From the IMG/VR virus record IMGVR_UViG_3300026488_000018, positions 1-64,000 of that record: a DNA stretch of 64,000 nucleotides; one strand, written 5' to 3'. A program made the translations under genes and the position numbers. The notes under the pieces were generated by a model. The model did no database searches and was not told the DNA's origin. It saw nothing but the letters and a program-made list of their open reading frames with translations. How positions within the stretch are numbered: the first letter of the stretch is position 1; each line of letters opens with the position of its first letter. Shown one piece after another: positions 1-64,000 of the stretch. The DNA is from a virus.

Positions 1-39
1 CGTAGGGGTTCCGGGGTTCAAATCCCGGCCCCCGCACCA
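1..39 (+). tRNA. 3' part of tRNA-Leu (variable arm, T-arm, acceptor stem, encoded CCA); 5' part and anticodon outside the window
   Basis: CGTAGGGG variable arm, GGTTCAAATCC T-loop, CCCCCGCA-CCA end; recalled as near-identical to the Thermococcales tRNA-Leu 3' end. Confidence 0.8.
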
Positions 40-63
40 TTATACTGTTTTGGGGTGGTTAAT

Positions 64-225
64 GTGTCGGATGTTGAGTTGGTTTCTATTGATTTATTGG
101 CGGGCAATAATATCGTTTTGCGGGTGGATGATGACAAGAAAGCGAAAGAATTTGTTAGGTCAATGTTGAAAGGTGAGTATATTGATATTGAGATAGGTGG
201 CGTTAGACTTGTTGTTTGGGTTTGA
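64..225 (+). CDS. Small hypothetical protein (53 aa; frame stays open after the TGA to ~282)
   Basis: GTG start after GGGGTGG SD; translated manually, not in ORF track. Confidence 0.5.
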   Translation: MSDVELVSIDLLAGNNIVLRVDDDKKAKEFVRSMLKGEYIDIEIGGVRLVVWV

Positions 226-281
226 GGTTATGATGCTAGGAAAGGTGAGTTTTATGGAACAATTATTAGGAGGGAACGGTA

Positions 282-713
282 ATGATTGAGTTTAGGTGTA
301 GATTATGTGGTGAGAAGTTTGAAAGTTTTAAGGAAGTCAAAAATCATGTGCTTGAATGTCATAAGGTACCAGGTAGGAGTTTCAACATATCACCATGCAG
401 TTTTGTGCACATTCTAATGGATGAGAATGAGATTGAGAATTTCTTTAGCGCGCGGTATGGCCTGAAGGAATTTTGGATTGACGAAGTAATATGCAAACAC
501 AAATGGCTCGAGGTTGTATTGTTTTTTGATGTGAACCATTTGAAATGGAGCGAGATTGGCGAGATGCTAAGTAGGATGGAGGAGGATGGCATCAGGATTG
601 TTGATGTCAAGACTGACTGGGTTGATATTTACGGTTGCGACGAGGAATGGGGCCTTATCGCCCGGGTTTGGGTTGACATTGAGAAGGTGATAGGTGATGA
701 GAAGAAAGGCTGA
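282..713 (+). CDS. C2H2 zinc-finger protein
   Basis: CRLC-x12-H-x4-H at N-terminus; SD GGAGGG. Confidence 0.7.
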   Translation: MIEFRCRLCGEKFESFKEVKNHVLECHKVPGRSFNISPCSFVHILMDENEIENFFSARYGLKEFWIDEVICKHKWLEVVLFFDVNHLKWSEIGEMLSRMEEDGIRIVDVKTDWVDIYGCDEEWGLIARVWVDIEKVIGDEKKG

Positions 714-1239
714 ATTGGTGTTAGTTGGCATCGGAGCATTTCTGATGTGGTATGCATTGGTAAGGGCAGGTGTTTGGCTTTGGTATCTTGTTTTTATGAC
801 TGGTGTAGTCGCCGGTATTGCCATGAGCGAGGGTATTAACGCAGTTGATGCTGTAGTTGTGATTCTGGCGTTCCCCGTTTTGTTGGCGGTTGATTTCGTT
901 AAGAGGTTCGACAAGTATAAGTATGACTTTGAGGAGTGGCAGTTTAAAAGGAAGTTAGGAGTAAAGAACGACTGGGATGTTGAATTTAAAGTTCAGGAAG
1001 TTCTCAAAAGAGATGGTATTAGTGTGGATAGAGCATATATTAGCCCAGCAGATGAGAGCGGTGAAGCTGAATGGGGCTGGCCAGGTATTGTTATTGATGT
1101 TGAATACGACGACGCAGAGAGGTTGAAGAAGGAGCATGGTAGTGAATGGTATAAGGTAGTCGAGAAGAGAGTCGCAGATGAGCTGGGTATTGATGTCAAT
1201 CGAGTCAAAGCATTTCAAGCAGAACCACAGTATTGGTAA
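694..1239 (+). CDS. Hypothetical membrane protein
   Basis: Hydrophobic N-terminal ~65 aa followed by a soluble domain. Confidence 0.7.
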   Translation: MMRRKAELVLVGIGAFLMWYALVRAGVWLWYLVFMTGVVAGIAMSEGINAVDAVVVILAFPVLLAVDFVKRFDKYKYDFEEWQFKRKLGVKNDWDVEFKVQEVLKRDGISVDRAYISPADESGEAEWGWPGIVIDVEYDDAERLKKEHGSEWYKVVEKRVADELGIDVNRVKAFQAEPQYW

Positions 1240-1261
1240 ATGGTATGGGAGGTGATAGGTG

Positions 1262-1470
1262 ATGAAGGTTTTGATAACGAAAGCGAGTGATTTAATTTAT
1301 GAAGAGGTAAGGGAGTTTAAGGATTGAAACGAGTTGTTCGAATATCTTAAGAAACAGTATTCAAAATGGATAGTTGAGCTTGACAAGAAAAAATTATTTA
1401 TAATATGTATGCTAAAGAAAGTGAGTGGGTTGATGTTGAGGTAACAATGTATGATGATTGTGTAAAGTAG
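1262..1470 (+). pseudogene. Disrupted small ORF (in-frame TGA at 1325, A-run frameshift at 1388-1393)
   Basis: Strong SD GGAGGTGA; MKVLITKASD...FKD*NELFEYLKK continues in the -1 frame to ...DVEVTMYDDCVK*. Confidence 0.5.
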
Positions 1471-1580
1471 AAGGTGATGAGGAATGATAAGGTCAATTAA
1501 TCAATTTTTAAAGAAGTATTTACCGAGGTATCTTGAGGAGAAATTAAGTGGGAAGAAGTATGGTATTTGGAGGTGGAAAA

Positions 1581-2309
1581 ATGAAAGTAAAGTTGATCGA
1601 TTACACTAAAAACCCACTTAAAGTTTTAACCCAAGCCACGTTGGTATCGTATTGGGATGAATGGAGTATTGATAAGTTGGATAAAATTACTGAGAAAGAT
1701 GCGGAGTTGCATATTCCACGGGTGTTGGGGTATGGACATGAGAGTATCTTGGAGCATATTAAATTAACGTTCGCGGTTGAAGGTTGTAGCAGGGTGTGTA
1801 CCCACCAGTTGGTTAGACATAGACACGCGAGTTTCGTTCAGGCGAGTCAGCGGTATCTTAAGTTGGAGCGAGACGGCGATATCGAGGAATTGTTTGTTAT
1901 TCCAGAGAGCATAAAAAACGACGCGGTATTGCATTCTAAGTGGAGAGAAATACTGGAACGGGTTATGGCGTTGTATGAGGAGAGCATTAGGAGAGGTATC
2001 CCCGCCGAGGATGCACGGTTCATCGTTCCCCAGGCTGTTAGGTCTAAGATTGTGGTGTCAATGAATATGAGAGAGTTCAAGCATTTCATTGGTTTGAGAA
2101 TGTGCGAGCGCGCGCAGTGGGAGATTCGTGAGTTAGCAAAGAGGATGTGGGAAGAGGTCTACAAGGTTGATGAGCTGAAGCCGATACTTAAATGGGCGAA
2201 GATTGGACCTAAATGTATTTGGTTAGGGTATTGCCCCGAGCGCGAGCTTATACCCCCCGGGTGCTGGAAGAGACAAAGAGAATGGTGGAATAAAGTTTGG
2301 AGCATTTAA
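1581..2309 (+). CDS. thyX: Flavin-dependent thymidylate synthase
   Basis: GHESILEH, SRVCTHQLVRHRHASFVQASQRY, EDARF, AQWEIR motifs. Confidence 0.96.
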   Translation: MKVKLIDYTKNPLKVLTQATLVSYWDEWSIDKLDKITEKDAELHIPRVLGYGHESILEHIKLTFAVEGCSRVCTHQLVRHRHASFVQASQRYLKLERDGDIEELFVIPESIKNDAVLHSKWREILERVMALYEESIRRGIPAEDARFIVPQAVRSKIVVSMNMREFKHFIGLRMCERAQWEIRELAKRMWEEVYKVDELKPILKWAKIGPKCIWLGYCPERELIPPGCWKRQREWWNKVWSI

Positions 2310-2590
2310 AAAGTGAAAGAACCGCTGTTAGTCTGTGGCGGTGGGTGGTGTTCGACTATTTTGTCATTAGAGGTTGCGAGGATTGGGCACTTTATGTGAA
2401 GGGAAATAGCGGATTTAAATATTTTTCTTTTCAATATATTTTGACGGTATATAAGCGGCATTCACTCGGTTAGAATTAGTTAAGATTGATGAATTGTGTC
2501 GCGGTGTTGAATCCAACGAGACTGCTATTACAGGTATTGTTTTTATTGCAAAAGCCTCGAAGTTTGGGTGGTGATAATTTGAGTGGTAGT

Positions 2591-2818
2591 ATGAGCACAA
2601 GGGAAGCGCTGAATAAGATTTTGAATAAGGGGTTTGAAGTCTATAACACTAAATTAGATTCGTACGGTTGCGTATTGAGCGGCGAAGAGAATGTCACGCG
2701 GAACTTCCAGGTTTTAGGGAAGTTGAGAGTTTTGGGCATTTTGGAATGCCAGAAGATTGATGTTCGCGGTATTGTTCAGGTTTTGGGTGAGGTTCATATA
2801 GGTGTATGGGGTGAGTGA
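2591..2818 (+). CDS. Small beta-solenoid (bactofilin-like) virion protein, paralogue of 39906
   Basis: Repeated V-x-G-x-L/V hexads in the C-terminal half. Confidence 0.5.
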   Translation: MSTREALNKILNKGFEVYNTKLDSYGCVLSGEENVTRNFQVLGKLRVLGILECQKIDVRGIVQVLGEVHIGVWGE

Positions 2819-3263
2819 GTTGTCCGGGGAAGTTTGGATGTATGATATGGATGGTGTTTTACAGAGAAAGATTGTTATAAATGATTGTTCGAAGAATATT
2901 GAAATACGAGATAGTACTGGGGCTAAAATTTTGGAAGTAGAGAGCCACGGTGATAGGCACGCTTATGGTGGAGCTGACGCGATTCCAGTCGAAGGGCTTA
3001 GGTTTAGCCAGTTAGCTAAAGTGTTAGGAACTGAAGCTACTGTTGTTGTTGCTGCTGGCGATTCTGCTGTTGTTCCGAAGGGTGTTTATATTGTTGCACA
3101 GAGTTCTACTGTTAGGGTTGAATATTCACCAGATGGGGGTACTACTTGGAGAATCATTTATCCCGAAGGCGTCGGCGGTTTGATAATTAGTGATGGGGAG
3201 AATGTTAGATTTAGTAATTCAGGAACTTCAGATGAAACTATGTATCTAATACCAATTCTTTGA
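2802..3263 (+). CDS. Putative virion structural protein
   Basis: N-terminus similar to spike genes 11341/38206/40171; Asp-box YSPDGGTTW. Confidence 0.55.
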   Translation: MYGVSELSGEVWMYDMDGVLQRKIVINDCSKNIEIRDSTGAKILEVESHGDRHAYGGADAIPVEGLRFSQLAKVLGTEATVVVAAGDSAVVPKGVYIVAQSSTVRVEYSPDGGTTWRIIYPEGVGGLIISDGENVRFSNSGTSDETMYLIPIL

Positions 3264-3279
3264 TGTTTTCATTTTATAG

Positions 3280-3789
3280 GTGATTGAAATGGCTATTGGT
3301 GATTCAAGAAAGCAATATTTAGAATATGTTGAGAAGTACTTAGAGTTGAATAGTAAATTTAGAATATGGAATCAATTAATGTATGTATTTTTGGTGGCAT
3401 TGAGTTCCCAGGTTGAGAATTTTAATGATATGCTTATTATTAGTGGTGACGAGTTGTTTGACTACATATATGACGGTGTCTATATATTTGATGGTAAATC
3501 GGGTGCTGTAGTTATTGGTCCGGGTGGATTTATTGAATTTAGAATTAATTTGAAAGATGAAACTGGATATGTTCCGACGAAGGCTTTGATTGCTGTTTCA
3601 CCAGAAAAAATAGTTAATTCGAGTATTAAAGCAGGCTTTCTTCCAACTTTGAAAGAAATAAATGATTTGGGTTATGTTGTCGTGATTAATGATATTGGTG
3701 ATGAGCTTTTGACTATTAGGATAGAGAATAATGGTTGTAAGAATATGTATGTGTTTAGTGTAGGAGTACTTACAAAGGGGGGTGCTTAG
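3280..3789 (+). CDS. Hypothetical protein (likely structural)
   Basis: ORF with SD inside a structural operon. Confidence 0.6.
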   Translation: MIEMAIGDSRKQYLEYVEKYLELNSKFRIWNQLMYVFLVALSSQVENFNDMLIISGDELFDYIYDGVYIFDGKSGAVVIGPGGFIEFRINLKDETGYVPTKALIAVSPEKIVNSSIKAGFLPTLKEINDLGYVVVINDIGDELLTIRIENNGCKNMYVFSVGVLTKGGA

Positions 3790-5182
3790 TTTGAAGTTTA
3801 TTTCAAAATTATCTTCAACTGGTGCCAGTTTTCCTGTTGGTTTTGAGTTTGCGCCCGATGGTTCACTTAGATTAACTGGTGATGCAACAGTTTGGAATGA
3901 CCAAATTACGAATAGAATATCGCCAGATGATAATATTGTTACGTATACGTTAGCGGAAACAGATTACGAAAGTTATACTGATTATGCAGTGTATAAAGGC
4001 AAAGTATGGGTTAAGGCTAATATAAAGCCTGGACAGACTGTTAAGTTTAAATTTATTAGGGATTCAACGGGTGCTGCTAATCCTAAAAATGTTTTTCTTC
4101 TGTATGACGATTTTAATGGTTATGATTACAGTTTATGGGATTATTCAAATTCATCTGTTTCTGGCAGTATTTTATCGGTGAATGGAGGTAATTTGGTTCA
4201 GGGAGCACAGACGAAGAATACTATTCCGTCAGGTGTAATTATTGAGTGGAATATGTATAGTGGTAATTACGATTTCGATAGTGGTATCAAGGTTGGTAAT
4301 TTGTATTTTATTTCGGATAGGGGCACCGGATATCATGCTATTAGTACCGGGTTTACGTATCCAGGTGGTTCGCAGACAGCTAATGCATGGAATGAATATC
4401 GGGTTATTCTTGAGTCGAATAGACAAACATTTGTGAATATAACCAATTCAAAAACTGTTGTTGCAAATTACACTTATAGTCCGGGAACATTACGGTTTGT
4501 GTGTGATTCAGATACTTCGTCAAATCCGTTGAGGGTTGATTATATTTGCGTTAGGAAGTTGTATGATGAAAATCAAGTTACAGTTACAGTTACAGAAATA
4601 ACGGATGGTTATGAGGTTGATATTACAAATACTGGTGCTGATGCGTTGGAGGAAGTTCAAATTCCGATAGATATCCCGGCTGATTACTATAAGGTTACGG
4701 TCACAAATACAAGCCCGGTTCTTGAGACTTATGCATTTCCACCGGGTGTTACTTCGAGTATAAAGTTCTTTACTCAGTTTAATCATAGCCCAAAGTACTA
4801 TAGTGATTGTGCGTTTCATATTCATACATATATACCACCAGATGCCGATTCTGGTACGGTAAAGCTTAGGTTGTCTTGGGAGAAGTTGCCAGTTGAGGTT
4901 ATCATAAATGATTCAGGTGCTAATGATTTGTTGAATTTTAATAAGAAACTTAGCGTTGTTACTAAGACTTTTACCATCACGGAGGACATGAAGGGTCGTC
5001 ATGTACTTCTTAATTTTGGTAGGATTGATAAAGTACATTCGTTGAGTCAGATTGTATTTCATAAATTAGAAAGACTTGGAGATGACCCAGAGGATACATG
5101 GTCACATCCACTTCCTGTGTTATATGTTGATTGGCATACGGAGATGGATAGTATTGGTTCACAGGATGAGTTTAAAAAGTGA
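3782..5182 (+). CDS. DUF2341/lectin-like virion protein
   Basis: VWVK...NPKNVFLLYDDF and VDYICVRK motifs typical of DUF2341-ConA-like proteins. Confidence 0.6.
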   Translation: MLSLKFISKLSSTGASFPVGFEFAPDGSLRLTGDATVWNDQITNRISPDDNIVTYTLAETDYESYTDYAVYKGKVWVKANIKPGQTVKFKFIRDSTGAANPKNVFLLYDDFNGYDYSLWDYSNSSVSGSILSVNGGNLVQGAQTKNTIPSGVIIEWNMYSGNYDFDSGIKVGNLYFISDRGTGYHAISTGFTYPGGSQTANAWNEYRVILESNRQTFVNITNSKTVVANYTYSPGTLRFVCDSDTSSNPLRVDYICVRKLYDENQVTVTVTEITDGYEVDITNTGADALEEVQIPIDIPADYYKVTVTNTSPVLETYAFPPGVTSSIKFFTQFNHSPKYYSDCAFHIHTYIPPDADSGTVKLRLSWEKLPVEVIINDSGANDLLNFNKKLSVVTKTFTITEDMKGRHVLLNFGRIDKVHSLSQIVFHKLERLGDDPEDTWSHPLPVLYVDWHTEMDSIGSQDEFKK

Positions 5183-5360
5183 TGGTTGGTGTTAAAATTG
5201 ATTTTCTTGATTTAGTTATTATTTTTTGTAGATAGAAGAATGTTGTATTTTGGAAGCATTTTAATGAGAGTAGAATAGTGAAGGCGCGCATTTTAGATTT
5301 TATTGAATTTTTTGTGTAGGTAAATGATTAGGGTGGTGTAAGATAGGGGGTGATTAAACA

Positions 5361-5771
5361 ATGAATAAGTTTTGGGATTATGCCGAGACAGAGATTGTAT
5401 GTGAACGCAAAGTTACCGAGCGCGGAAGGGAAAGAGCAGAGGAGATAAAAAAGTGGCTGAATGGGGTTCTTAGCAGAGACGAGGTTCTTGGTGTGGTTGG
5501 TTGGATTCAACAGGACTGTAAAGACCCAACCTGGGAGACTCCGATGTTTATTGTTTTCGTAAAGAGAGGAATGTTACCGGTTGACAACGATGACCCGTTT
5601 GAAGCAGCACGGTATTATGACTATGAGGCTGTGAAGAACCCCTGCCCCGGTATTGTTTGGAGCGTTGAAGAGGTTGATGAAATGCCGGAGTTTAGCGAGG
5701 ATGATATTGAGGAAATTTGCTGGTGCGGTATTGTCGAGAGTTTCACTGTTTGGGGGGGACGAAGATGGTAG
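5361..5771 (+). CDS. Hypothetical protein
   Basis: SD GGGGTGA, genome-typical codon usage. Confidence 0.65.
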   Translation: MNKFWDYAETEIVCERKVTERGRERAEEIKKWLNGVLSRDEVLGVVGWIQQDCKDPTWETPMFIVFVKRGMLPVDNDDPFEAARYYDYEAVKNPCPGIVWSVEEVDEMPEFSEDDIEEICWCGIVESFTVWGGRRW

Positions 5772-6091
5772 TTGAACTGGAGTTGAGCGTGTTTGTTGAG
5801 GATGATAGGTTTAACGAGTATCATTTTGTGTTTGTAGGCATTGATAGTAATACAGCGGCAGATATTTTAGAGAAAGAGTTTGGGTTTTGCATTGAATGGC
5901 TGAACGGTATTGATTTTGATGTCTGGAAGAAGGTTAGTGATGGTGTGATGATTGATGGTGCAGTTTCCGGACTTGCAGGTTGTGATGGTTGTACTTGGAT
6001 TGTGAATGCTGATGAGTGGGTATTTAGAGCAGTGGTCGAGAGAATTCTCAAGGACGTGGAGGGTTTGATTGCAGAACCCAAAGCTTTTTAA
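5765..6091 (+). CDS. Hypothetical protein
   Basis: ATG overlapping the upstream gene end, after a G-run SD. Confidence 0.6.
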   Translation: MVVELELSVFVEDDRFNEYHFVFVGIDSNTAADILEKEFGFCIEWLNGIDFDVWKKVSDGVMIDGAVSGLAGCDGCTWIVNADEWVFRAVVERILKDVEGLIAEPKAF

Positions 6092-6107
6092 AGCATTGTG
6101 CAGTATT
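6085..6107 (+). promoter_or_regulatory. Viral promoter consensus TATA-N10-GTATT
   Basis: TTTTTAAA + 10 nt + GTATT, followed by SD GGAGGTGG. Confidence 0.7.
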
Positions 6108-6125
6108 GTTTTTGGAGGTGGTATT

Positions 6126-6290
6126 ATGAAGGTGGTTGTTGCGTATCTCGATTGGGACGGTTACGAGGTTTACAGGGAAGAGTACGATTTTAAGGATGTT
6201 AAGGGTGAACTCAGGAAGGTTGTTGAGGATATGCTCAGGAAGGGTGTTAAAGTCCATCAGATGGGCGATAGAATTGTGGAGGTGTTTTGA
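6126..6290 (+). CDS. Small hypothetical protein
   Basis: ATG after promoter and SD. Confidence 0.55.
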   Translation: MKVVVAYLDWDGYEVYREEYDFKDVKGELRKVVEDMLRKGVKVHQMGDRIVEVF

Positions 6291-6520
6291 TGGTTTCTTT
6301 TATTTTAGGAAAGCGACGGTTCGGGCTGAGCGACGACGAGTTCGCGGTATTGTTTTTCTTGGATATTCTACTGGATACTGGAGTATTTTCAGATGAATTG
6401 ATTGATGAGTGGTTGAACGGTACGGATGAGTTTGTTTTTGAAGGCGACACTGCGCGGCGGTTTCTGATGTTATATGGCGTCTTCACTGGTGTGCGGCTGG
6501 GTATCGATGTCAAGGGGTGA
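6287..6520 (+). CDS. Small hypothetical protein
   Basis: Overlapping start/stop, SD GGAGGTG. Confidence 0.55.
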   Translation: MMVSFILGKRRFGLSDDEFAVLFFLDILLDTGVFSDELIDEWLNGTDEFVFEGDTARRFLMLYGVFTGVRLGIDVKG

Positions 6521-6705
6521 TTTTTATGGACAATTGTTGTGAACTTTACGCGAAGTGGCGGCGGGTTGCAAGAGAATTACATTCGCGTATAAAGATTGTT
6601 GATGGGAAGATCCCGAATGATGCGAAGATTATCATGGCTGAGTATAAAGCATTGTTTATCAAGATGATGTTAAACGGGTGTAAGCCGGAGGGGTGTGATG
6701 GTTGA
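6517..6705 (+). CDS. Small hypothetical protein
   Basis: Overlapping start/stop, SD GGGGTGA. Confidence 0.55.
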   Translation: MIFMDNCCELYAKWRRVARELHSRIKIVDGKIPNDAKIIMAEYKALFIKMMLNGCKPEGCDG

Positions 6706-7751
6706 TGACCAAGATTTACATTCGCCCGGAGGAGAGACCAAAGTATGAGAGCAGGGGTGTTCGCGTTTACGAAGGCCCGAAAGGTGGCTTGTATGTTTTG
6801 AGTGAGGAACTCCCGGATGATTTAAAACGTGAGCTAGGTGAAAGCGCGACGGAAAACATTAGCGAGAAGTACAAGGAGTACGTTGTTCAAGCATTTAATG
6901 ATATTTTAGATAGGTGCGAATCAGTCCACCGCGGCGACGGTATTGTTTTTAAGTTGAAGGACGGCGATAGTATTATCGTCAAGGGTAATACGATTAAAGC
7001 AGGGAAGTGGATAGTTAAGGGTGATAGACTCGACGAACTGGTCGTTTCCTGGGCATTGTTAAGTGAAGCTGTCAGGGTATTGGAGAAGGGTGAAATTGAA
7101 CTTCCCCGGATTGAAGGTGGTTTGTTCGACGTCGGTGGTATTGCTAAGGTTGAAAGTTTAGAGCAGGCGCTGGCTTTGGTGAGCATTTCGCGCGGGTATG
7201 AGTTTATCCGTGATATCAACGAGGATGAGAGTATTGCTGACGCAGTTGAAATGTTTTTCGGCCCGTGGTTGACGCAGAATGTTTTCGAGTTCAGGAGCGA
7301 GAATGTTTCGGTTGATGAGCTGAGGAAGGGTGATTTCTGGCGCGGCGTTGCAAATTTTCTGAGCGTTTATTTTCAGGTGAAGCACGGGCTACGTATTGTT
7401 TTTGAATCGAGCGGGGATATTAAGAGGGCCGCGAATATTGATACTGCGGCGTATTACTGCAAGAGTGAGGTTCATCTCCCGGTTGATATCCCAGGGAAGA
7501 AGGAGTATGGTTATCGCGGTATTGTTTGGCACGAGTTTCAGCATGCGTTATTTGATTTGGTTGAGAGTGGACCGGTTGAGTTCTGGGCGTATCATATGGC
7601 TATGAGTGGGAAGTTAACTGAGTATGCAAAAACAAACGGCAATGAGGCTGCGAGCGAGGCGTGGGCTCTACTTATCGAGGGTAAGGCAGATGACGAGATT
7701 AAGGAGTGGTTTAAACGTTATGTAGAGGAGGTTAAATCATGGATTCAGTAA
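6702..7751 (+). CDS. GPxGG-tagged protein with C-terminal zincin-like metallopeptidase
   Basis: N-terminal VYEGPKGGLYV; AAYY...WHEFQHA and downstream TEYA...EAASEAW. Confidence 0.7.
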   Translation: MMTKIYIRPEERPKYESRGVRVYEGPKGGLYVLSEELPDDLKRELGESATENISEKYKEYVVQAFNDILDRCESVHRGDGIVFKLKDGDSIIVKGNTIKAGKWIVKGDRLDELVVSWALLSEAVRVLEKGEIELPRIEGGLFDVGGIAKVESLEQALALVSISRGYEFIRDINEDESIADAVEMFFGPWLTQNVFEFRSENVSVDELRKGDFWRGVANFLSVYFQVKHGLRIVFESSGDIKRAANIDTAAYYCKSEVHLPVDIPGKKEYGYRGIVWHEFQHALFDLVESGPVEFWAYHMAMSGKLTEYAKTNGNEAASEAWALLIEGKADDEIKEWFKRYVEEVKSWIQ

Positions 7752-7894
7752 AACGGTGCGCGAACTGTATTTTCCGTGTGAGATGCAAACGCGGCATTTA
7801 CTGCGTATTGCATGGTATTTGGGTTGGGGAGAGTGATGTTTGTTCGTCTTTCTGGGGCGCTGATGATTGGTTGAGTTTTGTTAGAGGTGATTGA
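7739..7894 (+). CDS. Small Cys-rich metal-binding protein
   Basis: Manual translation MDSVKRCANCIF...YCVLH...VCSSF; SD GGAGG. Confidence 0.55.
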   Translation: MDSVKRCANCIFRVRCKRGIYCVLHGIWVGESDVCSSFWGADDWLSFVRGD

Positions 7895-7897
7895 CGG

Positions 7898-8218
7898 ATG
7901 GATGAGGGTGACATTGAAGTTGATATTAGCGTGTTACATGCGATGATTTTGGGTTTTATTCTGGGTGCAGTTCAGAGTTATGTGTTAGGTGTTAATTTCT
8001 GGGTTGGCGGATTCATTGGCGCACTGGTGGTTGGCGTTGTTCCGATACTGGGTGTGATTCCTATATTAGGCCCGGTGTTGGCGTATTTTGCGGATAAGTG
8101 GATATTTAACGTCACAGGATTCCCCACCCTGAGCTGGGTATTGTTTTTGAGCATAGGCTTGGCGGTGTTTAATACAATTGTGGTATTGTTTTTGCTGTTG
8201 GCGATATTTGGGGATTAA
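7898..8218 (+). CDS. Hydrophobic membrane protein
   Basis: 3-4 hydrophobic helices by eye. Confidence 0.7.
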   Translation: MDEGDIEVDISVLHAMILGFILGAVQSYVLGVNFWVGGFIGALVVGVVPILGVIPILGPVLAYFADKWIFNVTGFPTLSWVLFLSIGLAVFNTIVVLFLLLAIFGD

Positions 8219-8225
8219 CTGGGTC

Positions 8226-8247
8226 TTTTAAACCACAGTGCGGTATT
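8226..8247 (+). promoter_or_regulatory. Viral promoter consensus TATA-N10-GTATT
   Basis: TTTTAAA-CCACAGTGCG-GTATT upstream of spike gene. Confidence 0.7.
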
Positions 8248-8251
8248 TTTT

Positions 8252-9823
8252 ATGGTGGTTGTAATGAGTGTGGGTTGGTCATATAGTCGTTGGGCGAGTA
8301 AGATTAAAGCTGACTTGGCTGAGGGCAAGTTTAGCAATGATGCTGGACAGACTGAAATTAACGGTTGGCATATTGGTGAGGCACCGATGAATGCTTATGA
8401 CTACATAGTTTATGGTAAGGATACCAATAACGATGGTATAGTTGATATTACCTATGCTAAGAATGGACGTACAGGGAAGATTGAATTTAGTGATACTGAT
8501 GCAAGTAATGTTATACAGAATGTGATTGATGAGGTGTATAATAATGGCGGAGGTAATATTTTTGTTAAGGAAGGAGTTTATAAGATAACGTCGACACTTA
8601 AGTTGCGTTCAGGGGTTACACTTGAGGGTGTAAAGTATAAATCTATTTTGAAGTTATATAATGATGTCGATTTAATGCATATAGTATCCGATAATTCTAG
8701 TGGTTCTGATATGTTTTATGTTTCTGATGTTGTTACCACGTCGCTTAAAAATATTGTGTTTGACGGGAATGATAGACAGTATAATACAGATTTGCTGAAG
8801 TTGAGTGGTGTTTGGTACGGAGCATTTGAGGGATTGGTATTTCAAAATCATGGAGGCATAGCGATACATTTCTATGGCCAGAATTCAAATATTAATAAGT
8901 TCGATAATATAGAGATATATAATTGCGGTAACACGACTAATATTACAACGATAAGTGGTGAACTTATAGGAACACCAATTATATATTTTGAACCAAAAAT
9001 ATCACCATATGAAAAGACAACTGATTTACAAGTAACAAATTTGTATGCTGAACGTAATTACGGAGGAATATTTATAGATGGAGAAGATGTTAGTAAGGCC
9101 GGTGTAACTCATTTACATATTGTTAATGCTCATATAGAAGAAACACCATTAAGTACGCTTTCTGTGCAATATGGTGCATTAGGTGGATATTTATATTATG
9201 CGTATATTAATAACATATCAATATCATGGACAGCTTGGAGTGGAATTAAAATAATAGATGGATATTATGTCAGATTAGAGAATGCAACATTCTACAAAAC
9301 TGGCAGCACAGCGATTTATGCTAATAAACTTGTTCGGTCAGGGTTAGTAAATATAAATTTTGTTAGTTATGGGGCAAATGATAGTAATGCGTATGCAGTA
9401 TACTCAAATGATTTGGGTGGAACATACATACAAGGTTATATTGCAGATTACGAGGGAACAAATAATACAGTATATCTTGGTAGTTACGGTGGAGGAATTA
9501 TAGTAATTGATGGTTATCCAATGACTGAAAGAATTGATTATGGTTCTCTAACAACTTTCAGGAATAGTGTTGTAGTCTCAACTAAGAGTTTTGGTAAAAG
9601 GAATTCGGGTATTGCAACTTTCACTGGTGATGGGAGCACGACGACATTTACAATAGTGCATGGTCTAGTTGATGCACCCAGTAAATACTTTGTGCAACCT
9701 CTAAGTGCTGATGCTAAAGCATACAGCTCGGTTAGTGCAGATACAACAAATATAACGATTACGTTTGACACTGCCCCAGCCAGCGGTGCTGAGCTGAAGT
9801 TTTACTGGTATGCCGAGGTTTGA
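8252..9823 (+). CDS. Beta-helix (pectate-lyase-like) spike/adhesin 1
   Basis: YDYI...[12 protein letters not shown] module, IFVKEGVY beta-helix start, C-terminal GDG..HGL..WYAEV domain. Confidence 0.8.
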
Positions 9824-9867
9824 TGGGATTTTAAACTTCTCTTTTGTATTTTTATTGGTTGGGGCAT

Positions 9868-10137
9868 ATGAATTACAGGATTGTTCTGGAACCTAATATT
9901 AAGGTAGATGAATGGATTGAAGCCGGCGCATATGTAGAGTATCCGAGCGGTGAGATTAAGAAAGTTACGGGTTATTTAAAAGACGGTAGGATTATTGTCT
10001 ACATTGCAGACGAGGATATTCCGAAAGACGGCGCGTATATTTTTCAGGGTTACATATACAACGGTTCAGAGTATAATTACATCTCCAGCCCCGCGGTATT
10101 GTTTTTAAGGAGAGGTGGTTGTTATGATAAAGAGTGA
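9868..10137 (+). CDS. Small Ig-like/BppU-N-like virion protein, paralogue of 13231
   Basis: PSG...D(I/L)..(D/S)G.Y pattern shared with 13231; promoter consensus at 9829-9850. Confidence 0.5.
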   Translation: MNYRIVLEPNIKVDEWIEAGAYVEYPSGEIKKVTGYLKDGRIIVYIADEDIPKDGAYIFQGYIYNGSEYNYISSPAVLFLRRGGCYDKE

Positions 10138-10600
10138 TGCTGGTCTTAAGGGTGAGGTGCGTATTATTGTTAGGCGGAGTGATGGTTCTGTTGAAGAACA
10201 TTCCTTTCGGAATGTCATCACAGATGCGGGAAAAACATGGCTTCTTAAGTTGGGTTTTACGGATGAAACTGCGCGGTTTAGGTATATTGCGATTGGTACT
10301 GGAACAACTCCAGAGAGTTCTTCAGATACGGCGTTAGAGAATGAAATTGTTAGAGTTAATGCAGGTGTTGAATTTGTCACTATTGATACTAATAATGATG
10401 CAGTTCGCTTGCACGGGGTATTTGATTCGAGCGTTGTGAGTGGTTTGCAGAGTATAACTGAGGCGGGCGTATTTAATGACGCGAGTGGGGGCGTATTGCT
10501 GGCGCGGAGAGTATTTCCAGTTATTAACGTTGATTTTGATGCAGGTGATGTTCTTGAGATATTTTGGACGATTCAGTTAAAGTATCTGGGTGAGGAGTGA
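10115..10600 (+). CDS. Tail/baseplate fibre-attachment protein
   Basis: NVITDAGK, IAIGTG, DTALENE, ITEAGVF motifs of tail-fibre N-terminal-like family. Confidence 0.75.
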   Translation: MVVMIKSDAGLKGEVRIIVRRSDGSVEEHSFRNVITDAGKTWLLKLGFTDETARFRYIAIGTGTTPESSSDTALENEIVRVNAGVEFVTIDTNNDAVRLHGVFDSSVVSGLQSITEAGVFNDASGGVLLARRVFPVINVDFDAGDVLEIFWTIQLKYLGEE

Positions 10601-11328
10601 TGGTGCTGGCATGGCTTAGGGGTGTTGATGATGCTAAACCGATTTTTCCAACGTACTTAGAGGCGTTTGTTCAGGCACTGAATGGGAAGTATGTTGTTAC
10701 AGGATTGGAAGTTACCTCGAGTGGCAATAACGATTTGGTTATTAATGTTGCGAGTGGCAAGGTTAAGTACGATATGATTGTTTACGATGTAAACGGAACG
10801 AGTTTTACCTTAACAGCAGCCCCCACGGGCACTGTTAGGTATGATGTCATTGTTTGGGATGGTGTAGACCAGGCCCTGAAAGTTTTGGAAGGCACGGGAA
10901 CGTTGAGTTTACCTAACGGGTTGGTTGTGAGTAAGACTGCGCGCCTGGAAGATACACAGATTCCGCTCGCGGTTGTGAGAGTGAATGGTACTAAGGGTTA
11001 TATTGATGATGGAGATATTTTCGATGCGCGCGTCAGCGTCGGGGATTTTGCAACGAATTTAAGAACGGTTGAGGTTAGTTCTGATTATGAGGCAAAATAT
11101 AACGATGCGATGTTGGTTGATACAAGCGCCGGTGATGTGACTATTGTCCTACCCGAGCCTCGCGATGATAACATTGTTCTTGTCAAGAAAACCAGCGCAG
11201 ACAGCAACGCAGTATTGATTATGAGTGTTAACGGCGAGTTGATTGATGGTGAAAATCAGATTGAGATTTACGAACAAGATGTGAGTTTGATGTTTTTTGG
11301 TTCGGGAGGTAAATGGGTGATTATCTAA
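10597..11328 (+). CDS. Tail-fibre-associated structural protein
   Basis: GLEV..VASG..RYD..IPLA..D.R domain plus C-terminal VDTSAGDVTIVLP domain common in fibres. Confidence 0.65.
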   Translation: MMVLAWLRGVDDAKPIFPTYLEAFVQALNGKYVVTGLEVTSSGNNDLVINVASGKVKYDMIVYDVNGTSFTLTAAPTGTVRYDVIVWDGVDQALKVLEGTGTLSLPNGLVVSKTARLEDTQIPLAVVRVNGTKGYIDDGDIFDARVSVGDFATNLRTVEVSSDYEAKYNDAMLVDTSAGDVTIVLPEPRDDNIVLVKKTSADSNAVLIMSVNGELIDGENQIEIYEQDVSLMFFGSGGKWVII

Positions 11329-11340
11329 GGGGGTATTGTC

Positions 11341-12576
11341 ATGGCTGAGATTAAGTTTTGGGACGATGGTATTGTAAAGAAGAAGATTGCGTACAACCCA
11401 AATGTCGGGCAGTTAGGTGTAACTGTTGATGATAATGAGTGGAAATATTTTGATGAACCAGTGCAAGGTTATGATTACATCATTTTCAAGGATGATAATT
11501 ATGTTTATGCCAAGAATGGTAGAACAGGAAAGATTGAATTTAAAGGGGAAGCAGGAGTGGATGATGCGAAAGTGATACAGAATGTATTCGATATAGTTAC
11601 TGAAAACCAGACAATATACGTAAAAGGAAATTTTAAAATATCTACAATAATTCAGGTTAAGACTACATCAATAATTGTTTTTTCAGGTAAGCTAATAGCA
11701 AACGCAGACACGGGTGCAATTTTGAAAGTTTTATCTACAGCTCCAAAAACTATCTTAATTAACCTGTATATAGATGGTAACAACAGAACTTTCGACACAA
11801 GAGGTATTAGAATAGAAGCTACGGATGTAGTACTATTTAATCCACGTGTTGAAAATTGTTTACGGCATGGAATACAAGTATATCACTCATCTCGGACAGT
11901 TGATAATGGGGCAATAATTAATCCTTATGTAAACAATTGTGGAAGTCAAACGGGAGAAGCGAATATTCACATATATAGAGCAATTGGGTACAAAGTCATT
12001 GGTGGATACTCAGCTAACAACCAAGCAGATAACGGACTGTACTTTGCTGAGAGTTATGATTGTATTGCAAAAGGAATTGTTCTTGAGGGTAATGCAACAA
12101 ACGGGGTTCACTCGAATGCAAATGAGTTGGGTAAGGGTAATGTGTTGATTGGAGTTATAGCGAGAAACAATACTAATAGCGGAATTTTGAGTGATTATGC
12201 AGATGAGATAATAGGATGTAAGTGTTACGGAAATGACCACGGGGTATCAGTAGGTTATGGGACAAAAGTCATAGGCGGGGAGTTTTATAACAACAATACT
12301 CATGGGATTTTTAGATATGCCAGTGAGACAATAAGAGCAGATATAACAATTTTAGGAGCTACTTGTAGAAACAATGGTTACGATGGGATTCGCCTCTGGA
12401 ATGTAACACATTGCAAGGTTCTCGGGTGTAATGTGATTGACAACGGAGCATATGGCATACACGGTGCTGGTGGTGAAGACTACTTAATAATTACAAATAA
12501 CATTGTAACAGGAAATACATCAGGAGCGATTTCAGTTGGTGGCTCAAACAATGTTATAGCAAACAATATAACGTAA
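11341..12576 (+). CDS. Beta-helix spike/adhesin 2
   Basis: [12 protein letters not shown] module followed by NN-x-x-GI right-handed beta-helix repeats. Confidence 0.8.
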
Positions 12577-12721
12577 AATGACCCATTGTAATGCTGACGG
12601 GGTATGAATGATGCTATGTTAGCATATAAGAAATGAATTTGGGGTGTTAGTTAAATGAAGTCATATATCGGCGAAGGCAAGTTGTTAGTTTAAGTTTTTA
12701 ATTTTCTTTTCAGTATTTTTA

Positions 12722-13240
12722 TTGGGTGAGAAAAAAACGGCGGAGCATTGGTGGTTTACGTATAACGATTTTACAGATACTAATTTCGGTGCGGTATATA
12801 GTAGTAGTATGACTGAGTTCGATAGTGTAAGTGGTGCACATGAGTTTTCAGTGAGGGATTTTAACAAGAATTTCAAGGCATCTATGGATATAAATGACGT
12901 TGATTTTATTAAACATGTTAAGTTGTGGATGAGGGGTTATAGGCAAACAGTGTTTGGTGACGGTTTCACGTTAGGGTTATTTGGCGGGTATCGTGTATTA
13001 CCAGGTAAGATAGATTTAATTGGAATAAGAACGAAAATGCCCAGGAGACTGAAGGTTAATTATGATAGTGTAGCATGGTTAAGAGATATACAGGTATCGA
13101 GAATTGGCAAGATTTTAGAGGCGAAGGGTTTATATATTGTAGATGCAAATATATATACGAGACTATTATGTCTGTTTAAAGAAGTGAGAAAGAGGGTTAG
13201 AATGGCAGTGCGGATGTTTCTGCGGAGGGGATGGAGATGA
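12722..13240 (+). CDS. Hypothetical protein
   Basis: ORF after promoter-like 12695-12717; start uncertain. Confidence 0.55.
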   Translation: MGEKKTAEHWWFTYNDFTDTNFGAVYSSSMTEFDSVSGAHEFSVRDFNKNFKASMDINDVDFIKHVKLWMRGYRQTVFGDGFTLGLFGGYRVLPGKIDLIGIRTKMPRRLKVNYDSVAWLRDIQVSRIGKILEAKGLYIVDANIYTRLLCLFKEVRKRVRMAVRMFLRRGWR

Positions 13241-13557
13241 AGCGACCAGTGATATACGCAGGCAGCTACGGTATTGATATTTATGCTGATGTTGGCGATG
13301 CTATTGAATGTAAGTTCAGGGTTATTAAGCCGAGCGGAGTAGAAGTTTACTGGGAATGCACACGAGATGAAAACGGACTATGGTATTATAGAACAAAAAA
13401 AGGCGATTTAGATGAGAGTGGATTTTATAGAATTGAGGCTGTTGTCAAGGAGGATGAATGTTCAGACGAAAAATTTATAAACTTTGGTGGGTTTAATGTA
13501 TCTGAAAGCGAGTTGGTGATATACAATGAGAGAAAGTTTAATCAAAGAATTTGGTGA
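13231..13557 (+). CDS. Small Ig-like/BppU-N-like protein, paralogue of 9868
   Basis: KPSG...YRTKKGDLDESGFY. Confidence 0.55.
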   Translation: MEMKRPVIYAGSYGIDIYADVGDAIECKFRVIKPSGVEVYWECTRDENGLWYYRTKKGDLDESGFYRIEAVVKEDECSDEKFINFGGFNVSESELVIYNERKFNQRIW

Positions 13558-13750
13558 ACAATGGTATTCTGAGCACTGGCCATACGTGCATTATGTTTAT
13601 TCGATGACGAAGAACGCGAGAGATAACGGGTTTAAGGATTGGATGATAGAATTCAAGGTGGGTAACACAACATTCACAGGTATTGTTAGGGATGAGGCGA
13701 AGGTGATAATTGAGAAGGAGGATAAATTTGTCGAGGAGGTGATAGGATGA
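13526..13750 (+). CDS. Hypothetical protein
   Basis: Overlapping ORF with SD GGTGA. Confidence 0.55.
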   Translation: MRESLIKEFGEQWYSEHWPYVHYVYSMTKNARDNGFKDWMIEFKVGNTTFTGIVRDEAKVIIEKEDKFVEEVIG

Positions 13751-14028
13751 TGGTTCGTGGTGTAGAGGTTAAGTTTTTAGGTGAAGATGGAAATATTGTT
13801 CGTAAGCATGTTATGGTATTCTTTAGAGCTATTGATGAGGAATATTTAGACAAGAATCTTAAGGAGCGCGGTTTTGTTAAAAAGTTTGGTACGTGGGTTA
13901 AGGGAAATATTGTAGTTGAGAAAGTTGATTATGAGTTTAGTTATTCGACTGTTAGTCATGTGGATTTTGGATTTATATTGGATTTGCTAATGAAGAACAG
14001 AGAGCGAAAACATGAGGAGGCGGGTTGA
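13747..14028 (+). CDS. Hypothetical protein
   Basis: ATGA overlap, SD GGAGGTGA. Confidence 0.6.
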   Translation: MMVRGVEVKFLGEDGNIVRKHVMVFFRAIDEEYLDKNLKERGFVKKFGTWVKGNIVVEKVDYEFSYSTVSHVDFGFILDLLMKNRERKHEEAG

Positions 14029-14155
14029 AACAGGGCACGAAATTTAGTTTGTTTGGTTTTACGGTTATATTTCATTTTTGCTACGTGGTAGACGGGATAC
14101 AACAACCAGCGGTGTTTGTTTAAGGAATTGTTTGAATAAATGGAGGGGTGGTATT

Positions 14156-14431
14156 ATGGAGGTTTATGTTGTTGTTGAGGGGGATGTTATTCTCGGCGTA
14201 TTTACAAGGGAGGATGTTGCAAAGGAAGTTGTTTCTATGATTGGCGATGACGATGTCTGGTATGAGAAACATGAGATAGATTCCCCGGTTTACGTGTATG
14301 ATTGTGGTGAGTTTAGGGTTGGTGTCAGGCATGACGAGGGGGAGGAGTGGATAGTCCGCATAGGTCCAGGCAAGAAGTATGTATGCAGGAAGATTTATGA
14401 GTGGAGGGGGAACGAAGATGAATTGGATTGA
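14156..14431 (+). CDS. Hypothetical protein
   Basis: SD GGAGGGGTGG; MEVYVV...GVF..E..A N-terminus common in viral small proteins. Confidence 0.6.
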   Translation: MEVYVVVEGDVILGVFTREDVAKEVVSMIGDDDVWYEKHEIDSPVYVYDCGEFRVGVRHDEGEEWIVRIGPGKKYVCRKIYEWRGNEDELD

Positions 14432-15113
14432 TTTCATTATCTGGGCAATTATCACACTGGGCATTGTTTTAGGCGGTATTGTTGCTTCTCGGTGGTTTGG
14501 ACGGGGTGTGTTTTACGGGCTTTACGCGGGGCTTACTGTTGTGGCGAATATAATTGCAGTGAAGTTGATTACGATAGGGAGTTTTGTTGTTCCAGCTGCG
14601 GTGTTAGTATATAGCGCAACCTTTCTCGTGACTGATATTATTGATGAAGTGTGGGGTAGGAAGGAAGGTTATAGGGTTGTTATGACGGGGTTTATTACAA
14701 ACATTGTCGCAGTTATTGCAATATGGCTAGCAGTTCACTGGCAAGCTGCCCCGTTTGTGTCAGAGGATTTTACCAAATCGTTTAGCAGTGTTCTCAGTAT
14801 GGCTCCACGCATAGTTGGCGCGAGTGTTGTGAGTTATTTGATTTCGCAGAATCACGATGTTTGGGCGTTCCATTTTTGGAAGGATAAAACTGGTGGCAAG
14901 TACCTTTGGCTAAGGAATAATGCGAGTACAATAGTTAGTCAGGCAATTGATACGATTGTGTTTATAGGTCTTGCGTTTTATGGAGTAGTCCCAACCGATG
15001 TATTGTTTGATATGATACTGGGACAGTATGTGGTGAAAGTTCTTATAGCCCTGACCGACACACCGTTTGTTTATTTGGGTGTATGGGTGACAAGGAAGGT
15101 GTATGACATATGA
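14418..15113 (+). CDS. yhhQ: Queuosine precursor (preQ0/preQ1) transporter, YhhQ/VUT family
   Basis: ANIIAVKL, TDIIDEVWG, PRIVGAS, SQNHDV, LWLRNNASTIVSQAIDT, DTPFVY motifs. Confidence 0.9.
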   Translation: MNWIDFIIWAIITLGIVLGGIVASRWFGRGVFYGLYAGLTVVANIIAVKLITIGSFVVPAAVLVYSATFLVTDIIDEVWGRKEGYRVVMTGFITNIVAVIAIWLAVHWQAAPFVSEDFTKSFSSVLSMAPRIVGASVVSYLISQNHDVWAFHFWKDKTGGKYLWLRNNASTIVSQAIDTIVFIGLAFYGVVPTDVLFDMILGQYVVKVLIALTDTPFVYLGVWVTRKVYDI

Positions 15114-15381
15114 AGAAGCTCGAATCTCGTCTTTTTTCTTATTTTGATTCCGGTAAACGTGTAGTTGAAGTTGATGATTATGATGAGTTGGAACACGAAG
15201 TGATTAAAAAATCGAGAAGACTGATAACCCAACAGCCCCGTATTGTTACAAAGGCCGTATTGGTAAGTTGAATGTAAAGGTGTATTGCGAAATAGATGGC
15301 GATGGGGTAAAGTGGATTAGATTGTATCGCAGGGATAAGATTGTTGATATCTTTCCAAAGAGTGAAGATGACGATTTTTAA
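15110..15381 (+). pseudogene. Small ORF interrupted by an A6 frameshift (or sequencing error)
   Basis: ATGA-coupled start; one extra A at 15206-15211 gives a continuous ~90-aa ORF ending at TAA 15381. Confidence 0.45.
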
Positions 15382-15397
15382 ATGTTTGTGCAGTATT
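15375..15397 (+). promoter_or_regulatory. Viral promoter consensus upstream of the tail operon
   Basis: TTTTTAAA-TGTTTGTGCA-GTATT. Confidence 0.7.
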
Positions 15398-15419
15398 TTT
15401 TACAGTAAGGTGAGTAAGT

Positions 15420-16043
15420 ATGGATGGAGCAGATATTGTATACTTGACTCTTTTGGATATGTTTGACGGTGTTTCGTTTGGAAAAACTATTCGTGTTGAT
15501 TATGTTTATAATCAGAAGAGGGCAGATGTGAGGGACGCAGATTGGGTGTTTGTATATGAAATTTTTTCTAACGTGAATTGGCTGGGGATTAATACGAATA
15601 CATATGATATTGTTTCGCGTGTTGCTATTGACGTTCGAACGGCGGATAAGCAACGTTACGCGATGCTGAAAAAACATATTTTGGATTGGTTCAGGAGCGC
15701 GAAGTACGAATTTAATGGGGATGATGAACCTGTTGAGTTGAGAGAATTCGACGATTTTGTTGAGTTTAAGCATGATGGTGCATATGTTGTTAGTGTTCGG
15801 TATCTTGGGAGTGATGAGTTAGCGCGTGGCGATTACGTTAAATTGGTATTTGATGATGGTACGTTTATTACAGGCTGGGTGTGGGGCATTTATAACGGCA
15901 GACTAGTGATTTTTCAGCGCCGTGGTATTTTCTGGATGGTGATGATTGATTCGATAAACGAGTTGAGTGATAAGATGAAGGGGTTGTATAGGTTTGTTAT
16001 TAATGTTAGAGTTAGAATGTTTATAGGGGTGTGTTGTAAATGA
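15420..16043 (+). CDS. Putative tail terminator/completion protein
   Basis: Directly upstream of tail tube; IDVRT and C-terminal LSDK..GLYRF pattern. Confidence 0.5.
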   Translation: MDGADIVYLTLLDMFDGVSFGKTIRVDYVYNQKRADVRDADWVFVYEIFSNVNWLGINTNTYDIVSRVAIDVRTADKQRYAMLKKHILDWFRSAKYEFNGDDEPVELREFDDFVEFKHDGAYVVSVRYLGSDELARGDYVKLVFDDGTFITGWVWGIYNGRLVIFQRRGIFWMVMIDSINELSDKMKGLYRFVINVRVRMFIGVCCK

Positions 16044-16840
16044 CGGTTTTTACAGGTAATAAAGGTAGTGTTGTATATAGTATAGATGGTGGCACTACAT
16101 GGAAAAATTTTGGAACGGGTGTAAGCATAAATAATGTCAGTTTGAGGAGAGAGATTATTCAAGTGACTGGTGTTGGCTGTAGAAAACCTCAGGCGCTGGT
16201 GGGTGGTCGGTATAGCGCATCATGGAGTATTGATTTTAATCCAACAGACGGAAAAATTAAGGAAATTATAGATGATTTGGGGTTACTGGGAGTAAATCCA
16301 ACGAAGTTTAGTCTCAAAATGGAAGTTGATGGTATATCATACATTTCGAATGATACGTATGCGTCGAGATTAACGTTGACGAGCAGAATAGGTGAAGTTG
16401 TGCGCGGCACGATTGAGGGTGTGGCAATGGATTTTTTAGTTGGGACTGGAAACGGTGATATAAATTGTGATCATGGTTCACCTATAACGTTTGTGGATAG
16501 CAGTGTTAGTGTTGATGGTGAAGACGCCGGTTATGTTAGGAGTGTGAGCATAAATATAAATTCAGCTATTGAGCCAGTGTACACACTCGGTACCGAGTAT
16601 TTTCAGGATGTTTATGGGAGAGTTATAACGCTTTCGGGTAGGATGAGTATAGTTTTGAATTCTATAGGTATGTATACGAAGTTTAAGAGCGGGAGTGATG
16701 TAACATTTAGCATTAGGATGGGTAGTAATACTTTGACGTTCACACCAAGTAAGATAGAAGAGGTGGGTACTAGTATTAGACCCGGTGAAGTTGTAGAAAT
16801 GTCGCTGGCATTTGTGGGTAAGGATTTAACGGTGGTATGA
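16040..16840 (+). CDS. Major tail tube protein
   Basis: Two-fold beta-rich repeat, SVSININSAIEPVYTLG motif; context before chaperones and tape measure. Confidence 0.7.
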   Translation: MTVFTGNKGSVVYSIDGGTTWKNFGTGVSINNVSLRREIIQVTGVGCRKPQALVGGRYSASWSIDFNPTDGKIKEIIDDLGLLGVNPTKFSLKMEVDGISYISNDTYASRLTLTSRIGEVVRGTIEGVAMDFLVGTGNGDINCDHGSPITFVDSSVSVDGEDAGYVRSVSININSAIEPVYTLGTEYFQDVYGRVITLSGRMSIVLNSIGMYTKFKSGSDVTFSIRMGSNTLTFTPSKIEEVGTSIRPGEVVEMSLAFVGKDLTVV

Positions 16841-17250
16841 TGATTGATATTATTGTAAAAGATGAGCAAATAAAGGGACTGGTTGAATACACGTTGAACC
16901 GTTTAAGTGAGAGGTTTAAGGTTATATTGGAGAATAATATGGAGTCTATTGGTGGGTTTGAACATGTTAGAGAAAGGAATTTAGTTGTTATTGATAAACC
17001 AGCGTTTAGTGTTCGTATCGTAGGTGTTGATGTCCCTTATGCAAGGTACGTTGAGTTTGGAACAAGACCTCATATGCCCCCGGTTGAGCCGTTGATTAGG
17101 TGGGCGAAGAGGAAATTTAAGGTTGATGATGAAGAGGCGAAGAAAATTGGATGGTCTGTTGCAATGACTATTAAAAAGAAAGGAACTAAACCGCACCCGT
17201 TTTTTAGAAAGAGTATTGCTGAATTTATTGATGGAGGTGGTAAGTTATGA
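16837..17250 (+). CDS. HK97 gp10-like neck/tail completion protein
   Basis: YARYVEFGT, PP..PLIRWA, I.KKGT.PHPF motifs. Confidence 0.85.
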   Translation: MMIDIIVKDEQIKGLVEYTLNRLSERFKVILENNMESIGGFEHVRERNLVVIDKPAFSVRIVGVDVPYARYVEFGTRPHMPPVEPLIRWAKRKFKVDDEEAKKIGWSVAMTIKKKGTKPHPFFRKSIAEFIDGGGKL

Positions 17251-17558
17251 TGGAAGTTGTTGAGATTGAAAAGGATGGTAAGATGTTTAAGTTTTATGTG
17301 GGGGAGCTTACTTGGGGAGATATTCAGGATATAAAGGATGAATGTTTTATTGTTAAGGGCCCGAATGATATTGAAGTTAAGACCGGTAAATTACAGCTGA
17401 TGCTCCTACATAAGAGTATTAGGAAGGTTGAAAATGAGAATGGTAGAACTGTGAAGTGGACTATTAATGATACTCGTAATCTTTCACCTAAGGATGCGGC
17501 GAAGATATTCGAGGTTGCGGATAAAATAAACAATTTCGAGGACTTGTTTCGGTATTGA
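17247..17558 (+). CDS. Tail assembly chaperone (gpG-like)
   Basis: Position between tail tube and tape measure; W.I...R.L pattern. Confidence 0.7.
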   Translation: MMEVVEIEKDGKMFKFYVGELTWGDIQDIKDECFIVKGPNDIEVKTGKLQLMLLHKSIRKVENENGRTVKWTINDTRNLSPKDAAKIFEVADKINNFEDLFRY

Positions 17559-17808
17559 TAAGAAGTTAGAGCAGGATATTGAGGATTGGATGTTATTTGA
17601 TGCGAATCCAACTGATGAGGTGATGAGGTTATATGTTTATTACATTTTTGCACGGAAATTTGGCTGGACGCCAAACGAAGTTGACCAACTCCCTCACCGT
17701 ATTGTCAAAGGGTTGATTGTTATGCTTAGAGCAGATGCGAAGAGGAAGGAGTTGGAGATGAGTGAGAGGGAACTTATGAGTTCGTTGGGTGAGTTGTATG
17801 GCATATGA
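17548..17808 (+). CDS. Tail assembly chaperone extension (gpT-like), probably reached by +1 frameshift
   Basis: FGWTPNEVDQLP motif; +1 frame open across TTT-CGG at 17547-17552. Confidence 0.65.
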   Translation, partial: FGIDKKLEQDIEDWMLFDANPTDEVMRLYVYYIFARKFGWTPNEVDQLPHRIVKGLIVMLRADAKRKELEMSERELMSSLGELYGI

Positions 17809-18781
17809 GTTGGAAGTTGAATTGAAGATTGATGTTGAGAAAGTCAGACAGAATATTAGTGAGGCGGTGAAGCCAATTTATGATGCGATGGGAAAGAAAA
17901 CTGAAACAAAGAAATCTGGTGGTGAGTCGGGTGATAATATATTGAGAGCGATTCGGAAGTTTTTTGAGAGTGGCCCCGGTGGAATGATTACGTCTATTGC
18001 GAAGTTGATAGGGTTGGGCGGTATTGCCGGTTTGGCTGTTAAATTTAGTGAGTTTTCGGGTTATATGCAGGCAACGTTACGGTTGTTGGATACGTTTGTG
18101 AATTTGTTATTTAAGCCGATAGCCGATTTATTTGGTGCAGTATTAATGCCAATGTTGATACCCGTTATAAAGTTGTTAGCGAAATTTTTGCCAATATGGA
18201 ATGATGTTATGAGGAAATGGATGCAGGGTATTGGAAAAACTGGCTGGGGCGGTGCTATTGAGTTAGCGTCAATTGGTGCTGGGTTTATGTTAGGCGGTCC
18301 AGTTGGTGCATTAGTTGGTGCATTTTTACCAATGCTAATAAATTGGATTATTAAGTCTGTTGATTGGAGTAGGTTTTGGCAAATTATGATTGACCAGATT
18401 CAACCACTCATTGACGAATTTAAGATGTTGAAGATTGTTATAGGTGATTTTATAGATTGGCTGAAGGGGCTAATACCGGATTCGGTTAAGGATTCAGTTA
18501 AGAAGGCGTGGGATGCTGCTTTTAACGCAGTTAAAGATGTGGCAGAGGGCGCAAAAAGAGCGGGTGGGTATTTACTTAGTGCAGCTGATAGAGAGATTTT
18601 TGCTGAGCTTAGGGGTGAGAGGTTTGTACCCCACAGTACTTGCCCGGTTCCTGGTATTAGTGTTGAGAATACGCCCAGTTATTTGACACGGTATGAGATA
18701 AATATTAATGTTGATAGTGTCGACATGGAAAGGTTGGCGGAAGTTGTTAGGAATGAAATTACAGCGATGGGTGATAGGTAA
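17798..18781 (+). CDS. Short tape measure protein
   Basis: Amphipathic helical Gly/Ala-rich protein after the chaperones; GGPVGALVG; C-terminal INININ. Confidence 0.7.
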   Translation: MAYELEVELKIDVEKVRQNISEAVKPIYDAMGKKTETKKSGGESGDNILRAIRKFFESGPGGMITSIAKLIGLGGIAGLAVKFSEFSGYMQATLRLLDTFVNLLFKPIADLFGAVLMPMLIPVIKLLAKFLPIWNDVMRKWMQGIGKTGWGGAIELASIGAGFMLGGPVGALVGAFLPMLINWIIKSVDWSRFWQIMIDQIQPLIDEFKMLKIVIGDFIDWLKGLIPDSVKDSVKKAWDAAFNAVKDVAEGAKRAGGYLLSAADREIFAELRGERFVPHSTCPVPGISVENTPSYLTRYEININVDSVDMERLAEVVRNEITAMGDR

Positions 18782-20961
18782 TGGCTAATGTTGTATTGAA
18801 TTTTAAAGATGTTTTTGATTATAAGTATAGCGCGAAGATTGGAGGTATTGAACAAGCAAGTTTTGGAACCAGGACAGCTATTAATGTGGGTGATATAGTA
18901 TCCATAATATATGACGGAGCGGACGTTCGGTATTATAACGGCACAGATTGGGTATCAACAAACAGAATTTTTTATGGTATTGTCAGAAAAGTTAAAAGAG
19001 TTAGGTATGTTTATTATGTTGAAGCACAGGGTTTTTACGGGTATTTAAATGATAGGCATATAAAAACTGTTTACACATTGGGGAGTAGTGTAACGGCCGG
19101 TACGGTAATAAAAAAAGTGTTGGATTATGTGTATGGTGGTGGATGGGGTGATAGTCATCTCATAATTATTGGGAATGATTTGGCTATAACGAGTAGTGTT
19201 GTTGATATGAGTTTGGATGATACAGTATTGAATGTTATAAAAAATATTGCGTATTATGTCGGAGCAAGGGTTATATTTTGGCAAGATTTGATTTACTTGG
19301 TGTATCCCGATGGCGAGAATTCATTTGTGAATAGTGATTTTGTTGCTGGTTATGATAATACATCAAATTTTGTATTGAATATTGACGAATACAATGTTGT
19401 TAATGAAGTGATTGTTGAGGGAGCAAGGGGAGCATTTCAACACATGATTGAATATGATATTGATTTAAGTACGACCGATGAGGTAGAAGTTTATTTTTTC
19501 AGACCAGACCCGGCACCAGATAATATTTTGAGGGTAACGCTAAATGGTAGAGATATACCCCTTGACAGGGTATCGAAAGTGAATGACAGGAAGTATATTG
19601 TGAATATTGTTGGTTATAAGGATTTAACTTATTCGAAGTGGCGATATTATAATGATATAGAGATAAGGAATAAAACTGGTATAACAGGAGATGGAGTTGT
19701 TGTTAGGTTGGATTTAATTAATTTGAATGAAATAGATTATAGTGCAATGAACACAGTGTCAGGTATGCCAACTGATTTGAGATTTACACAACTTACATCG
19801 AACGGGGAGATTGAGTTGCCATATTATGTTGACGATAATTTAACTGATATGTCTAATAATAAGTTGGTTGTTTGGGTAAGATTGCATTATTTATCTGATT
19901 CTGCGGTTGTAAGGATGTATTATGGGAATAGTGATGCTTTGAGTTTGAGTAATTTGGATGCAGTTATGCCGAGGATATTTGATTATCAATTTAATATTGG
20001 CTATGGAAATGTGAGTGAATACATTGCGGGGGAACAGGGTCAATATAATGTCAATATATCTGAGGGTGACCCCATAGAGATGTATGTTAAAGTTGATTGT
20101 ACGTCGGATTCGGGCGTTTCTAAGGCAGCGGTTGAGTTTTATGGTAATTACAATTATTATGTTGTTTCGGGTGAGCTGGAGAATGGTAGTTTCGGTGGTA
20201 ATTTGTCTACACAGAACAGCGAAGTAGAGGTTTATTATGTGGGAGACAATTCATGGAGTACGATAAGCAGTAATGATACGGCTAACTCGAGTGTTAGTAT
20301 TCTAAAAGATATTATTTTCGGAGACTATACAGGTAGTTTGATTGTGCGTACTGCATTTTATGGTTTTTGTGGTTCTACGTATGTCGCAACTGGTGAGGCA
20401 ACTGGTAGGATTTTTTATGTTAGAGCTGCGCGGTATGCATACGATATTGATATTAATGTTTCACAAAAAATGAATACGAATTACGGGGTATTGAAGATTT
20501 ATTATACATATAGTAGGCCTTATATAGGTGTAGCGTGGGATTTTAGTAATGTTAGTTCACCGAAAGATGTTAGATCAATTAAGATTCGGATAGGTTGGAT
20601 TAATTCTGACGAAGTGGCGACTGATATTGCTAATAAGATTTTGCAAAAGTTTAAGATGAATAATGTGAGCGCATCATTTGAGACATTGTTAGGTAAATGG
20701 GTTAGGGACATGCACGGATGGAATATTGGATTTAATGTTGCTATTAATACGGGTAGTGTGGTTTATGCGACCAGTGTATTGAGCATCGACGTTGAAAATG
20801 GTATTGTTAAGATTAACGCGGGGAGAAGGTTTAGGTCGTTATCACAGTATATTTCGTATTTGAATAGTAAGATTAAAATGGTATCAGCGTTCGACGCGAA
20901 GAATTTCCCGTATGTTGTTGAGGATATTGCGAATAATAATGTTGAGATTAGATGGTGGTGA
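18781..20961 (+). CDS. Baseplate hub/tail tip protein with DUF2341-like insertion
   Basis: IFYGIV...VEAQG, VVNEVIVEG hub motifs; W.YY..I.I...DLRFT..LPYY..VWV..MYYGN insertion. Confidence 0.65.
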   Translation: MANVVLNFKDVFDYKYSAKIGGIEQASFGTRTAINVGDIVSIIYDGADVRYYNGTDWVSTNRIFYGIVRKVKRVRYVYYVEAQGFYGYLNDRHIKTVYTLGSSVTAGTVIKKVLDYVYGGGWGDSHLIIIGNDLAITSSVVDMSLDDTVLNVIKNIAYYVGARVIFWQDLIYLVYPDGENSFVNSDFVAGYDNTSNFVLNIDEYNVVNEVIVEGARGAFQHMIEYDIDLSTTDEVEVYFFRPDPAPDNILRVTLNGRDIPLDRVSKVNDRKYIVNIVGYKDLTYSKWRYYNDIEIRNKTGITGDGVVVRLDLINLNEIDYSAMNTVSGMPTDLRFTQLTSNGEIELPYYVDDNLTDMSNNKLVVWVRLHYLSDSAVVRMYYGNSDALSLSNLDAVMPRIFDYQFNIGYGNVSEYIAGEQGQYNVNISEGDPIEMYVKVDCTSDSGVSKAAVEFYGNYNYYVVSGELENGSFGGNLSTQNSEVEVYYVGDNSWSTISSNDTANSSVSILKDIIFGDYTGSLIVRTAFYGFCGSTYVATGEATGRIFYVRAARYAYDIDINVSQKMNTNYGVLKIYYTYSRPYIGVAWDFSNVSSPKDVRSIKIRIGWINSDEVATDIANKILQKFKMNNVSASFETLLGKWVRDMHGWNIGFNVAINTGSVVYATSVLSIDVENGIVKINAGRRFRSLSQYISYLNSKIKMVSAFDAKNFPYVVEDIANNNVEIRWW

Positions 20962-21419
20962 TGAACATGGCATGGGTGTGGATTCATAGAGAGTCTGAGA
21001 ATGACCCGAGTACACAGGGTATTTATTTCATTTTAACGGGTGAAACGTTTAACATAACAAAAAATGTTTTTCAGGTTGCAATACCGGATGAAGATGCGTC
21101 GAATGCGACTGATTTAGGGCAGGGCTCGTATGTGATGAGTTTGGGTGGGAGTAGGAAGAGTTTGAGGATATCTGGTAGGTATAAGGGTAGCGATTTTATG
21201 GATGCTGTTAATTTTTATAACAAGGCAAAAGGGTATATTAATTCAATAGGCATAGAAGAGAAGGTTATTGTTGATGTTTTTAGTGTTGAGCCGACAGCAA
21301 CTAATGTACCACTGTATTCATATGACGGGGTGATATCTTCTAGTGTGCTTAGTTTATTACAAGGTGCACCAGCGATAGTGTCAATAGATTTGACTATATA
21401 TGTGGGACAGGTGTTGTGA
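20952..21419 (+). CDS. Putative distal tail (Dit-like) protein
   Basis: Size and context; LGG.RK.L.ISG pattern. Confidence 0.45.
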   Translation: MVVMNMAWVWIHRESENDPSTQGIYFILTGETFNITKNVFQVAIPDEDASNATDLGQGSYVMSLGGSRKSLRISGRYKGSDFMDAVNFYNKAKGYINSIGIEEKVIVDVFSVEPTATNVPLYSYDGVISSSVLSLLQGAPAIVSIDLTIYVGQVL

Positions 21420-21462
21420 TATTTTTATTTTTTGGTGTTGTATTATTATTGGTGATACGTAA

Positions 21463-21873
21463 GTGACGAACAATGATGCAGATATATTGGAAATTAGATA
21501 TAAGATGCAGTTGCTCGAAAAACGTGTAGATAATTTAGAAGAGCGTATTTGGGATAAAATGGATGGTGTGGAGAAAGGTATAAATGAGTTGAAAAGTGAA
21601 GTGCGCGAGATGATGGATAAATTTGTTTCTATAGAAAAGGAACTTGTGGAAAAAACTGTGAAGTATAACGGGTATGAAAACATGTTTGCGACGAAGAGTG
21701 AATTAAATGCACTGGAAGATAGGATAGACAAGCTGGAGGTAAAGGTAGAGAGTTATATCGCTTCAACAAAGAGTTTTGAAGAGGGGAAAAACTTTATTGT
21801 TGAACATTGGAGCGAGATTTTAGGTTTGATATTAGCATTGCTAATATTAATTGACAAGATAAGGGGCGGATAA
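21463..21873 (+). CDS. Coiled-coil protein with C-terminal TM helix (possible lysis role)
   Basis: Heptad-rich sequence and C-terminal ILGLILALLILI; promoter consensus 21422-21444. Confidence 0.6.
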   Translation: MTNNDADILEIRYKMQLLEKRVDNLEERIWDKMDGVEKGINELKSEVREMMDKFVSIEKELVEKTVKYNGYENMFATKSELNALEDRIDKLEVKVESYIASTKSFEEGKNFIVEHWSEILGLILALLILIDKIRGG

Positions 21874-21876
21874 TGT

Positions 21877-22170
21877 ATGTATGTGTATTGCTACGCCTGC
21901 GTTGAGCGGTGGTGTCCGAGGAAGACGATTGTTTATATCCCAGATGATTTTGATTTTAATGACGAACGATTTAAATATGCAGGAAACAATAGTTATGTGT
22001 GGAGGATAGATAATAGGCGAAGCATCACAGTGTACTTTATGAAGTATAATAGGTATCCCAGTGTAAGCGGCACCGGTATTGATTTTTTGGAGAGGTGGAT
22101 AGATGATACTGCACGTTGGTTAATGGGTGTTGGTGATAATTTATATCCGAGTTCATGGAAGTGGGAATGA
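21877..22170 (+). CDS. Hypothetical protein
   Basis: ORF track, coupled. Confidence 0.55.
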   Translation: MYVYCYACVERWCPRKTIVYIPDDFDFNDERFKYAGNNSYVWRIDNRRSITVYFMKYNRYPSVSGTGIDFLERWIDDTARWLMGVGDNLYPSSWKWE

Positions 22171-22460
22171 TGTTTATATTATTCAGAGTTTTTCACAGGT
22201 CGATGTTAAATCAGATGAATAATTTCCATGTTGATGATTTGAATAGTGTAATAGCTGAGTTGGAGGAATTGGGTTTTAAACGTTTAAGTAACAGGACGTG
22301 GGGTTTGAGCTTACCATGTGATACATATATTTATGCAATGGTGTGGCCAGAAGTTGTTTTCGTTTCAGGGGAGGAGAAGGATATTTGGAAGTTTTTATAC
22401 AATATATGCACGCAGTATTGTTCGAATAAGTATGATTGTTCTAAGTTTAAGGACGAATAA
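22155..22460 (+). CDS. Hypothetical protein
   Basis: ORF track, coupled. Confidence 0.55.
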   Translation: MEVGMMFILFRVFHRSMLNQMNNFHVDDLNSVIAELEELGFKRLSNRTWGLSLPCDTYIYAMVWPEVVFVSGEEKDIWKFLYNICTQYCSNKYDCSKFKDE

Positions 22461-22489
22461 TTTTTAAAGTTATTTGTTGTAGTATTAGC

Positions 22490-22744
22490 GTGGGAGGTGA
22501 TATTATGAAGGCGATATTCGTTGGAAGCAACGGTATGTTTGGTATTGAGCTTTTTAGGGAGGATTTCCCAAAGAAAAGTGAAATTGTGAAGGTTTATAAT
22601 ACCATACATGGAACAAATTATAAGGCGAAAGATTTTAAAAGAATGAAAAAGAGGGAAATAAGGAAATATGTGAATTATGAGAAAGGTCAAAAGGTTATCG
22701 GGTATTCGACGGAGGATGGGCGTATTATAGTCCTCCTCCAGTGA
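22490..22744 (+). CDS. Hypothetical protein (likely ATG ~22505)
   Basis: SD GGAGGTGA after TATA at 22461. Confidence 0.6.
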   Translation: MGGDIMKAIFVGSNGMFGIELFREDFPKKSEIVKVYNTIHGTNYKAKDFKRMKKREIRKYVNYEKGQKVIGYSTEDGRIIVLLQ

Positions 22745-22770
22745 TTTTTATTTTTTGGAGGTGGTGTTGT

Positions 22771-23136
22771 ATGGTTGAGTGGGTTAATCTTACAGGGCAT
22801 ATAGTTAGAGTTTATGATGAGAGTGGTAAAAAACTTTTGATGGAGTTGTACCCCGCCGGAAAAACTGTTAGAGTGGTTTCAAAGATAATAGGTCGAAAAA
22901 CTGTGGGCGGTATTCCAGTAGTGAAGGATGTTTATACTGAAGTGATAAATCTTCCGGCGCCGAAGCCGGGTGTTATGTATATTGTGTCAACGCCAGTCCT
23001 CGAGTATTTGAAGGAGATGGGAATTTATCGCCCCGATGTTGTTGCACCAGACACAGGACAAGACAGCGTCGTGTATCGCAAGGTTAAAGGAGGGTATAAG
23101 AAGATTGGCGTTAGACGTTTTAGGGGGTGGTGGTAA
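22771..23136 (+). CDS. NLT(P/G)H-family protein; candidate Crn4-like ring nuclease
   Basis: VNLTGH, GIPVV, NLPAPKPG.MYIVS, RPDVVAP motifs. Confidence 0.55.
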   Translation: MVEWVNLTGHIVRVYDESGKKLLMELYPAGKTVRVVSKIIGRKTVGGIPVVKDVYTEVINLPAPKPGVMYIVSTPVLEYLKEMGIYRPDVVAPDTGQDSVVYRKVKGGYKKIGVRRFRGWW

Positions 23137-23351
23137 TGAAGTTTTGGGTTAAGTTTGGTGTTGATGATAGTGATGTTATTATTCTGGAGATAGATGTTCC
23201 AGTGGAGGGTGATGAGTTTAGGTTTGACAAAGTAAATGTGATGAACGTTGCAGTGGCGAAGGATTTAGACCCCGATGTTGTCAGGTTTGTATTCGATGTT
23301 GGTAAAACGCTGGTTGAGGAGGTGAATATGGATGAGTTGGCTTCCGAATAG
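23127..23351 (+). CDS. Hypothetical protein
   Basis: Coupled ORF. Confidence 0.55.
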   Translation: MVVMKFWVKFGVDDSDVIILEIDVPVEGDEFRFDKVNVMNVAVAKDLDPDVVRFVFDVGKTLVEEVNMDELASE

Positions 23352-23616
23352 TGATTATGGTGTTCAATTGATGGTCGGTAGGTGGATTGACGCAATGAAT
23401 AGATTTGGTGCAGTTAATATTTGTTTTTATCCAGAGAAGAAGAAGGTAACTGTAATGATAAGACAAGATAAGGTTGAAGATTTTGAAAAATGGAACGGGT
23501 TTATAAAAACAGCTGTTACAAAGAAGACGGTTGGCAGGAATAATAGGATTGTGTGGTATACATTTTACTTGCCACGACTGTTATCTGAATTACAGCAGAG
23601 GGGGTTCAAGGGGTGA
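23332..23616 (+). CDS. Hypothetical protein
   Basis: Coupled ORF; start uncertain. Confidence 0.5.
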   Translation: MSWLPNSDYGVQLMVGRWIDAMNRFGAVNICFYPEKKKVTVMIRQDKVEDFEKWNGFIKTAVTKKTVGRNNRIVWYTFYLPRLLSELQQRGFKG

Positions 23617-24143
23617 TATTTGCTTTCATAGATGTTGAAACAACTGGATTGGATTGGAATAAACATTCTATTGTACAGTTAGGGTACGTTGTGAGTGATG
23701 AAAGGGGCAATATACTTGCGGACGGCGATTTTTTGGTTTATCCAGGAGATGAATTTATTGTATCAAAGGATGCATTAAGTGTTAATAATGTTAACGTCAG
23801 GGAGGCATTAGAGCAGGGTAAAAGCGCAAAGGAAGTGTACGAATTCTTTAAGCAATTCAAAGAAAGCCCCAACCACGGTATTGTTTTTTCAGGATGGAAT
23901 GTATGTTTTGATTGGTTGTTTGTTAAGACATGGTTTGAGCGGAATGGATTGGATTTTTTTGATGTATTTGCGAAATCAATGGTTGATGTAAAAAGTTTGT
24001 ACATTTCGAGGTATAAAAGGATTGATAATTTGAAGAATGCTGCACGGCGTTTGAATATAAACACGCCGATTAGCAATTGGCACGATGCTGGTTTCGACGC
24101 ATTTGTTACCTATCTTATATGGAAGAGGCTGGAGGGATTATGA
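23613..24143 (+). CDS. DEDDh 3'-5' exonuclease
   Basis: DVETTG, GWNVCFD, HDAGFDA motifs. Confidence 0.9.
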   Translation: MIFAFIDVETTGLDWNKHSIVQLGYVVSDERGNILADGDFLVYPGDEFIVSKDALSVNNVNVREALEQGKSAKEVYEFFKQFKESPNHGIVFSGWNVCFDWLFVKTWFERNGLDFFDVFAKSMVDVKSLYISRYKRIDNLKNAARRLNINTPISNWHDAGFDAFVTYLIWKRLEGL

Positions 24144-24472
24144 TGAGGATTAGAGAGTTCCGGTATATAATAGGTCTGAAAAGGAAGAAGCAAGACCTTG
24201 TTATAGATGGAAGAGTGTCGTTTTTTGTTGATGAAAAAGATGAAGAATATACTGTTGTTAGTATGAGTCCACCGATGCTTAGATATAAGGTTAAGAGTGA
24301 AGGTGAAGTGGATAGGGTTATAGATTATTGGTGGAGCTTATTCCAGAATAGACTTAGGAAGTTTATGGGTTCGAAGACGGTTATAAGTTATGCTAATTTT
24401 ATGGAGGTGCCGAGGTTTGAAAATCATGAACAATCTCAAACTGGGGAAGGAACTTCTGGAGATACCGGATGA
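24140..24472 (+). CDS. Hypothetical protein
   Basis: ATGA overlap with the exonuclease stop; SD GGAGGG. Confidence 0.55.
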   Translation: MMRIREFRYIIGLKRKKQDLVIDGRVSFFVDEKDEEYTVVSMSPPMLRYKVKSEGEVDRVIDYWWSLFQNRLRKFMGSKTVISYANFMEVPRFENHEQSQTGEGTSGDTG

Positions 24473-24731
24473 TGTTGATGTGACTTATGATTATAGCAGA
24501 GGGGAGAAATTTCCCAATGGTACGTATTACCCAAATGCAAATAAGATTGTGGTATCAGGGACAGAGGTAAGTTTTGAACGCTGGGGAATTATCGAAATTT
24601 TGTTACACGAGAAAGTCCATTGGTATCGTTTCAAACGCGGGGATAAAGATTGGGATAAACATGATGGAGAGTTTTGGCTTCTTTACGGGAAGTTTTACGA
24701 AGATTTGATGCGAAAGATTTGTAAAGAGTGA
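24426..24731 (+). CDS. Small SprT-like zinc metallopeptidase
   Basis: ILLHEKVH...KHDGEFW. Confidence 0.7.
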   Translation: MNNLKLGKELLEIPDDVDVTYDYSRGEKFPNGTYYPNANKIVVSGTEVSFERWGIIEILLHEKVHWYRFKRGDKDWDKHDGEFWLLYGKFYEDLMRKICKE

Positions 24732-24749
24732 TGTTGTAATATCGTTGGG

Positions 24750-25097
24750 GTGGTTACGATGGAGGGGCGTATTAGTATTAAGGTTTATATGGATGGTTAT
24801 GACGATGGTATTACGAAAGGGGAGATTGTGGGGCATTATAATGCACTACTTGATAACATAGCAAACAGGTTGACAGAACACGGTATTATTATCGATAAGT
24901 CGAAAGCGAGCGCAGGAATAGATGGTGATAATGTTGTTTTTAAGCTGAGTTATAAGGCGGTTTTTCTGAGGAATTTTGATAGTAATGAACTTTTTAGAAT
25001 TGTTATGGATGAACTACGCGCTGCTGTTGATGAAGAAAATCTAAGTGATTATTATGTAGATGCTGATGTATCGATAACACTTAAGAGGGATGTTTGA
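24750..25097 (+). CDS. Hypothetical protein
   Basis: ORF track with SD. Confidence 0.6.
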   Translation: MVTMEGRISIKVYMDGYDDGITKGEIVGHYNALLDNIANRLTEHGIIIDKSKASAGIDGDNVVFKLSYKAVFLRNFDSNELFRIVMDELRAAVDEENLSDYYVDADVSITLKRDV

Positions 25098-25459
25098 TGA
25101 AGAAGGAGATTGAAGTTAAGGTGGGTGATTATTCTTTTGTTTTTTACGGTGACCCAAAGATTTTGGAATTTATAGTTGAAACGCTTGAACTAATGAGCAT
25201 GAAGAATAAAGACTATTCGAGGAATAGTGATGATAATTTTGCCACGTTTAGACTGTACAGGTTAGCAGGAATTCGCCCCGAGCAGGGTATTGTTGCAAGG
25301 ATGATTGATAAGATTGCGCGCATCGGGAATTTGATTAATGCTGATGACATAGCGGTGAAGGATGAGAGTATAGAAGATACACTTAGGGATTTGATAGCAT
25401 ACTCCGCAATTTTAGCGGCATATTTGAAAGATGAGTATGGTGGTGAAGATGAAGATTAA
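25094..25459 (+). CDS. DUF1599 / nucleotide-modification-associated all-helical domain protein
   Basis: KNKDY, RMIDKIARI, ESIEDTLRDLIAYS motifs. Confidence 0.75.
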   Translation: MMKKEIEVKVGDYSFVFYGDPKILEFIVETLELMSMKNKDYSRNSDDNFATFRLYRLAGIRPEQGIVARMIDKIARIGNLINADDIAVKDESIEDTLRDLIAYSAILAAYLKDEYGGEDED

Positions 25460-25802
25460 AGATGTTTTAAAGATGCCTATAAGAGTGGGTGTTAGGAAAG
25501 TTGATGGAAAATTCCTTGTAGGGAAAGGACGGTATTTTGTAGTGTTAGAGGGGAATTGCGACCATGCAGTGGCAGTGAGCAGGAACCCATATGTTATACC
25601 CCTCGGTATTTACAAAGGCGACGATGGAATGGGTGTTTTTGTTGAAGTTGACATTTATGGGTTTAATAGGGTGGATTTGGAGGAATCGCTGGAGGTGAAT
25701 TGTTATGACAATCTCAAGAGGGGTGATAGTGCAAGCAGTAATAGACGGGCTAAGAGAAAGAAGAGGAAAGTACATAGCGTCGAAGAAGATAACGCCGAGT
25801 GA
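25431..25802 (+). CDS. Hypothetical protein
   Basis: Coupled ORF. Confidence 0.5.
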   Translation: MSMVVKMKIKDVLKMPIRVGVRKVDGKFLVGKGRYFVVLEGNCDHAVAVSRNPYVIPLGIYKGDDGMGVFVEVDIYGFNRVDLEESLEVNCYDNLKRGDSASSNRRAKRKKRKVHSVEEDNAE

Positions 25803-26370
25803 ATATGTTGATTCGCTGATTTGGGGGTATTATGCACTGAAATATGAAAGCCCGTACAGTGGAATAGCCGAACAACTGAAGCCGGAATTCAGGGAATTTA
25901 GACGGCATCTACCAGATTGGATGCTGTATTATTTTGGATGGAAGAAGGATTATGATTTGAGTGACTATGATACAGGAGATATTGTTGAGATTGCATTTAA
26001 GATTCTCACTGGATGGACAATGAGCAAGAATGTTATTAAAGGTGGAAAGTTGAGATATGGGCAGAGAATATATGTCGAGGAGGATTTCAGGAATATTTTC
26101 GAGATTTCGAAGTTTATGGTTGAGGATACGATAAATGATTTTAACGATATCGACGATTTAAAACCAGCTATACAATGGTTGAACATACTTAGTTGGACGG
26201 AGTATTTTGTAAACGATGTTAATGAAATATATGACCAACTAGTTTCAAAGCTGCACGGCACCGATGATTCATGGGTGAGAGTTACTTTGTTTGGTGATAA
26301 GAACAGGGCGGAGAATGTGTTGTATAAGGATTATAAGGCATGGATTATTTGGAGGGGTGCGGTGAGATGA
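25705..26370 (+). CDS. Hypothetical protein
   Basis: SD GGAGGTGA upstream; stop overlaps helicase start. Confidence 0.6.
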   Translation: MTISRGVIVQAVIDGLRERRGKYIASKKITPSEYVDSLIWGYYALKYESPYSGIAEQLKPEFREFRRHLPDWMLYYFGWKKDYDLSDYDTGDIVEIAFKILTGWTMSKNVIKGGKLRYGQRIYVEEDFRNIFEISKFMVEDTINDFNDIDDLKPAIQWLNILSWTEYFVNDVNEIYDQLVSKLHGTDDSWVRVTLFGDKNRAENVLYKDYKAWIIWRGAVR

Positions 26371-28328
26371 TTCCGGTTTCTAACCTTTCATTTTTTGTTG
26401 ATGAGAGGATTGTTAAGATTTTGGAGGATAACGGTTTTACGTATTTGTATAATTTTCAGTTCGAGGCAATAAAGAGAGGACTTGCGAATAATATTATCGT
26501 GAATATTCCAACTGGGGGCGGAAAAACTCTTGTTGCCGAAGTTTTGATGATTGATTATTTGTTGAAAAATAAGGGAAAGAAAGTTGTGTATGTCGCACCG
26601 CTGAGGAGTTTAGTGCGTGAGAAGTGGAATGATTTTAAGAAGTGGTATCCACTGGGAATTCGTGTTGGGATGGCGATGGGCGATTATTGGTTATCGGAAG
26701 GGTCGCTGAATAATAAGGATATCATTGTAACAACGTATCCGAAGTTTGTGTCATTAATTAATCACAGGGAGAGTTTTTTAGATAAAGTGGGGATGATTGT
26801 TATTGATGAGTTTCACACGATGTCACCAGAAATAGAAATCATCGGTGCGTTTGCAAAGATGTATAATTGGCGTGTTGTCGCACTGAGTGCTACGGTCGGC
26901 AATATCGAACAGTTGGCGGATTGGTTAGATGCTGTTATTTACAGGTCAGCAGACAGACCAATCAAACTTAGCGGCGGTATTGTTTTGAAGGGTAATATTA
27001 TATGGATGGATGGAAGAGTGGAGAGAAAAGGAAGTAATTGGATTGATGTTGTTAAAGATTTTGTTTTAAATGGGTTGAGCGTTTTAGTTTTTACTAACGG
27101 GCGAAGAAAAGCTGAGAAGTATGCTAAAATGATATCAATGGAATTACCGGTTATGAATGAGGATGTAGTTGTCCAGAATATAAGTGATTTTGTTGATATG
27201 GTTAGAAGAGGAGTTATGTTTCATCACGCTGGGTTAAATAACAAAGAGCGAAGTGAAGTTGAAGATTTATTTAGAAGCGGTATTTTGAGAGTATTGGTCG
27301 CGACGAAGACGCTTGCGATGGGCGTAAATCTCCCAGCCGACGTGGTATTGATTAAGGATGTTGTAACAATTGATGGGAAGAATGTTAAATATTTGGATGT
27401 GATGGATGTTTGGCAGATGCTTGGGCGCGCCGGGCGCAAAGGCAAAAGCAAGGTGGGCATTGGTTTGATATACGCAGGTAAAAAGAGTATGGTTTCAAAG
27501 TTGATAGATAGATATTTTGAGGGGAAAGTTGAAGATGCTAGGCCGAGTTTGTTTAAGATACTGTCTGATGCAGTTGTATCGTTTTTAGCATATAAAGGTA
27601 GAGCAACAATGGAGGATATTTTAGATTTTGTGGATTGTACTTATACAGGGAGTATTAATGATAACGTGTTATTAGTAGCAACAAGAGTTATTGATACTCT
27701 CCAGCGTGATAACATTATTCGTTTAGTTGGAGATTATTATGTGTTGACAGATGATGGTAAATTGTTAGCGAGACTATTTATTAGCAAGGAAACATTCGAT
27801 AAGTTTAAGAATGCTCAGGTGAACGATATATTTGATGTGTTATGGAATGTAGTAAATGCGAAAGAGTTTAGTTTGCCGAAAGTTAGCAAAAATGAGTATG
27901 CGAAGTATGAGCATATTGGGTGGATTTATGGTTTCAATGTTTATAAGTTGGACGAGAGTACTTTGTCTGTTGCAAAGGCAATAGCAATTATAATGGATTG
28001 GATAGATGGGGCGGAATTGAGGGATATTGAGAAAAAGTATAAAGTGGGATATGGCGATTTGAAGATTATGTTGGAGACAGCGGAGTGGTTAAGTTACGCC
28101 ATTTATAAGGTGAGGGAGTTTTACAAATTGGATGGTGTTGATATTTGCTCGGATATGGTTTGGATGGTTAAGTATGGCGTACCGAGGGAGTTGGTACCGT
28201 TTGTAAAGAGGAGAGGCATTGGCAGGAAGAGAGCATTTCAGTTATTTGAAATAGAGAAGGCGAAAAGAAACGAGAACAAGCACTCCCAACGCGGTATTAT
28301 ATCTTATTGGGTTATGGGTGGTGGATAA
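26367..28328 (+). CDS. hel308: Ski2-like SF2 helicase (Hel308/Hjm-like)
   Basis: PTGGGKT, PLRSL, DEFH, LSAT, FHHAGL, TLAMGVNLPA, QMLGRAGR; C-terminal YGV..EL..GIGRKRA. Confidence 0.9.
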   Translation: MIPVSNLSFFVDERIVKILEDNGFTYLYNFQFEAIKRGLANNIIVNIPTGGGKTLVAEVLMIDYLLKNKGKKVVYVAPLRSLVREKWNDFKKWYPLGIRVGMAMGDYWLSEGSLNNKDIIVTTYPKFVSLINHRESFLDKVGMIVIDEFHTMSPEIEIIGAFAKMYNWRVVALSATVGNIEQLADWLDAVIYRSADRPIKLSGGIVLKGNIIWMDGRVERKGSNWIDVVKDFVLNGLSVLVFTNGRRKAEKYAKMISMELPVMNEDVVVQNISDFVDMVRRGVMFHHAGLNNKERSEVEDLFRSGILRVLVATKTLAMGVNLPADVVLIKDVVTIDGKNVKYLDVMDVWQMLGRAGRKGKSKVGIGLIYAGKKSMVSKLIDRYFEGKVEDARPSLFKILSDAVVSFLAYKGRATMEDILDFVDCTYTGSINDNVLLVATRVIDTLQRDNIIRLVGDYYVLTDDGKLLARLFISKETFDKFKNAQVNDIFDVLWNVVNAKEFSLPKVSKNEYAKYEHIGWIYGFNVYKLDESTLSVAKAIAIIMDWIDGAELRDIEKKYKVGYGDLKIMLETAEWLSYAIYKVREFYKLDGVDICSDMVWMVKYGVPRELVPFVKRRGIGRKRAFQLFEIEKAKRNENKHSQRGIISYWVMGGG

Positions 28329-28329
28329 T

Positions 28330-29187
28330 ATGAAGTGTCCGTTATGTGGGGGAAGGGTATTCAAGTATGACGCGACACGGGATGAAGTTTATTGTGTTAA
28401 TTGTGGATATGTTTTATCAACATCAGAAAAAATGGAGTTTATAGCGGAAATGAGTCAGAAAACACGGCGAGCAGTTGAGCCCCCCGGAAGTGTATTTAAC
28501 GGTAGCGGGCGATATCGAAGATTAAGCAGGATTAATAACAAGAATGATTTGAGCACGTATCGGATTTTAGTTTTACAGAAAGTAAAAAACGTTGTTAGAA
28601 ATCTTAGGTTACCAGATGTTGTTTATGAGTGGGTGGCAAGAGAACTGAAGTCTCATGATTGGAATTGGTATTCCGGTTTAGTAGCCGCATTGCTGTGGAT
28701 AGGTGCATTTAAGCACGGGTATTATATTGAAGTGTATAAGATTGCAGAAGAATTTGAAGTGAGCGTTAAATCGGTTAGAAAATGGTATAGGTTTTTATTG
28801 AATAATGGTTATGATATGGTGATGGCAACAAGTTCTAAAATTTTGGAGAATAGGCTGAGAAACGGGGATGAAAGTTATTGTGTGAGATGTTGTGTGAGGA
28901 AGATGTATAGTATGTTGGGGGATATGGCCATATCAAAAGGCCTATCACCAGGATTATATATCGACAGTCTGTTTTTGTTATGCAAACTGTATTGTGATAC
29001 GGAAGGGAGATATACCAGGTTGTATATTGATAATAGGCATAATATTTCGAGTTATAGAACGAGTGTTAAGAGGGTTTTTGATAAATTGGGTTTGGATAGC
29101 ACCAGACTTAGTGTTAAAAATGTAAAAAGTGAAATGGAAAGGTTATTGGGGGGTGTATGTCGTGACAGCGGTGATGAATCCGGCTGA
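28330..29187 (+). CDS. TFB (TFIIB)-like transcription initiation factor
   Basis: N-terminal CPLCG...EVYCVNCGYV Zn-ribbon, cyclin-like repeat (L.LP, VAALLWI, IAEEFEVS..VRKWY). Confidence 0.75.
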   Translation: MKCPLCGGRVFKYDATRDEVYCVNCGYVLSTSEKMEFIAEMSQKTRRAVEPPGSVFNGSGRYRRLSRINNKNDLSTYRILVLQKVKNVVRNLRLPDVVYEWVARELKSHDWNWYSGLVAALLWIGAFKHGYYIEVYKIAEEFEVSVKSVRKWYRFLLNNGYDMVMATSSKILENRLRNGDESYCVRCCVRKMYSMLGDMAISKGLSPGLYIDSLFLLCKLYCDTEGRYTRLYIDNRHNISSYRTSVKRVFDKLGLDSTRLSVKNVKSEMERLLGGVCRDSGDESG

Positions 29188-29647
29188 ATGGGAAGAGAGG
29201 GTTATTGTTAAGAGAAGTGAAAATACCAAAAGAGCGCAGAATGGTGTTGATTTGACTGTTTATAAAATAATGAGGCACAAGAGCCCAGCGTATTTGTATG
29301 AGGATAAATCGAAGATAGTTCATTCGGAAAAGGAAGAGGTTAAGCCAGATGAAAGCGGAATGATTTATCTTGAGCCGGGTGTATATGAAATTTGGTTCGG
29401 TGAAGTTGTTGAAATTCCCCCGGGTGCAAGCGGTTTCATTCTTCAGAGGAGCACGCTGAGTAGGAATGGGGTATTTATTCGGAGTGCATGGTATGATAGC
29501 GGGTTTAGAGGAAGAGCTGAGGCACTCATGATTGTCGGAAATCCGGTTTATATTGAGCTGGGGATGAGGGTAGCGCAGTTGATTTTGTTTGAGAGTGATG
29601 AGGCTGAGCTTTACAACGGAACGTACAAGGACCAGGACGTGGATTGA
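29129..29647 (+). CDS. Trimeric dUTPase/dCTP deaminase family (true start probably ~29163-29174)
   Basis: NGVDL, RSTLSRNG, YDSGFRG, RVAQL, YNGTY motifs. Confidence 0.88.
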   Translation: MKWKGYWGVYVVTAVMNPAEWEERVIVKRSENTKRAQNGVDLTVYKIMRHKSPAYLYEDKSKIVHSEKEEVKPDESGMIYLEPGVYEIWFGEVVEIPPGASGFILQRSTLSRNGVFIRSAWYDSGFRGRAEALMIVGNPVYIELGMRVAQLILFESDEAELYNGTYKDQDVD

Positions 29648-29964
29648 TTTTTAAACTTTTCTTTGCAATTTTTTATGGAGGTGTTTCTGTGGAATATTAC
29701 GAGAATGAAATAATAGTTGGCTATTTTAACGTCGGCAAACCACTGATAATCACCCGAGTATTGAATACAGACGGTGAAGTTATAGACGGTTTTTTTAGGT
29801 TTTATTTAGATGGAGACGTTATTTTTGAGATGGATGTTGGCGATGTGGTTTTGATGAGTGATATTTTGAGGGATAACGCAAAAGACTTGTACACAGAGAT
29901 GATTAACGGTGCGGTGTCTCTTTCACAGGATAACGGTTTGAAGGATGATAATATGTATAGGTGA
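29644..29964 (+). CDS. Hypothetical protein (likely GTG ~29689)
   Basis: SD GGAGGTG after TATA at 29648. Confidence 0.55.
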   Translation: MIFKLFFAIFYGGVSVEYYENEIIVGYFNVGKPLIITRVLNTDGEVIDGFFRFYLDGDVIFEMDVGDVVLMSDILRDNAKDLYTEMINGAVSLSQDNGLKDDNMYR

Positions 29965-32150
29965 TAGTGATGAGCCGAAATAAAGAAAGTGCTAGCGCCG
30001 CTGATGCGAATGCAATTTTGGCGAAATATAAAATATCTGTTACCGAGTGTGATGATGTCCCCGCCGAAGAGAGGGTTTATTTAAGTGCTGTTGATTTGGA
30101 GAGATGGGTTAGAAGATATGGCGCAACCGGGTTATGCAGGGGTCCAAGAGGCGGTATTTTTGTTAGGCTTAGTGATTATAAAAAATTGGGTGGGGCGTTA
30201 CAATCTAGTGGGGAAATCGATGAAGATGTTGCACTGAAGAGGTTAGAGAAGAAAAAAGTTAAAGTGGAATTTATCGAAAGTGGTAAATATGATGCAGAAG
30301 TTTATGATATTTTGGGTCAGAATTATATTGTAGCAAAGAATTTTGACATATTTAGTAATGTAATGCAGAAGAAATATTCTGGAAATGGGAAGGAAATAGC
30401 TGCAGCAATGCTGAGAGATATGATTAATAGGTTGTACGGAATGTCTGAAGGCGATATGTTTTTAAGTCAGGATTACAGTAACGTTGATATTAGAAATATA
30501 CACCTGATTGAGAATGGAGTAAAGAGTTTTTACGGGCTGATGATTTTGTCGATGCCGGACGAACTGTTTAATATAATGTGTAAATATGCAAAGACATTAA
30601 AAGATAATGGCAGTGTATCTGCTTCAGTCTTTACTAGAGATGAACAAGAGTATTTGTACAGCATATTTAATGTGAAAAATTGGCAACTAATAGATTTTTC
30701 ATTGAAGAAGTTTTTGTTTACAGGTTATAGTGCGTTTAGTAGATGTGATGATGTGAGTAATATTAGGAGTAATTTGGGTGATGATGTCTGGGATGTTTTG
30801 AGTGGATTGAAAAGTGTTATGGATATAATAAAGGATGATTCCTTTAGTTTGTACAATTTTGGGTTTTTCTTATCGAAGTTTGTAATGGTTAGAAAAAGTA
30901 AAGGGAAAACAACAACAATTTTGAAGACTGATAACATAGGGAATGTTTGGGAAGATTTTTTCAAGTTTAAAAAGAAAGGATTTCTATTGGTTCGTGTTGG
31001 AGATGATTTGAAGAATGCTGTTGATGGTGATAAAACGTTTGTAGAGACTATAGTTAAACCAAGTTTTGTGATATACGGAATTTTGAGAGGCGCAGGCGTT
31101 AGTAGTAAATCAGCATGGGCAGTTTCGAAAGGCGTTAGTGTTATGGCACAGCGAACATACGGCAATTTTAACGGGATTGCACCATATTTGGATTGGTATT
31201 TGCAGAAGTTTGTGACAGGGAACGGACGACCAGTGAGAGTTCCAAATAAGTTTTCTCCAGGGATTGGGAAACTTATAAAGGCGTTGGATAATTTTGTAAC
31301 CCCGATGGATTTGGGTATTTATTTGAACTTTGTGAGAAATTATGTAAAAGAGAGGCACGGTGAACAGGTTGAAGTATATAGGAATTTAAATTTGTTTGAG
31401 GGAAGTATATTTTTAGCAAACAATATCGCCAAAGTAGCCGACAGAGTATTGTTTAAGGATGAAAAGAGAGGGGAGAAGTATTTGAATGCATTGATGAAAG
31501 ACGGTAATGTTATCAAAGGTTATACGTTGTCGACGAGTGTTAATAGAAATGATGTTGAAAAGTTTTTGCAGAGGGGATGGACGAGCGGCGTGTTGGCGAA
31601 GGCAACTATAAAGAGTGACAGCGTTGTTGGCGGGTATTTTGTTGCGGGTGGAGGTTATGTGGATGATTCAGAATTGACAGTTGAAGTTTCACATGATGGA
31701 ATTAAGTTTGAGACAGTTACGATTATACCAAAGAGACCATTGGAAAGGGGCGTATTAAGTCTGGCAGGAAAGGCGGAGAAACCTGAATTGGGCGATTATG
31801 TTAGAGATTTTATGAACTCACTAATATTAGGGATATCACAGGTATCATATGGAAATGCAGATTATGATGAGTATATTGACGCTATATTAGGGGGACTATA
31901 TGTTTATCATAAGGTGGGTGAAAAGCTGTATGGGAATGAATTTATTGAGAAAATAAAGAATGAACATCTGTGGAATAGGGTATTTGAGGCAACTATTATC
32001 GGGATTGGTGGTAACAGAACGATAATTCCAAGCGGGAGCAAAGGTAAATACAGACCATTAAGTGTTTTAAAGTGGAAAGATAAGTTGGTGAGATTTTATA
32101 AGGATATAGGTTTGAACGATGTCGCAGATATAATAGAGAAGGTGGTCTGA
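29961..32150 (+). CDS. GPxGG-tagged large protein with ADP-ribosyltransferase-like domain
   Basis: VPAEERVY...CRGPRGGIFV; R-S-E type motifs VYRNL, TLSTSVN, DDSELTV. Confidence 0.6.
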   Translation: MIVMSRNKESASAADANAILAKYKISVTECDDVPAEERVYLSAVDLERWVRRYGATGLCRGPRGGIFVRLSDYKKLGGALQSSGEIDEDVALKRLEKKKVKVEFIESGKYDAEVYDILGQNYIVAKNFDIFSNVMQKKYSGNGKEIAAAMLRDMINRLYGMSEGDMFLSQDYSNVDIRNIHLIENGVKSFYGLMILSMPDELFNIMCKYAKTLKDNGSVSASVFTRDEQEYLYSIFNVKNWQLIDFSLKKFLFTGYSAFSRCDDVSNIRSNLGDDVWDVLSGLKSVMDIIKDDSFSLYNFGFFLSKFVMVRKSKGKTTTILKTDNIGNVWEDFFKFKKKGFLLVRVGDDLKNAVDGDKTFVETIVKPSFVIYGILRGAGVSSKSAWAVSKGVSVMAQRTYGNFNGIAPYLDWYLQKFVTGNGRPVRVPNKFSPGIGKLIKALDNFVTPMDLGIYLNFVRNYVKERHGEQVEVYRNLNLFEGSIFLANNIAKVADRVLFKDEKRGEKYLNALMKDGNVIKGYTLSTSVNRNDVEKFLQRGWTSGVLAKATIKSDSVVGGYFVAGGGYVDDSELTVEVSHDGIKFETVTIIPKRPLERGVLSLAGKAEKPELGDYVRDFMNSLILGISQVSYGNADYDEYIDAILGGLYVYHKVGEKLYGNEFIEKIKNEHLWNRVFEATIIGIGGNRTIIPSGSKGKYRPLSVLKWKDKLVRFYKDIGLNDVADIIEKVV

Positions 32151-32151
32151 A

Positions 32152-32409
32152 ATGTATAGCGACACGTATTTATACCCAATAGGTGATGATGATTGGGTTT
32201 TTAGTAAAATTACGAACGCGTTGGATATTAGTATTGTTGATAGAGAGGAGTTTAGAGTGTTTGAAGTTGATGAGTTAATTTTAACGGAGTTGATATATTT
32301 GAATCCGTTAATACCAGTGTTTACAGATGGGCGCGGGTATTATGTCGTTGCTAAAAAGGGCAGTGAAGAAGAAAAAATGTTGGAGGTGTTGATTAATGGG
32401 GTTGTTTGA
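32152..32409 (+). CDS. Small hypothetical protein
   Basis: Between the ART-like gene and portal. Confidence 0.6.
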   Translation: MYSDTYLYPIGDDDWVFSKITNALDISIVDREEFRVFEVDELILTELIYLNPLIPVFTDGRGYYVVAKKGSEEEKMLEVLINGVV

Positions 32410-34471
32410 TTTCTTTTTGAATAGGCGTGAGATTAAGAAAAACGGTGATGAACCGGAGGTGGAAATAGAATTTGCGAAGGATGGAACATTTAATGCATTA
32501 ATGTATGCAGGAACAGATAATTTGTTTGATATAAAGGGTCCACTCGATTTTAGGGGGATAAATAAGAGTGCTGTTCAGGCGGGCGTAAGCGGGTTAGCGT
32601 TAGTCCCAATTTTACCGTTTAGTTACGAGTATGTAGAAAGCCTTTATTACAATAGCGATATACTGAGAACGGTTATAACGGTATTGTTGAATGAGACGTT
32701 CGGGAATGGGTTGAGTGTTAAACCGAAGTTTACGAAGAAGTGTTTGGTATGCGGTGCAACGTATGATGAGGATGTCGATGTGTGTGAGGCTTGTGGGTCA
32801 CATAGATTGGTGGGCCCCAATGAGAATGAACGGAAAATTTTAGAGAAGTTCATAGAAAAGGCGAATATTAATAATCAACCCTTGATTGATGTGCTGAGGG
32901 ATTTAGACCACAATTTGAATGTATTTGATAACGCGTATTTGATTGTTAGAAAGAAATACGAGTATAATGACAATGGTGATTTGATAGCAGAAAAACCACT
33001 TGAGATATACAGCGGTGACCCGAAGCGTATTTATTTGGTTATGAGTAGTGATGGTCGTCCGGGTCTTACGCGCGATGGTAAGAATATGGTTTTTGTCTGT
33101 CCTGAGCACAGAGATGAGCCAGTATTGGTTCCAGTAGAGAAGTTATTGGAAGACCCTGATTATATTCCAAGGTGTCCGAAGTGCGGGCGGAAGATGCATA
33201 AGGCTGTAGCAGTTTATGATGTAGGAGGAAGCAAGTATTTTTTTATTGATGGTGAAATTCTTCATTTGAAGAAGTTTACGCCCGGTATTGGATACGGGTA
33301 CCCGCCGATAATTACACTGTTGAAGAAATTGCTTATATTGATTAAGCAGGATTCGTTTATTTTAATGGCTTATCATATGCAGAGACCGCCGCGCGGGCTC
33401 CTTGTGTTGAGAGCAGATAGGAATGCTGTTGCTAAGGCATTTATGACTGCGCGCAGTGAGGCTTATAAGAACCCATGGAATATTGTGCCGTTGGTTATTT
33501 CAGGCCCGGAGAAGGTTGTTGGGAAACGTGTAGTTGAGTGGCTTGATTTGAGTTATAAACCAGATGAAGTGACATTTACCGCGTATCGCAATGAGGTAAG
33601 ACGCGTTGTTGCAAGTATGTGGCAAATTAGCCCAATTTTCCAGGGTGAGGTTAATACTGGTATTTCTAATGAGGGGTTACAAGTTACGATAACAAATAGA
33701 GCGATTATGCGTGAACAGGCTTTGATAAATAATGTGTTGAAGTGGCTGGTTAAGCAGTTGAAGGTTAATGATTGGGTTATAGAGTTAAATCCCAATGAGC
33801 CAATGGATATTTCACGCAAGCTCGACAGAATACGCCGCCGTATTGATATAGTAAAGGAGCTGGAAGAGCTCGGGTATGAAGTTGAGTTAATCCCAACGGG
33901 TGTTGACGGTATTGACTTTAAGTTCGATGGGAAGATTGAACCAAGTAAGAGGTTGAAGAGAGCGATTGAATTGTATGCAAAGAGGAAGGGGTATAGGATT
34001 AATGTTGATGATTTTATTGAAGTAATTGATGTTCTGCCGAAGGTAGGTTTAACGTTTGAGTCGTTTAAGAGGTTAATGTTGCTTGCTGAGTTGGTTGGCG
34101 GGGTTGAGAACATTATTAGAAATGTTGAGCAGGTGTTGAATATTCCACCGCTTGAGCAGATTTTGTATAGGATAAAGTATCCAGACGCTGCGAGTAATTA
34201 CGAGCAGGGTGGTGTACAGATGCTGCAAGATAACCAACAAGAAGTATTATCCCAGGAGCAGGGTATTGAAGAGAACAATGAAGGGGGTTCGTTAACGTTT
34301 GAGGATTGGCTAAATGAATTATTAAATGAAAGTGACGAAGTAGAAGGACAGCCAGCAGAGAGCGGTGTTAAAATGTTTAATTCAGAGGAGGGTGAGAAGT
34401 TTGAGGGGCAACCTGAGATGAATAGAAAGGAGATGCCCGGTATGGAGCATCTATACGAGAGAAGAGAGTGA
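32396..34471 (+). CDS. Portal protein with Zn-ribbon insertions
   Basis: LNVFDNAYL, EILH, GYGYPPI, PPRGLL motifs; CLVC..CEAC and CPEH..CPKC inserts; upstream of protease. Confidence 0.85.
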   Translation: MGLFDFFLNRREIKKNGDEPEVEIEFAKDGTFNALMYAGTDNLFDIKGPLDFRGINKSAVQAGVSGLALVPILPFSYEYVESLYYNSDILRTVITVLLNETFGNGLSVKPKFTKKCLVCGATYDEDVDVCEACGSHRLVGPNENERKILEKFIEKANINNQPLIDVLRDLDHNLNVFDNAYLIVRKKYEYNDNGDLIAEKPLEIYSGDPKRIYLVMSSDGRPGLTRDGKNMVFVCPEHRDEPVLVPVEKLLEDPDYIPRCPKCGRKMHKAVAVYDVGGSKYFFIDGEILHLKKFTPGIGYGYPPIITLLKKLLILIKQDSFILMAYHMQRPPRGLLVLRADRNAVAKAFMTARSEAYKNPWNIVPLVISGPEKVVGKRVVEWLDLSYKPDEVTFTAYRNEVRRVVASMWQISPIFQGEVNTGISNEGLQVTITNRAIMREQALINNVLKWLVKQLKVNDWVIELNPNEPMDISRKLDRIRRRIDIVKELEELGYEVELIPTGVDGIDFKFDGKIEPSKRLKRAIELYAKRKGYRINVDDFIEVIDVLPKVGLTFESFKRLMLLAELVGGVENIIRNVEQVLNIPPLEQILYRIKYPDAASNYEQGGVQMLQDNQQEVLSQEQGIEENNEGGSLTFEDWLNELLNESDEVEGQPAESGVKMFNSEEGEKFEGQPEMNRKEMPGMEHLYERRE

Positions 34472-34514
34472 GGTTTTTATATTTTCTTTTTGAAATAATG
34501 TTGGTGGTGATATA

Positions 34515-37151
34515 ATGGAAGAACTGAAAAAAATTGATATTCTGGGGAGTAGTAACGATAGATTGATTGCGGGTTGGGCGAGCGTTGAGGTTGTAGATAG
34601 GCAGGGACAGATTGTTCCAATTGATGAACTAAATAAGGCGCTTTTGAGGTATAGTATTAGAGGCGCACCGCTTAATTATGGGCATAAAAACCACCAGGTT
34701 GGGCGTGTTATTAATTGGTATATAATGAAACACCCGAAGACGGGTAAGTGGGGTGTTTACATTATAGGCTACATATTTAGCGGTGAGAAGATATATGATG
34801 TTGTTTGGGAGGCGATTAAAGACGGAACTCTAACAGGTTTCAGCATTGCCGGTATTGCAAATAGGAAGGAGTATGATATTGTTGATGGGAGGAGTGTTGA
34901 GGTGTTGAGAGATATCACAATTACAGAGATAAGTGTGGTTGAGAAGCCAGCGAACCCCGAAGCTCTTATTGAGGAGATTAATAAGTTTGCTAAGAGCGGA
35001 GATGATTCGGTTATCCGTATAATGGGTGCAAGTTTTACTAAGGGTATTATTGATGATGCGGTTAATGTTGCCAAGGAGAACGGTGTTAACGAAGAAATTG
35101 TCGCTGATATAGTCGAAGAGGCACTGAGAAAGTTCATCTGCGGTATTGCCAAGCAGTATGACAGCAAGGTGATGGCAGTATTTGATAATGAGAAGGATGC
35201 GTTTGCGTATGCCATTGAGAAGGGAGGATTTGTGATTCCGAGTTATGATGGAAAGTTTTTAGTTGTAAGAGATAAAGCACATTTTGATGTTAAGGAAGAC
35301 GAGAAGATGTATATAGAAGAGTTGGATATGGGCGTAGAGAAGGTTAAAGTTGATGTTGATATGAAAGATGAAGAATTTGAGAAGAGTGAGGGCCCGGTTA
35401 CAGTTAGTTCAGAGGGAATGATGAACCCTACTTATGGAAGCAAGTGGTTAAAGAATAAGGACGAGAAGTCGAATGTGATAGGCGAAGTGATTATGAATCT
35501 TATCAGGATTAAGAAAGAGTTTAAGGATAATGAGTCGGTGTATTATTTGATTGATGATATGATTTTTAAGCTGCACGATTTGGTTGGTGGTGATGAGATG
35601 GTTAAAAGTATTGAAAGTGATGATGATTTGAGGAGAATTTTGGTAGGTCTCCTCGATGAGGCTAAAAAATTGAGGGGATTTGTGTATAAACATACAGAAA
35701 GTCTGGCATATAAAGGTATGGCTGATGATATTGTTAAGACGTTTGAACATCTGATTGAGGAACTTGATAGCGGGCAGATTGAGGTTGCTAAGGGTGAACT
35801 TACAAAGGATGAACTGTTGAGAATATTAAGAGGAATTCTTGATGAAGCAAAGAAGATTGCTGGTTTTATTAGAGACCACACTGAGAGCGGGGCATACAGG
35901 GGAATGGCTGAAGACGTTGTAAATGGTTTAAGGGCGCTCATTGGCGACGTTGAACGCAGTATTATTCAGGTTAGGAAGGATAGTGGTGTAGCTGATGATG
36001 ATATGAAGATTAAGGAAGAAGCAGAGAAGCTTAAGACAAAAATCGAGGAGATAAACGAGGTGTTTAGTAAGCAGGATGAGGGCAGGAATAGGATGATGAT
36101 GATGTACGGAAGTATTATGCAGAGCATTGTCGATGAATTGGAAGCTATAATCTTTTATGCTGACGTCGCGGCAATGTTTGATATGTTTGGGTATGACGAA
36201 ATTGCGGCGAATGTGAGGAGTGTTATTAGTGAGGAGCTAGAGCATGTTAGGGAGTTTACGGCGATGCTCGAGAAACTTGCTATTGGCGATAAACCAATTA
36301 AGGAAATTGAAACAAATGAGGAAGTTGCAGTTCCCACCCCCGACCAGGGTATTGTTGAAGTGAGCAAGAAGGAAAGAGGTGAGCACAAGAAGTGTATGGA
36401 GCGGTATTATAATTTTGAAGAAGGCCATTTCAAGGGTAGAGAGGGAACGGGTGAAAGGTTCGATAATTGTGTAAAAGCCCAGATGCATTGTAATGGGAAG
36501 AGTAGAGAAGAGGCTGAAAAGATATGTGGTATGATTGCTCGCAGGAAAGGTTATGCTGGCGGAAAGAAGGTTAAGAAGGGTAAGATTGATGAAATAAAAG
36601 CGAGACTTGAAGAAGTTAGAAAGGCGGCGAAGAAGAACTGTCGGAAGCGGTATTATGATGAAGATAGAGGACATTTCCGCGAGATGACTTGTCCAGATGA
36701 CCCAAATGAGAAAAGTAGGTTCTGTGGTTGTGTCAGGTATCAGATGAACTGCAATGGTAAGTCTTTGGAGGAAGCTAAGGAGATATGCGGATATATAAGG
36801 TTCCATGTTAAGAAGAGTGTTGAAACTGAACTTAATATGCTTCTTGTGAAGCTGAGGGTTGCAAAGGCAAGGAAGACTGGGCACCGTAAGGGTAAGACTG
36901 AAGCACAGCGTCGAAGGGAGAGAAAACAGCAAGGTCCTGGTCGTCCTAAAGACCCTTGTCGACAGCGTTTTGTTGATAAGAATGGTTTTTACAGAAAGAT
37001 GACTGACCCAAAGAACCCAAGTAAACCCGCGAGCGAGTTTTGGGGGTGTGTGAGATATGCAATGGAATGCAAGAAAATGTCATACGAAGAAGCGAAGAGT
37101 TGGTGTGGTAAGGCGAAGTACGATGCTGTTGAGGGCGGCGGTGAGGCGTGA
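34515..37151 (+). CDS. HK97-type prohead protease with long multi-domain C-terminal extension
   Basis: IAGWASVEVVDRQG, YGH, GFSIAG, EISVVEKPANPEA; followed by helical repeats, ferritin-like domain and Cys repeats. Confidence 0.88.
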   Translation: MEELKKIDILGSSNDRLIAGWASVEVVDRQGQIVPIDELNKALLRYSIRGAPLNYGHKNHQVGRVINWYIMKHPKTGKWGVYIIGYIFSGEKIYDVVWEAIKDGTLTGFSIAGIANRKEYDIVDGRSVEVLRDITITEISVVEKPANPEALIEEINKFAKSGDDSVIRIMGASFTKGIIDDAVNVAKENGVNEEIVADIVEEALRKFICGIAKQYDSKVMAVFDNEKDAFAYAIEKGGFVIPSYDGKFLVVRDKAHFDVKEDEKMYIEELDMGVEKVKVDVDMKDEEFEKSEGPVTVSSEGMMNPTYGSKWLKNKDEKSNVIGEVIMNLIRIKKEFKDNESVYYLIDDMIFKLHDLVGGDEMVKSIESDDDLRRILVGLLDEAKKLRGFVYKHTESLAYKGMADDIVKTFEHLIEELDSGQIEVAKGELTKDELLRILRGILDEAKKIAGFIRDHTESGAYRGMAEDVVNGLRALIGDVERSIIQVRKDSGVADDDMKIKEEAEKLKTKIEEINEVFSKQDEGRNRMMMMYGSIMQSIVDELEAIIFYADVAAMFDMFGYDEIAANVRSVISEELEHVREFTAMLEKLAIGDKPIKEIETNEEVAVPTPDQGIVEVSKKERGEHKKCMERYYNFEEGHFKGREGTGERFDNCVKAQMHCNGKSREEAEKICGMIARRKGYAGGKKVKKGKIDEIKARLEEVRKAAKKNCRKRYYDEDRGHFREMTCPDDPNEKSRFCGCVRYQMNCNGKSLEEAKEICGYIRFHVKKSVETELNMLLVKLRVAKARKTGHRKGKTEAQRRRERKQQGPGRPKDPCRQRFVDKNGFYRKMTDPKNPSKPASEFWGCVRYAMECKKMSYEEAKSWCGKAKYDAVEGGGEA
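35612..35980 (+). repeat. Two tandem ~60-aa helical repeats in the protease extension
   Basis: DDLRRILVGLLDEAKKLRGFVYKHTESLAYKGMADD vs DELLRILRGILDEAKKIAGFIRDHTESGAYRGMAED. Confidence 0.85.
36387..37125 (+). repeat. Three Cys-rich ~55-aa repeats in the protease extension
   Basis: C..R(Y/F)...G.(F/Y)...F..CV...M.C...S.EEA...CG repeated three times. Confidence 0.85.
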
Positions 37152-37189
37152 TTTAAATATTTGTTTCCAATTTTTATTGGTGATGAATT

Positions 37190-37480
37190 ATGAATGAAGG
37201 TATTAAGTCACTGGAAAAACGAGGTGCTAAGAGGTTTGTATTGTGGTTGGTATATTTGATTTTCGCCTTTATGTGGAATGTAAATAACGTTGATAATTTC
37301 TATAGCGGTGCGGGGTTGAGTTTGATTGCATTATCAGTGTTTACTGTAATCGATGAGAAAATAAAAGAGGGATATTTCTTTGACCCGAAGGATTTGAAGG
37401 GTAAAGGGTGGACACACGAGAAACTGGTATTCTGGTCCGCAGTTTTCGGCGCGGTATTGCTTATGATTGGTGGGGTGTGA
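37190..37480 (+). CDS. Membrane protein
   Basis: Three hydrophobic segments. Confidence 0.65.
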   Translation: MNEGIKSLEKRGAKRFVLWLVYLIFAFMWNVNNVDNFYSGAGLSLIALSVFTVIDEKIKEGYFFDPKDLKGKGWTHEKLVFWSAVFGAVLLMIGGV

Positions 37481-38006
37481 TGTTATGGGGATTGGAAATC
37501 CTACTCTTCGTGAATATTTGAGTGTATTGGAGCGGTATGGGAGTTATATGGGCAGAAAAATTGATGAGGGTAAGTTGTTTAAAGTGTATAGACGTGTGCA
37601 AGTTAATCCAAACGGAAGTTATAATCTTTACATCGATAATTCGACAAGCGATAGCGATGTTATAATTTCAATTCTTATTATTGAGGCTGATGGTAAAGCA
37701 AGTATAAACGTGTATAAGGACGTTAATATTAATAGTTATGGAAGCGAGGTTACACCGGAACCATTTGTTATAGGAGATGAATTGACGATTGCGACGAAGT
37801 TCTATGAAAATGTGGATTATAGTGGTGGGGTTCTTATTGATGGTGGACAGATTCAGTCTACACGGGGCAGACGCGGTATTGGCGGAGACCAGGAGTTTAA
37901 TGTGTTTTTTAAGATAAGAGCCGGGAAGTCTTTATTGATTGAAGTTGAGAATTTGGATTCTGTTAGTATTAGAGTTGATGTTAAATTAATTGCTCATGAG
38001 GGGTGA
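37467..38006 (+). CDS. Hypothetical beta-rich (likely structural) protein
   Basis: Context and composition. Confidence 0.6.
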   Translation: MVGCDVMGIGNPTLREYLSVLERYGSYMGRKIDEGKLFKVYRRVQVNPNGSYNLYIDNSTSDSDVIISILIIEADGKASINVYKDVNINSYGSEVTPEPFVIGDELTIATKFYENVDYSGGVLIDGGQIQSTRGRRGIGGDQEFNVFFKIRAGKSLLIEVENLDSVSIRVDVKLIAHEG

Positions 38007-38206
38007 TGGTATTGAACGTTAAAGAGATTGCTGAGCTGGTGGCTCTGGTCAGTGACGATATAGCGGCGCTGGTATTAATAATCGTTGGTTCGTATATTGC
38101 TATTAAGATGGATTATGATAACGGCAGCGCGTTGATTAGTTTGGGTGTTGCGTATTTGTTTGGTAGCCACGTTCCTAAAAAGCCTAAGTCCCGGGGTGAG
38201 AATTAA
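38003..38206 (+). CDS. Small two-TM membrane protein (holin-like architecture)
   Basis: Two hydrophobic helices, YLFG then a basic tail. Confidence 0.55.
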   Translation: MMVLNVKEIAELVALVSDDIAALVLIIVGSYIAIKMDYDNGSALISLGVAYLFGSHVPKKPKSRGEN

Positions 38207-39738
38207 TGGTTGGCAAGTTGAGATTGTATAATGATAATAGGACGAAACTACGCGAACTGTATTATGATGATACTAAAGGTATTGGAATGAGGGATGAGGT
38301 CGGTAATGAGTATGACATTGTTAGGGGGGCTTATGATTACATTATTTATGGCGAAGACATTGATGGCGATGGTATAGTAGATGTTGTCTATGCGAAGAAT
38401 GGACGCACGGGGAAGATTGAATTTGAGGGTGAAACAATATCGTATATATTAGATAAAATTTTCAATGTTAGTGAAAAGATAAACATATTATTGAGAGATG
38501 GCGTTTATGTAGCGGATAGCACTATTAATATATCGAATAAGAATACTGTGCATATTGAGGGTGTAGGTGATGTGAGAATTGAGTGGCGCGGGAGTATGGA
38601 TGATTTAAAGATTGTGAGGGTTGAAGATGTAGATAAATTTATTATTAGAAATATAGTGTTTGCAAATGTTCCACAATGGGGAGTATCGATTGGTCCGGCT
38701 TCAACGAGTAAGGGTAAGTATGCTATAGTTGATGGTGTTAGAGTGTATGGTTCTGGATACTATACATTGGGGACGGCATTGTCAATTTGGAATTATGAGA
38801 ATATTATAGTAAATAATTGTTATGTGTATGGAATGGATGATGTTATACAAATAAAGTCAACATCAAGAAAAATCAGTAATGTTTATATCATTGATAATGT
38901 TTTTGTTGATGGACGAGTAGAAGTTGGATTATCTGAAATTGATATTGATAATGTTTTTGTTGCAAATAATGTATTTGTTTCGGATAGTGAACCAACATAT
39001 TTACGTTTAGAACCGAAGTTAGGGAATGTTGTTGTCAGTTCGAATATATTTGTTGCCGTCAATGAAACACATTCATATGCTGTTAGGGTTGAACGTAACG
39101 GTGTTAATGGAGAAATTTCGAATATTAATATTAGTGGGAATGTAATTGATACATATTATTTGCCAGCGCTGTATATCAATGTTGAAGATGGGATGAGCGT
39201 TGGGACGGTTAAATTTTCTGATAATATTATTAGTGGAGTTGTTGAAACAGGTATGATACATGTAGAGAATTATGGTACGTTTGATACATTAGAAATTGTT
39301 AATAACATTTTTAATTATAGTGATAGTATTTACAACCCAAGTGTAAAGATTTATGGTGATAACCCCATAAGGTTTGTAAAAATTTGTGATAATAAATTCA
39401 AATGCACATCATCATATGTGAATATTTTTGATAGAATAATTAATATACCAGAATTTTTGTTTTTGTGTAGGAATATCGTTGAATCATTTGATGGTGAAAT
39501 ATTTAGGACTGAAAACAGTGGTACTACAACTTTCTCTGGTGATGGTACTACTACTCAGTTTGTAATAGCACATGGTTTAGTCTCGATGCCAAGTAAAGTT
39601 CAAGTCACTCCAATGAGCGCCGATGCGGTAGGTCCGTTTTATGTTACCGCAGATGAAACTAACATTTATGTGAACTATACTACTGCCCCACCAAGCGGAA
39701 CAAACAATATTAAACTAAGCTGGTACGCAGAGGTGTGA
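38206..39738 (+). CDS. Beta-helix spike/adhesin 3
   Basis: DIDGDG + [12 protein letters not shown] module, beta-helix core, C-terminal domain shared with 8252 (...WYAEV). Confidence 0.8.
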   Translation: MVGKLRLYNDNRTKLRELYYDDTKGIGMRDEVGNEYDIVRGAYDYIIYGEDIDGDGIVDVVYAKNGRTGKIEFEGETISYILDKIFNVSEKINILLRDGVYVADSTINISNKNTVHIEGVGDVRIEWRGSMDDLKIVRVEDVDKFIIRNIVFANVPQWGVSIGPASTSKGKYAIVDGVRVYGSGYYTLGTALSIWNYENIIVNNCYVYGMDDVIQIKSTSRKISNVYIIDNVFVDGRVEVGLSEIDIDNVFVANNVFVSDSEPTYLRLEPKLGNVVVSSNIFVAVNETHSYAVRVERNGVNGEISNINISGNVIDTYYLPALYINVEDGMSVGTVKFSDNIISGVVETGMIHVENYGTFDTLEIVNNIFNYSDSIYNPSVKIYGDNPIRFVKICDNKFKCTSSYVNIFDRIINIPEFLFLCRNIVESFDGEIFRTENSGTTTFSGDGTTTQFVIAHGLVSMPSKVQVTPMSADAVGPFYVTADETNIYVNYTTAPPSGTNNIKLSWYAEV

Positions 39739-39905
39739 ATAAGTGGCTATCTATACTAAATTGCGTATTACTTATGATGAGTTGAAGGTTGTATAATTTA
39801 ATTTGAAGTAATGCGGGTGGGTAGTAAAGTTAACCGGGGATGATGATTTTATTGAGGGTGCGTTTTTAACTCTTTTTTATGTATTTTTATCAGGGGTGAT
39901 AGTAA

Positions 39906-40190
39906 ATGAGTTATATTCCATTGAAGAGGGTTTTGGATGTTCTTAATTTGTTTAAGTTTGATAAGGAGAGTTATGTAAAAACAAGCGTTAGGCCGAAATT
40001 GGAGGTTCATGATGAGGAAATTGCAAGTGATGAGGTTTTGGCTGTTGCAAGCGGAGACGAGGTGGCGTTTAATAATTTGAAGGTTGATGGACGCATGATT
40101 GTAAAAGGCGCAGTGGATGTTGTCGGTGACATAGAGATAACCGGAACACTGGACATAATCGACGACGGTATTGTTAATGTCGGTTTGTGA
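39906..40190 (+). CDS. Small beta-solenoid (bactofilin-like) protein, paralogue of 2591
   Basis: LKVDGRMIVKGAVDVVGDIEITGTL repeats; promoter consensus 39863-39885. Confidence 0.55.
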   Translation: MSYIPLKRVLDVLNLFKFDKESYVKTSVRPKLEVHDEEIASDEVLAVASGDEVAFNNLKVDGRMIVKGAVDVVGDIEITGTLDIIDDGIVNVGL

Positions 40191-41616
40191 GGTGATTGCT
40201 GTGAGTGAGTTGAGATTTATCGGCGAAAGTGGAACGATTCAGAAAAAGTTTGTGCTAGATGAGGTTAACAATCAGCTTAAGATGGTTGATATCCCGAGCG
40301 GAAAGGAGGTTTATTTGAACCAACCAGTGAATGTGTATGATTACATAATTTTTGGCGAGGATACAAACGGCGATGGCATCGTGGATATTATCTATGCTAA
40401 GAATGGCAAAACAGGAGAGATTGAATTCGAGAGTGGTAACGCGAGAGAAGTTGTGCAGTATGCGTTGGATAATGGGAGAAATGTGTATGTTGCTAATGGA
40501 AAATATTATATTGATTCAACAATAAAGATGTTATCTGATAGAGTTTTAGTGTTCGAGAGTAGAGATGCAAAATTTTATACGGATAGTGCAATTACTATGG
40601 TTGAAATAAGTAGTGTTGGGTATGACCCAGATATTGGCATATATTCAACAAAGGGTATTTTTGGTGGAACTCTAGATGGTGGAGGAGTTGCAAATCTTGT
40701 AAAGATTGTTGACGTAGAGGAGGCGATAATAAGAGGAACCGCAATGATTAATTTTGTTGATGGTATTGAAATAACAGCTCAAGATTATTGGAGTGAATGG
40801 ACAAAGATAGAGGATGTGATATTTAGGAACTATTCTGGTTGGGCAATAAAATATACGCCTACGTCAGGGAGTGGAACAGACAGTAGGGGTGATTCATATC
40901 TAGCAAGAATTAGAGCAGACCCTCTGGGAGGTGGAGGAGGGTTAATAAAGGTGGAGACAGGTGTAAACGCAGGAAGCATGGTGGCAGTAGATTTGGTCTT
41001 TTTTAATAGAGGACAGTATATGATATATAGCGATGGGAGATTAGATGAAAGTGTTTTTATAAAAGTGCGGATGGAAGACCATTCTCCTAGCGGTAAAGAG
41101 TTGCTGTATTTTGATAATAATCATATTGGATATGTGGAAATGATTTCAGTTGGTATTGGTCCGATGTTGCTTGGTAATTTTACTGATTATTTTGTATGTA
41201 ACCAAGGTGGTGTTGAGATAATTAATAGAGATACTCAATATATCATTGGCGTTGGTAGATACAAATATATTGTAGGAGCACAAGGAGATACGAGAATAAC
41301 ATTTGCTGGAAATGCTAACATGACCTCAGGTAACTGGGTGTTTGATGTTAGGGATGATATAGTGAGTAATAAGTCGTTATTCCACATTACTCACGGCGGA
41401 GCTGTATATCTTGGTGCACAAGATTATTCAGATACAGTAGTAATGAATAGGTTGAGGTTTGCGAGCACAACACGACCACATTTTAATATCGTAGCAAGAA
41501 ATACTCCCCCGAGTAATCCCGCGGTTGGAGATATATACTTAGATGATGGAACAAATACAGCAGATGGTAAGCCTCATTTTAGGTATTGGGATGGAACACA
41601 ATGGGTGGACTTGTGA
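40171..41616 (+). CDS. Beta-helix spike/adhesin 4 (likely GTG start 40201)
   Basis: DTNGDG + YAKNGKTGEIEF module; C-terminal PSNPAVGDIYLD...YWDGTQW fibre motif. Confidence 0.8.
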   Translation: MLMSVCEVIAVSELRFIGESGTIQKKFVLDEVNNQLKMVDIPSGKEVYLNQPVNVYDYIIFGEDTNGDGIVDIIYAKNGKTGEIEFESGNAREVVQYALDNGRNVYVANGKYYIDSTIKMLSDRVLVFESRDAKFYTDSAITMVEISSVGYDPDIGIYSTKGIFGGTLDGGGVANLVKIVDVEEAIIRGTAMINFVDGIEITAQDYWSEWTKIEDVIFRNYSGWAIKYTPTSGSGTDSRGDSYLARIRADPLGGGGGLIKVETGVNAGSMVAVDLVFFNRGQYMIYSDGRLDESVFIKVRMEDHSPSGKELLYFDNNHIGYVEMISVGIGPMLLGNFTDYFVCNQGGVEIINRDTQYIIGVGRYKYIVGAQGDTRITFAGNANMTSGNWVFDVRDDIVSNKSLFHITHGGAVYLGAQDYSDTVVMNRLRFASTTRPHFNIVARNTPPSNPAVGDIYLDDGTNTADGKPHFRYWDGTQWVDL

Positions 41617-41771
41617 GGTAATGGTATATGGTATTGGGTTGGATGAAGAGTACTAATGATGACAATCTAATCTTTCCTATTTATATTGGTTTTACAGTCT
41701 AGGCTATTTTTTCTTCATATTTAAATGAATGTGGTGAAATTTAAATGGTAGGTTTCACGGGGTGATTGTAT

Positions 41772-42305
41772 ATGCCTGAGGAAGAGAAGGTTGAGGTTAT
41801 GCCCACCGAGGAGGAGCAGACTCTGCCTGTTGAGGATAATAAGGTTGAAACTAAGACTGATAATGAGATTGAGGAGATTCTTGAGAAGATTCAGGATATA
41901 GTTGCTGAGCTTGCTGACCTTGTTGCACAGGCAACTCAGCTTCAGGCCAGTGATGTTAACATTAGCGAGGAAATCGAGGAGAGCCTGAAGGGTATTGTCA
42001 GAGCGGAGCTTAATGCGTTTAAGGATGAGATTGTTAAGGCTGTTAAGGAAGAGCTCATTTCGCTCGGTATTCCTGAGAGTTATAGTGAGCTTAAGAGGAA
42101 GGATGAGGAGAAGGCTCCGGAGGGAACTGATAAGGTCGAGGTTAGTGAGAAGGAGCTTGGTAAGCTTGAGCCGGAAGTTCTTAAGGCTGCGCCGAAGAAT
42201 GTTACCGGCGGGGAGGATGAGCTTTCTGTTAGAATGATGATTGTTGAGAAGATTATGAAGGGTGAGATTAAGAACCCGTTTGAGGCTTACAAGTATATAA
42301 GGTGA
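41772..42305 (+). CDS. Capsid scaffold protein
   Basis: Acidic coiled-coil immediately upstream of MCP; codon bias like MCP. Confidence 0.7.
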   Translation: MPEEEKVEVMPTEEEQTLPVEDNKVETKTDNEIEEILEKIQDIVAELADLVAQATQLQASDVNISEEIEESLKGIVRAELNAFKDEIVKAVKEELISLGIPESYSELKRKDEEKAPEGTDKVEVSEKELGKLEPEVLKAAPKNVTGGEDELSVRMMIVEKIMKGEIKNPFEAYKYIR

Positions 42306-42310
42306 TTTAA

Positions 42311-43486
42311 ATGGTGTGGAGTGTTATTTCTGAAAAGGAGATAGCTGCGTTTTATGCTGGTGGAGATAGTATATTTAACGGGGCGTTCGATATTGCTAAA
42401 GCCGATGGTACCGTTAATTCTGAGCTTATTCCTAATTATCGTAACATAGTTTATGGTCCGCGCATTTGGAGAGCTCTTAACGTTGAGAGTAATGCGTTTG
42501 GTATTCTTCCTAAGACGACTTGGCCGAGCTCTGGTTGGCGTGTGAAGACTGATTTTGCTTACCAGAGCAGTGAGATTGCTATTGGTGAGACTGACAGCTT
42601 TGGTACTCCGAAGTATCCGCCGATACAGGTTGTTAGGGCGCAGCCAAAGATAGCGCTTGTTACGTTCGAGATTAGCGATGTCATGGAGGCGCTTGCTGAG
42701 GTTTCGCAGGATGACGTTGTTGGTACCGCGGAGCAGCTTCGTGTCGATATGGGTACTGAGTTTGTTAAGATGGTTAATAGGGAGCTTCTTAGGAAGGTTA
42801 TTGGTAGCGCCACTGATGGAAGTGATTCTGAGGGTTCTGAGCCTGCAACGAGGTTTACTTCGCTTGATAGGGCTGTCGCGAGCCATGCGGAGGCACAGGC
42901 TTTTGGTTCCCCGGAGAGTGCGACTGTTTACGGTATTGACAGAGCGAGCGCTCCTTGGATGGATTCAGTTGTTAAGTTCGACACGAATGGTCTCGAACTT
43001 ACGGATGAGCTGATAAGGCAGACTCTCGCTGAGGTTAAGAAGAATGGTGCTAACACTAATGTTATACTCACCGGTTACGATACTTATGCGAAGCTCCTCG
43101 GTATTTACATGAACTTTGTTAGGTATCTACCGGCTATGACTGAGACGCAGGTTCAGTTCGGTGTTAACGGTATTCAGACTGCGAAGGGTATTGACGCGGG
43201 TGTGAAAGTTGCTGCCCTTTATGGAATTCCAGTGATACAGTCTGTTGATGTTCCAAGTGATGGTAACGGTTATCTGCAGAGGATGTATATGCTTGACCTT
43301 ACTGACCCCGAGGGATATGGAATACCGCGCGGAAGTTTCTCAATACTTAGGCCGCCGAGCTATCTTGAGAGCAACAACTTCGTCCTGATGCAGAAGGTTG
43401 TAAGGCGTGGAGCGTACTATATGGCGGGTGAGCTGACTATAAGGCTGCCGCGCATGAACGCGAAGATAAGGTCAATCCTCGAGTGA
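42311..43486 (+). CDS. Major capsid protein (HK97 fold)
   Basis: YG..W..LN.E.NAFGILPK..W..SGWRV N-terminal motif, TSLDR, ILTGYDT, LYGIPVI; strong codon bias. Confidence 0.85.
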   Translation: MVWSVISEKEIAAFYAGGDSIFNGAFDIAKADGTVNSELIPNYRNIVYGPRIWRALNVESNAFGILPKTTWPSSGWRVKTDFAYQSSEIAIGETDSFGTPKYPPIQVVRAQPKIALVTFEISDVMEALAEVSQDDVVGTAEQLRVDMGTEFVKMVNRELLRKVIGSATDGSDSEGSEPATRFTSLDRAVASHAEAQAFGSPESATVYGIDRASAPWMDSVVKFDTNGLELTDELIRQTLAEVKKNGANTNVILTGYDTYAKLLGIYMNFVRYLPAMTETQVQFGVNGIQTAKGIDAGVKVAALYGIPVIQSVDVPSDGNGYLQRMYMLDLTDPEGYGIPRGSFSILRPPSYLESNNFVLMQKVVRRGAYYMAGELTIRLPRMNAKIRSILE

Positions 43487-43525
43487 TTTCGTGTTTTCTC
43501 ACTATTTATTTTTCTTGAATTTTGT
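43487..43525 (+). terminator. T-rich archaeal-type terminator after MCP
   Basis: TTTTCTC...TTTATTTTTCTT run directly after stop. Confidence 0.45.
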
Positions 43526-43667
43526 GGATTTTAGTTCTGTTTTTGAGTGATACGTTTTAGAAAAGCTTCGGTGAATTTATAGTAAATTACGCGACAGTGT
43601 TGGCTGTTTATATGTAAAACAGAAAATGATTTTTGATGACTTCGCAGCAGATTATTCACAGCGTTGC

Positions 43668-43690
43668 TTTTTAAATCTTTTTGCGGTATT
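43668..43690 (+). promoter_or_regulatory. Viral promoter consensus
   Basis: TTTTTAAA-N10-GTATT. Confidence 0.7.
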
Positions 43691-43707
43691 ATTATTGGTG
43701 AGGAGGA

Positions 43708-44472
43708 GTGAGATTTGATGTTCCGTATGATAAGCTTTATGTGACTCCTGATGAGATTAGGGCTTGGCTTGGTCTGGAGGATGAGGAAAAACTTAGTGAT
43801 GAAATTCTGGTTGATTTAATAATGGAAAAGATGGAATATGTCGACAATATTACCGATACAACTTGGAATGGCCGTATTAGAAAGGCAAGGGAGATTCATG
43901 ATATTGGTAAATGGAAGGGTGGTTTCTGGTGGGGCGCTGGTGTTGAGATTCCATTAGCAAAGAGGTTTATTCGCGCGTTTGAGAAGATTAACGTGTTGTG
44001 GACAACAATTTGGGAGAACTTTGTTGTTACGCGCCGCGAGGGTCGCAATATCGGTGACTGGTGGGCTGATTACGATAACGGGGTATTGTATTTAAAGGCT
44101 TGGGTGATTTATCAGGGTGGTCGTGAGGTTGTTGTTGAGTACTATTATGGTTCAGATAGACTTCCGTTTGAGATAAGGGAGTTGACTAAGCTTTTGGTTA
44201 TTCGCGATTTGATTTGGCGTGATTTCTTTGCGTTTGCGATTCCAGACGGAGCAAACGCTTCTCTTAGATATAGGGAACTTTTGGACCAAATTAATGACCG
44301 TATTTTGTATCTTGAGGAGTTGTATAGAAGTGTTAAACCCGCACAGGTGGTTGTCAAAGAATTAGGTGAATTTAGTGAGTTACCGGATATTCCCAAGTGT
44401 TGCGGTATGGATGCGGAGGAAGAAGGTTCAGGTGGTGAGTCTGGTGTAAACACTTCATACGGAGGGTGGTAA
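43708..44472 (+). CDS. Head-tail adaptor protein
   Basis: YVTPDEI, VD..T..TW, DYDNGVLY, VEYYYG...P.EI..LT motifs; follows MCP. Confidence 0.75.
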   Translation: MRFDVPYDKLYVTPDEIRAWLGLEDEEKLSDEILVDLIMEKMEYVDNITDTTWNGRIRKAREIHDIGKWKGGFWWGAGVEIPLAKRFIRAFEKINVLWTTIWENFVVTRREGRNIGDWWADYDNGVLYLKAWVIYQGGREVVVEYYYGSDRLPFEIRELTKLLVIRDLIWRDFFAFAIPDGANASLRYRELLDQINDRILYLEELYRSVKPAQVVVKELGEFSELPDIPKCCGMDAEEEGSGGESGVNTSYGGW

Positions 44473-44473
44473 A

Positions 44474-44824
44474 ATGAAAAAAGATTTGGTTATTATTCCT
44501 CCGGGGGCAAAAAAGGCGGGTAACGTTATAATCGAGATGAAGAGGAGTTTGGGTGATTTTAATTATATTTTGGTGGACTATAATATAGACGATTTTTCGG
44601 ATGAAAATAAGGTTAGAAGGGGAATTAAAGTTCTCAGAAAAAAGATATTAGGCGAAATATTTAAGAATCCCCCTCGAAGAATCATATTATACGCGAGCGG
44701 TTCATGCTGGTACATTGCAGTGATTGCGACGGTATTGTCTAATGCAGGTATTGATTATGAAATTTGGACGTTTGAGCGGAAGGTGGATAAACCAGTTAAG
44801 ACGGTGGAGGCGAAAGATATTTAA
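44474..44824 (+). CDS. Small alpha/beta hypothetical protein
   Basis: ORF track; SD GGAGGGTGG. Confidence 0.6.
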   Translation: MKKDLVIIPPGAKKAGNVIIEMKRSLGDFNYILVDYNIDDFSDENKVRRGIKVLRKKILGEIFKNPPRRIILYASGSCWYIAVIATVLSNAGIDYEIWTFERKVDKPVKTVEAKDI

Positions 44825-44841
44825 ACTAACTTCGCGGTATT
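44820..44841 (+). promoter_or_regulatory. Viral promoter consensus upstream of the replication operon
   Basis: TTTAAA-N11-GTATT then SD GGAGGTG. Confidence 0.65.
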
Positions 44842-44861
44842 GTTTTTGGAGGTGTTAGGTT

Positions 44862-45110
44862 ATGTATAATGAAGATAGTGCGTTTGCTCAGTTTTTAAGT
44901 GAGTTGGGTGTGCAAGTTTCGATGGTTGCGCGGTATGGCGGGGTATTGATTATTTACCCAACTGATACAGACGTGAAGATTTTGTATATTAGAGACGAAA
45001 AGGATTTAAATAAGGCGGTGAGTAAAATTAAAGCAGAAGTTGTTTGGCTTGATGAGGATAAGCTCAGGAGGGAGATGTTGAATGCCAAGGATTTTGAAGG
45101 AGATATTTAG
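44862..45110 (+). CDS. Hypothetical protein
   Basis: ORF after promoter and SD. Confidence 0.6.
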   Translation: MYNEDSAFAQFLSELGVQVSMVARYGGVLIIYPTDTDVKILYIRDEKDLNKAVSKIKAEVVWLDEDKLRREMLNAKDFEGDI

Positions 45111-45181
45111 CCCCAAGCACGGCGTATCATTTTTTCGAGGTAGAGGGTCGGAATGGTTGGTATATCGTTGAATGGGACATT

Positions 45182-46246
45182 TTGAATGATTTTTGGTGGT
45201 GTTCTTGCCCTGGGTATATGTACAGAAAGAAATGTTCGCATATTGATTATGTTAAGGGGGAGGTTGATATGGTTATAAAGTTAAGTGAGATTCTTAAGGG
45301 TAGTAGTATTAGGGAGTTTGATAGTCCGATTAAGGCGTTGAATGAAATATTTGGCGGCGCACCGTTTACAGATTCAGCGATTTTTGGTATTGTTGCGGCA
45401 TATAAGGCGGGTAAAACCCTGATGAGCATTGAACATGCTTTTTATTTTGCGAATAAGGGGTATAATGTTTTATACATTGATACAGAGGGGTCAAGCAAGA
45501 CGATGTTTAAAAAGTGGGCACCAGTATTTATGGAGAAGTACGGTTTGAGCGAGGAAGAAGTTGATAGAATTGTAATTGAAGATGTTAGGTCATTGAAGCA
45601 CTTGATGAACTATCTCGGGTATCGCATTCAAATTTATGTTAAGAAATCAAGTGGTAAAAAGAAAGGCGATATTGATGAAGATGTTGAGCCATTTGTGACG
45701 AATAAGAAGGGCGATGGTAAGACCGAGGTTAATCTTGAGCGCGTTGATGATAGAGGCCGTATTTGGTATGATGTTAAGAATTACAATATTGATTTCATTA
45801 TTCTCGATAGCATGAGTAATCCATTTAGACCAGTATTTGGAAATAGACAGCAGGATAATCCGACGAAGTCGCAGATTGAGGCGGCGATTATTCAGAAGTT
45901 AATTGAACTGCAGGAGGAATTTAATGTTGGTGTTATTGTTACGCTACAGGCGAGTTGGAATCCGGCTGATAGTTATGCGAGTATTACCCAGACGAGAGCA
46001 AGAGGTGGGTTTAGTGTGTATTACAACATAAAGAGAATGGTTTTTATGAATGCGCGTGATGCATCTGGATTTAGAAGTTACAGAAAGATTTGGCTCGTTC
46101 GCAGTGAAGACGCTGAACCGTGGAGTAAGGTAGGTGTTGTTAAGATTACAGACATGGGTTATGTGGATGTTCCGGTCAGTGAGTGGAAGGATGTGTTTAC
46201 ACCATCGGAGCTCAAATTAATTGATATCGACTTTGAGGGGGAGTGA
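45182..46246 (+). CDS. RadA/RecA-family ATPase with in-frame N-terminal SWIM zinc finger
   Basis: CSCPG...CSH SWIM; Walker A AAYKAGKT, YIDTEG, Walker B IILDS; second SD+ATG at 45269. Confidence 0.8.
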   Translation: MNDFWWCSCPGYMYRKKCSHIDYVKGEVDMVIKLSEILKGSSIREFDSPIKALNEIFGGAPFTDSAIFGIVAAYKAGKTLMSIEHAFYFANKGYNVLYIDTEGSSKTMFKKWAPVFMEKYGLSEEEVDRIVIEDVRSLKHLMNYLGYRIQIYVKKSSGKKKGDIDEDVEPFVTNKKGDGKTEVNLERVDDRGRIWYDVKNYNIDFIILDSMSNPFRPVFGNRQQDNPTKSQIEAAIIQKLIELQEEFNVGVIVTLQASWNPADSYASITQTRARGGFSVYYNIKRMVFMNARDASGFRSYRKIWLVRSEDAEPWSKVGVVKITDMGYVDVPVSEWKDVFTPSELKLIDIDFEGE

Positions 46247-46249
46247 TGT

Positions 46250-47332
46250 GTGGATGATGAGGTTATCACAAGAGAACTTTTCTTGTGGATGCGCGCTCAT
46301 CACGGTTTTCCAATTTTTCCCCGCGAGGTAGGACGAAAGATAAACAATCAAGTACCACGATGGGTTGCAGATGAGCTTGATTTCTGGGAGTTTTGGGAGA
46401 GGTGGAATGTTGATAAATATGCGAATATTTTTAGCCAGAGACAGAAGACTATAAGGCTATATGATACAATTTTGTTCGATATAGATTATCACAATGGCGG
46501 GGGGTTCCAAGAAATAGAGAAAGCTTATGAGTATTATGTGAAAGTTCACGACATGCTGAGAGATGCCGGTATTGTTTCTACGAGGGTGTATTTTACAGGA
46601 AGGGGGTTTCATGTTTATGTAGATTTTCCACCAACGAGGTTGGAGTTTTATCCAAAGGTGATAGATGAGTGGGTATTGTCAACTATCGGTGAAGAAATTT
46701 TAAAGTTTGTTGACGTTAGAGTGTTAGGTGATAGAAATAGAATGGCAAGACTTCCATTTAGTGTGAATAGTTCAACAGGAATGATGATGCTAAGGATTGA
46801 TGATTTATGGGATTTGGATACTATTATAGACAAGAATTTGGAGTTGTATGTTCCGCGGGTAAAGGATTTTGATAATGATTGGTTAGGCGAAGAATTGAAG
46901 GATATTGATGAGAAGATAGGCGAAAAGTTTAAAAATGTAAGAAGAGATAATGTTGTTAGATTGGAGGATTTGAAATTAGATAAATTGGATGATTTGCCCC
47001 CGTGCATTAGAGAGGGTATTGAACGTTTAGCTGCAACAGGAGAATTAGAGTCGACGTGGCGAATGCATATTGCAACATTTTTGATGCGTGTTTGGGGCGT
47101 CGAGAGAACGGTTGATGTTTTTAGACTGGCAGATGATTTTAATGAGGCAAAAACAAGGTATTTCATCAATTATTTTATGGAACACGATTATTATCCACTG
47201 AGTTGCAAAAAAGCCAGGGCACTGGGTATTTGTAATACGAAGAAGTGTGTATTTGAGGATTTAACTGGAGGATGGTTAGGGGCGTTACTTATTGGAGGGG
47301 ATAATGATGAAAAAGATAACAACGAACGGTGA
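46250..47332 (+). CDS. Archaeo-eukaryotic primase, PriS fused to PriL-like Fe-S domain
   Basis: FDID, FTGRGFHVY, D...RMARLP; C-terminal LPPCI...YPLSC...GIC...C. Confidence 0.85.
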   Translation: MDDEVITRELFLWMRAHHGFPIFPREVGRKINNQVPRWVADELDFWEFWERWNVDKYANIFSQRQKTIRLYDTILFDIDYHNGGGFQEIEKAYEYYVKVHDMLRDAGIVSTRVYFTGRGFHVYVDFPPTRLEFYPKVIDEWVLSTIGEEILKFVDVRVLGDRNRMARLPFSVNSSTGMMMLRIDDLWDLDTIIDKNLELYVPRVKDFDNDWLGEELKDIDEKIGEKFKNVRRDNVVRLEDLKLDKLDDLPPCIREGIERLAATGELESTWRMHIATFLMRVWGVERTVDVFRLADDFNEAKTRYFINYFMEHDYYPLSCKKARALGICNTKKCVFEDLTGGWLGALLIGGDNDEKDNNER

Positions 47333-49505
47333 ACTTACGTATTTTACTGTTAATAGGGATGATGATGTTTTTGTCCGAGTGATGGGTATTGAAGATGGTG
47401 AAGTTTTTATAGTTGACGCGCCAATTAGAGATTATTTGTTTATAGATAAGGATATATCGCAAAGTGTTAAGGATAAAATCAAGAGTTTAGGAGGTATTTT
47501 TGTTAATGTTGATATGCGTACAGGTGATGAATATAAGAAGCCAGTTGTTAAAGTGGAACTTAGCGAACCAAGTGCAAACGAGTATGTGTCAAGATTAGCG
47601 AAGTTGCACAATGTTGGAGTTTATGAGGATGGTATAAGTTTTACGCGCAGGCTGTTTATTGATGAGATTGCGCAAGTTAAGTATAGGGATTTTGTGTTTT
47701 TTGATATTGAAACTGACAGTAGTTTTGGATTTCCTAAGGAATATGGCAAGTACCCGTTTTTGAGTATTTCTGTATGGGCAAGTGATGGTTCGTGGAGTGA
47801 TTGGTTTTACATAAAGGATTATGATTCGGAACAGGATATGCTGAGGGATTTTATAGCACTGTTACAGAAGAAGAAAATAAGTTTTGTTGTTGGGTGGAAT
47901 GTTGATTTCGATTATTTCCATACGAAGGAGAGATTGAAGTATTTTGGCATGTATGACGAAATGCGGTATTGGCGATTGGTATCAAGATTGGATTTAATGG
48001 AGCAATATAAGAAGGCTCGCCCCGGGTTGGGGAGTTACAGTTTGCATAATGTTAGTATTGAGGAGGGATTTTCGAGGATTAAGGAAATGACTAAGCTACC
48101 ACACGAGATGACGAGGCAGGAGTTGTATGAATATAACATGTATGATAGTGAGATTTTACAGTTGATTAATGATAGGTATCAACTTGTTGACGTTGCAAAA
48201 GAGGTTGCTCATTATGTTAATTTACCAATGAGTGCAGCTCAATCTACTGTTGCGCGATTGGAAACTAAGATGTTTAGACGGTTACACGAACTGGGTTATG
48301 TTGGCGTAAGAAGAAATGTTAATGTTGGTGATGTTGATTATCAGGGTGCAATTGTTTTAGACCCAGTTCCCGGTGTTCACAAAAATGTTATTGTTATAGA
48401 TTTTAGGTCACTGTATCCCACAACGATTATTAACAAGAATATTGATATTCGTGGGTTCAACGGCGAGGTATTTCCATATGTAGTGAAGGAAGCGCTGGAT
48501 AATAGGTTGAAACATAAACTCAAGTGGAAGGAATATGAAAAGAAGGCAGAAGAGTGTAAAGAGGGGGGTGACGACGAGTGTGCGAAGGAATATGAACGAT
48601 TAGCTTTTATTGAGAAGTTGAAGAGTGACGCTCTTAAGATTGTTGTGAATGGTTATTATGGTGCGAATGCAAACAAGTATTATTATTTCTTCGACCCTGA
48701 TGTTGCGGCTGCAATTACAGCAGGCGGCCGAGAAATGCTGATGAAAACCAAAAAATATTTGGAGGATGTGTGGAAATTCCAAATAATTTATGGCGACACT
48801 GATTCATTGTTTGTGAAAGTTGATGACGCATTTAAGGGTAAAGATGTCGATAAACATGAGATTGAGGAGTTCGCGGAGATTATTGCAGCAGATGTAAATG
48901 AATATGTTAAGCCATGGGTAGTTGACGTTGACAAGTTAATCCGCCGTATTATCTTTTTGAGCGATAAAAAGGGAAGGGGTATTAAGAAGAGGTATGCGTA
49001 TGTTGATTTTGACGGGAAGATTAAGATTAAAGGATTGGAAGTTGTTAAAGGTGATTGGCCAAAGTTGACGAAGTGGCTTCAGATGGAAATATTGAAGAAG
49101 ATTTTGTTGGAAGATGCGAGTAGAAAGGATATAATGTTATTTGTCAAGGATGTGAAGCGCAGGATGTATAATGGCGAGTTCGACGAATGGTTGATTATAA
49201 CGAAGAATCTATCAAGAGAAGTTCATGAGTATGACCAGGGTAGGAAGTTACCTCCGCATGTTACTGCGTATATTAAGGCTGAACAACGTGGAACACCATT
49301 TGCAACGCGCCAGGTATCGTTTGTTTGGACTGTAGGGAAAGAGCGCGGTGTTCCCGAGCCGGAGCCGGTTGTGAGAGTGAGTGATGTAAAGAAGTATAGG
49401 CTTGATTATGATTATTATTGGGAGCATGTTATTTATCCGCCAGCAAAGAGAGTTATAGATAGCGTTTATCCCGTAAATATGTCGATTTTGAATTGGATTA
49501 AGTAG
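47304..49505 (+). CDS. polB: Family B DNA polymerase
   Basis: Exo DIETD, GWNVDFD, YNMYD; pol DFRSLYP, KIVVNGYYG, YGDTDS, KKRY, KGLE. Confidence 0.95.
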   Translation: MMKKITTNGELTYFTVNRDDDVFVRVMGIEDGEVFIVDAPIRDYLFIDKDISQSVKDKIKSLGGIFVNVDMRTGDEYKKPVVKVELSEPSANEYVSRLAKLHNVGVYEDGISFTRRLFIDEIAQVKYRDFVFFDIETDSSFGFPKEYGKYPFLSISVWASDGSWSDWFYIKDYDSEQDMLRDFIALLQKKKISFVVGWNVDFDYFHTKERLKYFGMYDEMRYWRLVSRLDLMEQYKKARPGLGSYSLHNVSIEEGFSRIKEMTKLPHEMTRQELYEYNMYDSEILQLINDRYQLVDVAKEVAHYVNLPMSAAQSTVARLETKMFRRLHELGYVGVRRNVNVGDVDYQGAIVLDPVPGVHKNVIVIDFRSLYPTTIINKNIDIRGFNGEVFPYVVKEALDNRLKHKLKWKEYEKKAEECKEGGDDECAKEYERLAFIEKLKSDALKIVVNGYYGANANKYYYFFDPDVAAAITAGGREMLMKTKKYLEDVWKFQIIYGDTDSLFVKVDDAFKGKDVDKHEIEEFAEIIAADVNEYVKPWVVDVDKLIRRIIFLSDKKGRGIKKRYAYVDFDGKIKIKGLEVVKGDWPKLTKWLQMEILKKILLEDASRKDIMLFVKDVKRRMYNGEFDEWLIITKNLSREVHEYDQGRKLPPHVTAYIKAEQRGTPFATRQVSFVWTVGKERGVPEPEPVVRVSDVKKYRLDYDYYWEHVIYPPAKRVIDSVYPVNMSILNWIK

Positions 49506-49556
49506 GATAAAGCTTTATAAATGAGTTTGTGGTATATAGGTTGGAGGTGTTTGTTA

Positions 49557-50351
49557 ATGGAGAGGCCTTCTGTGGAGGAAATTAGGAAGTTTCTTAGGGA
49601 GAATTACGGTCCCGAATGGGAGGACAGGATTGAGCTCGGGTATAAGTTGTGGGAAAAGAGGTATGGGAAGAGGAATTATTCCGGAAGCATAAATACAAAT
49701 GCAAGGTACACACCAATACATGTAAGTGAGCTTAGGGATAGAATACTCGCAGAGATTGAGGGTATTGTCATTGAGAAGGATGAGTTTTCGTATTGGGGTT
49801 GTCCGGTATGTTTTAGGAGTGCGAATAAGGGTTGCCAGCATTTGGACAATGGTGAAGTTGAGCCGGTTGTTTTGACTGTTGAGAAGATGGTTGTAAATGA
49901 TGGTACGGGTGATTTAACTGTATCAAAGATTTTTAAGCCGGACGAGCCGAATATAGTTGAGAATATTTCGATAGGTGATTTGATTAAGGTCCGCGGGTAC
50001 GTGCGTATTAATGGCGACGAGAAGAGGCTGTATCTTAATGAAGTTGAGATAGTGAAAGCAGTTCCGAGAGATGAAGAAGATGTTGATGTTCAGGTGAGGG
50101 GGAATCTTACTAAGCAAGATGATGTCTCAAGTGGAGAGACACAACAGTCAAACAATCAGTCAACGGTAATTCGTATAGATGATTTAGCCGAGCCACTGAA
50201 AGGCTTTCTGCGGTATCTCTCCAATACGGGTGGTATGAAGAAGAGTGTTGCTGAGGCTGTTATGGACAGGAAGGGGCTTACATGGGATGATGTGAAGGAT
50301 TATGTTGAAATTAAGGATGATACAGTTGTTCTTAAGGAGGGTATAATATGA
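49557..50351 (+). CDS. RPA-like ssDNA-binding protein (OB fold + Zn finger)
   Basis: YWGCPVC...C.H, VNDGTG, IGDLIKVRG; promoter-like 49514-49536. Confidence 0.7.
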   Translation: MERPSVEEIRKFLRENYGPEWEDRIELGYKLWEKRYGKRNYSGSINTNARYTPIHVSELRDRILAEIEGIVIEKDEFSYWGCPVCFRSANKGCQHLDNGEVEPVVLTVEKMVVNDGTGDLTVSKIFKPDEPNIVENISIGDLIKVRGYVRINGDEKRLYLNEVEIVKAVPRDEEDVDVQVRGNLTKQDDVSSGETQQSNNQSTVIRIDDLAEPLKGFLRYLSNTGGMKKSVAEAVMDRKGLTWDDVKDYVEIKDDTVVLKEGII

Positions 50352-51190
50352 ACTTTGAACAATGGCTCGAGAGGAGGTATATTTCTCATTTTATGATGGA
50401 TGCAATTGATTGGGACCGCACGGGTGAGCACGTTACGGATTATGCTCACCCTTGTCCCCGTCAAATTTATTACAAGTTGATTATGCGTAGAAAGGACCCA
50501 ACGATAGAGAAGAGGTTAATAGATGAGAGCAAGGCTAACATTTTTTGGCTGGGTAAGAAGTATCACGAAATACCACTGAGTAACGTTGTATTTAAGAATG
50601 GTAGAATAACTGTTGTTAACGATGTATGGGAACATTATACCGTGGAAGATACAGATGAGGGGTTTAAGGTTTATGATGACAATGGGTTGTATCTTGGTAT
50701 TTGGGGCCATGAATTTCCAATTTATGATGAGGATTTAAATATTCAGGGAAGAATTGATGACCTTGTATGGTTCGACGGGAAATTGTATATTGTAGATAAG
50801 AAGACTGCATCATATATTCCAAGTGAACCGTATGAGCAGTATAAGAATCAAGTCAGAATTTATGCAGGCCTTTTGCACAAGAATGTTGGTATTGATGCTG
50901 ATGAGGGGGCGATTTTGTTTATTCGAAAGAAGGATATGGTTACGCGCGCTTTCACGTTTGAATTGGGTGATTTGGATAAACTATATGAGTGGTTTAAGGA
51001 TAGGGTGTTAACTATTCGCGAGATGATTGAGAAGAGGGAGTTACCCGGGAAGGTTGAGGGGAAATGGTGCCAATGGTGTGATTTTAGAGGTTTATGCGAG
51101 ATGGATGCAGTAGATGTTCCGCTAAATATGGATAAACTTTATTACAATAGACCAAAACAGTCAACATTGTTAGAGGTGGTGAAGAAGTGA
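50348..51190 (+). CDS. Cas4-like PD-(D/E)XK exonuclease
   Basis: CPRQ, GKKYH, GRIDD, VDKKT, QVRIY, C..C.F...C. Confidence 0.85.
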   Translation: MNFEQWLERRYISHFMMDAIDWDRTGEHVTDYAHPCPRQIYYKLIMRRKDPTIEKRLIDESKANIFWLGKKYHEIPLSNVVFKNGRITVVNDVWEHYTVEDTDEGFKVYDDNGLYLGIWGHEFPIYDEDLNIQGRIDDLVWFDGKLYIVDKKTASYIPSEPYEQYKNQVRIYAGLLHKNVGIDADEGAILFIRKKDMVTRAFTFELGDLDKLYEWFKDRVLTIREMIEKRELPGKVEGKWCQWCDFRGLCEMDAVDVPLNMDKLYYNRPKQSTLLEVVKK

Positions 51191-51948
51191 TTATAGTTGA
51201 TAAACAAGAGGTTGCTGGGTTGAAGCGGGCAATTAATGCAGTTAAATCGGATAATAAAAAGCACGATAGACAGCAGAAACTCGATGCATTACTTAGTATT
51301 GCTGATGAGGTTAAAGATTTGAGGGTTGACTATATTATTATTGGGGAGGAGAAGGCGTATTGTTGTGAGAGAAAAGAGATTTCTGATATGCTTGGAGCTT
51401 TGCGCGAGGGAAGGTTTTGGAACCAGCTTAGGAATTTACATATTGAATGTGAAGAAATTAGAAAGAAGTACGGTGTGGAAGCTTATCCAATTTTAATATT
51501 GGAAGGTAATGAATATGCCCAGATGAGGAAGAAGCGAGGGAGGTTAACATATAACCAATGGATTGGAATACTCGCCGGCATTGCTGAGATGGGTATTGGA
51601 CTTATTAAGACAGGAAGTTTTGATGGGACAATTAGCGCATTGAAGTTGTTGGATAAGAGGGTGGGGAAGAGTTCCACGAAGTATAGTAGAGTTCCAATTA
51701 AGAAGGAATTATTTAACTCAATTGACGAGGAAGCTGTACATATGCTAGGTGTTATTAAGAATGTTGGAGTAAAGAAAGCATTGAAGTTACTTAGGAAGTA
51801 TGGTTCAGTTTATGATGTTGTTATGCTTGATGTTGATACTCTAAAAAAAGAACTCGGTCAGAAGACTGGTGAACATGTATATGAGGTAATACATTTCAAT
51901 TTTAAGGAAAATAAAACTCTCGAGGATTATGTGAAGAGAGGTGGTTGA
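51187..51948 (+). CDS. ERCC4/XPF-type nuclease with HhH motif
   Basis: IIVD..E, DY, ERKEISD, GRFWNQ, LILEG; IKNVGVKKA HhH. Confidence 0.85.
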   Translation: MIIVDKQEVAGLKRAINAVKSDNKKHDRQQKLDALLSIADEVKDLRVDYIIIGEEKAYCCERKEISDMLGALREGRFWNQLRNLHIECEEIRKKYGVEAYPILILEGNEYAQMRKKRGRLTYNQWIGILAGIAEMGIGLIKTGSFDGTISALKLLDKRVGKSSTKYSRVPIKKELFNSIDEEAVHMLGVIKNVGVKKALKLLRKYGSVYDVVMLDVDTLKKELGQKTGEHVYEVIHFNFKENKTLEDYVKRGG

Positions 51949-52261
51949 GATGCGTGTTATTGAGCTGGAGGGGGAGTATAGATATGAGTATCCATTTTTA
52001 GTGCGAGGTGTTAGTGGTAGAATGGAGTTTGTGTTTAAGGGTTTTAACCCACCGGCTTTTATTGGAGATATGATGGAAGAAATATGGAACACGGAGTATG
52101 TGAATGTCATTGATATGGAAAATAAGATAAAGAACATTGTTGTTAAGTATGTCAGTGATGATATAAGTGAGTTTAGCGTATCTTTTGTTTATGGAAATAG
52201 AACTGACGTATTTAGGTGGGTGGTTGATTTTGATGATATGGGGGACGAGGAAGAAGATTGA
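51941..52261 (+). CDS. Hypothetical protein (possible degenerate T-fold)
   Basis: Size and secondary-structure pattern only. Confidence 0.5.
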   Translation: MVEMRVIELEGEYRYEYPFLVRGVSGRMEFVFKGFNPPAFIGDMMEEIWNTEYVNVIDMENKIKNIVVKYVSDDISEFSVSFVYGNRTDVFRWVVDFDDMGDEEED

Positions 52262-52742
52262 TTTACAGTTAGGTGAGGATGATTATGTTGGTCTAATGAA
52301 TGTTAGTTCTGAACACGGGTTTGAGGTAACTAAAGATTATGTTGGCAATTTAGATGATGAGTTGGCGCGGGTACCGTATTTCGGGGTTGTTCAGGAGAAT
52401 GATGGCTGGGATAATGATGAGCCACATGTAATTTTTTCCAGGAATGGCCAAATATTTTTTGCCTTTGGTGAGCCAAAATACATGTTGGAAAGAATAGTAA
52501 GGAATGTGTTAAAAGGTGGTTATAAAAAGTTCGCGAATATTAATACAGATTATAATATGGCTTTAGTTGTGGGTAGCCAAGAAGACGGTAGGATTAAACA
52601 CGTTTATTTGGTTCACAATGCAGGCAGAATGTTTTATAATGACTGGATATATTCAAACGCTACAGTGACTGCTGACATGAAAGAACTGCTCCCGCGTATT
52701 GTTTATGATTGGTGGAATGACGTTGTTGTATGGAGGTGGTAA
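52233..52742 (+). CDS. Degenerate paralogue of the class II GATase (no N-terminal Cys)
   Basis: Shares WD..P..F...G...FG and IVYDWWND with 54018. Confidence 0.65.
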   Translation: MIWGTRKKIDLQLGEDDYVGLMNVSSEHGFEVTKDYVGNLDDELARVPYFGVVQENDGWDNDEPHVIFSRNGQIFFAFGEPKYMLERIVRNVLKGGYKKFANINTDYNMALVVGSQEDGRIKHVYLVHNAGRMFYNDWIYSNATVTADMKELLPRIVYDWWNDVVVWRW

Positions 52743-52978
52743 TAATGATAGGGAAGGGAATTTTTAAGATTGATGATTATATAAGGTTTGGAGAGATGAT
52801 AGATTGTATGGTTGAAAACGGCGCAGTTAATTTTATTTTGGTTCCAAAGAAGAATATGTTGGTTGTTGCGTGTAGACTGAGGGATAAGGATAAAGTGATT
52901 AAATGCGCAGAGGATTTTAGCATTGATGGTATTACAGTGAGAGGCGGAATGTCGTGGATAAAGATTAAACTGGGGTGA
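52730..52978 (+). CDS. Hypothetical protein
   Basis: Coupled ORF. Confidence 0.55.
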   Translation: MEVVIMIGKGIFKIDDYIRFGEMIDCMVENGAVNFILVPKKNMLVVACRLRDKDKVIKCAEDFSIDGITVRGGMSWIKIKLG

Positions 52979-53178
52979 AGTTAATGGTTTTCGCTGATGT
53001 TAGATTTAAGCGAAACGGACATGTTAAGTTTTATACAGATGGGGATAATATTGTTGCAGATTTAGGGGTTATTAAGTTGTATAAGAAGATGAATGGAAGT
53101 TCTTTTAGAGAGTTGATACATGAGTTTGCTGTTGATATGGACGATGAGATTGTTGAGGAGGTTGTTGTAGATGAGTAA
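52975..53178 (+). CDS. Hypothetical protein
   Basis: GTGA-coupled ORF. Confidence 0.55.
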   Translation: MKLMVFADVRFKRNGHVKFYTDGDNIVADLGVIKLYKKMNGSSFRELIHEFAVDMDDEIVEEVVVDE

Positions 53179-54004
53179 GGTTGTTATGGGACTTAGCGGA
53201 GGATTGGATAGTGTAACTTTGATGCATTATTATGCTAAATTGAAGAATTGGGAAGTATACCCAGTATTTTTCTATTATGGTCAGAAGCATGGTGTTGAGT
53301 GGAGGTATGCAAAGGAGAATGTTAAGATTTTGCAAGATGAAGGGTATAACGTCCACGACCTTATAGGAGTTGATATGAGCTTTTATAGCGACTTTATAGC
53401 AGGGTATTCTAATTTGGTTGAAGGAGGAGATGATGTACCAAGACTTGAAGATGTTTTGGGGGAGCCGAATGTTCCGACTTATGTTCCTTTTAGGAATGCA
53501 ATATTTGCGATGTTGCTTGCGGGTTATGCAGAATCTCATGGCGCAGAGTACGTGTCACTTGGTATTGAACAAGTTGATGCTTATTCGGGGTATTGGGATA
53601 CGACGCTGGAATTTGCGAGAAGGGTGGATGAGGTGTTTGAGCTTAATAGACAAAATAGGATTCACTTGATTGCACCGTTTGTGACACTCGATAAGGCAAA
53701 GGAAATAATTATCGGATATAATATTGGTGTTGATTATAGTAAGACTTGGACGAGTTATAAGGTTGCTGGTGTAGATGAAGATGGGAATCCGATAGCATGG
53801 ACAGATGCGCCAAATTCGAGGGAGAGAATACTCGCATTTGCAAAAGTGGGGTTGAGAGACCCAATCAAGTATGACAGGGAGATAGATTGGGATAAGCTAA
53901 TTGAGATGTATCAGAGATATGATGTTAAGAGGGATTTTAAGAAAGTGTTATCCGAAGTTGAAAAGAATTTGGAGTGCCAGTTAAGCAAGAAATGGTATTG
54001 TTGA
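53171..54004 (+). CDS. queC: 7-cyano-7-deazaguanine synthase
   Basis: SGGLDS, YGQKH, TYVPFRNAIF, GYWD, APF..LDK motifs. Confidence 0.92.
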   Translation: MSKVVMGLSGGLDSVTLMHYYAKLKNWEVYPVFFYYGQKHGVEWRYAKENVKILQDEGYNVHDLIGVDMSFYSDFIAGYSNLVEGGDDVPRLEDVLGEPNVPTYVPFRNAIFAMLLAGYAESHGAEYVSLGIEQVDAYSGYWDTTLEFARRVDEVFELNRQNRIHLIAPFVTLDKAKEIIIGYNIGVDYSKTWTSYKVAGVDEDGNPIAWTDAPNSRERILAFAKVGLRDPIKYDREIDWDKLIEMYQRYDVKRDFKKVLSEVEKNLECQLSKKWYC

Positions 54005-54017
54005 GGGGGATTGTACA

Positions 54018-54653
54018 ATGTGCGGTATTGTTGGTTTTAAGGAGTATGTTTCTAATTTTATGGAGGTTTTGGAGAGGAATTCACAGCGTGGTGGGTATTC
54101 TTTCGGCTGTGTCATGTTTGATAGTGGGGCAGATGTTATAAAGGCAAGACATGACAGGTGGAAGGATTTGATAAAAGATGTGAAGTTTCCATTTTTTGCC
54201 CAATTTAGGGCACCAACAACGGGGGAACAGGATGAATTTAGGTGGGACGAAAATTATCCACTAATTTTCGAAAAAGATGGGTATGATGTTTATGTATTTG
54301 GTAATTGTGTAACGAACGATGAATGGTTTAAGAGAGTGAAGGATGAAGATAATAATAACGACATTTACTATATAGGCAAAAATGTTTTAAACAGGGGTTG
54401 GAGTTATTTAAGTGAAATTGAGGGTGTGTTTGCACTGGTGTTTGTGTTTGCTAAAGGAAACAGGGTTGAAAGGGTTATAATGGCGAGGAATACGTATCCG
54501 CTGTATTACAATGAAGTGTTTTATAGTTCGGTTAAATTTGAAGGCCAGAAACCACTGCGCAACGGTATTGTTTATGACTGGTGGAATGATGAAGTGATAG
54601 ATGAATTTGAGCCATGGGATGTTCCATATTTGCTTGAGGAGGTGTTTGGATGA
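54018..54653 (+). CDS. Stand-alone class II (Ntn) glutamine amidotransferase, Gat-QueC-like partner
   Basis: MCGIVG N-terminus, NSQRG..SFG, RAPT, EGVFA, ARN.YPL. Confidence 0.8.
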   Translation: MCGIVGFKEYVSNFMEVLERNSQRGGYSFGCVMFDSGADVIKARHDRWKDLIKDVKFPFFAQFRAPTTGEQDEFRWDENYPLIFEKDGYDVYVFGNCVTNDEWFKRVKDEDNNNDIYYIGKNVLNRGWSYLSEIEGVFALVFVFAKGNRVERVIMARNTYPLYYNEVFYSSVKFEGQKPLRNGIVYDWWNDEVIDEFEPWDVPYLLEEVFG

Positions 54654-55366
54654 TTCTTACAGAGCCAATTGATGAGAAGTTGGATAAGATACCATTGAGT
54701 GAAGTGTTTGAGAGTATTCAGGGTGAAGGTCCTTTTATGGGCCGTAGAGCATTATTTATACGCTTTGCCGGTTGTAATTTGGCAAATGTTTGCAAGTCAT
54801 GTGATACAGATTTCCGGGCGCGTATGTTTGTCACTAAGGAGTGGATTGTTCAGAGAATAATGGATTATGTTAATAAGGGCGGATGGCTTGTTGTATTTAC
54901 TGGCGGTGAACCAGGACTGTATAAGCATGTTATAGATGATATTGTTTGGGAGGTTAAGTGTAAGTCACCCAAGGATGTTCAGTTTCAAGTAGAAACGAAC
55001 GGTATTATTAAGATGGGCGATGAGTTTATCGTGCAGGGCGGTATTGTTGTTGTTAGCCCAAAGAAGGGGTTTGAGGAGTACGCATTGAAGAATTACGCTG
55101 GTAAGAATTATGCTCATTTCAAGGTTGTTGTTGGTGCTCCTAAAGATGACCCAGCATTCTGGAGTTGTGATGAAGGCGAAGGATTTATAAATAAGTTTTT
55201 GGAAGAACATTCAAAGAGTAACGTTTGGGTGATGCCGTGGGGTGGAGATGAAGAAACTTTGAAACGGACGAGACGTTGCGCTTGGGAGATGGCTGTCAGG
55301 TTGGGTATTAATTATTCGGATAGGCTTCACGTTGTTACGTATGGTGAAAGTATTTCGGGGGTGTGA
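54650..55366 (+). CDS. queE: 7-carboxy-7-deazaguanine synthase (radical SAM)
   Basis: EVFESIQGEG, FIRFAGCNLANVCKSCDT, FTGGEP, VETNG, VSPK, RLH. Confidence 0.93.
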   Translation: MILTEPIDEKLDKIPLSEVFESIQGEGPFMGRRALFIRFAGCNLANVCKSCDTDFRARMFVTKEWIVQRIMDYVNKGGWLVVFTGGEPGLYKHVIDDIVWEVKCKSPKDVQFQVETNGIIKMGDEFIVQGGIVVVSPKKGFEEYALKNYAGKNYAHFKVVVGAPKDDPAFWSCDEGEGFINKFLEEHSKSNVWVMPWGGDEETLKRTRRCAWEMAVRLGINYSDRLHVVTYGESISGV

Positions 55367-55848
55367 TTATGGAGAGTGTCAATGGTTTTAAGATTGTGGA
55401 TAATGAATATCTTGAGTGGAGCGATGATTTTGATTCAGGGCATTTCTTGTTTTTCGATTATCCAAGTAAATGTAGAAGACCACATGGACATTCGTTTGAA
55501 ATAAAGGTTAAAATTTGGGGGGTCCCGAACGAGAACGGTGTAATTTTTGATTTTAATCACCTAAAGGAAATAGTGAAAGAACTCGACCATAAGATGTTTA
55601 TACCCGAGAGAGCAGTGGTTAAGAGAGAAGATGGTTTTGTTGAAGTTGTCACACAGAATGGTGGGTATTTGAAATTGCCAGAGAACGAGGTTATTATCGT
55701 GCCGTATAAGAATGTAACGAGCGAATTTTTAAGTAGGTTTGTTTTGAGACTTATTGCTGAAAAGGCGGGTTATAATGTTAACCACATTGAGGTTTGTATT
55801 AAGGAAGATAAGAGAAGTATGGTCTGTGCTGAGGCTTATAGGGGGTGA
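55363..55848 (+). CDS. queD: 6-carboxy-5,6,7,8-tetrahydropterin synthase
   Basis: FDSGH, CRRPHGH, DFNHLK, LDH, TSE motifs. Confidence 0.92.
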   Translation: MIMESVNGFKIVDNEYLEWSDDFDSGHFLFFDYPSKCRRPHGHSFEIKVKIWGVPNENGVIFDFNHLKEIVKELDHKMFIPERAVVKREDGFVEVVTQNGGYLKLPENEVIIVPYKNVTSEFLSRFVLRLIAEKAGYNVNHIEVCIKEDKRSMVCAEAYRG

Positions 55849-55854
55849 GTTGTT

Positions 55855-56457
55855 ATGAGTAATGTTAAACCAAGGGAAAGGGTTGTTGAAGCCATGAGGG
55901 TTCTTGTTGAGACTCTTAATAAGGAGTATGGTTGGTTTAATAAAGAAGAGCTGGAGAATACCCCAATAAGAGTTGCGAAATTCTTTGAAGAGTGGTATCA
56001 GATGGCAAAGGAAAATGTTGAGGAGCATATAAAGACATTTGAGACGACCTATGACGGGTTTGTTATGGACACACATATTCCGGTTATTGGAATGTGTAGT
56101 CATCACATGCTTCCTATTATCGGTGAAATGCATATTGTTTATATACCAGGTACTGATGAAGACGGGAAACTTAAGGTTGTTGGACTTTCGAAGCTTAGTA
56201 GAATTGCAAAGAGACATATGTATCAGCCCATGATTCAGGAGGAGTTTACGGAGAAAGTTCTTAATGATTTGATTGAAGAGATTAATCCGATGTGGGCTAT
56301 GGTGGTTGTGAAAGCTCAACATGATTGTAAGAGGATTCGTGGTGCAAGAGATATTAATTCAGAGATGATTACCGTTAGAATTTGGCCTAATAACGAGAAG
56401 GGGCGCGAACTTGAAAAGAAGGCTATTGAGTATTTGAAGCTCGCTGGCGTTCTTTGA
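55855..56457 (+). CDS. folE: GTP cyclohydrolase I
   Basis: TPIRVA, CSHHMLP, GLSKLSR, IQEE, HDC..IRG. Confidence 0.93.
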   Translation: MSNVKPRERVVEAMRVLVETLNKEYGWFNKEELENTPIRVAKFFEEWYQMAKENVEEHIKTFETTYDGFVMDTHIPVIGMCSHHMLPIIGEMHIVYIPGTDEDGKLKVVGLSKLSRIAKRHMYQPMIQEEFTEKVLNDLIEEINPMWAMVVVKAQHDCKRIRGARDINSEMITVRIWPNNEKGRELEKKAIEYLKLAGVL

Positions 56458-56565
56458 GGCGTAAAATACACCCAAGATTTTTGAATTTTTGTTTTATTTT
56501 TTACACATTGTATGTTAAAAACTTTTGTCGAGTATTGTTATTGACGGTTATCAGGGGGAGATATA

Positions 56566-59500
56566 ATGGTCGAGTATATTAAGAAGAGGGATGGAAGAAT
56601 TGTTAAGTTTGACAGAAGTAGAATTGAAAATGCTGTCAGGAAGGCTTTTCTTGATGCCAATAATGGGTATGATGAAAACGACGTGAAGAAAGTTACTCGC
56701 GCCGTGCTGTATCGCATTACTCAGTTGTATGGCGAGGATGATATTCCAAGCGTGGAAGAGATTAACGATATTGTTGAAATAACACTGATGAAGCACGGGT
56801 ATTATGATGTTGCGAAGAAGTTCATAATGTATCGCAAGAAGAAGGAAGATGAGCGCAAGGAGAAGATGCGTATTTGGGGGCTTAAAGAGTGGGTTGATGA
56901 CCCCGTTCTAAAGAAGTTTAGTATTAACGCGTTGAGGGTTCTCGCTTCGCGGTATCCAATTAAGGACGAGAATGGTAATATTGTTGAGCTCCCGAGTGAG
57001 ATTTTCAGACGTGTTGCTGTTGGTGTTGCTATTGCCGAGATGTTGTATGATAAGAAGGTGTTTGATAAGAACGGCGGTCACAGAGCGCGGTATCCAGAGG
57101 TTTTTGAAGGTGAAGAGCTCGAAAAGCTTGGGGTGGAAATTTTTGGGTATAAACTGAATCGTTATATGTGGGAGAGGCTTTATGAGAGGTTTAAGGAACT
57201 TGCCGATGAAGGCAAAATGAAGGTTTCTTGGGAGCAGTTTGTTGAGCTGGTTAAGGATGGTAAGATTACTAAGAATGCGGAGAAGTATGCTAAAGAGTGG
57301 TATGAGTTAATGGTTAATCAGTACATGATGCCTAACACGCCAACGATTAGCAATGCAGGAAGACCGTTTTATATGTTATCAGCATGTTTTGTGAATTATT
57401 TAGAAGATAGTTTAGAAGGGATTATGAAAACAGCCCATGATATAGCAATTATAAGTAAGTATGGTGGTGGTAATGGAGTTGATTTAACTGTGTTGAGGCC
57501 AGAAGGGGATAAGGTTTCGAAGACAAGTGGCGTGAGTTCGGGACCCGTTTCGTTTCTGCATATGTTTGATGCTATTAGTAATGTTATTAAAGAAGGTGGG
57601 ATAAGGCGTTCAGCTGGCATGGCTGTTATGCAGTATTGGCATCCAGACATTGATAAGTTTATTTATGCAAAGAAAGATAACGATGGTAAGAGTGTCCTCA
57701 CCACGTTTAATATCAGTGTTGGTCTTTGGGAGGAGTTCTGGGAGAAACTTGAGAAGGGTGAAGAGTTTGAATTGATTAATCCGCGCGATGGTTCTGTCTG
57801 GGGCAAGAAGGATGCGAGGAAGTTTTTTGAGGAACTTGCTTATATGGCTTGGGCGAAGGCTGACCCCGGTGTGCTGTATTTTGATAGACACAATCAGTAT
57901 AATATTATGCGTGAGAAGTGGGGCGATATTACCGCGACTAATCCGTGTCTAACTGGAGATGCTTTGGTTGTTACCCCCGCAGGTCTAAAGAGAATGGACG
58001 AACTGAGAGAGGGAGATATGGTTTACGTTGGTAACGGGAAGTTTGAGAAGATTGTGAAGTTTTATGATTTAGGTGAACAAGACGTGTACCGTATTGTTAC
58101 AAGGATGGGGTTTGAGATTAAAGCGACGGGTGACCACAGGTTTATGACGAGTCGTGGTGTTAAGAGAGTTGATGAGATGAAGGTCGACGACACAGTATTT
58201 GTTTGGATGAATTGGAAGAGGCAGGAGTATGGTGTTGGTGAATTTGTTCCAGATGTAATTGTTAAGATTGAATATGTTGGTAAGGAGCGTGTTTACGATT
58301 TCGAAACTGATGGCAATAAGTGGTTCTTTGCGAACGGTATTTATAATTTGGATTGCGGTGAAGAAGCTTTGTATCCTTACGAGGCATGCAATTTACTGAG
58401 TATTAATCTGTGGAAGTTTGTAAAGGAGGATGAAAATGGTAATAAGTATTTTGATTGGGATGAATATGCTAAGGTTATTAAGAGCGCCGTGAGAATGCTT
58501 GATGATGTAATTGAGGTGAATAAGTATCCTCTTCCGGAGATTAACGAGATGGTAAAGAAGACGCGGCGCGTTGGTCTTGGCTTTATGGGTATTGCTGAGG
58601 CACTGTTTGAGCTGGGTATTCCATATAATAGCAAGGAAGCATATGATTTAATGAAGAAGTGGGCGGAGACTAACCAGTATTTTGCCATGGTAGAGAGCGT
58701 TGAGCTTGCAAAGGAGAGAGGTGAGTTTCCGGCGTTTGAAGAGAGCGGTTATGTTAGGGGAGAACTCCCCGTCGCTGGGTATTATGAAGTTCCAAGAGAG
58801 GAGTGGAATTATGATTGGGATGGTTTAGTTGAAGAAATAAAGAAGCATGGTATCAGGAATGCGTTTCTTACTACTGCGCCCCCAACGGGTTCGGTTTCAA
58901 TGATTGCTGATACTTCAAGCGGTATTGAACCACAGTTTGCGCTTGCGTATAAGAAGAGTGTTACAATTGGTGAATTCTACTACATCGACCCAGTATTTGA
59001 AAGAGTGTTGAAGGAGAGAGGTATTTACTCGGATGATTTAATTAAGAAGATTGTCGATAACGGTGGTTCAGTGCAGGGTATTGAAGAAGTTCCAGAAGAT
59101 ATTAGAAGAGTGTTTGTTACGGCAATGGATATTCATTGGATGGACCATATTCTGGCGCAGGCGGTATTCCAGTTGTGGACTGATGTGAGTATTTCAAAGA
59201 CGATTAATATGCCCGAAAATGCAACGGTAGAGGATGTTAAGGCTGCGTATTTGATGGGTCATTATCTCGGGTTGAAGGGTGTCACAGTGTATCGCATGAA
59301 CAGTTTAACTTATCAGGTATTGTCAACGGAGAAGAACAAGAGGAAAGAGCCAGAGATGAGCGATTACGCGAAGGAGACATTCGAAAGAATTTTGAATGAA
59401 CACGAATGGTTAAAGTCGTATATCAACCTCGAAGAAATTAGTGGTTATAAGTTAAAGCAGAAGAACGGTGGATTGTTTTTGAATGTTGGTTTTGAGTTTC

Positions 59501-59763
59501 CAAGAAAAGAACCGACCCCCCAGCAGGGTATTGATTTGAGTAAAGTGGGCGAGTTGATTGAGAAGTATGCTAAGAGTGGAGAGAGTATTGTTGATGATGA
59601 TGTATTTAAGGCAATTGATGAAGAACTTCGTAAAAAAGGCCTACTTGGCACCGCGTATTGTCCAATATGCTGGGAGAAGGATAGGGTATTAAGCCCAGTT
59701 GTGTTCGAGGCGGGGTGTAAGACGTGTAAGAGATGTGGTTGGAGCGCTTGTACAGTTGCTTAA
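56566..59763 (+). CDS. nrdJ: Class II (B12-dependent) ribonucleotide reductase with ATP cone and intein
   Basis: IKKRDG ATP cone, PNTPT, LSACF, GGGNG, TNP|C..|CGEE, ACNL.SINL, APPTGS, SSGIEP, ISKTIN; C-terminal Zn site. Confidence 0.92.
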   Translation: MVEYIKKRDGRIVKFDRSRIENAVRKAFLDANNGYDENDVKKVTRAVLYRITQLYGEDDIPSVEEINDIVEITLMKHGYYDVAKKFIMYRKKKEDERKEKMRIWGLKEWVDDPVLKKFSINALRVLASRYPIKDENGNIVELPSEIFRRVAVGVAIAEMLYDKKVFDKNGGHRARYPEVFEGEELEKLGVEIFGYKLNRYMWERLYERFKELADEGKMKVSWEQFVELVKDGKITKNAEKYAKEWYELMVNQYMMPNTPTISNAGRPFYMLSACFVNYLEDSLEGIMKTAHDIAIISKYGGGNGVDLTVLRPEGDKVSKTSGVSSGPVSFLHMFDAISNVIKEGGIRRSAGMAVMQYWHPDIDKFIYAKKDNDGKSVLTTFNISVGLWEEFWEKLEKGEEFELINPRDGSVWGKKDARKFFEELAYMAWAKADPGVLYFDRHNQYNIMREKWGDITATNPCLTGDALVVTPAGLKRMDELREGDMVYVGNGKFEKIVKFYDLGEQDVYRIVTRMGFEIKATGDHRFMTSRGVKRVDEMKVDDTVFVWMNWKRQEYGVGEFVPDVIVKIEYVGKERVYDFETDGNKWFFANGIYNLDCGEEALYPYEACNLLSINLWKFVKEDENGNKYFDWDEYAKVIKSAVRMLDDVIEVNKYPLPEINEMVKKTRRVGLGFMGIAEALFELGIPYNSKEAYDLMKKWAETNQYFAMVESVELAKERGEFPAFEESGYVRGELPVAGYYEVPREEWNYDWDGLVEEIKKHGIRNAFLTTAPPTGSVSMIADTSSGIEPQFALAYKKSVTIGEFYYIDPVFERVLKERGIYSDDLIKKIVDNGGSVQGIEEVPEDIRRVFVTAMDIHWMDHILAQAVFQLWTDVSISKTINMPENATVEDVKAAYLMGHYLGLKGVTVYRMNSLTYQVLSTEKNKRKEPEMSDYAKETFERILNEHEWLKSYINLEEISGYKLKQKNGGLFLNVGFEFPRKEPTPQQGIDLSKVGELIEKYAKSGESIVDDDVFKAIDEELRKKGLLGTAYCPICWEKDRVLSPVVFEAGCKTCKRCGWSACTVA
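57946..58353 (+). mobile_element. Mini-intein (136 aa) at the NPC/GE active site of RNR
   Basis: Starts CLTGDALV, block B ATGDH, block F VYDFE, ends ANGIYNLD before +1 Cys; no homing endonuclease. Confidence 0.9.
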
Positions 59764-59775
59764 TTAGGCTAAAGC

Positions 59776-59798
59776 TTTTTAAACTTTTCTTTTGTATT
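59776..59798 (+). promoter_or_regulatory. Viral promoter consensus upstream of the phosphatase/kinase operon
   Basis: TTTTTAAA-N10-GTATT. Confidence 0.7.
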
Positions 59799-59814
59799 AT
59801 TTACGGTGGTGTAA

Positions 59815-59988
59815 ATGTATGTAGTTGAGAAAGACGGTAAGGTGGTAGGCGCGTTTAACGCTTACAATGTGTTTTTCATTGATGAAGTGCTTAAGATGAA
59901 TTTTATCGAGATTGCTAATAGGTACGGTATTGATGAGGTTATAATGTGGCTCAGAAAACTGGGGTATACTGTTAAGGAGGTTGATTGA
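59815..59988 (+). CDS. Small hypothetical protein (57 aa)
   Basis: Manual translation MYVVEKDGKVVGAF...LRKLGYTVKEVD. Confidence 0.6.
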   Translation: MYVVEKDGKVVGAFNAYNVFFIDEVLKMNFIEIANRYGIDEVIMWLRKLGYTVKEVD

Positions 59989-60630
59989 ATGGGGAGGTTT
60001 TTGTTTGTTAGTGATTTACATGTGAATGACGAAAATTATGAGCGGACTTTGGAAGGACTGAATAACATAGTATCGAAATATGATGTCGATTTTATAGTTA
60101 GCGGGGGCGATAACGGTGAGGTGGATAATAATTTTCTGGATAGTCTGAATGCTTGCTTTTATTCGATATATGGTAACCATGATACGATTGAGTGGGTGAA
60201 AGATTTTAACGGACATTGGCTACATGATGGTATGCATGTGATTGGTGATTTTTCACTGTTGGCATGGAATGGGATTTTTGGGTTTAGTGAAAAATACCCC
60301 AAGTGGTACCATCGTAGCTTAGATGATTTTATTCGTTTTGGGTATAGCTGGGCTAACGCAAGACCAGATGTGTTTGTAAGTCATGAGATACCATACTATA
60401 ACAGGTTTGGCAAGCAAGTACAGGAATATTTGAGTGTTATGAATTACGGTGTAAAGATGATAAAGCCGAGAGTATGGCTTAATGGCCACATCCACAGAGG
60501 CGTTATAATAGACAGAGACACATTCCAGGGTATTGTTTATGTGAATGTCGAGAGTAAGGGAAAGAAAGTTAGCGGTGTTATCGTTGAAAAAGATGGTGAT
60601 GAAATTAATATAACAATTGTAGAGGGATGA
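59989..60630 (+). CDS. Calcineurin-like metallophosphoesterase
   Basis: SDLH, GGDN, GNHD, SHE.P, GHIH motifs. Confidence 0.9.
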   Translation: MGRFLFVSDLHVNDENYERTLEGLNNIVSKYDVDFIVSGGDNGEVDNNFLDSLNACFYSIYGNHDTIEWVKDFNGHWLHDGMHVIGDFSLLAWNGIFGFSEKYPKWYHRSLDDFIRFGYSWANARPDVFVSHEIPYYNRFGKQVQEYLSVMNYGVKMIKPRVWLNGHIHRGVIIDRDTFQGIVYVNVESKGKKVSGVIVEKDGDEINITIVEG

Positions 60631-60633
60631 CGG

Positions 60634-60831
60634 ATGACTGTGGTAGTGTATCGTTGGTATTATGGTGAGTATAAAGAGTTGTTTAGGATTACAGGCAATA
60701 AAGTGTCGAATGAGTATGGAGAGATGTTTTTGAGAGAATTAGGGATACCAATGAATGAGGATGCGGTATTTAAGAGTCTTAAATCGAATGGGGTTTATTT
60801 AGTTGAAAGGGTGGGTGATGAGAGTGATTGA
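60634..60831 (+). CDS. Small protein, paralogue of 60818
   Basis: LF.(I/V).G...SN...RE.G...E..(V/I).K.L..N..YL pattern. Confidence 0.6.
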   Translation: MTVVVYRWYYGEYKELFRITGNKVSNEYGEMFLRELGIPMNEDAVFKSLKSNGVYLVERVGDESD

Positions 60832-61000
60832 GGTTGTACGTATTATCGGTGATAAAGTTATTCCTCTTTTTACTGTTGATGGTGATGAGTTTAGTAATAT
60901 AGAGCTTGCGCGCGAGTATGGGTTTGACGGCATGGATGAAGAGAAAATCAAGAAGCTTCTCTGGGATAATCCATATCTTAATTATAGGGAGGTGGAGTGA
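60818..61000 (+). CDS. Small protein, paralogue of 60634
   Basis: Same pattern; SD GGGTGGGTG. Confidence 0.6.
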   Translation: MRVIEVVRIIGDKVIPLFTVDGDEFSNIELAREYGFDGMDEEKIKKLLWDNPYLNYREVE

Positions 61001-63345
61001 TGCAGGGTGCAGAAAAATTCCAAGGGAAGTCTTATTCAGAAGTTCCACCCGAGTATAGGTATTATGTTGATGAAGAAGAGGAGAGTAAATTTAGGGCAAT
61101 GGGTGTTCCTATATATGAGGGTCCACATGGTGGGAAGTTTATAGATAGACGCGATTTGATTAGACACGGTGAGAGAAATCCAATTGAAGTGTCAAGTACG
61201 AATATTATTAAGTTGAAACAGTATTACGACGCTTTATTGGAACGAGGCAGTATTGATTCGGATGAGATGAAGAATGTGATAGCGGCGTTGAATTGGGTAA
61301 GATTTAAGGGAATGGCCCGCAAGGTGGGTGATTTGAGTGTTATTGATGATAAAATTGCTAAGGTCGAGAAATTAGATATAAATTCGTTAAATAGGGATAT
61401 TTTGTTTAAAGTTCAGTTTAAGGACGGAACATACGCGTATATGAAGAAGCTTTTTCCTGATGAAATGATAGAGGTTAGGGTTGCCGGTATTACAGGACAT
61501 ATTGTTAGTAATATGTTGGAGAAGATTGTTGAAAGTGATGTTTTGAAGAAGCTATTACCGAAAGGGCGTTTGGTTAATTACAACGGCGATTGGTATTTTA
61601 TGACAGATGAAGTGTATGGTGTTTTGGGTGTTAACGCGAGGGATAAGCTGAAGGATATTGATTTCAATAGTGACGACATGATAGATTTGATGGCGGGTTT
61701 GATTGTAATTGGGTTAGGTGATTTACATTTTGCTAATGTATTCTATGAGCCAAACGCAAAGATAATAATTCCATTTGATTTTGATTTCGCAGGAAGTAAC
61801 ATTAAAATTACAAATTTTGGACCACTTGATTTTATTGCGAGGGTTGATAAGGATAAGTTTAAGGATTTGGATTTCAGGAAACTTGCCGATAAAGTTGTTG
61901 AAAAATTTGAAAAATATAACGGTGAACTACGTCAGTATTTGTCAGATGAAGAAGATGTATTGAAGACGTATATTAATGCAGATGAGCGGGACGTTGATTT
62001 TGCGATTGAGAGTTTTTATGAGTGGTTTAATAGACTTGGAAAAATTGTTCAGATGTATAAGGATGGAATGATAAATGGTTTTGGGATGTTAGTTAATGTT
62101 GGTTCGGCGAGACCAAAAGTTAATATTAGGGCGTTTATCGGCGATGATTTATTTAATGAGTTGATAAATGATTTTTCGAAAGCCGCAAAGGTACCGGCTG
62201 AGTATAGGTTGTATATTAATAACTGGCAGGCCCAACGATTTAGGCGCAAGGGTATTAAAGTTTACAGAGGCCCGCGTGGTGGGCTGTATGTTGATATCAG
62301 AGAGTTAAAGAATAGAGGTGTTAATACAGACGAAGTTAAGGTGGTTGAGGAGTTTAAACCGGAGTTACTGGAGGATTCTAAGAATTTGAATGCTATTATT
62401 GCCAGGGTTGCAGAAGAACCAAAATTACGTGTGGCCGTTGTTAACGAATTGAGGAAGGGTATTGATTACATGATAGAGAAACTTATTGATTACAAGTTAG
62501 GGCAGAATAGGGAGGAGTATTTGTTACATTATCGCAGAGCAGTGAATGCAGCATTTGTGCTAAATGCGTTGAATGGGAAAGCAATGGCGAATGATATGAA
62601 CAACGATAATTACAAGGTGGTATCGTTTAGTGATGTTGGTGCGCAACCGGGTGTTATAAATGTGACATCGATGTTTATAGGAGAATTTCTGGATGGGTCA
62701 CATATTTTTGCAAAGGAGTTGACGGATGATGCCGAGTGGGTTGTAAATAATTATGTTGCCCCAGCGTTGATTAAGGTATTGGTTGGTCGCGAGTATTCGG
62801 ACTTTATTCCAACACCGCGTATTATAGTGAAGGATGGTAGAGTGTTTGTTGGGACGAGTGAGGTGTATGGAGTTACTGGCATGGATTTAATGGGTATTCA
62901 AGATATTGAGTTAAAGAACGTGGATAGGTTCATGGATTTTCTCGCCGCTCACTATGTTGTTGGTTTGGATGATAGCCACGAGTCAAATTACTTCATAGAT
63001 CCAGAGAACGGAGTATTTGTACAGTTTGATGTTGATTATGCGTTTATGAGGGGTGGAACGGAGCTTCATATAGGTACTATGGTGGAAAAATTAGCAGAGT
63101 GGTACGGTTTTGATGCAACGGAGGTAAAGAGAAGAGGGATAGAGAAGTTGTTACAAAAAGAAAAGGAGATAATGTTCACTATAAGAGCGTTACGCGCGTC
63201 GTTAGATGTTTATGATATGCCCGAGGATAAGAAGGAGATAATGAAGAAGGGTATTGATAGAGCAGGCGCGTTTATGTTTGAACTTATCAGGAAAGCAAAG
63301 AAAGACCCAGACGAAGCTATACGGTATTTGGACAGCAAAATTTGA
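60997..63345 (+). CDS. Tandem GPxGG-tag + HipA/PI3K-like kinase protein (two modules)
   Basis: Module 1: AYMKK, GDLHFANV, PFDFDFA; module 2: IFAKE, DDSHESNY, QFDVDYA; each preceded by VP.EYR.Y...GP.GG. Confidence 0.8.
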   Translation: MMQGAEKFQGKSYSEVPPEYRYYVDEEEESKFRAMGVPIYEGPHGGKFIDRRDLIRHGERNPIEVSSTNIIKLKQYYDALLERGSIDSDEMKNVIAALNWVRFKGMARKVGDLSVIDDKIAKVEKLDINSLNRDILFKVQFKDGTYAYMKKLFPDEMIEVRVAGITGHIVSNMLEKIVESDVLKKLLPKGRLVNYNGDWYFMTDEVYGVLGVNARDKLKDIDFNSDDMIDLMAGLIVIGLGDLHFANVFYEPNAKIIIPFDFDFAGSNIKITNFGPLDFIARVDKDKFKDLDFRKLADKVVEKFEKYNGELRQYLSDEEDVLKTYINADERDVDFAIESFYEWFNRLGKIVQMYKDGMINGFGMLVNVGSARPKVNIRAFIGDDLFNELINDFSKAAKVPAEYRLYINNWQAQRFRRKGIKVYRGPRGGLYVDIRELKNRGVNTDEVKVVEEFKPELLEDSKNLNAIIARVAEEPKLRVAVVNELRKGIDYMIEKLIDYKLGQNREEYLLHYRRAVNAAFVLNALNGKAMANDMNNDNYKVVSFSDVGAQPGVINVTSMFIGEFLDGSHIFAKELTDDAEWVVNNYVAPALIKVLVGREYSDFIPTPRIIVKDGRVFVGTSEVYGVTGMDLMGIQDIELKNVDRFMDFLAAHYVVGLDDSHESNYFIDPENGVFVQFDVDYAFMRGGTELHIGTMVEKLAEWYGFDATEVKRRGIEKLLQKEKEIMFTIRALRASLDVYDMPEDKKEIMKKGIDRAGAFMFELIRKAKKDPDEAIRYLDSKI

Positions 63346-63391
63346 TGTTTATTATAAAGAGTAGGAATGAATATCTAATGGGGGTATTGAA

Positions 63392-63655
63392 ATGGAGGAC
63401 GATGTTATTTTTACTGAGATTGAAAAGGTGATAGAACAGAAGAAGAAACGATACGAGCGGGCTCTACTTGAAGAGGAGGAAGCAGGTAGAACGTTAACAA
63501 GAGTTACAGATTTAGAGAATTCTCTTATTGATGCGTATATTAAGTACCTCAGGATGAAGTATTGGGTGAAAGAACATAAAGTTGTTGCAAGTAAAGATGC
63601 TTTACGCGAGATTGACGAATTTTTTGAACTTGTCGAACAGGATGATACTGATTGA
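63392..63655 (+). CDS. Helical protein, possible terminase small subunit
   Basis: Position upstream of TerL; helical. Confidence 0.4.
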   Translation: MEDDVIFTEIEKVIEQKKKRYERALLEEEEAGRTLTRVTDLENSLIDAYIKYLRMKYWVKEHKVVASKDALREIDEFFELVEQDDTD

Positions 63656-63752
63656 TAGTTGCGAGGATAACTGATGGATGGGCTGTTAGCGGGATTACTA
63701 AGAGTGGCGGTGTTTGTGAGAAGAAACCGGAATCCTTATGGAGGGAATATGT

Positions 63753-64000
63753 ATGAGCAAGAAAGTTGTTGTTGATGAAGAATATCTAAAAAAGAAAGAA
63801 AAACTCAGGGAGTATGCCAGAAAACATCCAGTCGAGTTTTTTAAATGGATTACAGGGTTTGAACCTCGCCCGTTTCAGAAAAAATTTATGAAGACTAATA
63901 AGAGGCGTGTTATTGTTGTTACATCACGTCAGATTGGAAAATCGGAAGTTACTGCAGTTAAAGCAATTTGGAAAGCATGGTTGTTTGATAATCAATACAT
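63753..64000 (+). CDS. terL: Terminase large subunit (N-terminal part, truncated by window end)
   Basis: Manual translation: HPVEFF, PRPFQ adenine-binding motif, Walker A SRQIGKS. Confidence 0.88.
   Translation, partial: MSKKVVVDEEYLKKKEKLREYARKHPVEFFKWITGFEPRPFQKKFMKTNKRRVIVVTSRQIGKSEVTAVKAIWKAWLFDNQY

Follow-up and report, generated by a model that had tools for sequence, protein, structure and literature searches.

A tagged twin kinase-like protein of an archaeal tailed virus, tentatively read as a virion-delivered effector

We analysed a 64,000-nt stretch of viral DNA (the window; positions 1 to 64,000 of IMG/VR record IMGVR_UViG_3300026488_000018) belonging to a hot-vent archaeal virus, a tailed one. 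It encodes a 782-aa protein made of two homologous units, both with a small tag domain at the head. We tentatively favour reading this protein as a tagged twin kinase effector that is probably delivered by the virion, with the tag as a common handle. It would be a tandem 'tag + kinase' effector with short cores of a HipT/CtkA-like, PI3K/PI4K-like type, keeping an ATP-binding Lys, a catalytic Asp-x4-Asn loop and a metal-binding Asp-x-Asp. The tag would be the shared handle of the host-directed enzymes of this virus group, joined to portal/MuF head proteins or encoded beside them, and it may carry the enzyme into the particle, perhaps by gripping the DNA under packaging. The twin kinase would thus reach the host cell together with the viral genome, or at the minimum take part in the early take-over, and host proteins would be phosphorylated by the delivered kinase. 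A metallophosphoesterase and ORF1, both encoded upstream, would be backbone genes that only share the transcript, and ORF4 may act as a HipS-like partner to one of the kinase cores. Kinase activity, protein substrate, packaging and delivery are what we infer. The features are as follows.

59777 to 59798, plus strand: archaeal-type promoter motif TTTTAAA-N10-GTATT, 17 nt upstream of the ORF1 ATG (motif search)
59805 to 59811, plus strand: GGTGGTG, Shine-Dalgarno-like (read from the sequence)
59815 to 59988, plus strand: ORF1, 57 aa, no known family (ORF list, family searches)
59989 to 60630, plus strand: metallophosphoesterase, 213 aa, catalytic motifs intact (Pfam, family alignment)
60634 to 60831, plus strand: ORF3, 65 aa, no known family (ORF list, family searches)
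60818 to 61000, plus strand: ORF4, 60 aa, candidate HipS-like partner, a lead only (sequence read, Atlas model)
60997 to 63345, plus strand: 782-aa tandem protein, two units of tag, helical linker and atypical kinase core (BLASTP, AlphaFold)
61033 to 61167, plus strand: tag copy heading kinase unit 1, VPPEYR...YEGPHGG... (sequence comparison)
61354 to 62076, plus strand: kinase core 1, approximate bounds set by homology to unit 2 (BLASTP, alignment)
62182 to 62316, plus strand: tag copy heading kinase unit 2, VPAEYR...YRGPRGG... (AlphaFold, pLDDT 87.6)
62590 to 63315, plus strand: kinase core 2, model residues 144-385 (AlphaFold, Foldseek, alignment)
6705 to 6821, plus strand: third tag copy, at the N-terminus of a 349-aa ORF (6702-7751) with an HEFQH motif (sequence comparison)
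30054 to 30188, plus strand: fourth tag copy, in a 729-aa ORF (29961-32150) that is ART-like by eye only (sequence comparison)
63738 to 64000, plus strand: start of the terminase large subunit gene, running to 65153 in the genome (PDB matches)

Searching the window for the promoter-like motif TTTWAAA-N10-GTATT, we found six matches, all on the plus strand, where shuffled sequences gave an expectation of 0.14; there was no match between 59798 and 64000. The initial annotation had placed five ORFs behind one promoter-consensus site, and the motif at 59777-59798 and all five ORFs are indeed present. Their starts and stops abut or overlap: ORF3 and ORF4 share 14 nt, and the TGA stop of ORF4 overlaps the kinase ATG. 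ORF4 starts at ATG 60818 (a longer ORF has a TTG start at 60803), and the tandem protein counts 782 aa from 60997 or 781 aa from ATG 61000. The next large gene, 390 bp downstream of the kinase, encodes the terminase large subunit (PDB matches to terminase large subunit 4zni, E 1.3e-11, and T4 gp17, E 3.6e-10). The kinase gene is flanked by the genes for ribonucleotide reductase and terminase, and some 26 kb separate it from the portal. This position outside the head module weighs against delivery.

The 782-aa protein consists of two homologous halves (BLASTP over 297 columns: 25% identity, 81 bits, E 2e-21), each of which runs from a 45-aa tag through a helical linker into an atypical kinase core. 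Core 1 carries K150, a GLGD242-x4-N247 loop (61711-61737) and FD261-x-D263-F (61774-61788); core 2 carries K573, a GLDD659-x4-N664 loop (62962-62988) and FD678-x-D680-Y (63025-63039). The Lys (K150/K573), the Asp-x4-Asn and the Asp-x-Asp (D261/D263, D678/D680) are kept in all five known domain copies, the Asp-x4-Asn spacing being one residue shorter in the C-terminal half of a relative, P0005. HipA-type kinases have a catalytic Asp, an Asn five residues on and a metal-binding Asp downstream; PI3K/PI4K-type kinases have a G-x-x-D-x-H-x-x-N catalytic loop followed by an Asp of the D-F/x-G type. The HipA-type triad is present as D242/N247/D261 and D659/N664/D678, again in 5/5 copies, and both units also show the PI3K-like loop with its later Asp (GLGDLHFAN...FDFDF; GLDDSHESN...FDVDY). 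The D-x-H-x-x-N and Asp motif that had been reported for both kinase domains is therefore there (GDLHFAN, DDSHESN), but its His is not a family feature, as relatives read DVNFYN, DDSIHN and DVFVHN. The glycine-rich G-x-x-x-G stretch ahead of the Lys strand, seen in unit 2, is absent from unit 1.

The protein is rare. Performing an exhaustive phmmer search of 1.84 billion representatives with the 782-aa query, we obtained 11 proteins at E<=1e-3. The kinase part recurs in just two of them, P0005 (758 aa, two units) and P0006 (388 aa, one unit). For seven the likeness is confined to the tag region, and one more is a repeat protein matched spuriously. A survey of one genome each of 185,579 species turned up no cellular relative. 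The protein had no Pfam match at E<=1, the HipA_C, HipA_2, Couple_hipA and PI3_PI4 (PF00454) families included, and a six-frame search of the whole genome gave no match to PF07804 (HipA_C) or PF20613 (HipA_2) at E<=10.

The fold searches used an AlphaFold model of unit 2 (pLDDT 67, pTM 0.67), in which the catalytic loop (269-276) and residues 289-304 fall below pLDDT 50. With Foldseek against the PDB, all matches listed were PI3K, VPS34, HipA, CtkA, PI4K or CylM, led by VPS34 (E 8.7e-4, TM about 0.3) ahead of HipA (2.5e-3) and CtkA (4.9e-3), so that the comparison with HipA, CtkA and PI4K proposed earlier did return kinases. On VIA re-alignment CtkA came out best (Z 8.7, 4.2 Å rmsd, 191 residues aligned), then HipA (8.0), MavQ (7.5), PI4KIIIb (7.4) and HipT (7.0); on VIA's own scale a Z near 8 is 'middling'. 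BFVD gave four matches at E<=1e-3, of which the top one was a PI3K/PI4K-domain protein of halovirus HSTV-2 (E 1.6e-4), and further rows were giant phage proteins annotated as portal and ART. Structural neighbours of the kinase in the Atlas comprise HipA_C, PI3_PI4 and three Phage_Mu_F clusters, besides HipA-like clusters headed by HTH_17/excisionase domains. With moderate confidence, the second half of the 782-aa protein is predicted to fold as a HipA/CtkA/PI3K-like kinase. The HipA/PI3K-like kinase assignment of the initial annotation agrees with these HipA/HipT/CtkA and PI3K/PI4K matches, and its effector-kinase proposal holds at the level of the predicted fold.

The best structural matches to unit 2 are HipA-type Ser/Thr kinases: HipA, HipT (of the tripartite HipBST, with HipS) and H. 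pylori CtkA. Like HipT and CtkA, the viral core is short, without the N-subdomain-1 of HipA, and has the Asp-x4-Asn loop with a metal-binding Asp downstream. Unlike HipA-type kinases, it has no profile match to HipA_C, HipA_2 or Couple_hipA, and a single chain contains two cores, each preceded by its own tag and helical linker.

The tag is a mini-domain of about 45 residues, modelled as an autonomous beta-alpha-beta-beta-alpha unit (AlphaFold pLDDT 87.6), and the window holds four copies. Proteins headed by it also include ART-like and HExxH proteins, the HExxH motif being read by eye only, and in relatives it precedes further kinds of domain as well. In relatives the tag is fused behind portal+MuF (L003), lies inside a portal-HExxH protein (L004) or is fused behind MuF (G001/L064); the portal and MuF Pfam matches in these relatives are all below gathering scores. 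A tagged protein adjoins the portal in locus L057 and in the window, where one 85-aa ORF separates the 729-aa ORF 29961-32150 from the downstream portal-like gene 32396-34471. The 782-aa protein itself has no MuF or portal domain by Pfam, and among its kinase relatives no fusion to a head protein was seen.

This arrangement resembles the polyvalent proteins and T4 Alt, in which host-directed ART, kinase and peptidase domains are joined to portal/MuF or encoded beside it; Iyer et al. 2017 (PMC5512222) take such MuF/portal-fused enzymes to be effectors that are loaded into the head and travel to the host with the DNA, and describe them as scarce in archaea. The kinase clade of that paper is a truncated Ser/Thr/Tyr kinase, not a HipA/PI3K-like one. 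Here, by contrast, the shared module is a small separate tag instead of MuF, and the kinase gene is away from the head genes. A second likeness is to PBCV-1 A278L and A282L, kinases with a PF08789 adaptor, which PMC3281028 presents as abundant, virion-packaged, DNA-associated proteins. They too are viral kinases bearing a small GPxGG-type adaptor, and PF08789 (PBCV-specific basic adaptor) matches fall only at tag sites in our genome (3/3 six-frame matches). These scores are below the cut-off in the window (12.1-15.4 bits vs 20.4, over about 15 residues), and reach 20.0 bits in P0005 and 21.4 in another relative, P0007, the one that passes the cut-off; weak matches also occur in 5/14 control genomes, none over the cut-off. 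The chlorovirus enzymes differ in being classical protein kinases of a eukaryotic virus. The likeness of the tag to the adaptor of these packaged kinases is weak, and homology between the two is not established. Fold searches with the tag gave no significant match (lowest Foldseek E 0.86, highest VIA Z 3.8), the weak matches being small Xis/MerR/BldC-like DNA binders (VIA Z 3.2-3.7). Net charge ranges from -2 to +10 among the copies, so that not every copy is an evident DNA binder.

The enzyme could instead be an intracellular take-over kinase that is not packaged, comparable to the phage T7 kinase, which is the precedent for phage kinases cited in PMC5512222. The tag would then direct it to DNA or to a factor of the host, in the manner of HTH-headed HipH/YjjJ-type kinases. 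A gene outside the head module and beside nucleotide-metabolism genes would suit this, as would the Xis/MerR/BldC-like matches of the tag and the HTH_17/excisionase-headed neighbours in the Atlas. However, targeting to the host alone hardly explains why three relatives carry the tag within the polypeptide of portal and MuF proteins, and we regard an unpackaged kinase as unlikely, though less so than the other alternatives.

The initial annotation had proposed a writer/eraser switch, in which the phosphoesterase reverses the marks of the kinase and ORF3 and ORF4 inhibit one core each in a HipS-like manner, protecting the producing cell. Five abutting or overlapping genes behind one promoter motif and kinase cores of the short HipT/CtkA type would fit such an operon, and a second, unrelated phosphoesterase adjoins a tagged effector in loci L056-L058. 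That the 213-aa ORF is a metallophosphoesterase is confirmed: it matches PF00149 (41.4 bits vs a cut-off of 21.5), and its DxH, GD, GNHD, HE and GHxH motifs are invariant in 10/10 family members. All metallophosphoesterase motifs are shared with the YfcE/MJ0936-type enzymes, and the nearest named subfamily is the YfcE phosphodiesterase TIGR00040 (E 6.6e-6), although the score is far below the subfamily cut-off (26.3 vs 56.25 bits). PPP phosphatases have the signature GDxHG, GDxVDRG, GNHE; the viral protein reads SDLHVN, GGDNGE and GNHD, which rules out a PPP-type protein phosphatase, and PDB protein phosphatases gave no match to it at E<=1.

The distribution of the phosphoesterase speaks against the switch. 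Its family is present in 47 other fetched loci, 24 of which have at least 2.8 kb downstream, and a kinase-domain match was found in 0/47; co-occurrence, checked in this direction, thus fails. A related virus record rated 100% complete encodes the phosphoesterase in the syntenic position (folE ... terminase), along with three tagged proteins, but no kinase, so the phosphoesterase looks like a backbone gene unrelated to the kinase and not a dedicated eraser.

ORF1 had no Pfam, PHROG, NCBIfam or PADLOC match and no relative in the fetched loci, ORF3 and ORF4 had no detectable relatives, and none of the three matched an HTH family. ORF3 and ORF4 had been called paralogues, which we could not reproduce: BLASTP gave no alignment between them at E<=100, phmmer among the 244 plus-strand ORFs of the genome scored the three small ORFs against each other at E 0.35-0.63, and shuffle tests gave local z values of 3.3, 1.8 and 3.1 and global ones of 1.8-2.4. 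At best, a marginal pattern may be shared. For ORF4 there is a lead: the two nearest structural clusters of its ESM Atlas model (pLDDT 0.81) carry PF13657 Couple_hipA (TM 0.58 and 0.56), so it may resemble the HipA N-terminal (HipS-like) domain, though by the tool's own note a TM above 0.5 says little for short proteins. According to PMC8262856, HipS is a homologue of the HipA N-terminal domain and the antitoxin of the short, split kinase HipT, its gene being just upstream of hipT; the small ORF4 is likewise just upstream of the kinase. Against this, ORF4 has 60 aa and not about 100, and PF13657 matched nothing in the genome at E<=10. The viral gene also differs from HipBST in being no chromosomal TA locus, and no HipB-like HTH was seen with it. 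Taken with the phosphoesterase results, the points on ORF3 and ORF4 make the self-contained writer/eraser operon improbable.

A bolder version of delivery, which we consider rather improbable, would join the HipS lead to the tag. In this virion-delivered split HipA-like system, HipS-like mini-proteins (ORF4, perhaps ORF3) would silence the cores in the producing cell, a DNA-binding GPxGG tag homologous to the chlorovirus adaptor would load the capsid, and the partners would be left behind, making the kinase active on ejection. If true, an injected toxin would be triggered by leaving its antitoxin behind, and archaeal and eukaryotic viruses would have a packaging handle in common.

Similarly improbable is a kinase-fold enzyme with another substrate or chemistry, be it a lipid or small-molecule kinase (PI4K/MavQ-like), a pseudokinase or a non-kinase transferase. 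Fam20A and the lipid kinases VPS34, PI4KIIIb and MavQ do score level with protein kinases in the structure searches, the glycine-rich stretch is missing from unit 1, and the His near the catalytic Asp is not conserved. Yet the top-scoring match, like the short-core layout, points to the protein kinases CtkA and HipT, and the co-tagged enzymes of this virus group look protein-directed (ART-like; HExxH by eye only). Less probable still is a toxin-antitoxin-like viral module with a role in addiction, superinfection exclusion or abortive infection directed at competing viruses. The classical role of HipA-type kinases is that of TA toxins (PMC8262856), and small ORFs lie directly upstream, but the tag ties the kinase to the delivered-enzyme set of the virus, no HTH antitoxin was detected, PADLOC gave no match, and the survey of one genome each of 185,579 species held no cellular relative.

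Returning to the virion-delivered twin kinase, we compared it with its top BFVD match. We take L7TJZ0 to be gene 16 of Halorubrum sodomense tailed virus 2 (HSTV-2) from its equal length and PF00454 match. The 490-aa gene 16 product matches PF00454 at E 1.5e-5 (25.5 bits, below the cut-off of 27.1). By sequence only the catalytic loops align with the twin kinase (24 columns, 38% identity, hhalign probability 2%). The HSTV-2 protein differs in being single-domain, and no GPxGG tag was seen on reading it. As in our case the virus is an archaeal tailed one, and gene 16 sits in the structural module, between the capsid and tail-sheath genes.

The source record is 89,720 bp long and rated 76% complete, and the window covers its first 64 kb. 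By its gene content, the window reads as part of an archaeal tailed virus. We find replication and repair genes (family-B DNA polymerase, primase large subunit, Cas4-like and ERCC4 nucleases, Hel308-like helicase), 7-deazaguanine-type genes (QueC, QueE-like, QueD, FolE) and head genes (portal-like protein, prohead protease). The + strand carries every large ORF, and the GC skew is extreme and uniform, at +0.31 to +0.51 in each 2-kb window of 1-64000. The sole sequencing run containing the stretch, probably its source, is a DNA run labelled hydrothermal vent metagenome; no RNA run containing it is listed.

The motif TTTWAAA-N10-GTATT occurs six times in the window, on the + strand only, against 0.14 copies expected. 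One copy stands 17 nt ahead of ORF1, and no copy is found further downstream in the window. The locus is laid out as follows.

Directly upstream: 1065-aa ORF, class II-like ribonucleotide reductase (PDB 1xje, E 9.8e-43)
59777-59798, + strand: promoter motif
Next, + strand: ORF1, 57 aa
Next, + strand: metallophosphoesterase, 213 aa
Next, + strand: ORF3, 65 aa
ATG at 60818, + strand: ORF4, 60 aa
60997-63345, + strand: kinase-like ORF, 782 aa (781 aa from the ATG at 61000)
63392-63655: charged ORF, 87 aa
Starting at 63738: terminase large subunit (PDB 4zni, E 1.3e-11)

The gene order claimed in the initial annotation is borne out. The five ORFs are in place behind the motif with tight or overlapping junctions, so the order is real and a single transcription unit is plausible from the sequence. 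A sigma-70 and terminator scan was set aside as not applicable to an archaeal virus.

The two halves of the 782-aa protein align with each other (E 2e-21, 25% identity, 297 columns), each unit consisting of a tag of about 45 aa, a helical linker and a kinase core. Performing an exhaustive phmmer search of 1,835,955,588 representative proteins, we obtained 11 proteins at E<=1e-3, the query included. P0005 (758 aa, 37% identity) has the same two-unit build, and P0006 (388 aa, on a 1410-bp contig) is a single unit. In seven others the match is confined to the initial ~45-150 residues of a unit, and P0014, a low-complexity repeat protein, was discarded as spurious. Three proteins thus supply the five known copies of the kinase-like domain. 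The 782-aa protein is not accounted for by any match in Pfam, PHROG, NCBIfam, PADLOC or PDB sequences; the PDB sequence search gave a single irrelevant match (E 1.3), a word-index search returned the protein itself only, and blastn and tblastn against phage records gave no match. Neither P0005 nor alignment A2 found anything when scanned against viral and metagenome collections, and alignment A3 found nothing in 185,579 species represented by one genome each. A profile of the three single units found no match and missed P0006 too, which makes that search uninformative. Within the literature searches made, we found no account of this kinase family. A survey of archaeal Caudoviricetes, in its available portion, names thymidylate kinase, ARTs and dual-specificity phosphatases and no HipA/PI3K-like kinase.

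All five copies of the kinase domain keep a Lys in the predicted third strand (K150 and K573 in the window protein), a hinge-like E-V-(Y/F)-G motif, a G-L-x-D motif with Asn five residues on (D242/N247 and D659/N664; one residue shorter in the C-terminal half of P0005) and, following two strands, an Asp-x-Asp (D261/D263 and D678/D680). The catalytic-loop His that the initial annotation had counted among the retained residues is present in both window units but missing at that place from the remaining three. Preceding the Lys strand, a G-x-x-x-G stretch, which we infer to be the nucleotide loop, is found in three of the five copies, namely both C-terminal units and P0006. The N-terminal units of the window protein and of P0005 are without it (in the window, unit 1 at 61354-62076 versus unit 2 at 62590-63315), and unit 1 may bind nucleotide differently or play a regulatory role.

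We modelled unit 2 (394 aa) by AlphaFold from the four-row alignment A3. The model has a pLDDT of 67.0 and a pTM of 0.67, with the catalytic loop (269-276) and residues 289-304 below 50. In the Foldseek list against the PDB, every match was CylM or a kinase of the HipA/CtkA or PI3K/PI4K kind; two matches reached E<=1e-3 (VPS34, 8.7e-4), with TM about 0.3. VIA-align paired residues 144-385 of the model with CtkA (Z 8.7, rmsd 4.2 A, 191 residues), followed by Fam20A (8.1), HipA (8.0), MavQ (7.5), PI4KIIIb (7.4) and HipT (7.0); a Z near 8 is middling, and folds missed by Foldseek cannot appear here since VIA-align re-scored Foldseek's top 1000. Halorubrum sodomense tailed virus 2 (HSTV-2), with a 'PI3K/PI4K catalytic domain-containing protein', and HHTV-1, with a 1100-aa protein, head the four BFVD matches at E<=1e-3; giant phage proteins annotated portal or ADP-ribosyltransferase stand in further rows. 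The ESM Atlas model of the whole protein has HipA_C, PI3_PI4_kinase and three Phage_Mu_F clusters among its ten structural neighbours (TM 0.48-0.52). Taken together, these comparisons support the predicted kinase-type fold of the 782-aa protein, with moderate strength, as the initial annotation had proposed.

HSTV-2 gene 16 encodes 490 aa, matches PF00454 below the cut-off (E 1.5e-5) and lies between capsid and tail-sheath genes. An hhalign alignment with the window kinase matches the two catalytic loops across 24 columns (38% identity; probability just 2%). In this cultured halovirus, the PI3K/PI4K-like protein is encoded at 10647-12119 in the structural module and an annotated dual-specificity protein phosphatase at 35377-35826, so that one archaeal virus carries the two genes 23 kb apart on opposite strands.

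Each unit of the twin kinase opens with the tag, VP-x-E-Y-R-x-Y ... G-(V/I)-x-V-Y-x-G-P-x-G-G-x-(Y/F)-(V/I)-D. Searching the genome with the 782-aa protein, we find the same tag at the start of ORF 6702-7751 (349 aa, HEFQH motif). A fourth copy lies at ~30057 inside a 729-aa ORF (29961-32150), which only an 85-aa ORF separates from the portal-like gene (32396-34471). AlphaFold gave a confident model of the tag from a ten-row alignment (pLDDT 87.6, beta-alpha-beta-beta-alpha), and on this model the tag is an autonomous mini-domain. Its fold has no significant PDB match (best Foldseek E 0.86; best VIA Z 3.8 against 48,161 chains), and the weak rows include small DNA binders of the Xis/BldC/excisionase type. 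The sole Pfam family touching the tag is PF08789, the PBCV-specific basic adaptor, which scores 12.1 bits in the window protein, 20.0 in P0005 and 21.4 in the tagged protein P0007 (cut-off 20.4). A six-frame search of the genome with PF08789 gave three matches, all on tags, at 14.6-15.4 bits, below the same 20.4-bit cut-off. With scores on both sides of the cut-off, kinship between the tag and the adaptor found on chlorovirus virion kinases is no more than possible.

For scans we used alignment A7, which is the nine-copy alignment A6 minus the two window copies at 30048 and 6705, the full set being too variable. Scanning genomes with the tag returned only three Bacteroidota regulators, which have an 18-24-residue 'RGPxGGFYVD' wing in common with it and were put down to chance or convergence. 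In these contigs (L059-L061), the sequence lies at ~8001-8072 in frames of 142-163 aa that read as Rrf2-type regulators. In such frames it would form the wing of a winged helix, a hint that the tag hairpin may contact DNA as a wing, or else a case of convergence.

IMG/VR scans with the tag alignments found four further virus groups, and the portal and MuF Pfam scores quoted here for tag-bearing relatives are all under the gathering cut-offs. L003 is a 46.8-kb record, rated complete, that has terminal repeats; a tag closes its 856-aa protein that matches portal (E 3.4e-6) and MuF (E 1.1e-5). P0007 is encoded next, and its two tags each precede a domain read as ART-like (DRAT E 0.072), a label that throughout stands for weak DRAT matches plus an R-S-E pattern read by eye. 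A portal-like protein in L004 (1070 aa, E 2.5e-7) runs on into a tag and a HEYLH domain, followed by P0012, a tag joined to an ART-like domain (DRAT E 2.3e-4), and then by a MuF-like gene. G001, a complete relative of 57,952 bp with a terminase in common with the window (phmmer 3.1e-120), has three tags. One of them stands directly behind a MuF match (E 1.2e-5), its frame continuing into an ART-like type domain. In L056-L058, a tagged protein of 826-838 aa lies four genes ahead of a MuF-like gene, with a 94-aa ORF, a 267-aa phosphoesterase, a 110-aa ORF and a portal-like gene in between. The 826-aa member, P0033 (L057:7584-10061), has a C-terminal domain without Pfam match whose motifs are reminiscent of amidoligase-type enzymes, and it would then be a further type of tag cargo. 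The kinase core had no match in the three fetched genomes (0/3; G001, G002 and G003), an empty answer that is weak evidence.

These arrangements are consistent with one small tag marking a changing set of enzymes tied physically or genomically to head proteins, with the kinase as a rare cargo. In phages, enzymes fused to MuF or portal proteins are seen as effectors loaded into the head for delivery together with the DNA, and virion-carried host-directed enzymes such as T4 Alt, MuF toxins and polyvalent proteins are well described; the consulted part of the main survey calls MuF/portal-fused and polyvalent-type effectors scarce in archaea (PMC5512222). The best-supported reading of the 782-aa protein is a tagged twin kinase effector, probably delivered with the virion, the locus being a variant of the phage habit of shipping host-modifying enzymes. 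Particular here are the tandem HipT/CtkA/PI3K-like kinase of an almost unique family, the position of its gene outside the head module, its possible HipS-like partner and the possible relation between tag and chlorovirus adaptor. To that habit the locus adds an archaeal tailed virus of hyperthermophile type with an enzyme set under one small tag, a twin kinase as cargo whose family has three members among 1.84 billion representative proteins, and perhaps a connection with the adaptor that chlorovirus virion kinases carry. What HipA-like kinases phosphorylate in archaea could be tested cleanly on this locus.

The initial annotation had taken two of the small proteins for paralogues and possible inhibitors, one per kinase domain. 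The paralogy of ORF3 and ORF4 did not hold up, as the small ORFs are not significantly alike in tests that were marginal. ORF1, ORF3 and ORF4 have no family match and no relative in the fetched loci (E<=0.01); by eye, each runs from a hairpin through helices to a terminal strand. The ESM Atlas model of ORF4 (pLDDT 0.81) has as its nearest cluster HipA proteins aligned via the N-terminal Couple_hipA (query TM 0.58, 56/60 residues) and as its second a stand-alone 'HipA N-terminal domain' (query TM 0.56, 54/60 residues). Unrelated folds fill the remaining eight rows (TM 0.46-0.55), and such values mean little for short proteins. A PF13657 search of the genome at E<=10 gave no match. In HipBST, as far as the consulted part of that report goes, HipS is a homologue of the HipA N-subdomain whose gene immediately precedes that of the short kinase HipT, which it neutralises (PMC8262856). 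A HipS-like ORF4 is a lead to which we give about one chance in four; if it held, the locus would illustrate a viral means of restraining such a kinase up to the time of delivery.

The initial annotation had further read the locus as a writer/eraser switch. By sequence, the 213-aa protein is a true metallophosphoesterase. Its motifs are not those of the PPP protein phosphatases, and the nearest named subfamily is the YfcE phosphodiesterase (E 6.6e-6, below the cut-off). The protein collection holds nine homologues at 30-62% identity, none on a contig of 4222 bp, the length of P0005's contig, which is weak evidence at most. Profile scans gave 47 loci with a member of the family (44 metagenomic and three viral; L006 and L049 are one contig), with the own-genome loci L001 and L002 left out of the ORF set. 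None of the 47 matched the kinase-unit profile, and in 24 of them the sequence reaches 2.8 kb or more past the gene, into the region expected to contain the kinase. The phosphoesterases of two kinase-less relatives, L050/G001 and L005, are 43-44% identical to that of the window, and the gene orders compare as follows.

Window: queC, queE-like, queD, folE, reductase, ORF1, phosphoesterase, ORF3, ORF4, kinase, 87-aa ORF, terminase
L050/G001 and L005: folE, 113-aa ORF, phosphoesterase, ORFs of 70, 82 and 51 aa, 359-aa ORF, phosphoribosyltransferase, queC, 397-aa ORF, terminase

The same frame in the window and in relatives lacking the kinase marks the phosphoesterase, on gene order, as a backbone gene of this lineage; beside it, the kinase gene has the look of an insertion. 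With the phosphoesterase at the same genomic place without a kinase, a dedicated eraser can no longer be argued from the genome, and the phosphoesterase adjoining the kinase should not be annotated as its partner. What was observed at the locus stands in part, and the switch proposed from it is unsupported. The phosphoesterase may also act on phosphoproteins. In L050 (7049-11932) and L005, the closest relatives that could be compared, it sits within the queE-like, queD, folE ... queC cluster, which also holds the 359-aa ORF, without family match, and the phosphoribosyltransferase. A role in the 7-deazaguanine pathway or in nucleotide metabolism is conceivable.

In L057 (10335-11135), and likewise in L056 and L058, the 267-aa metallophosphoesterase (PF00149, E 9.1e-7) lies between the tagged 826-aa effector and the portal-like gene. 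We rejected it as support for a conserved pairing, as it is not of the window family (hhalign probability 6.5%); that another, independent phosphoesterase adjoins a tagged effector may be chance.

The 87-aa ORF (63392-63655) that separates the kinase from the terminase large subunit is without family match and has a weak phmmer match (E 0.0053) to the 397-aa ORF preceding the terminase in L050. It could be a small terminase subunit or an unrelated protein.
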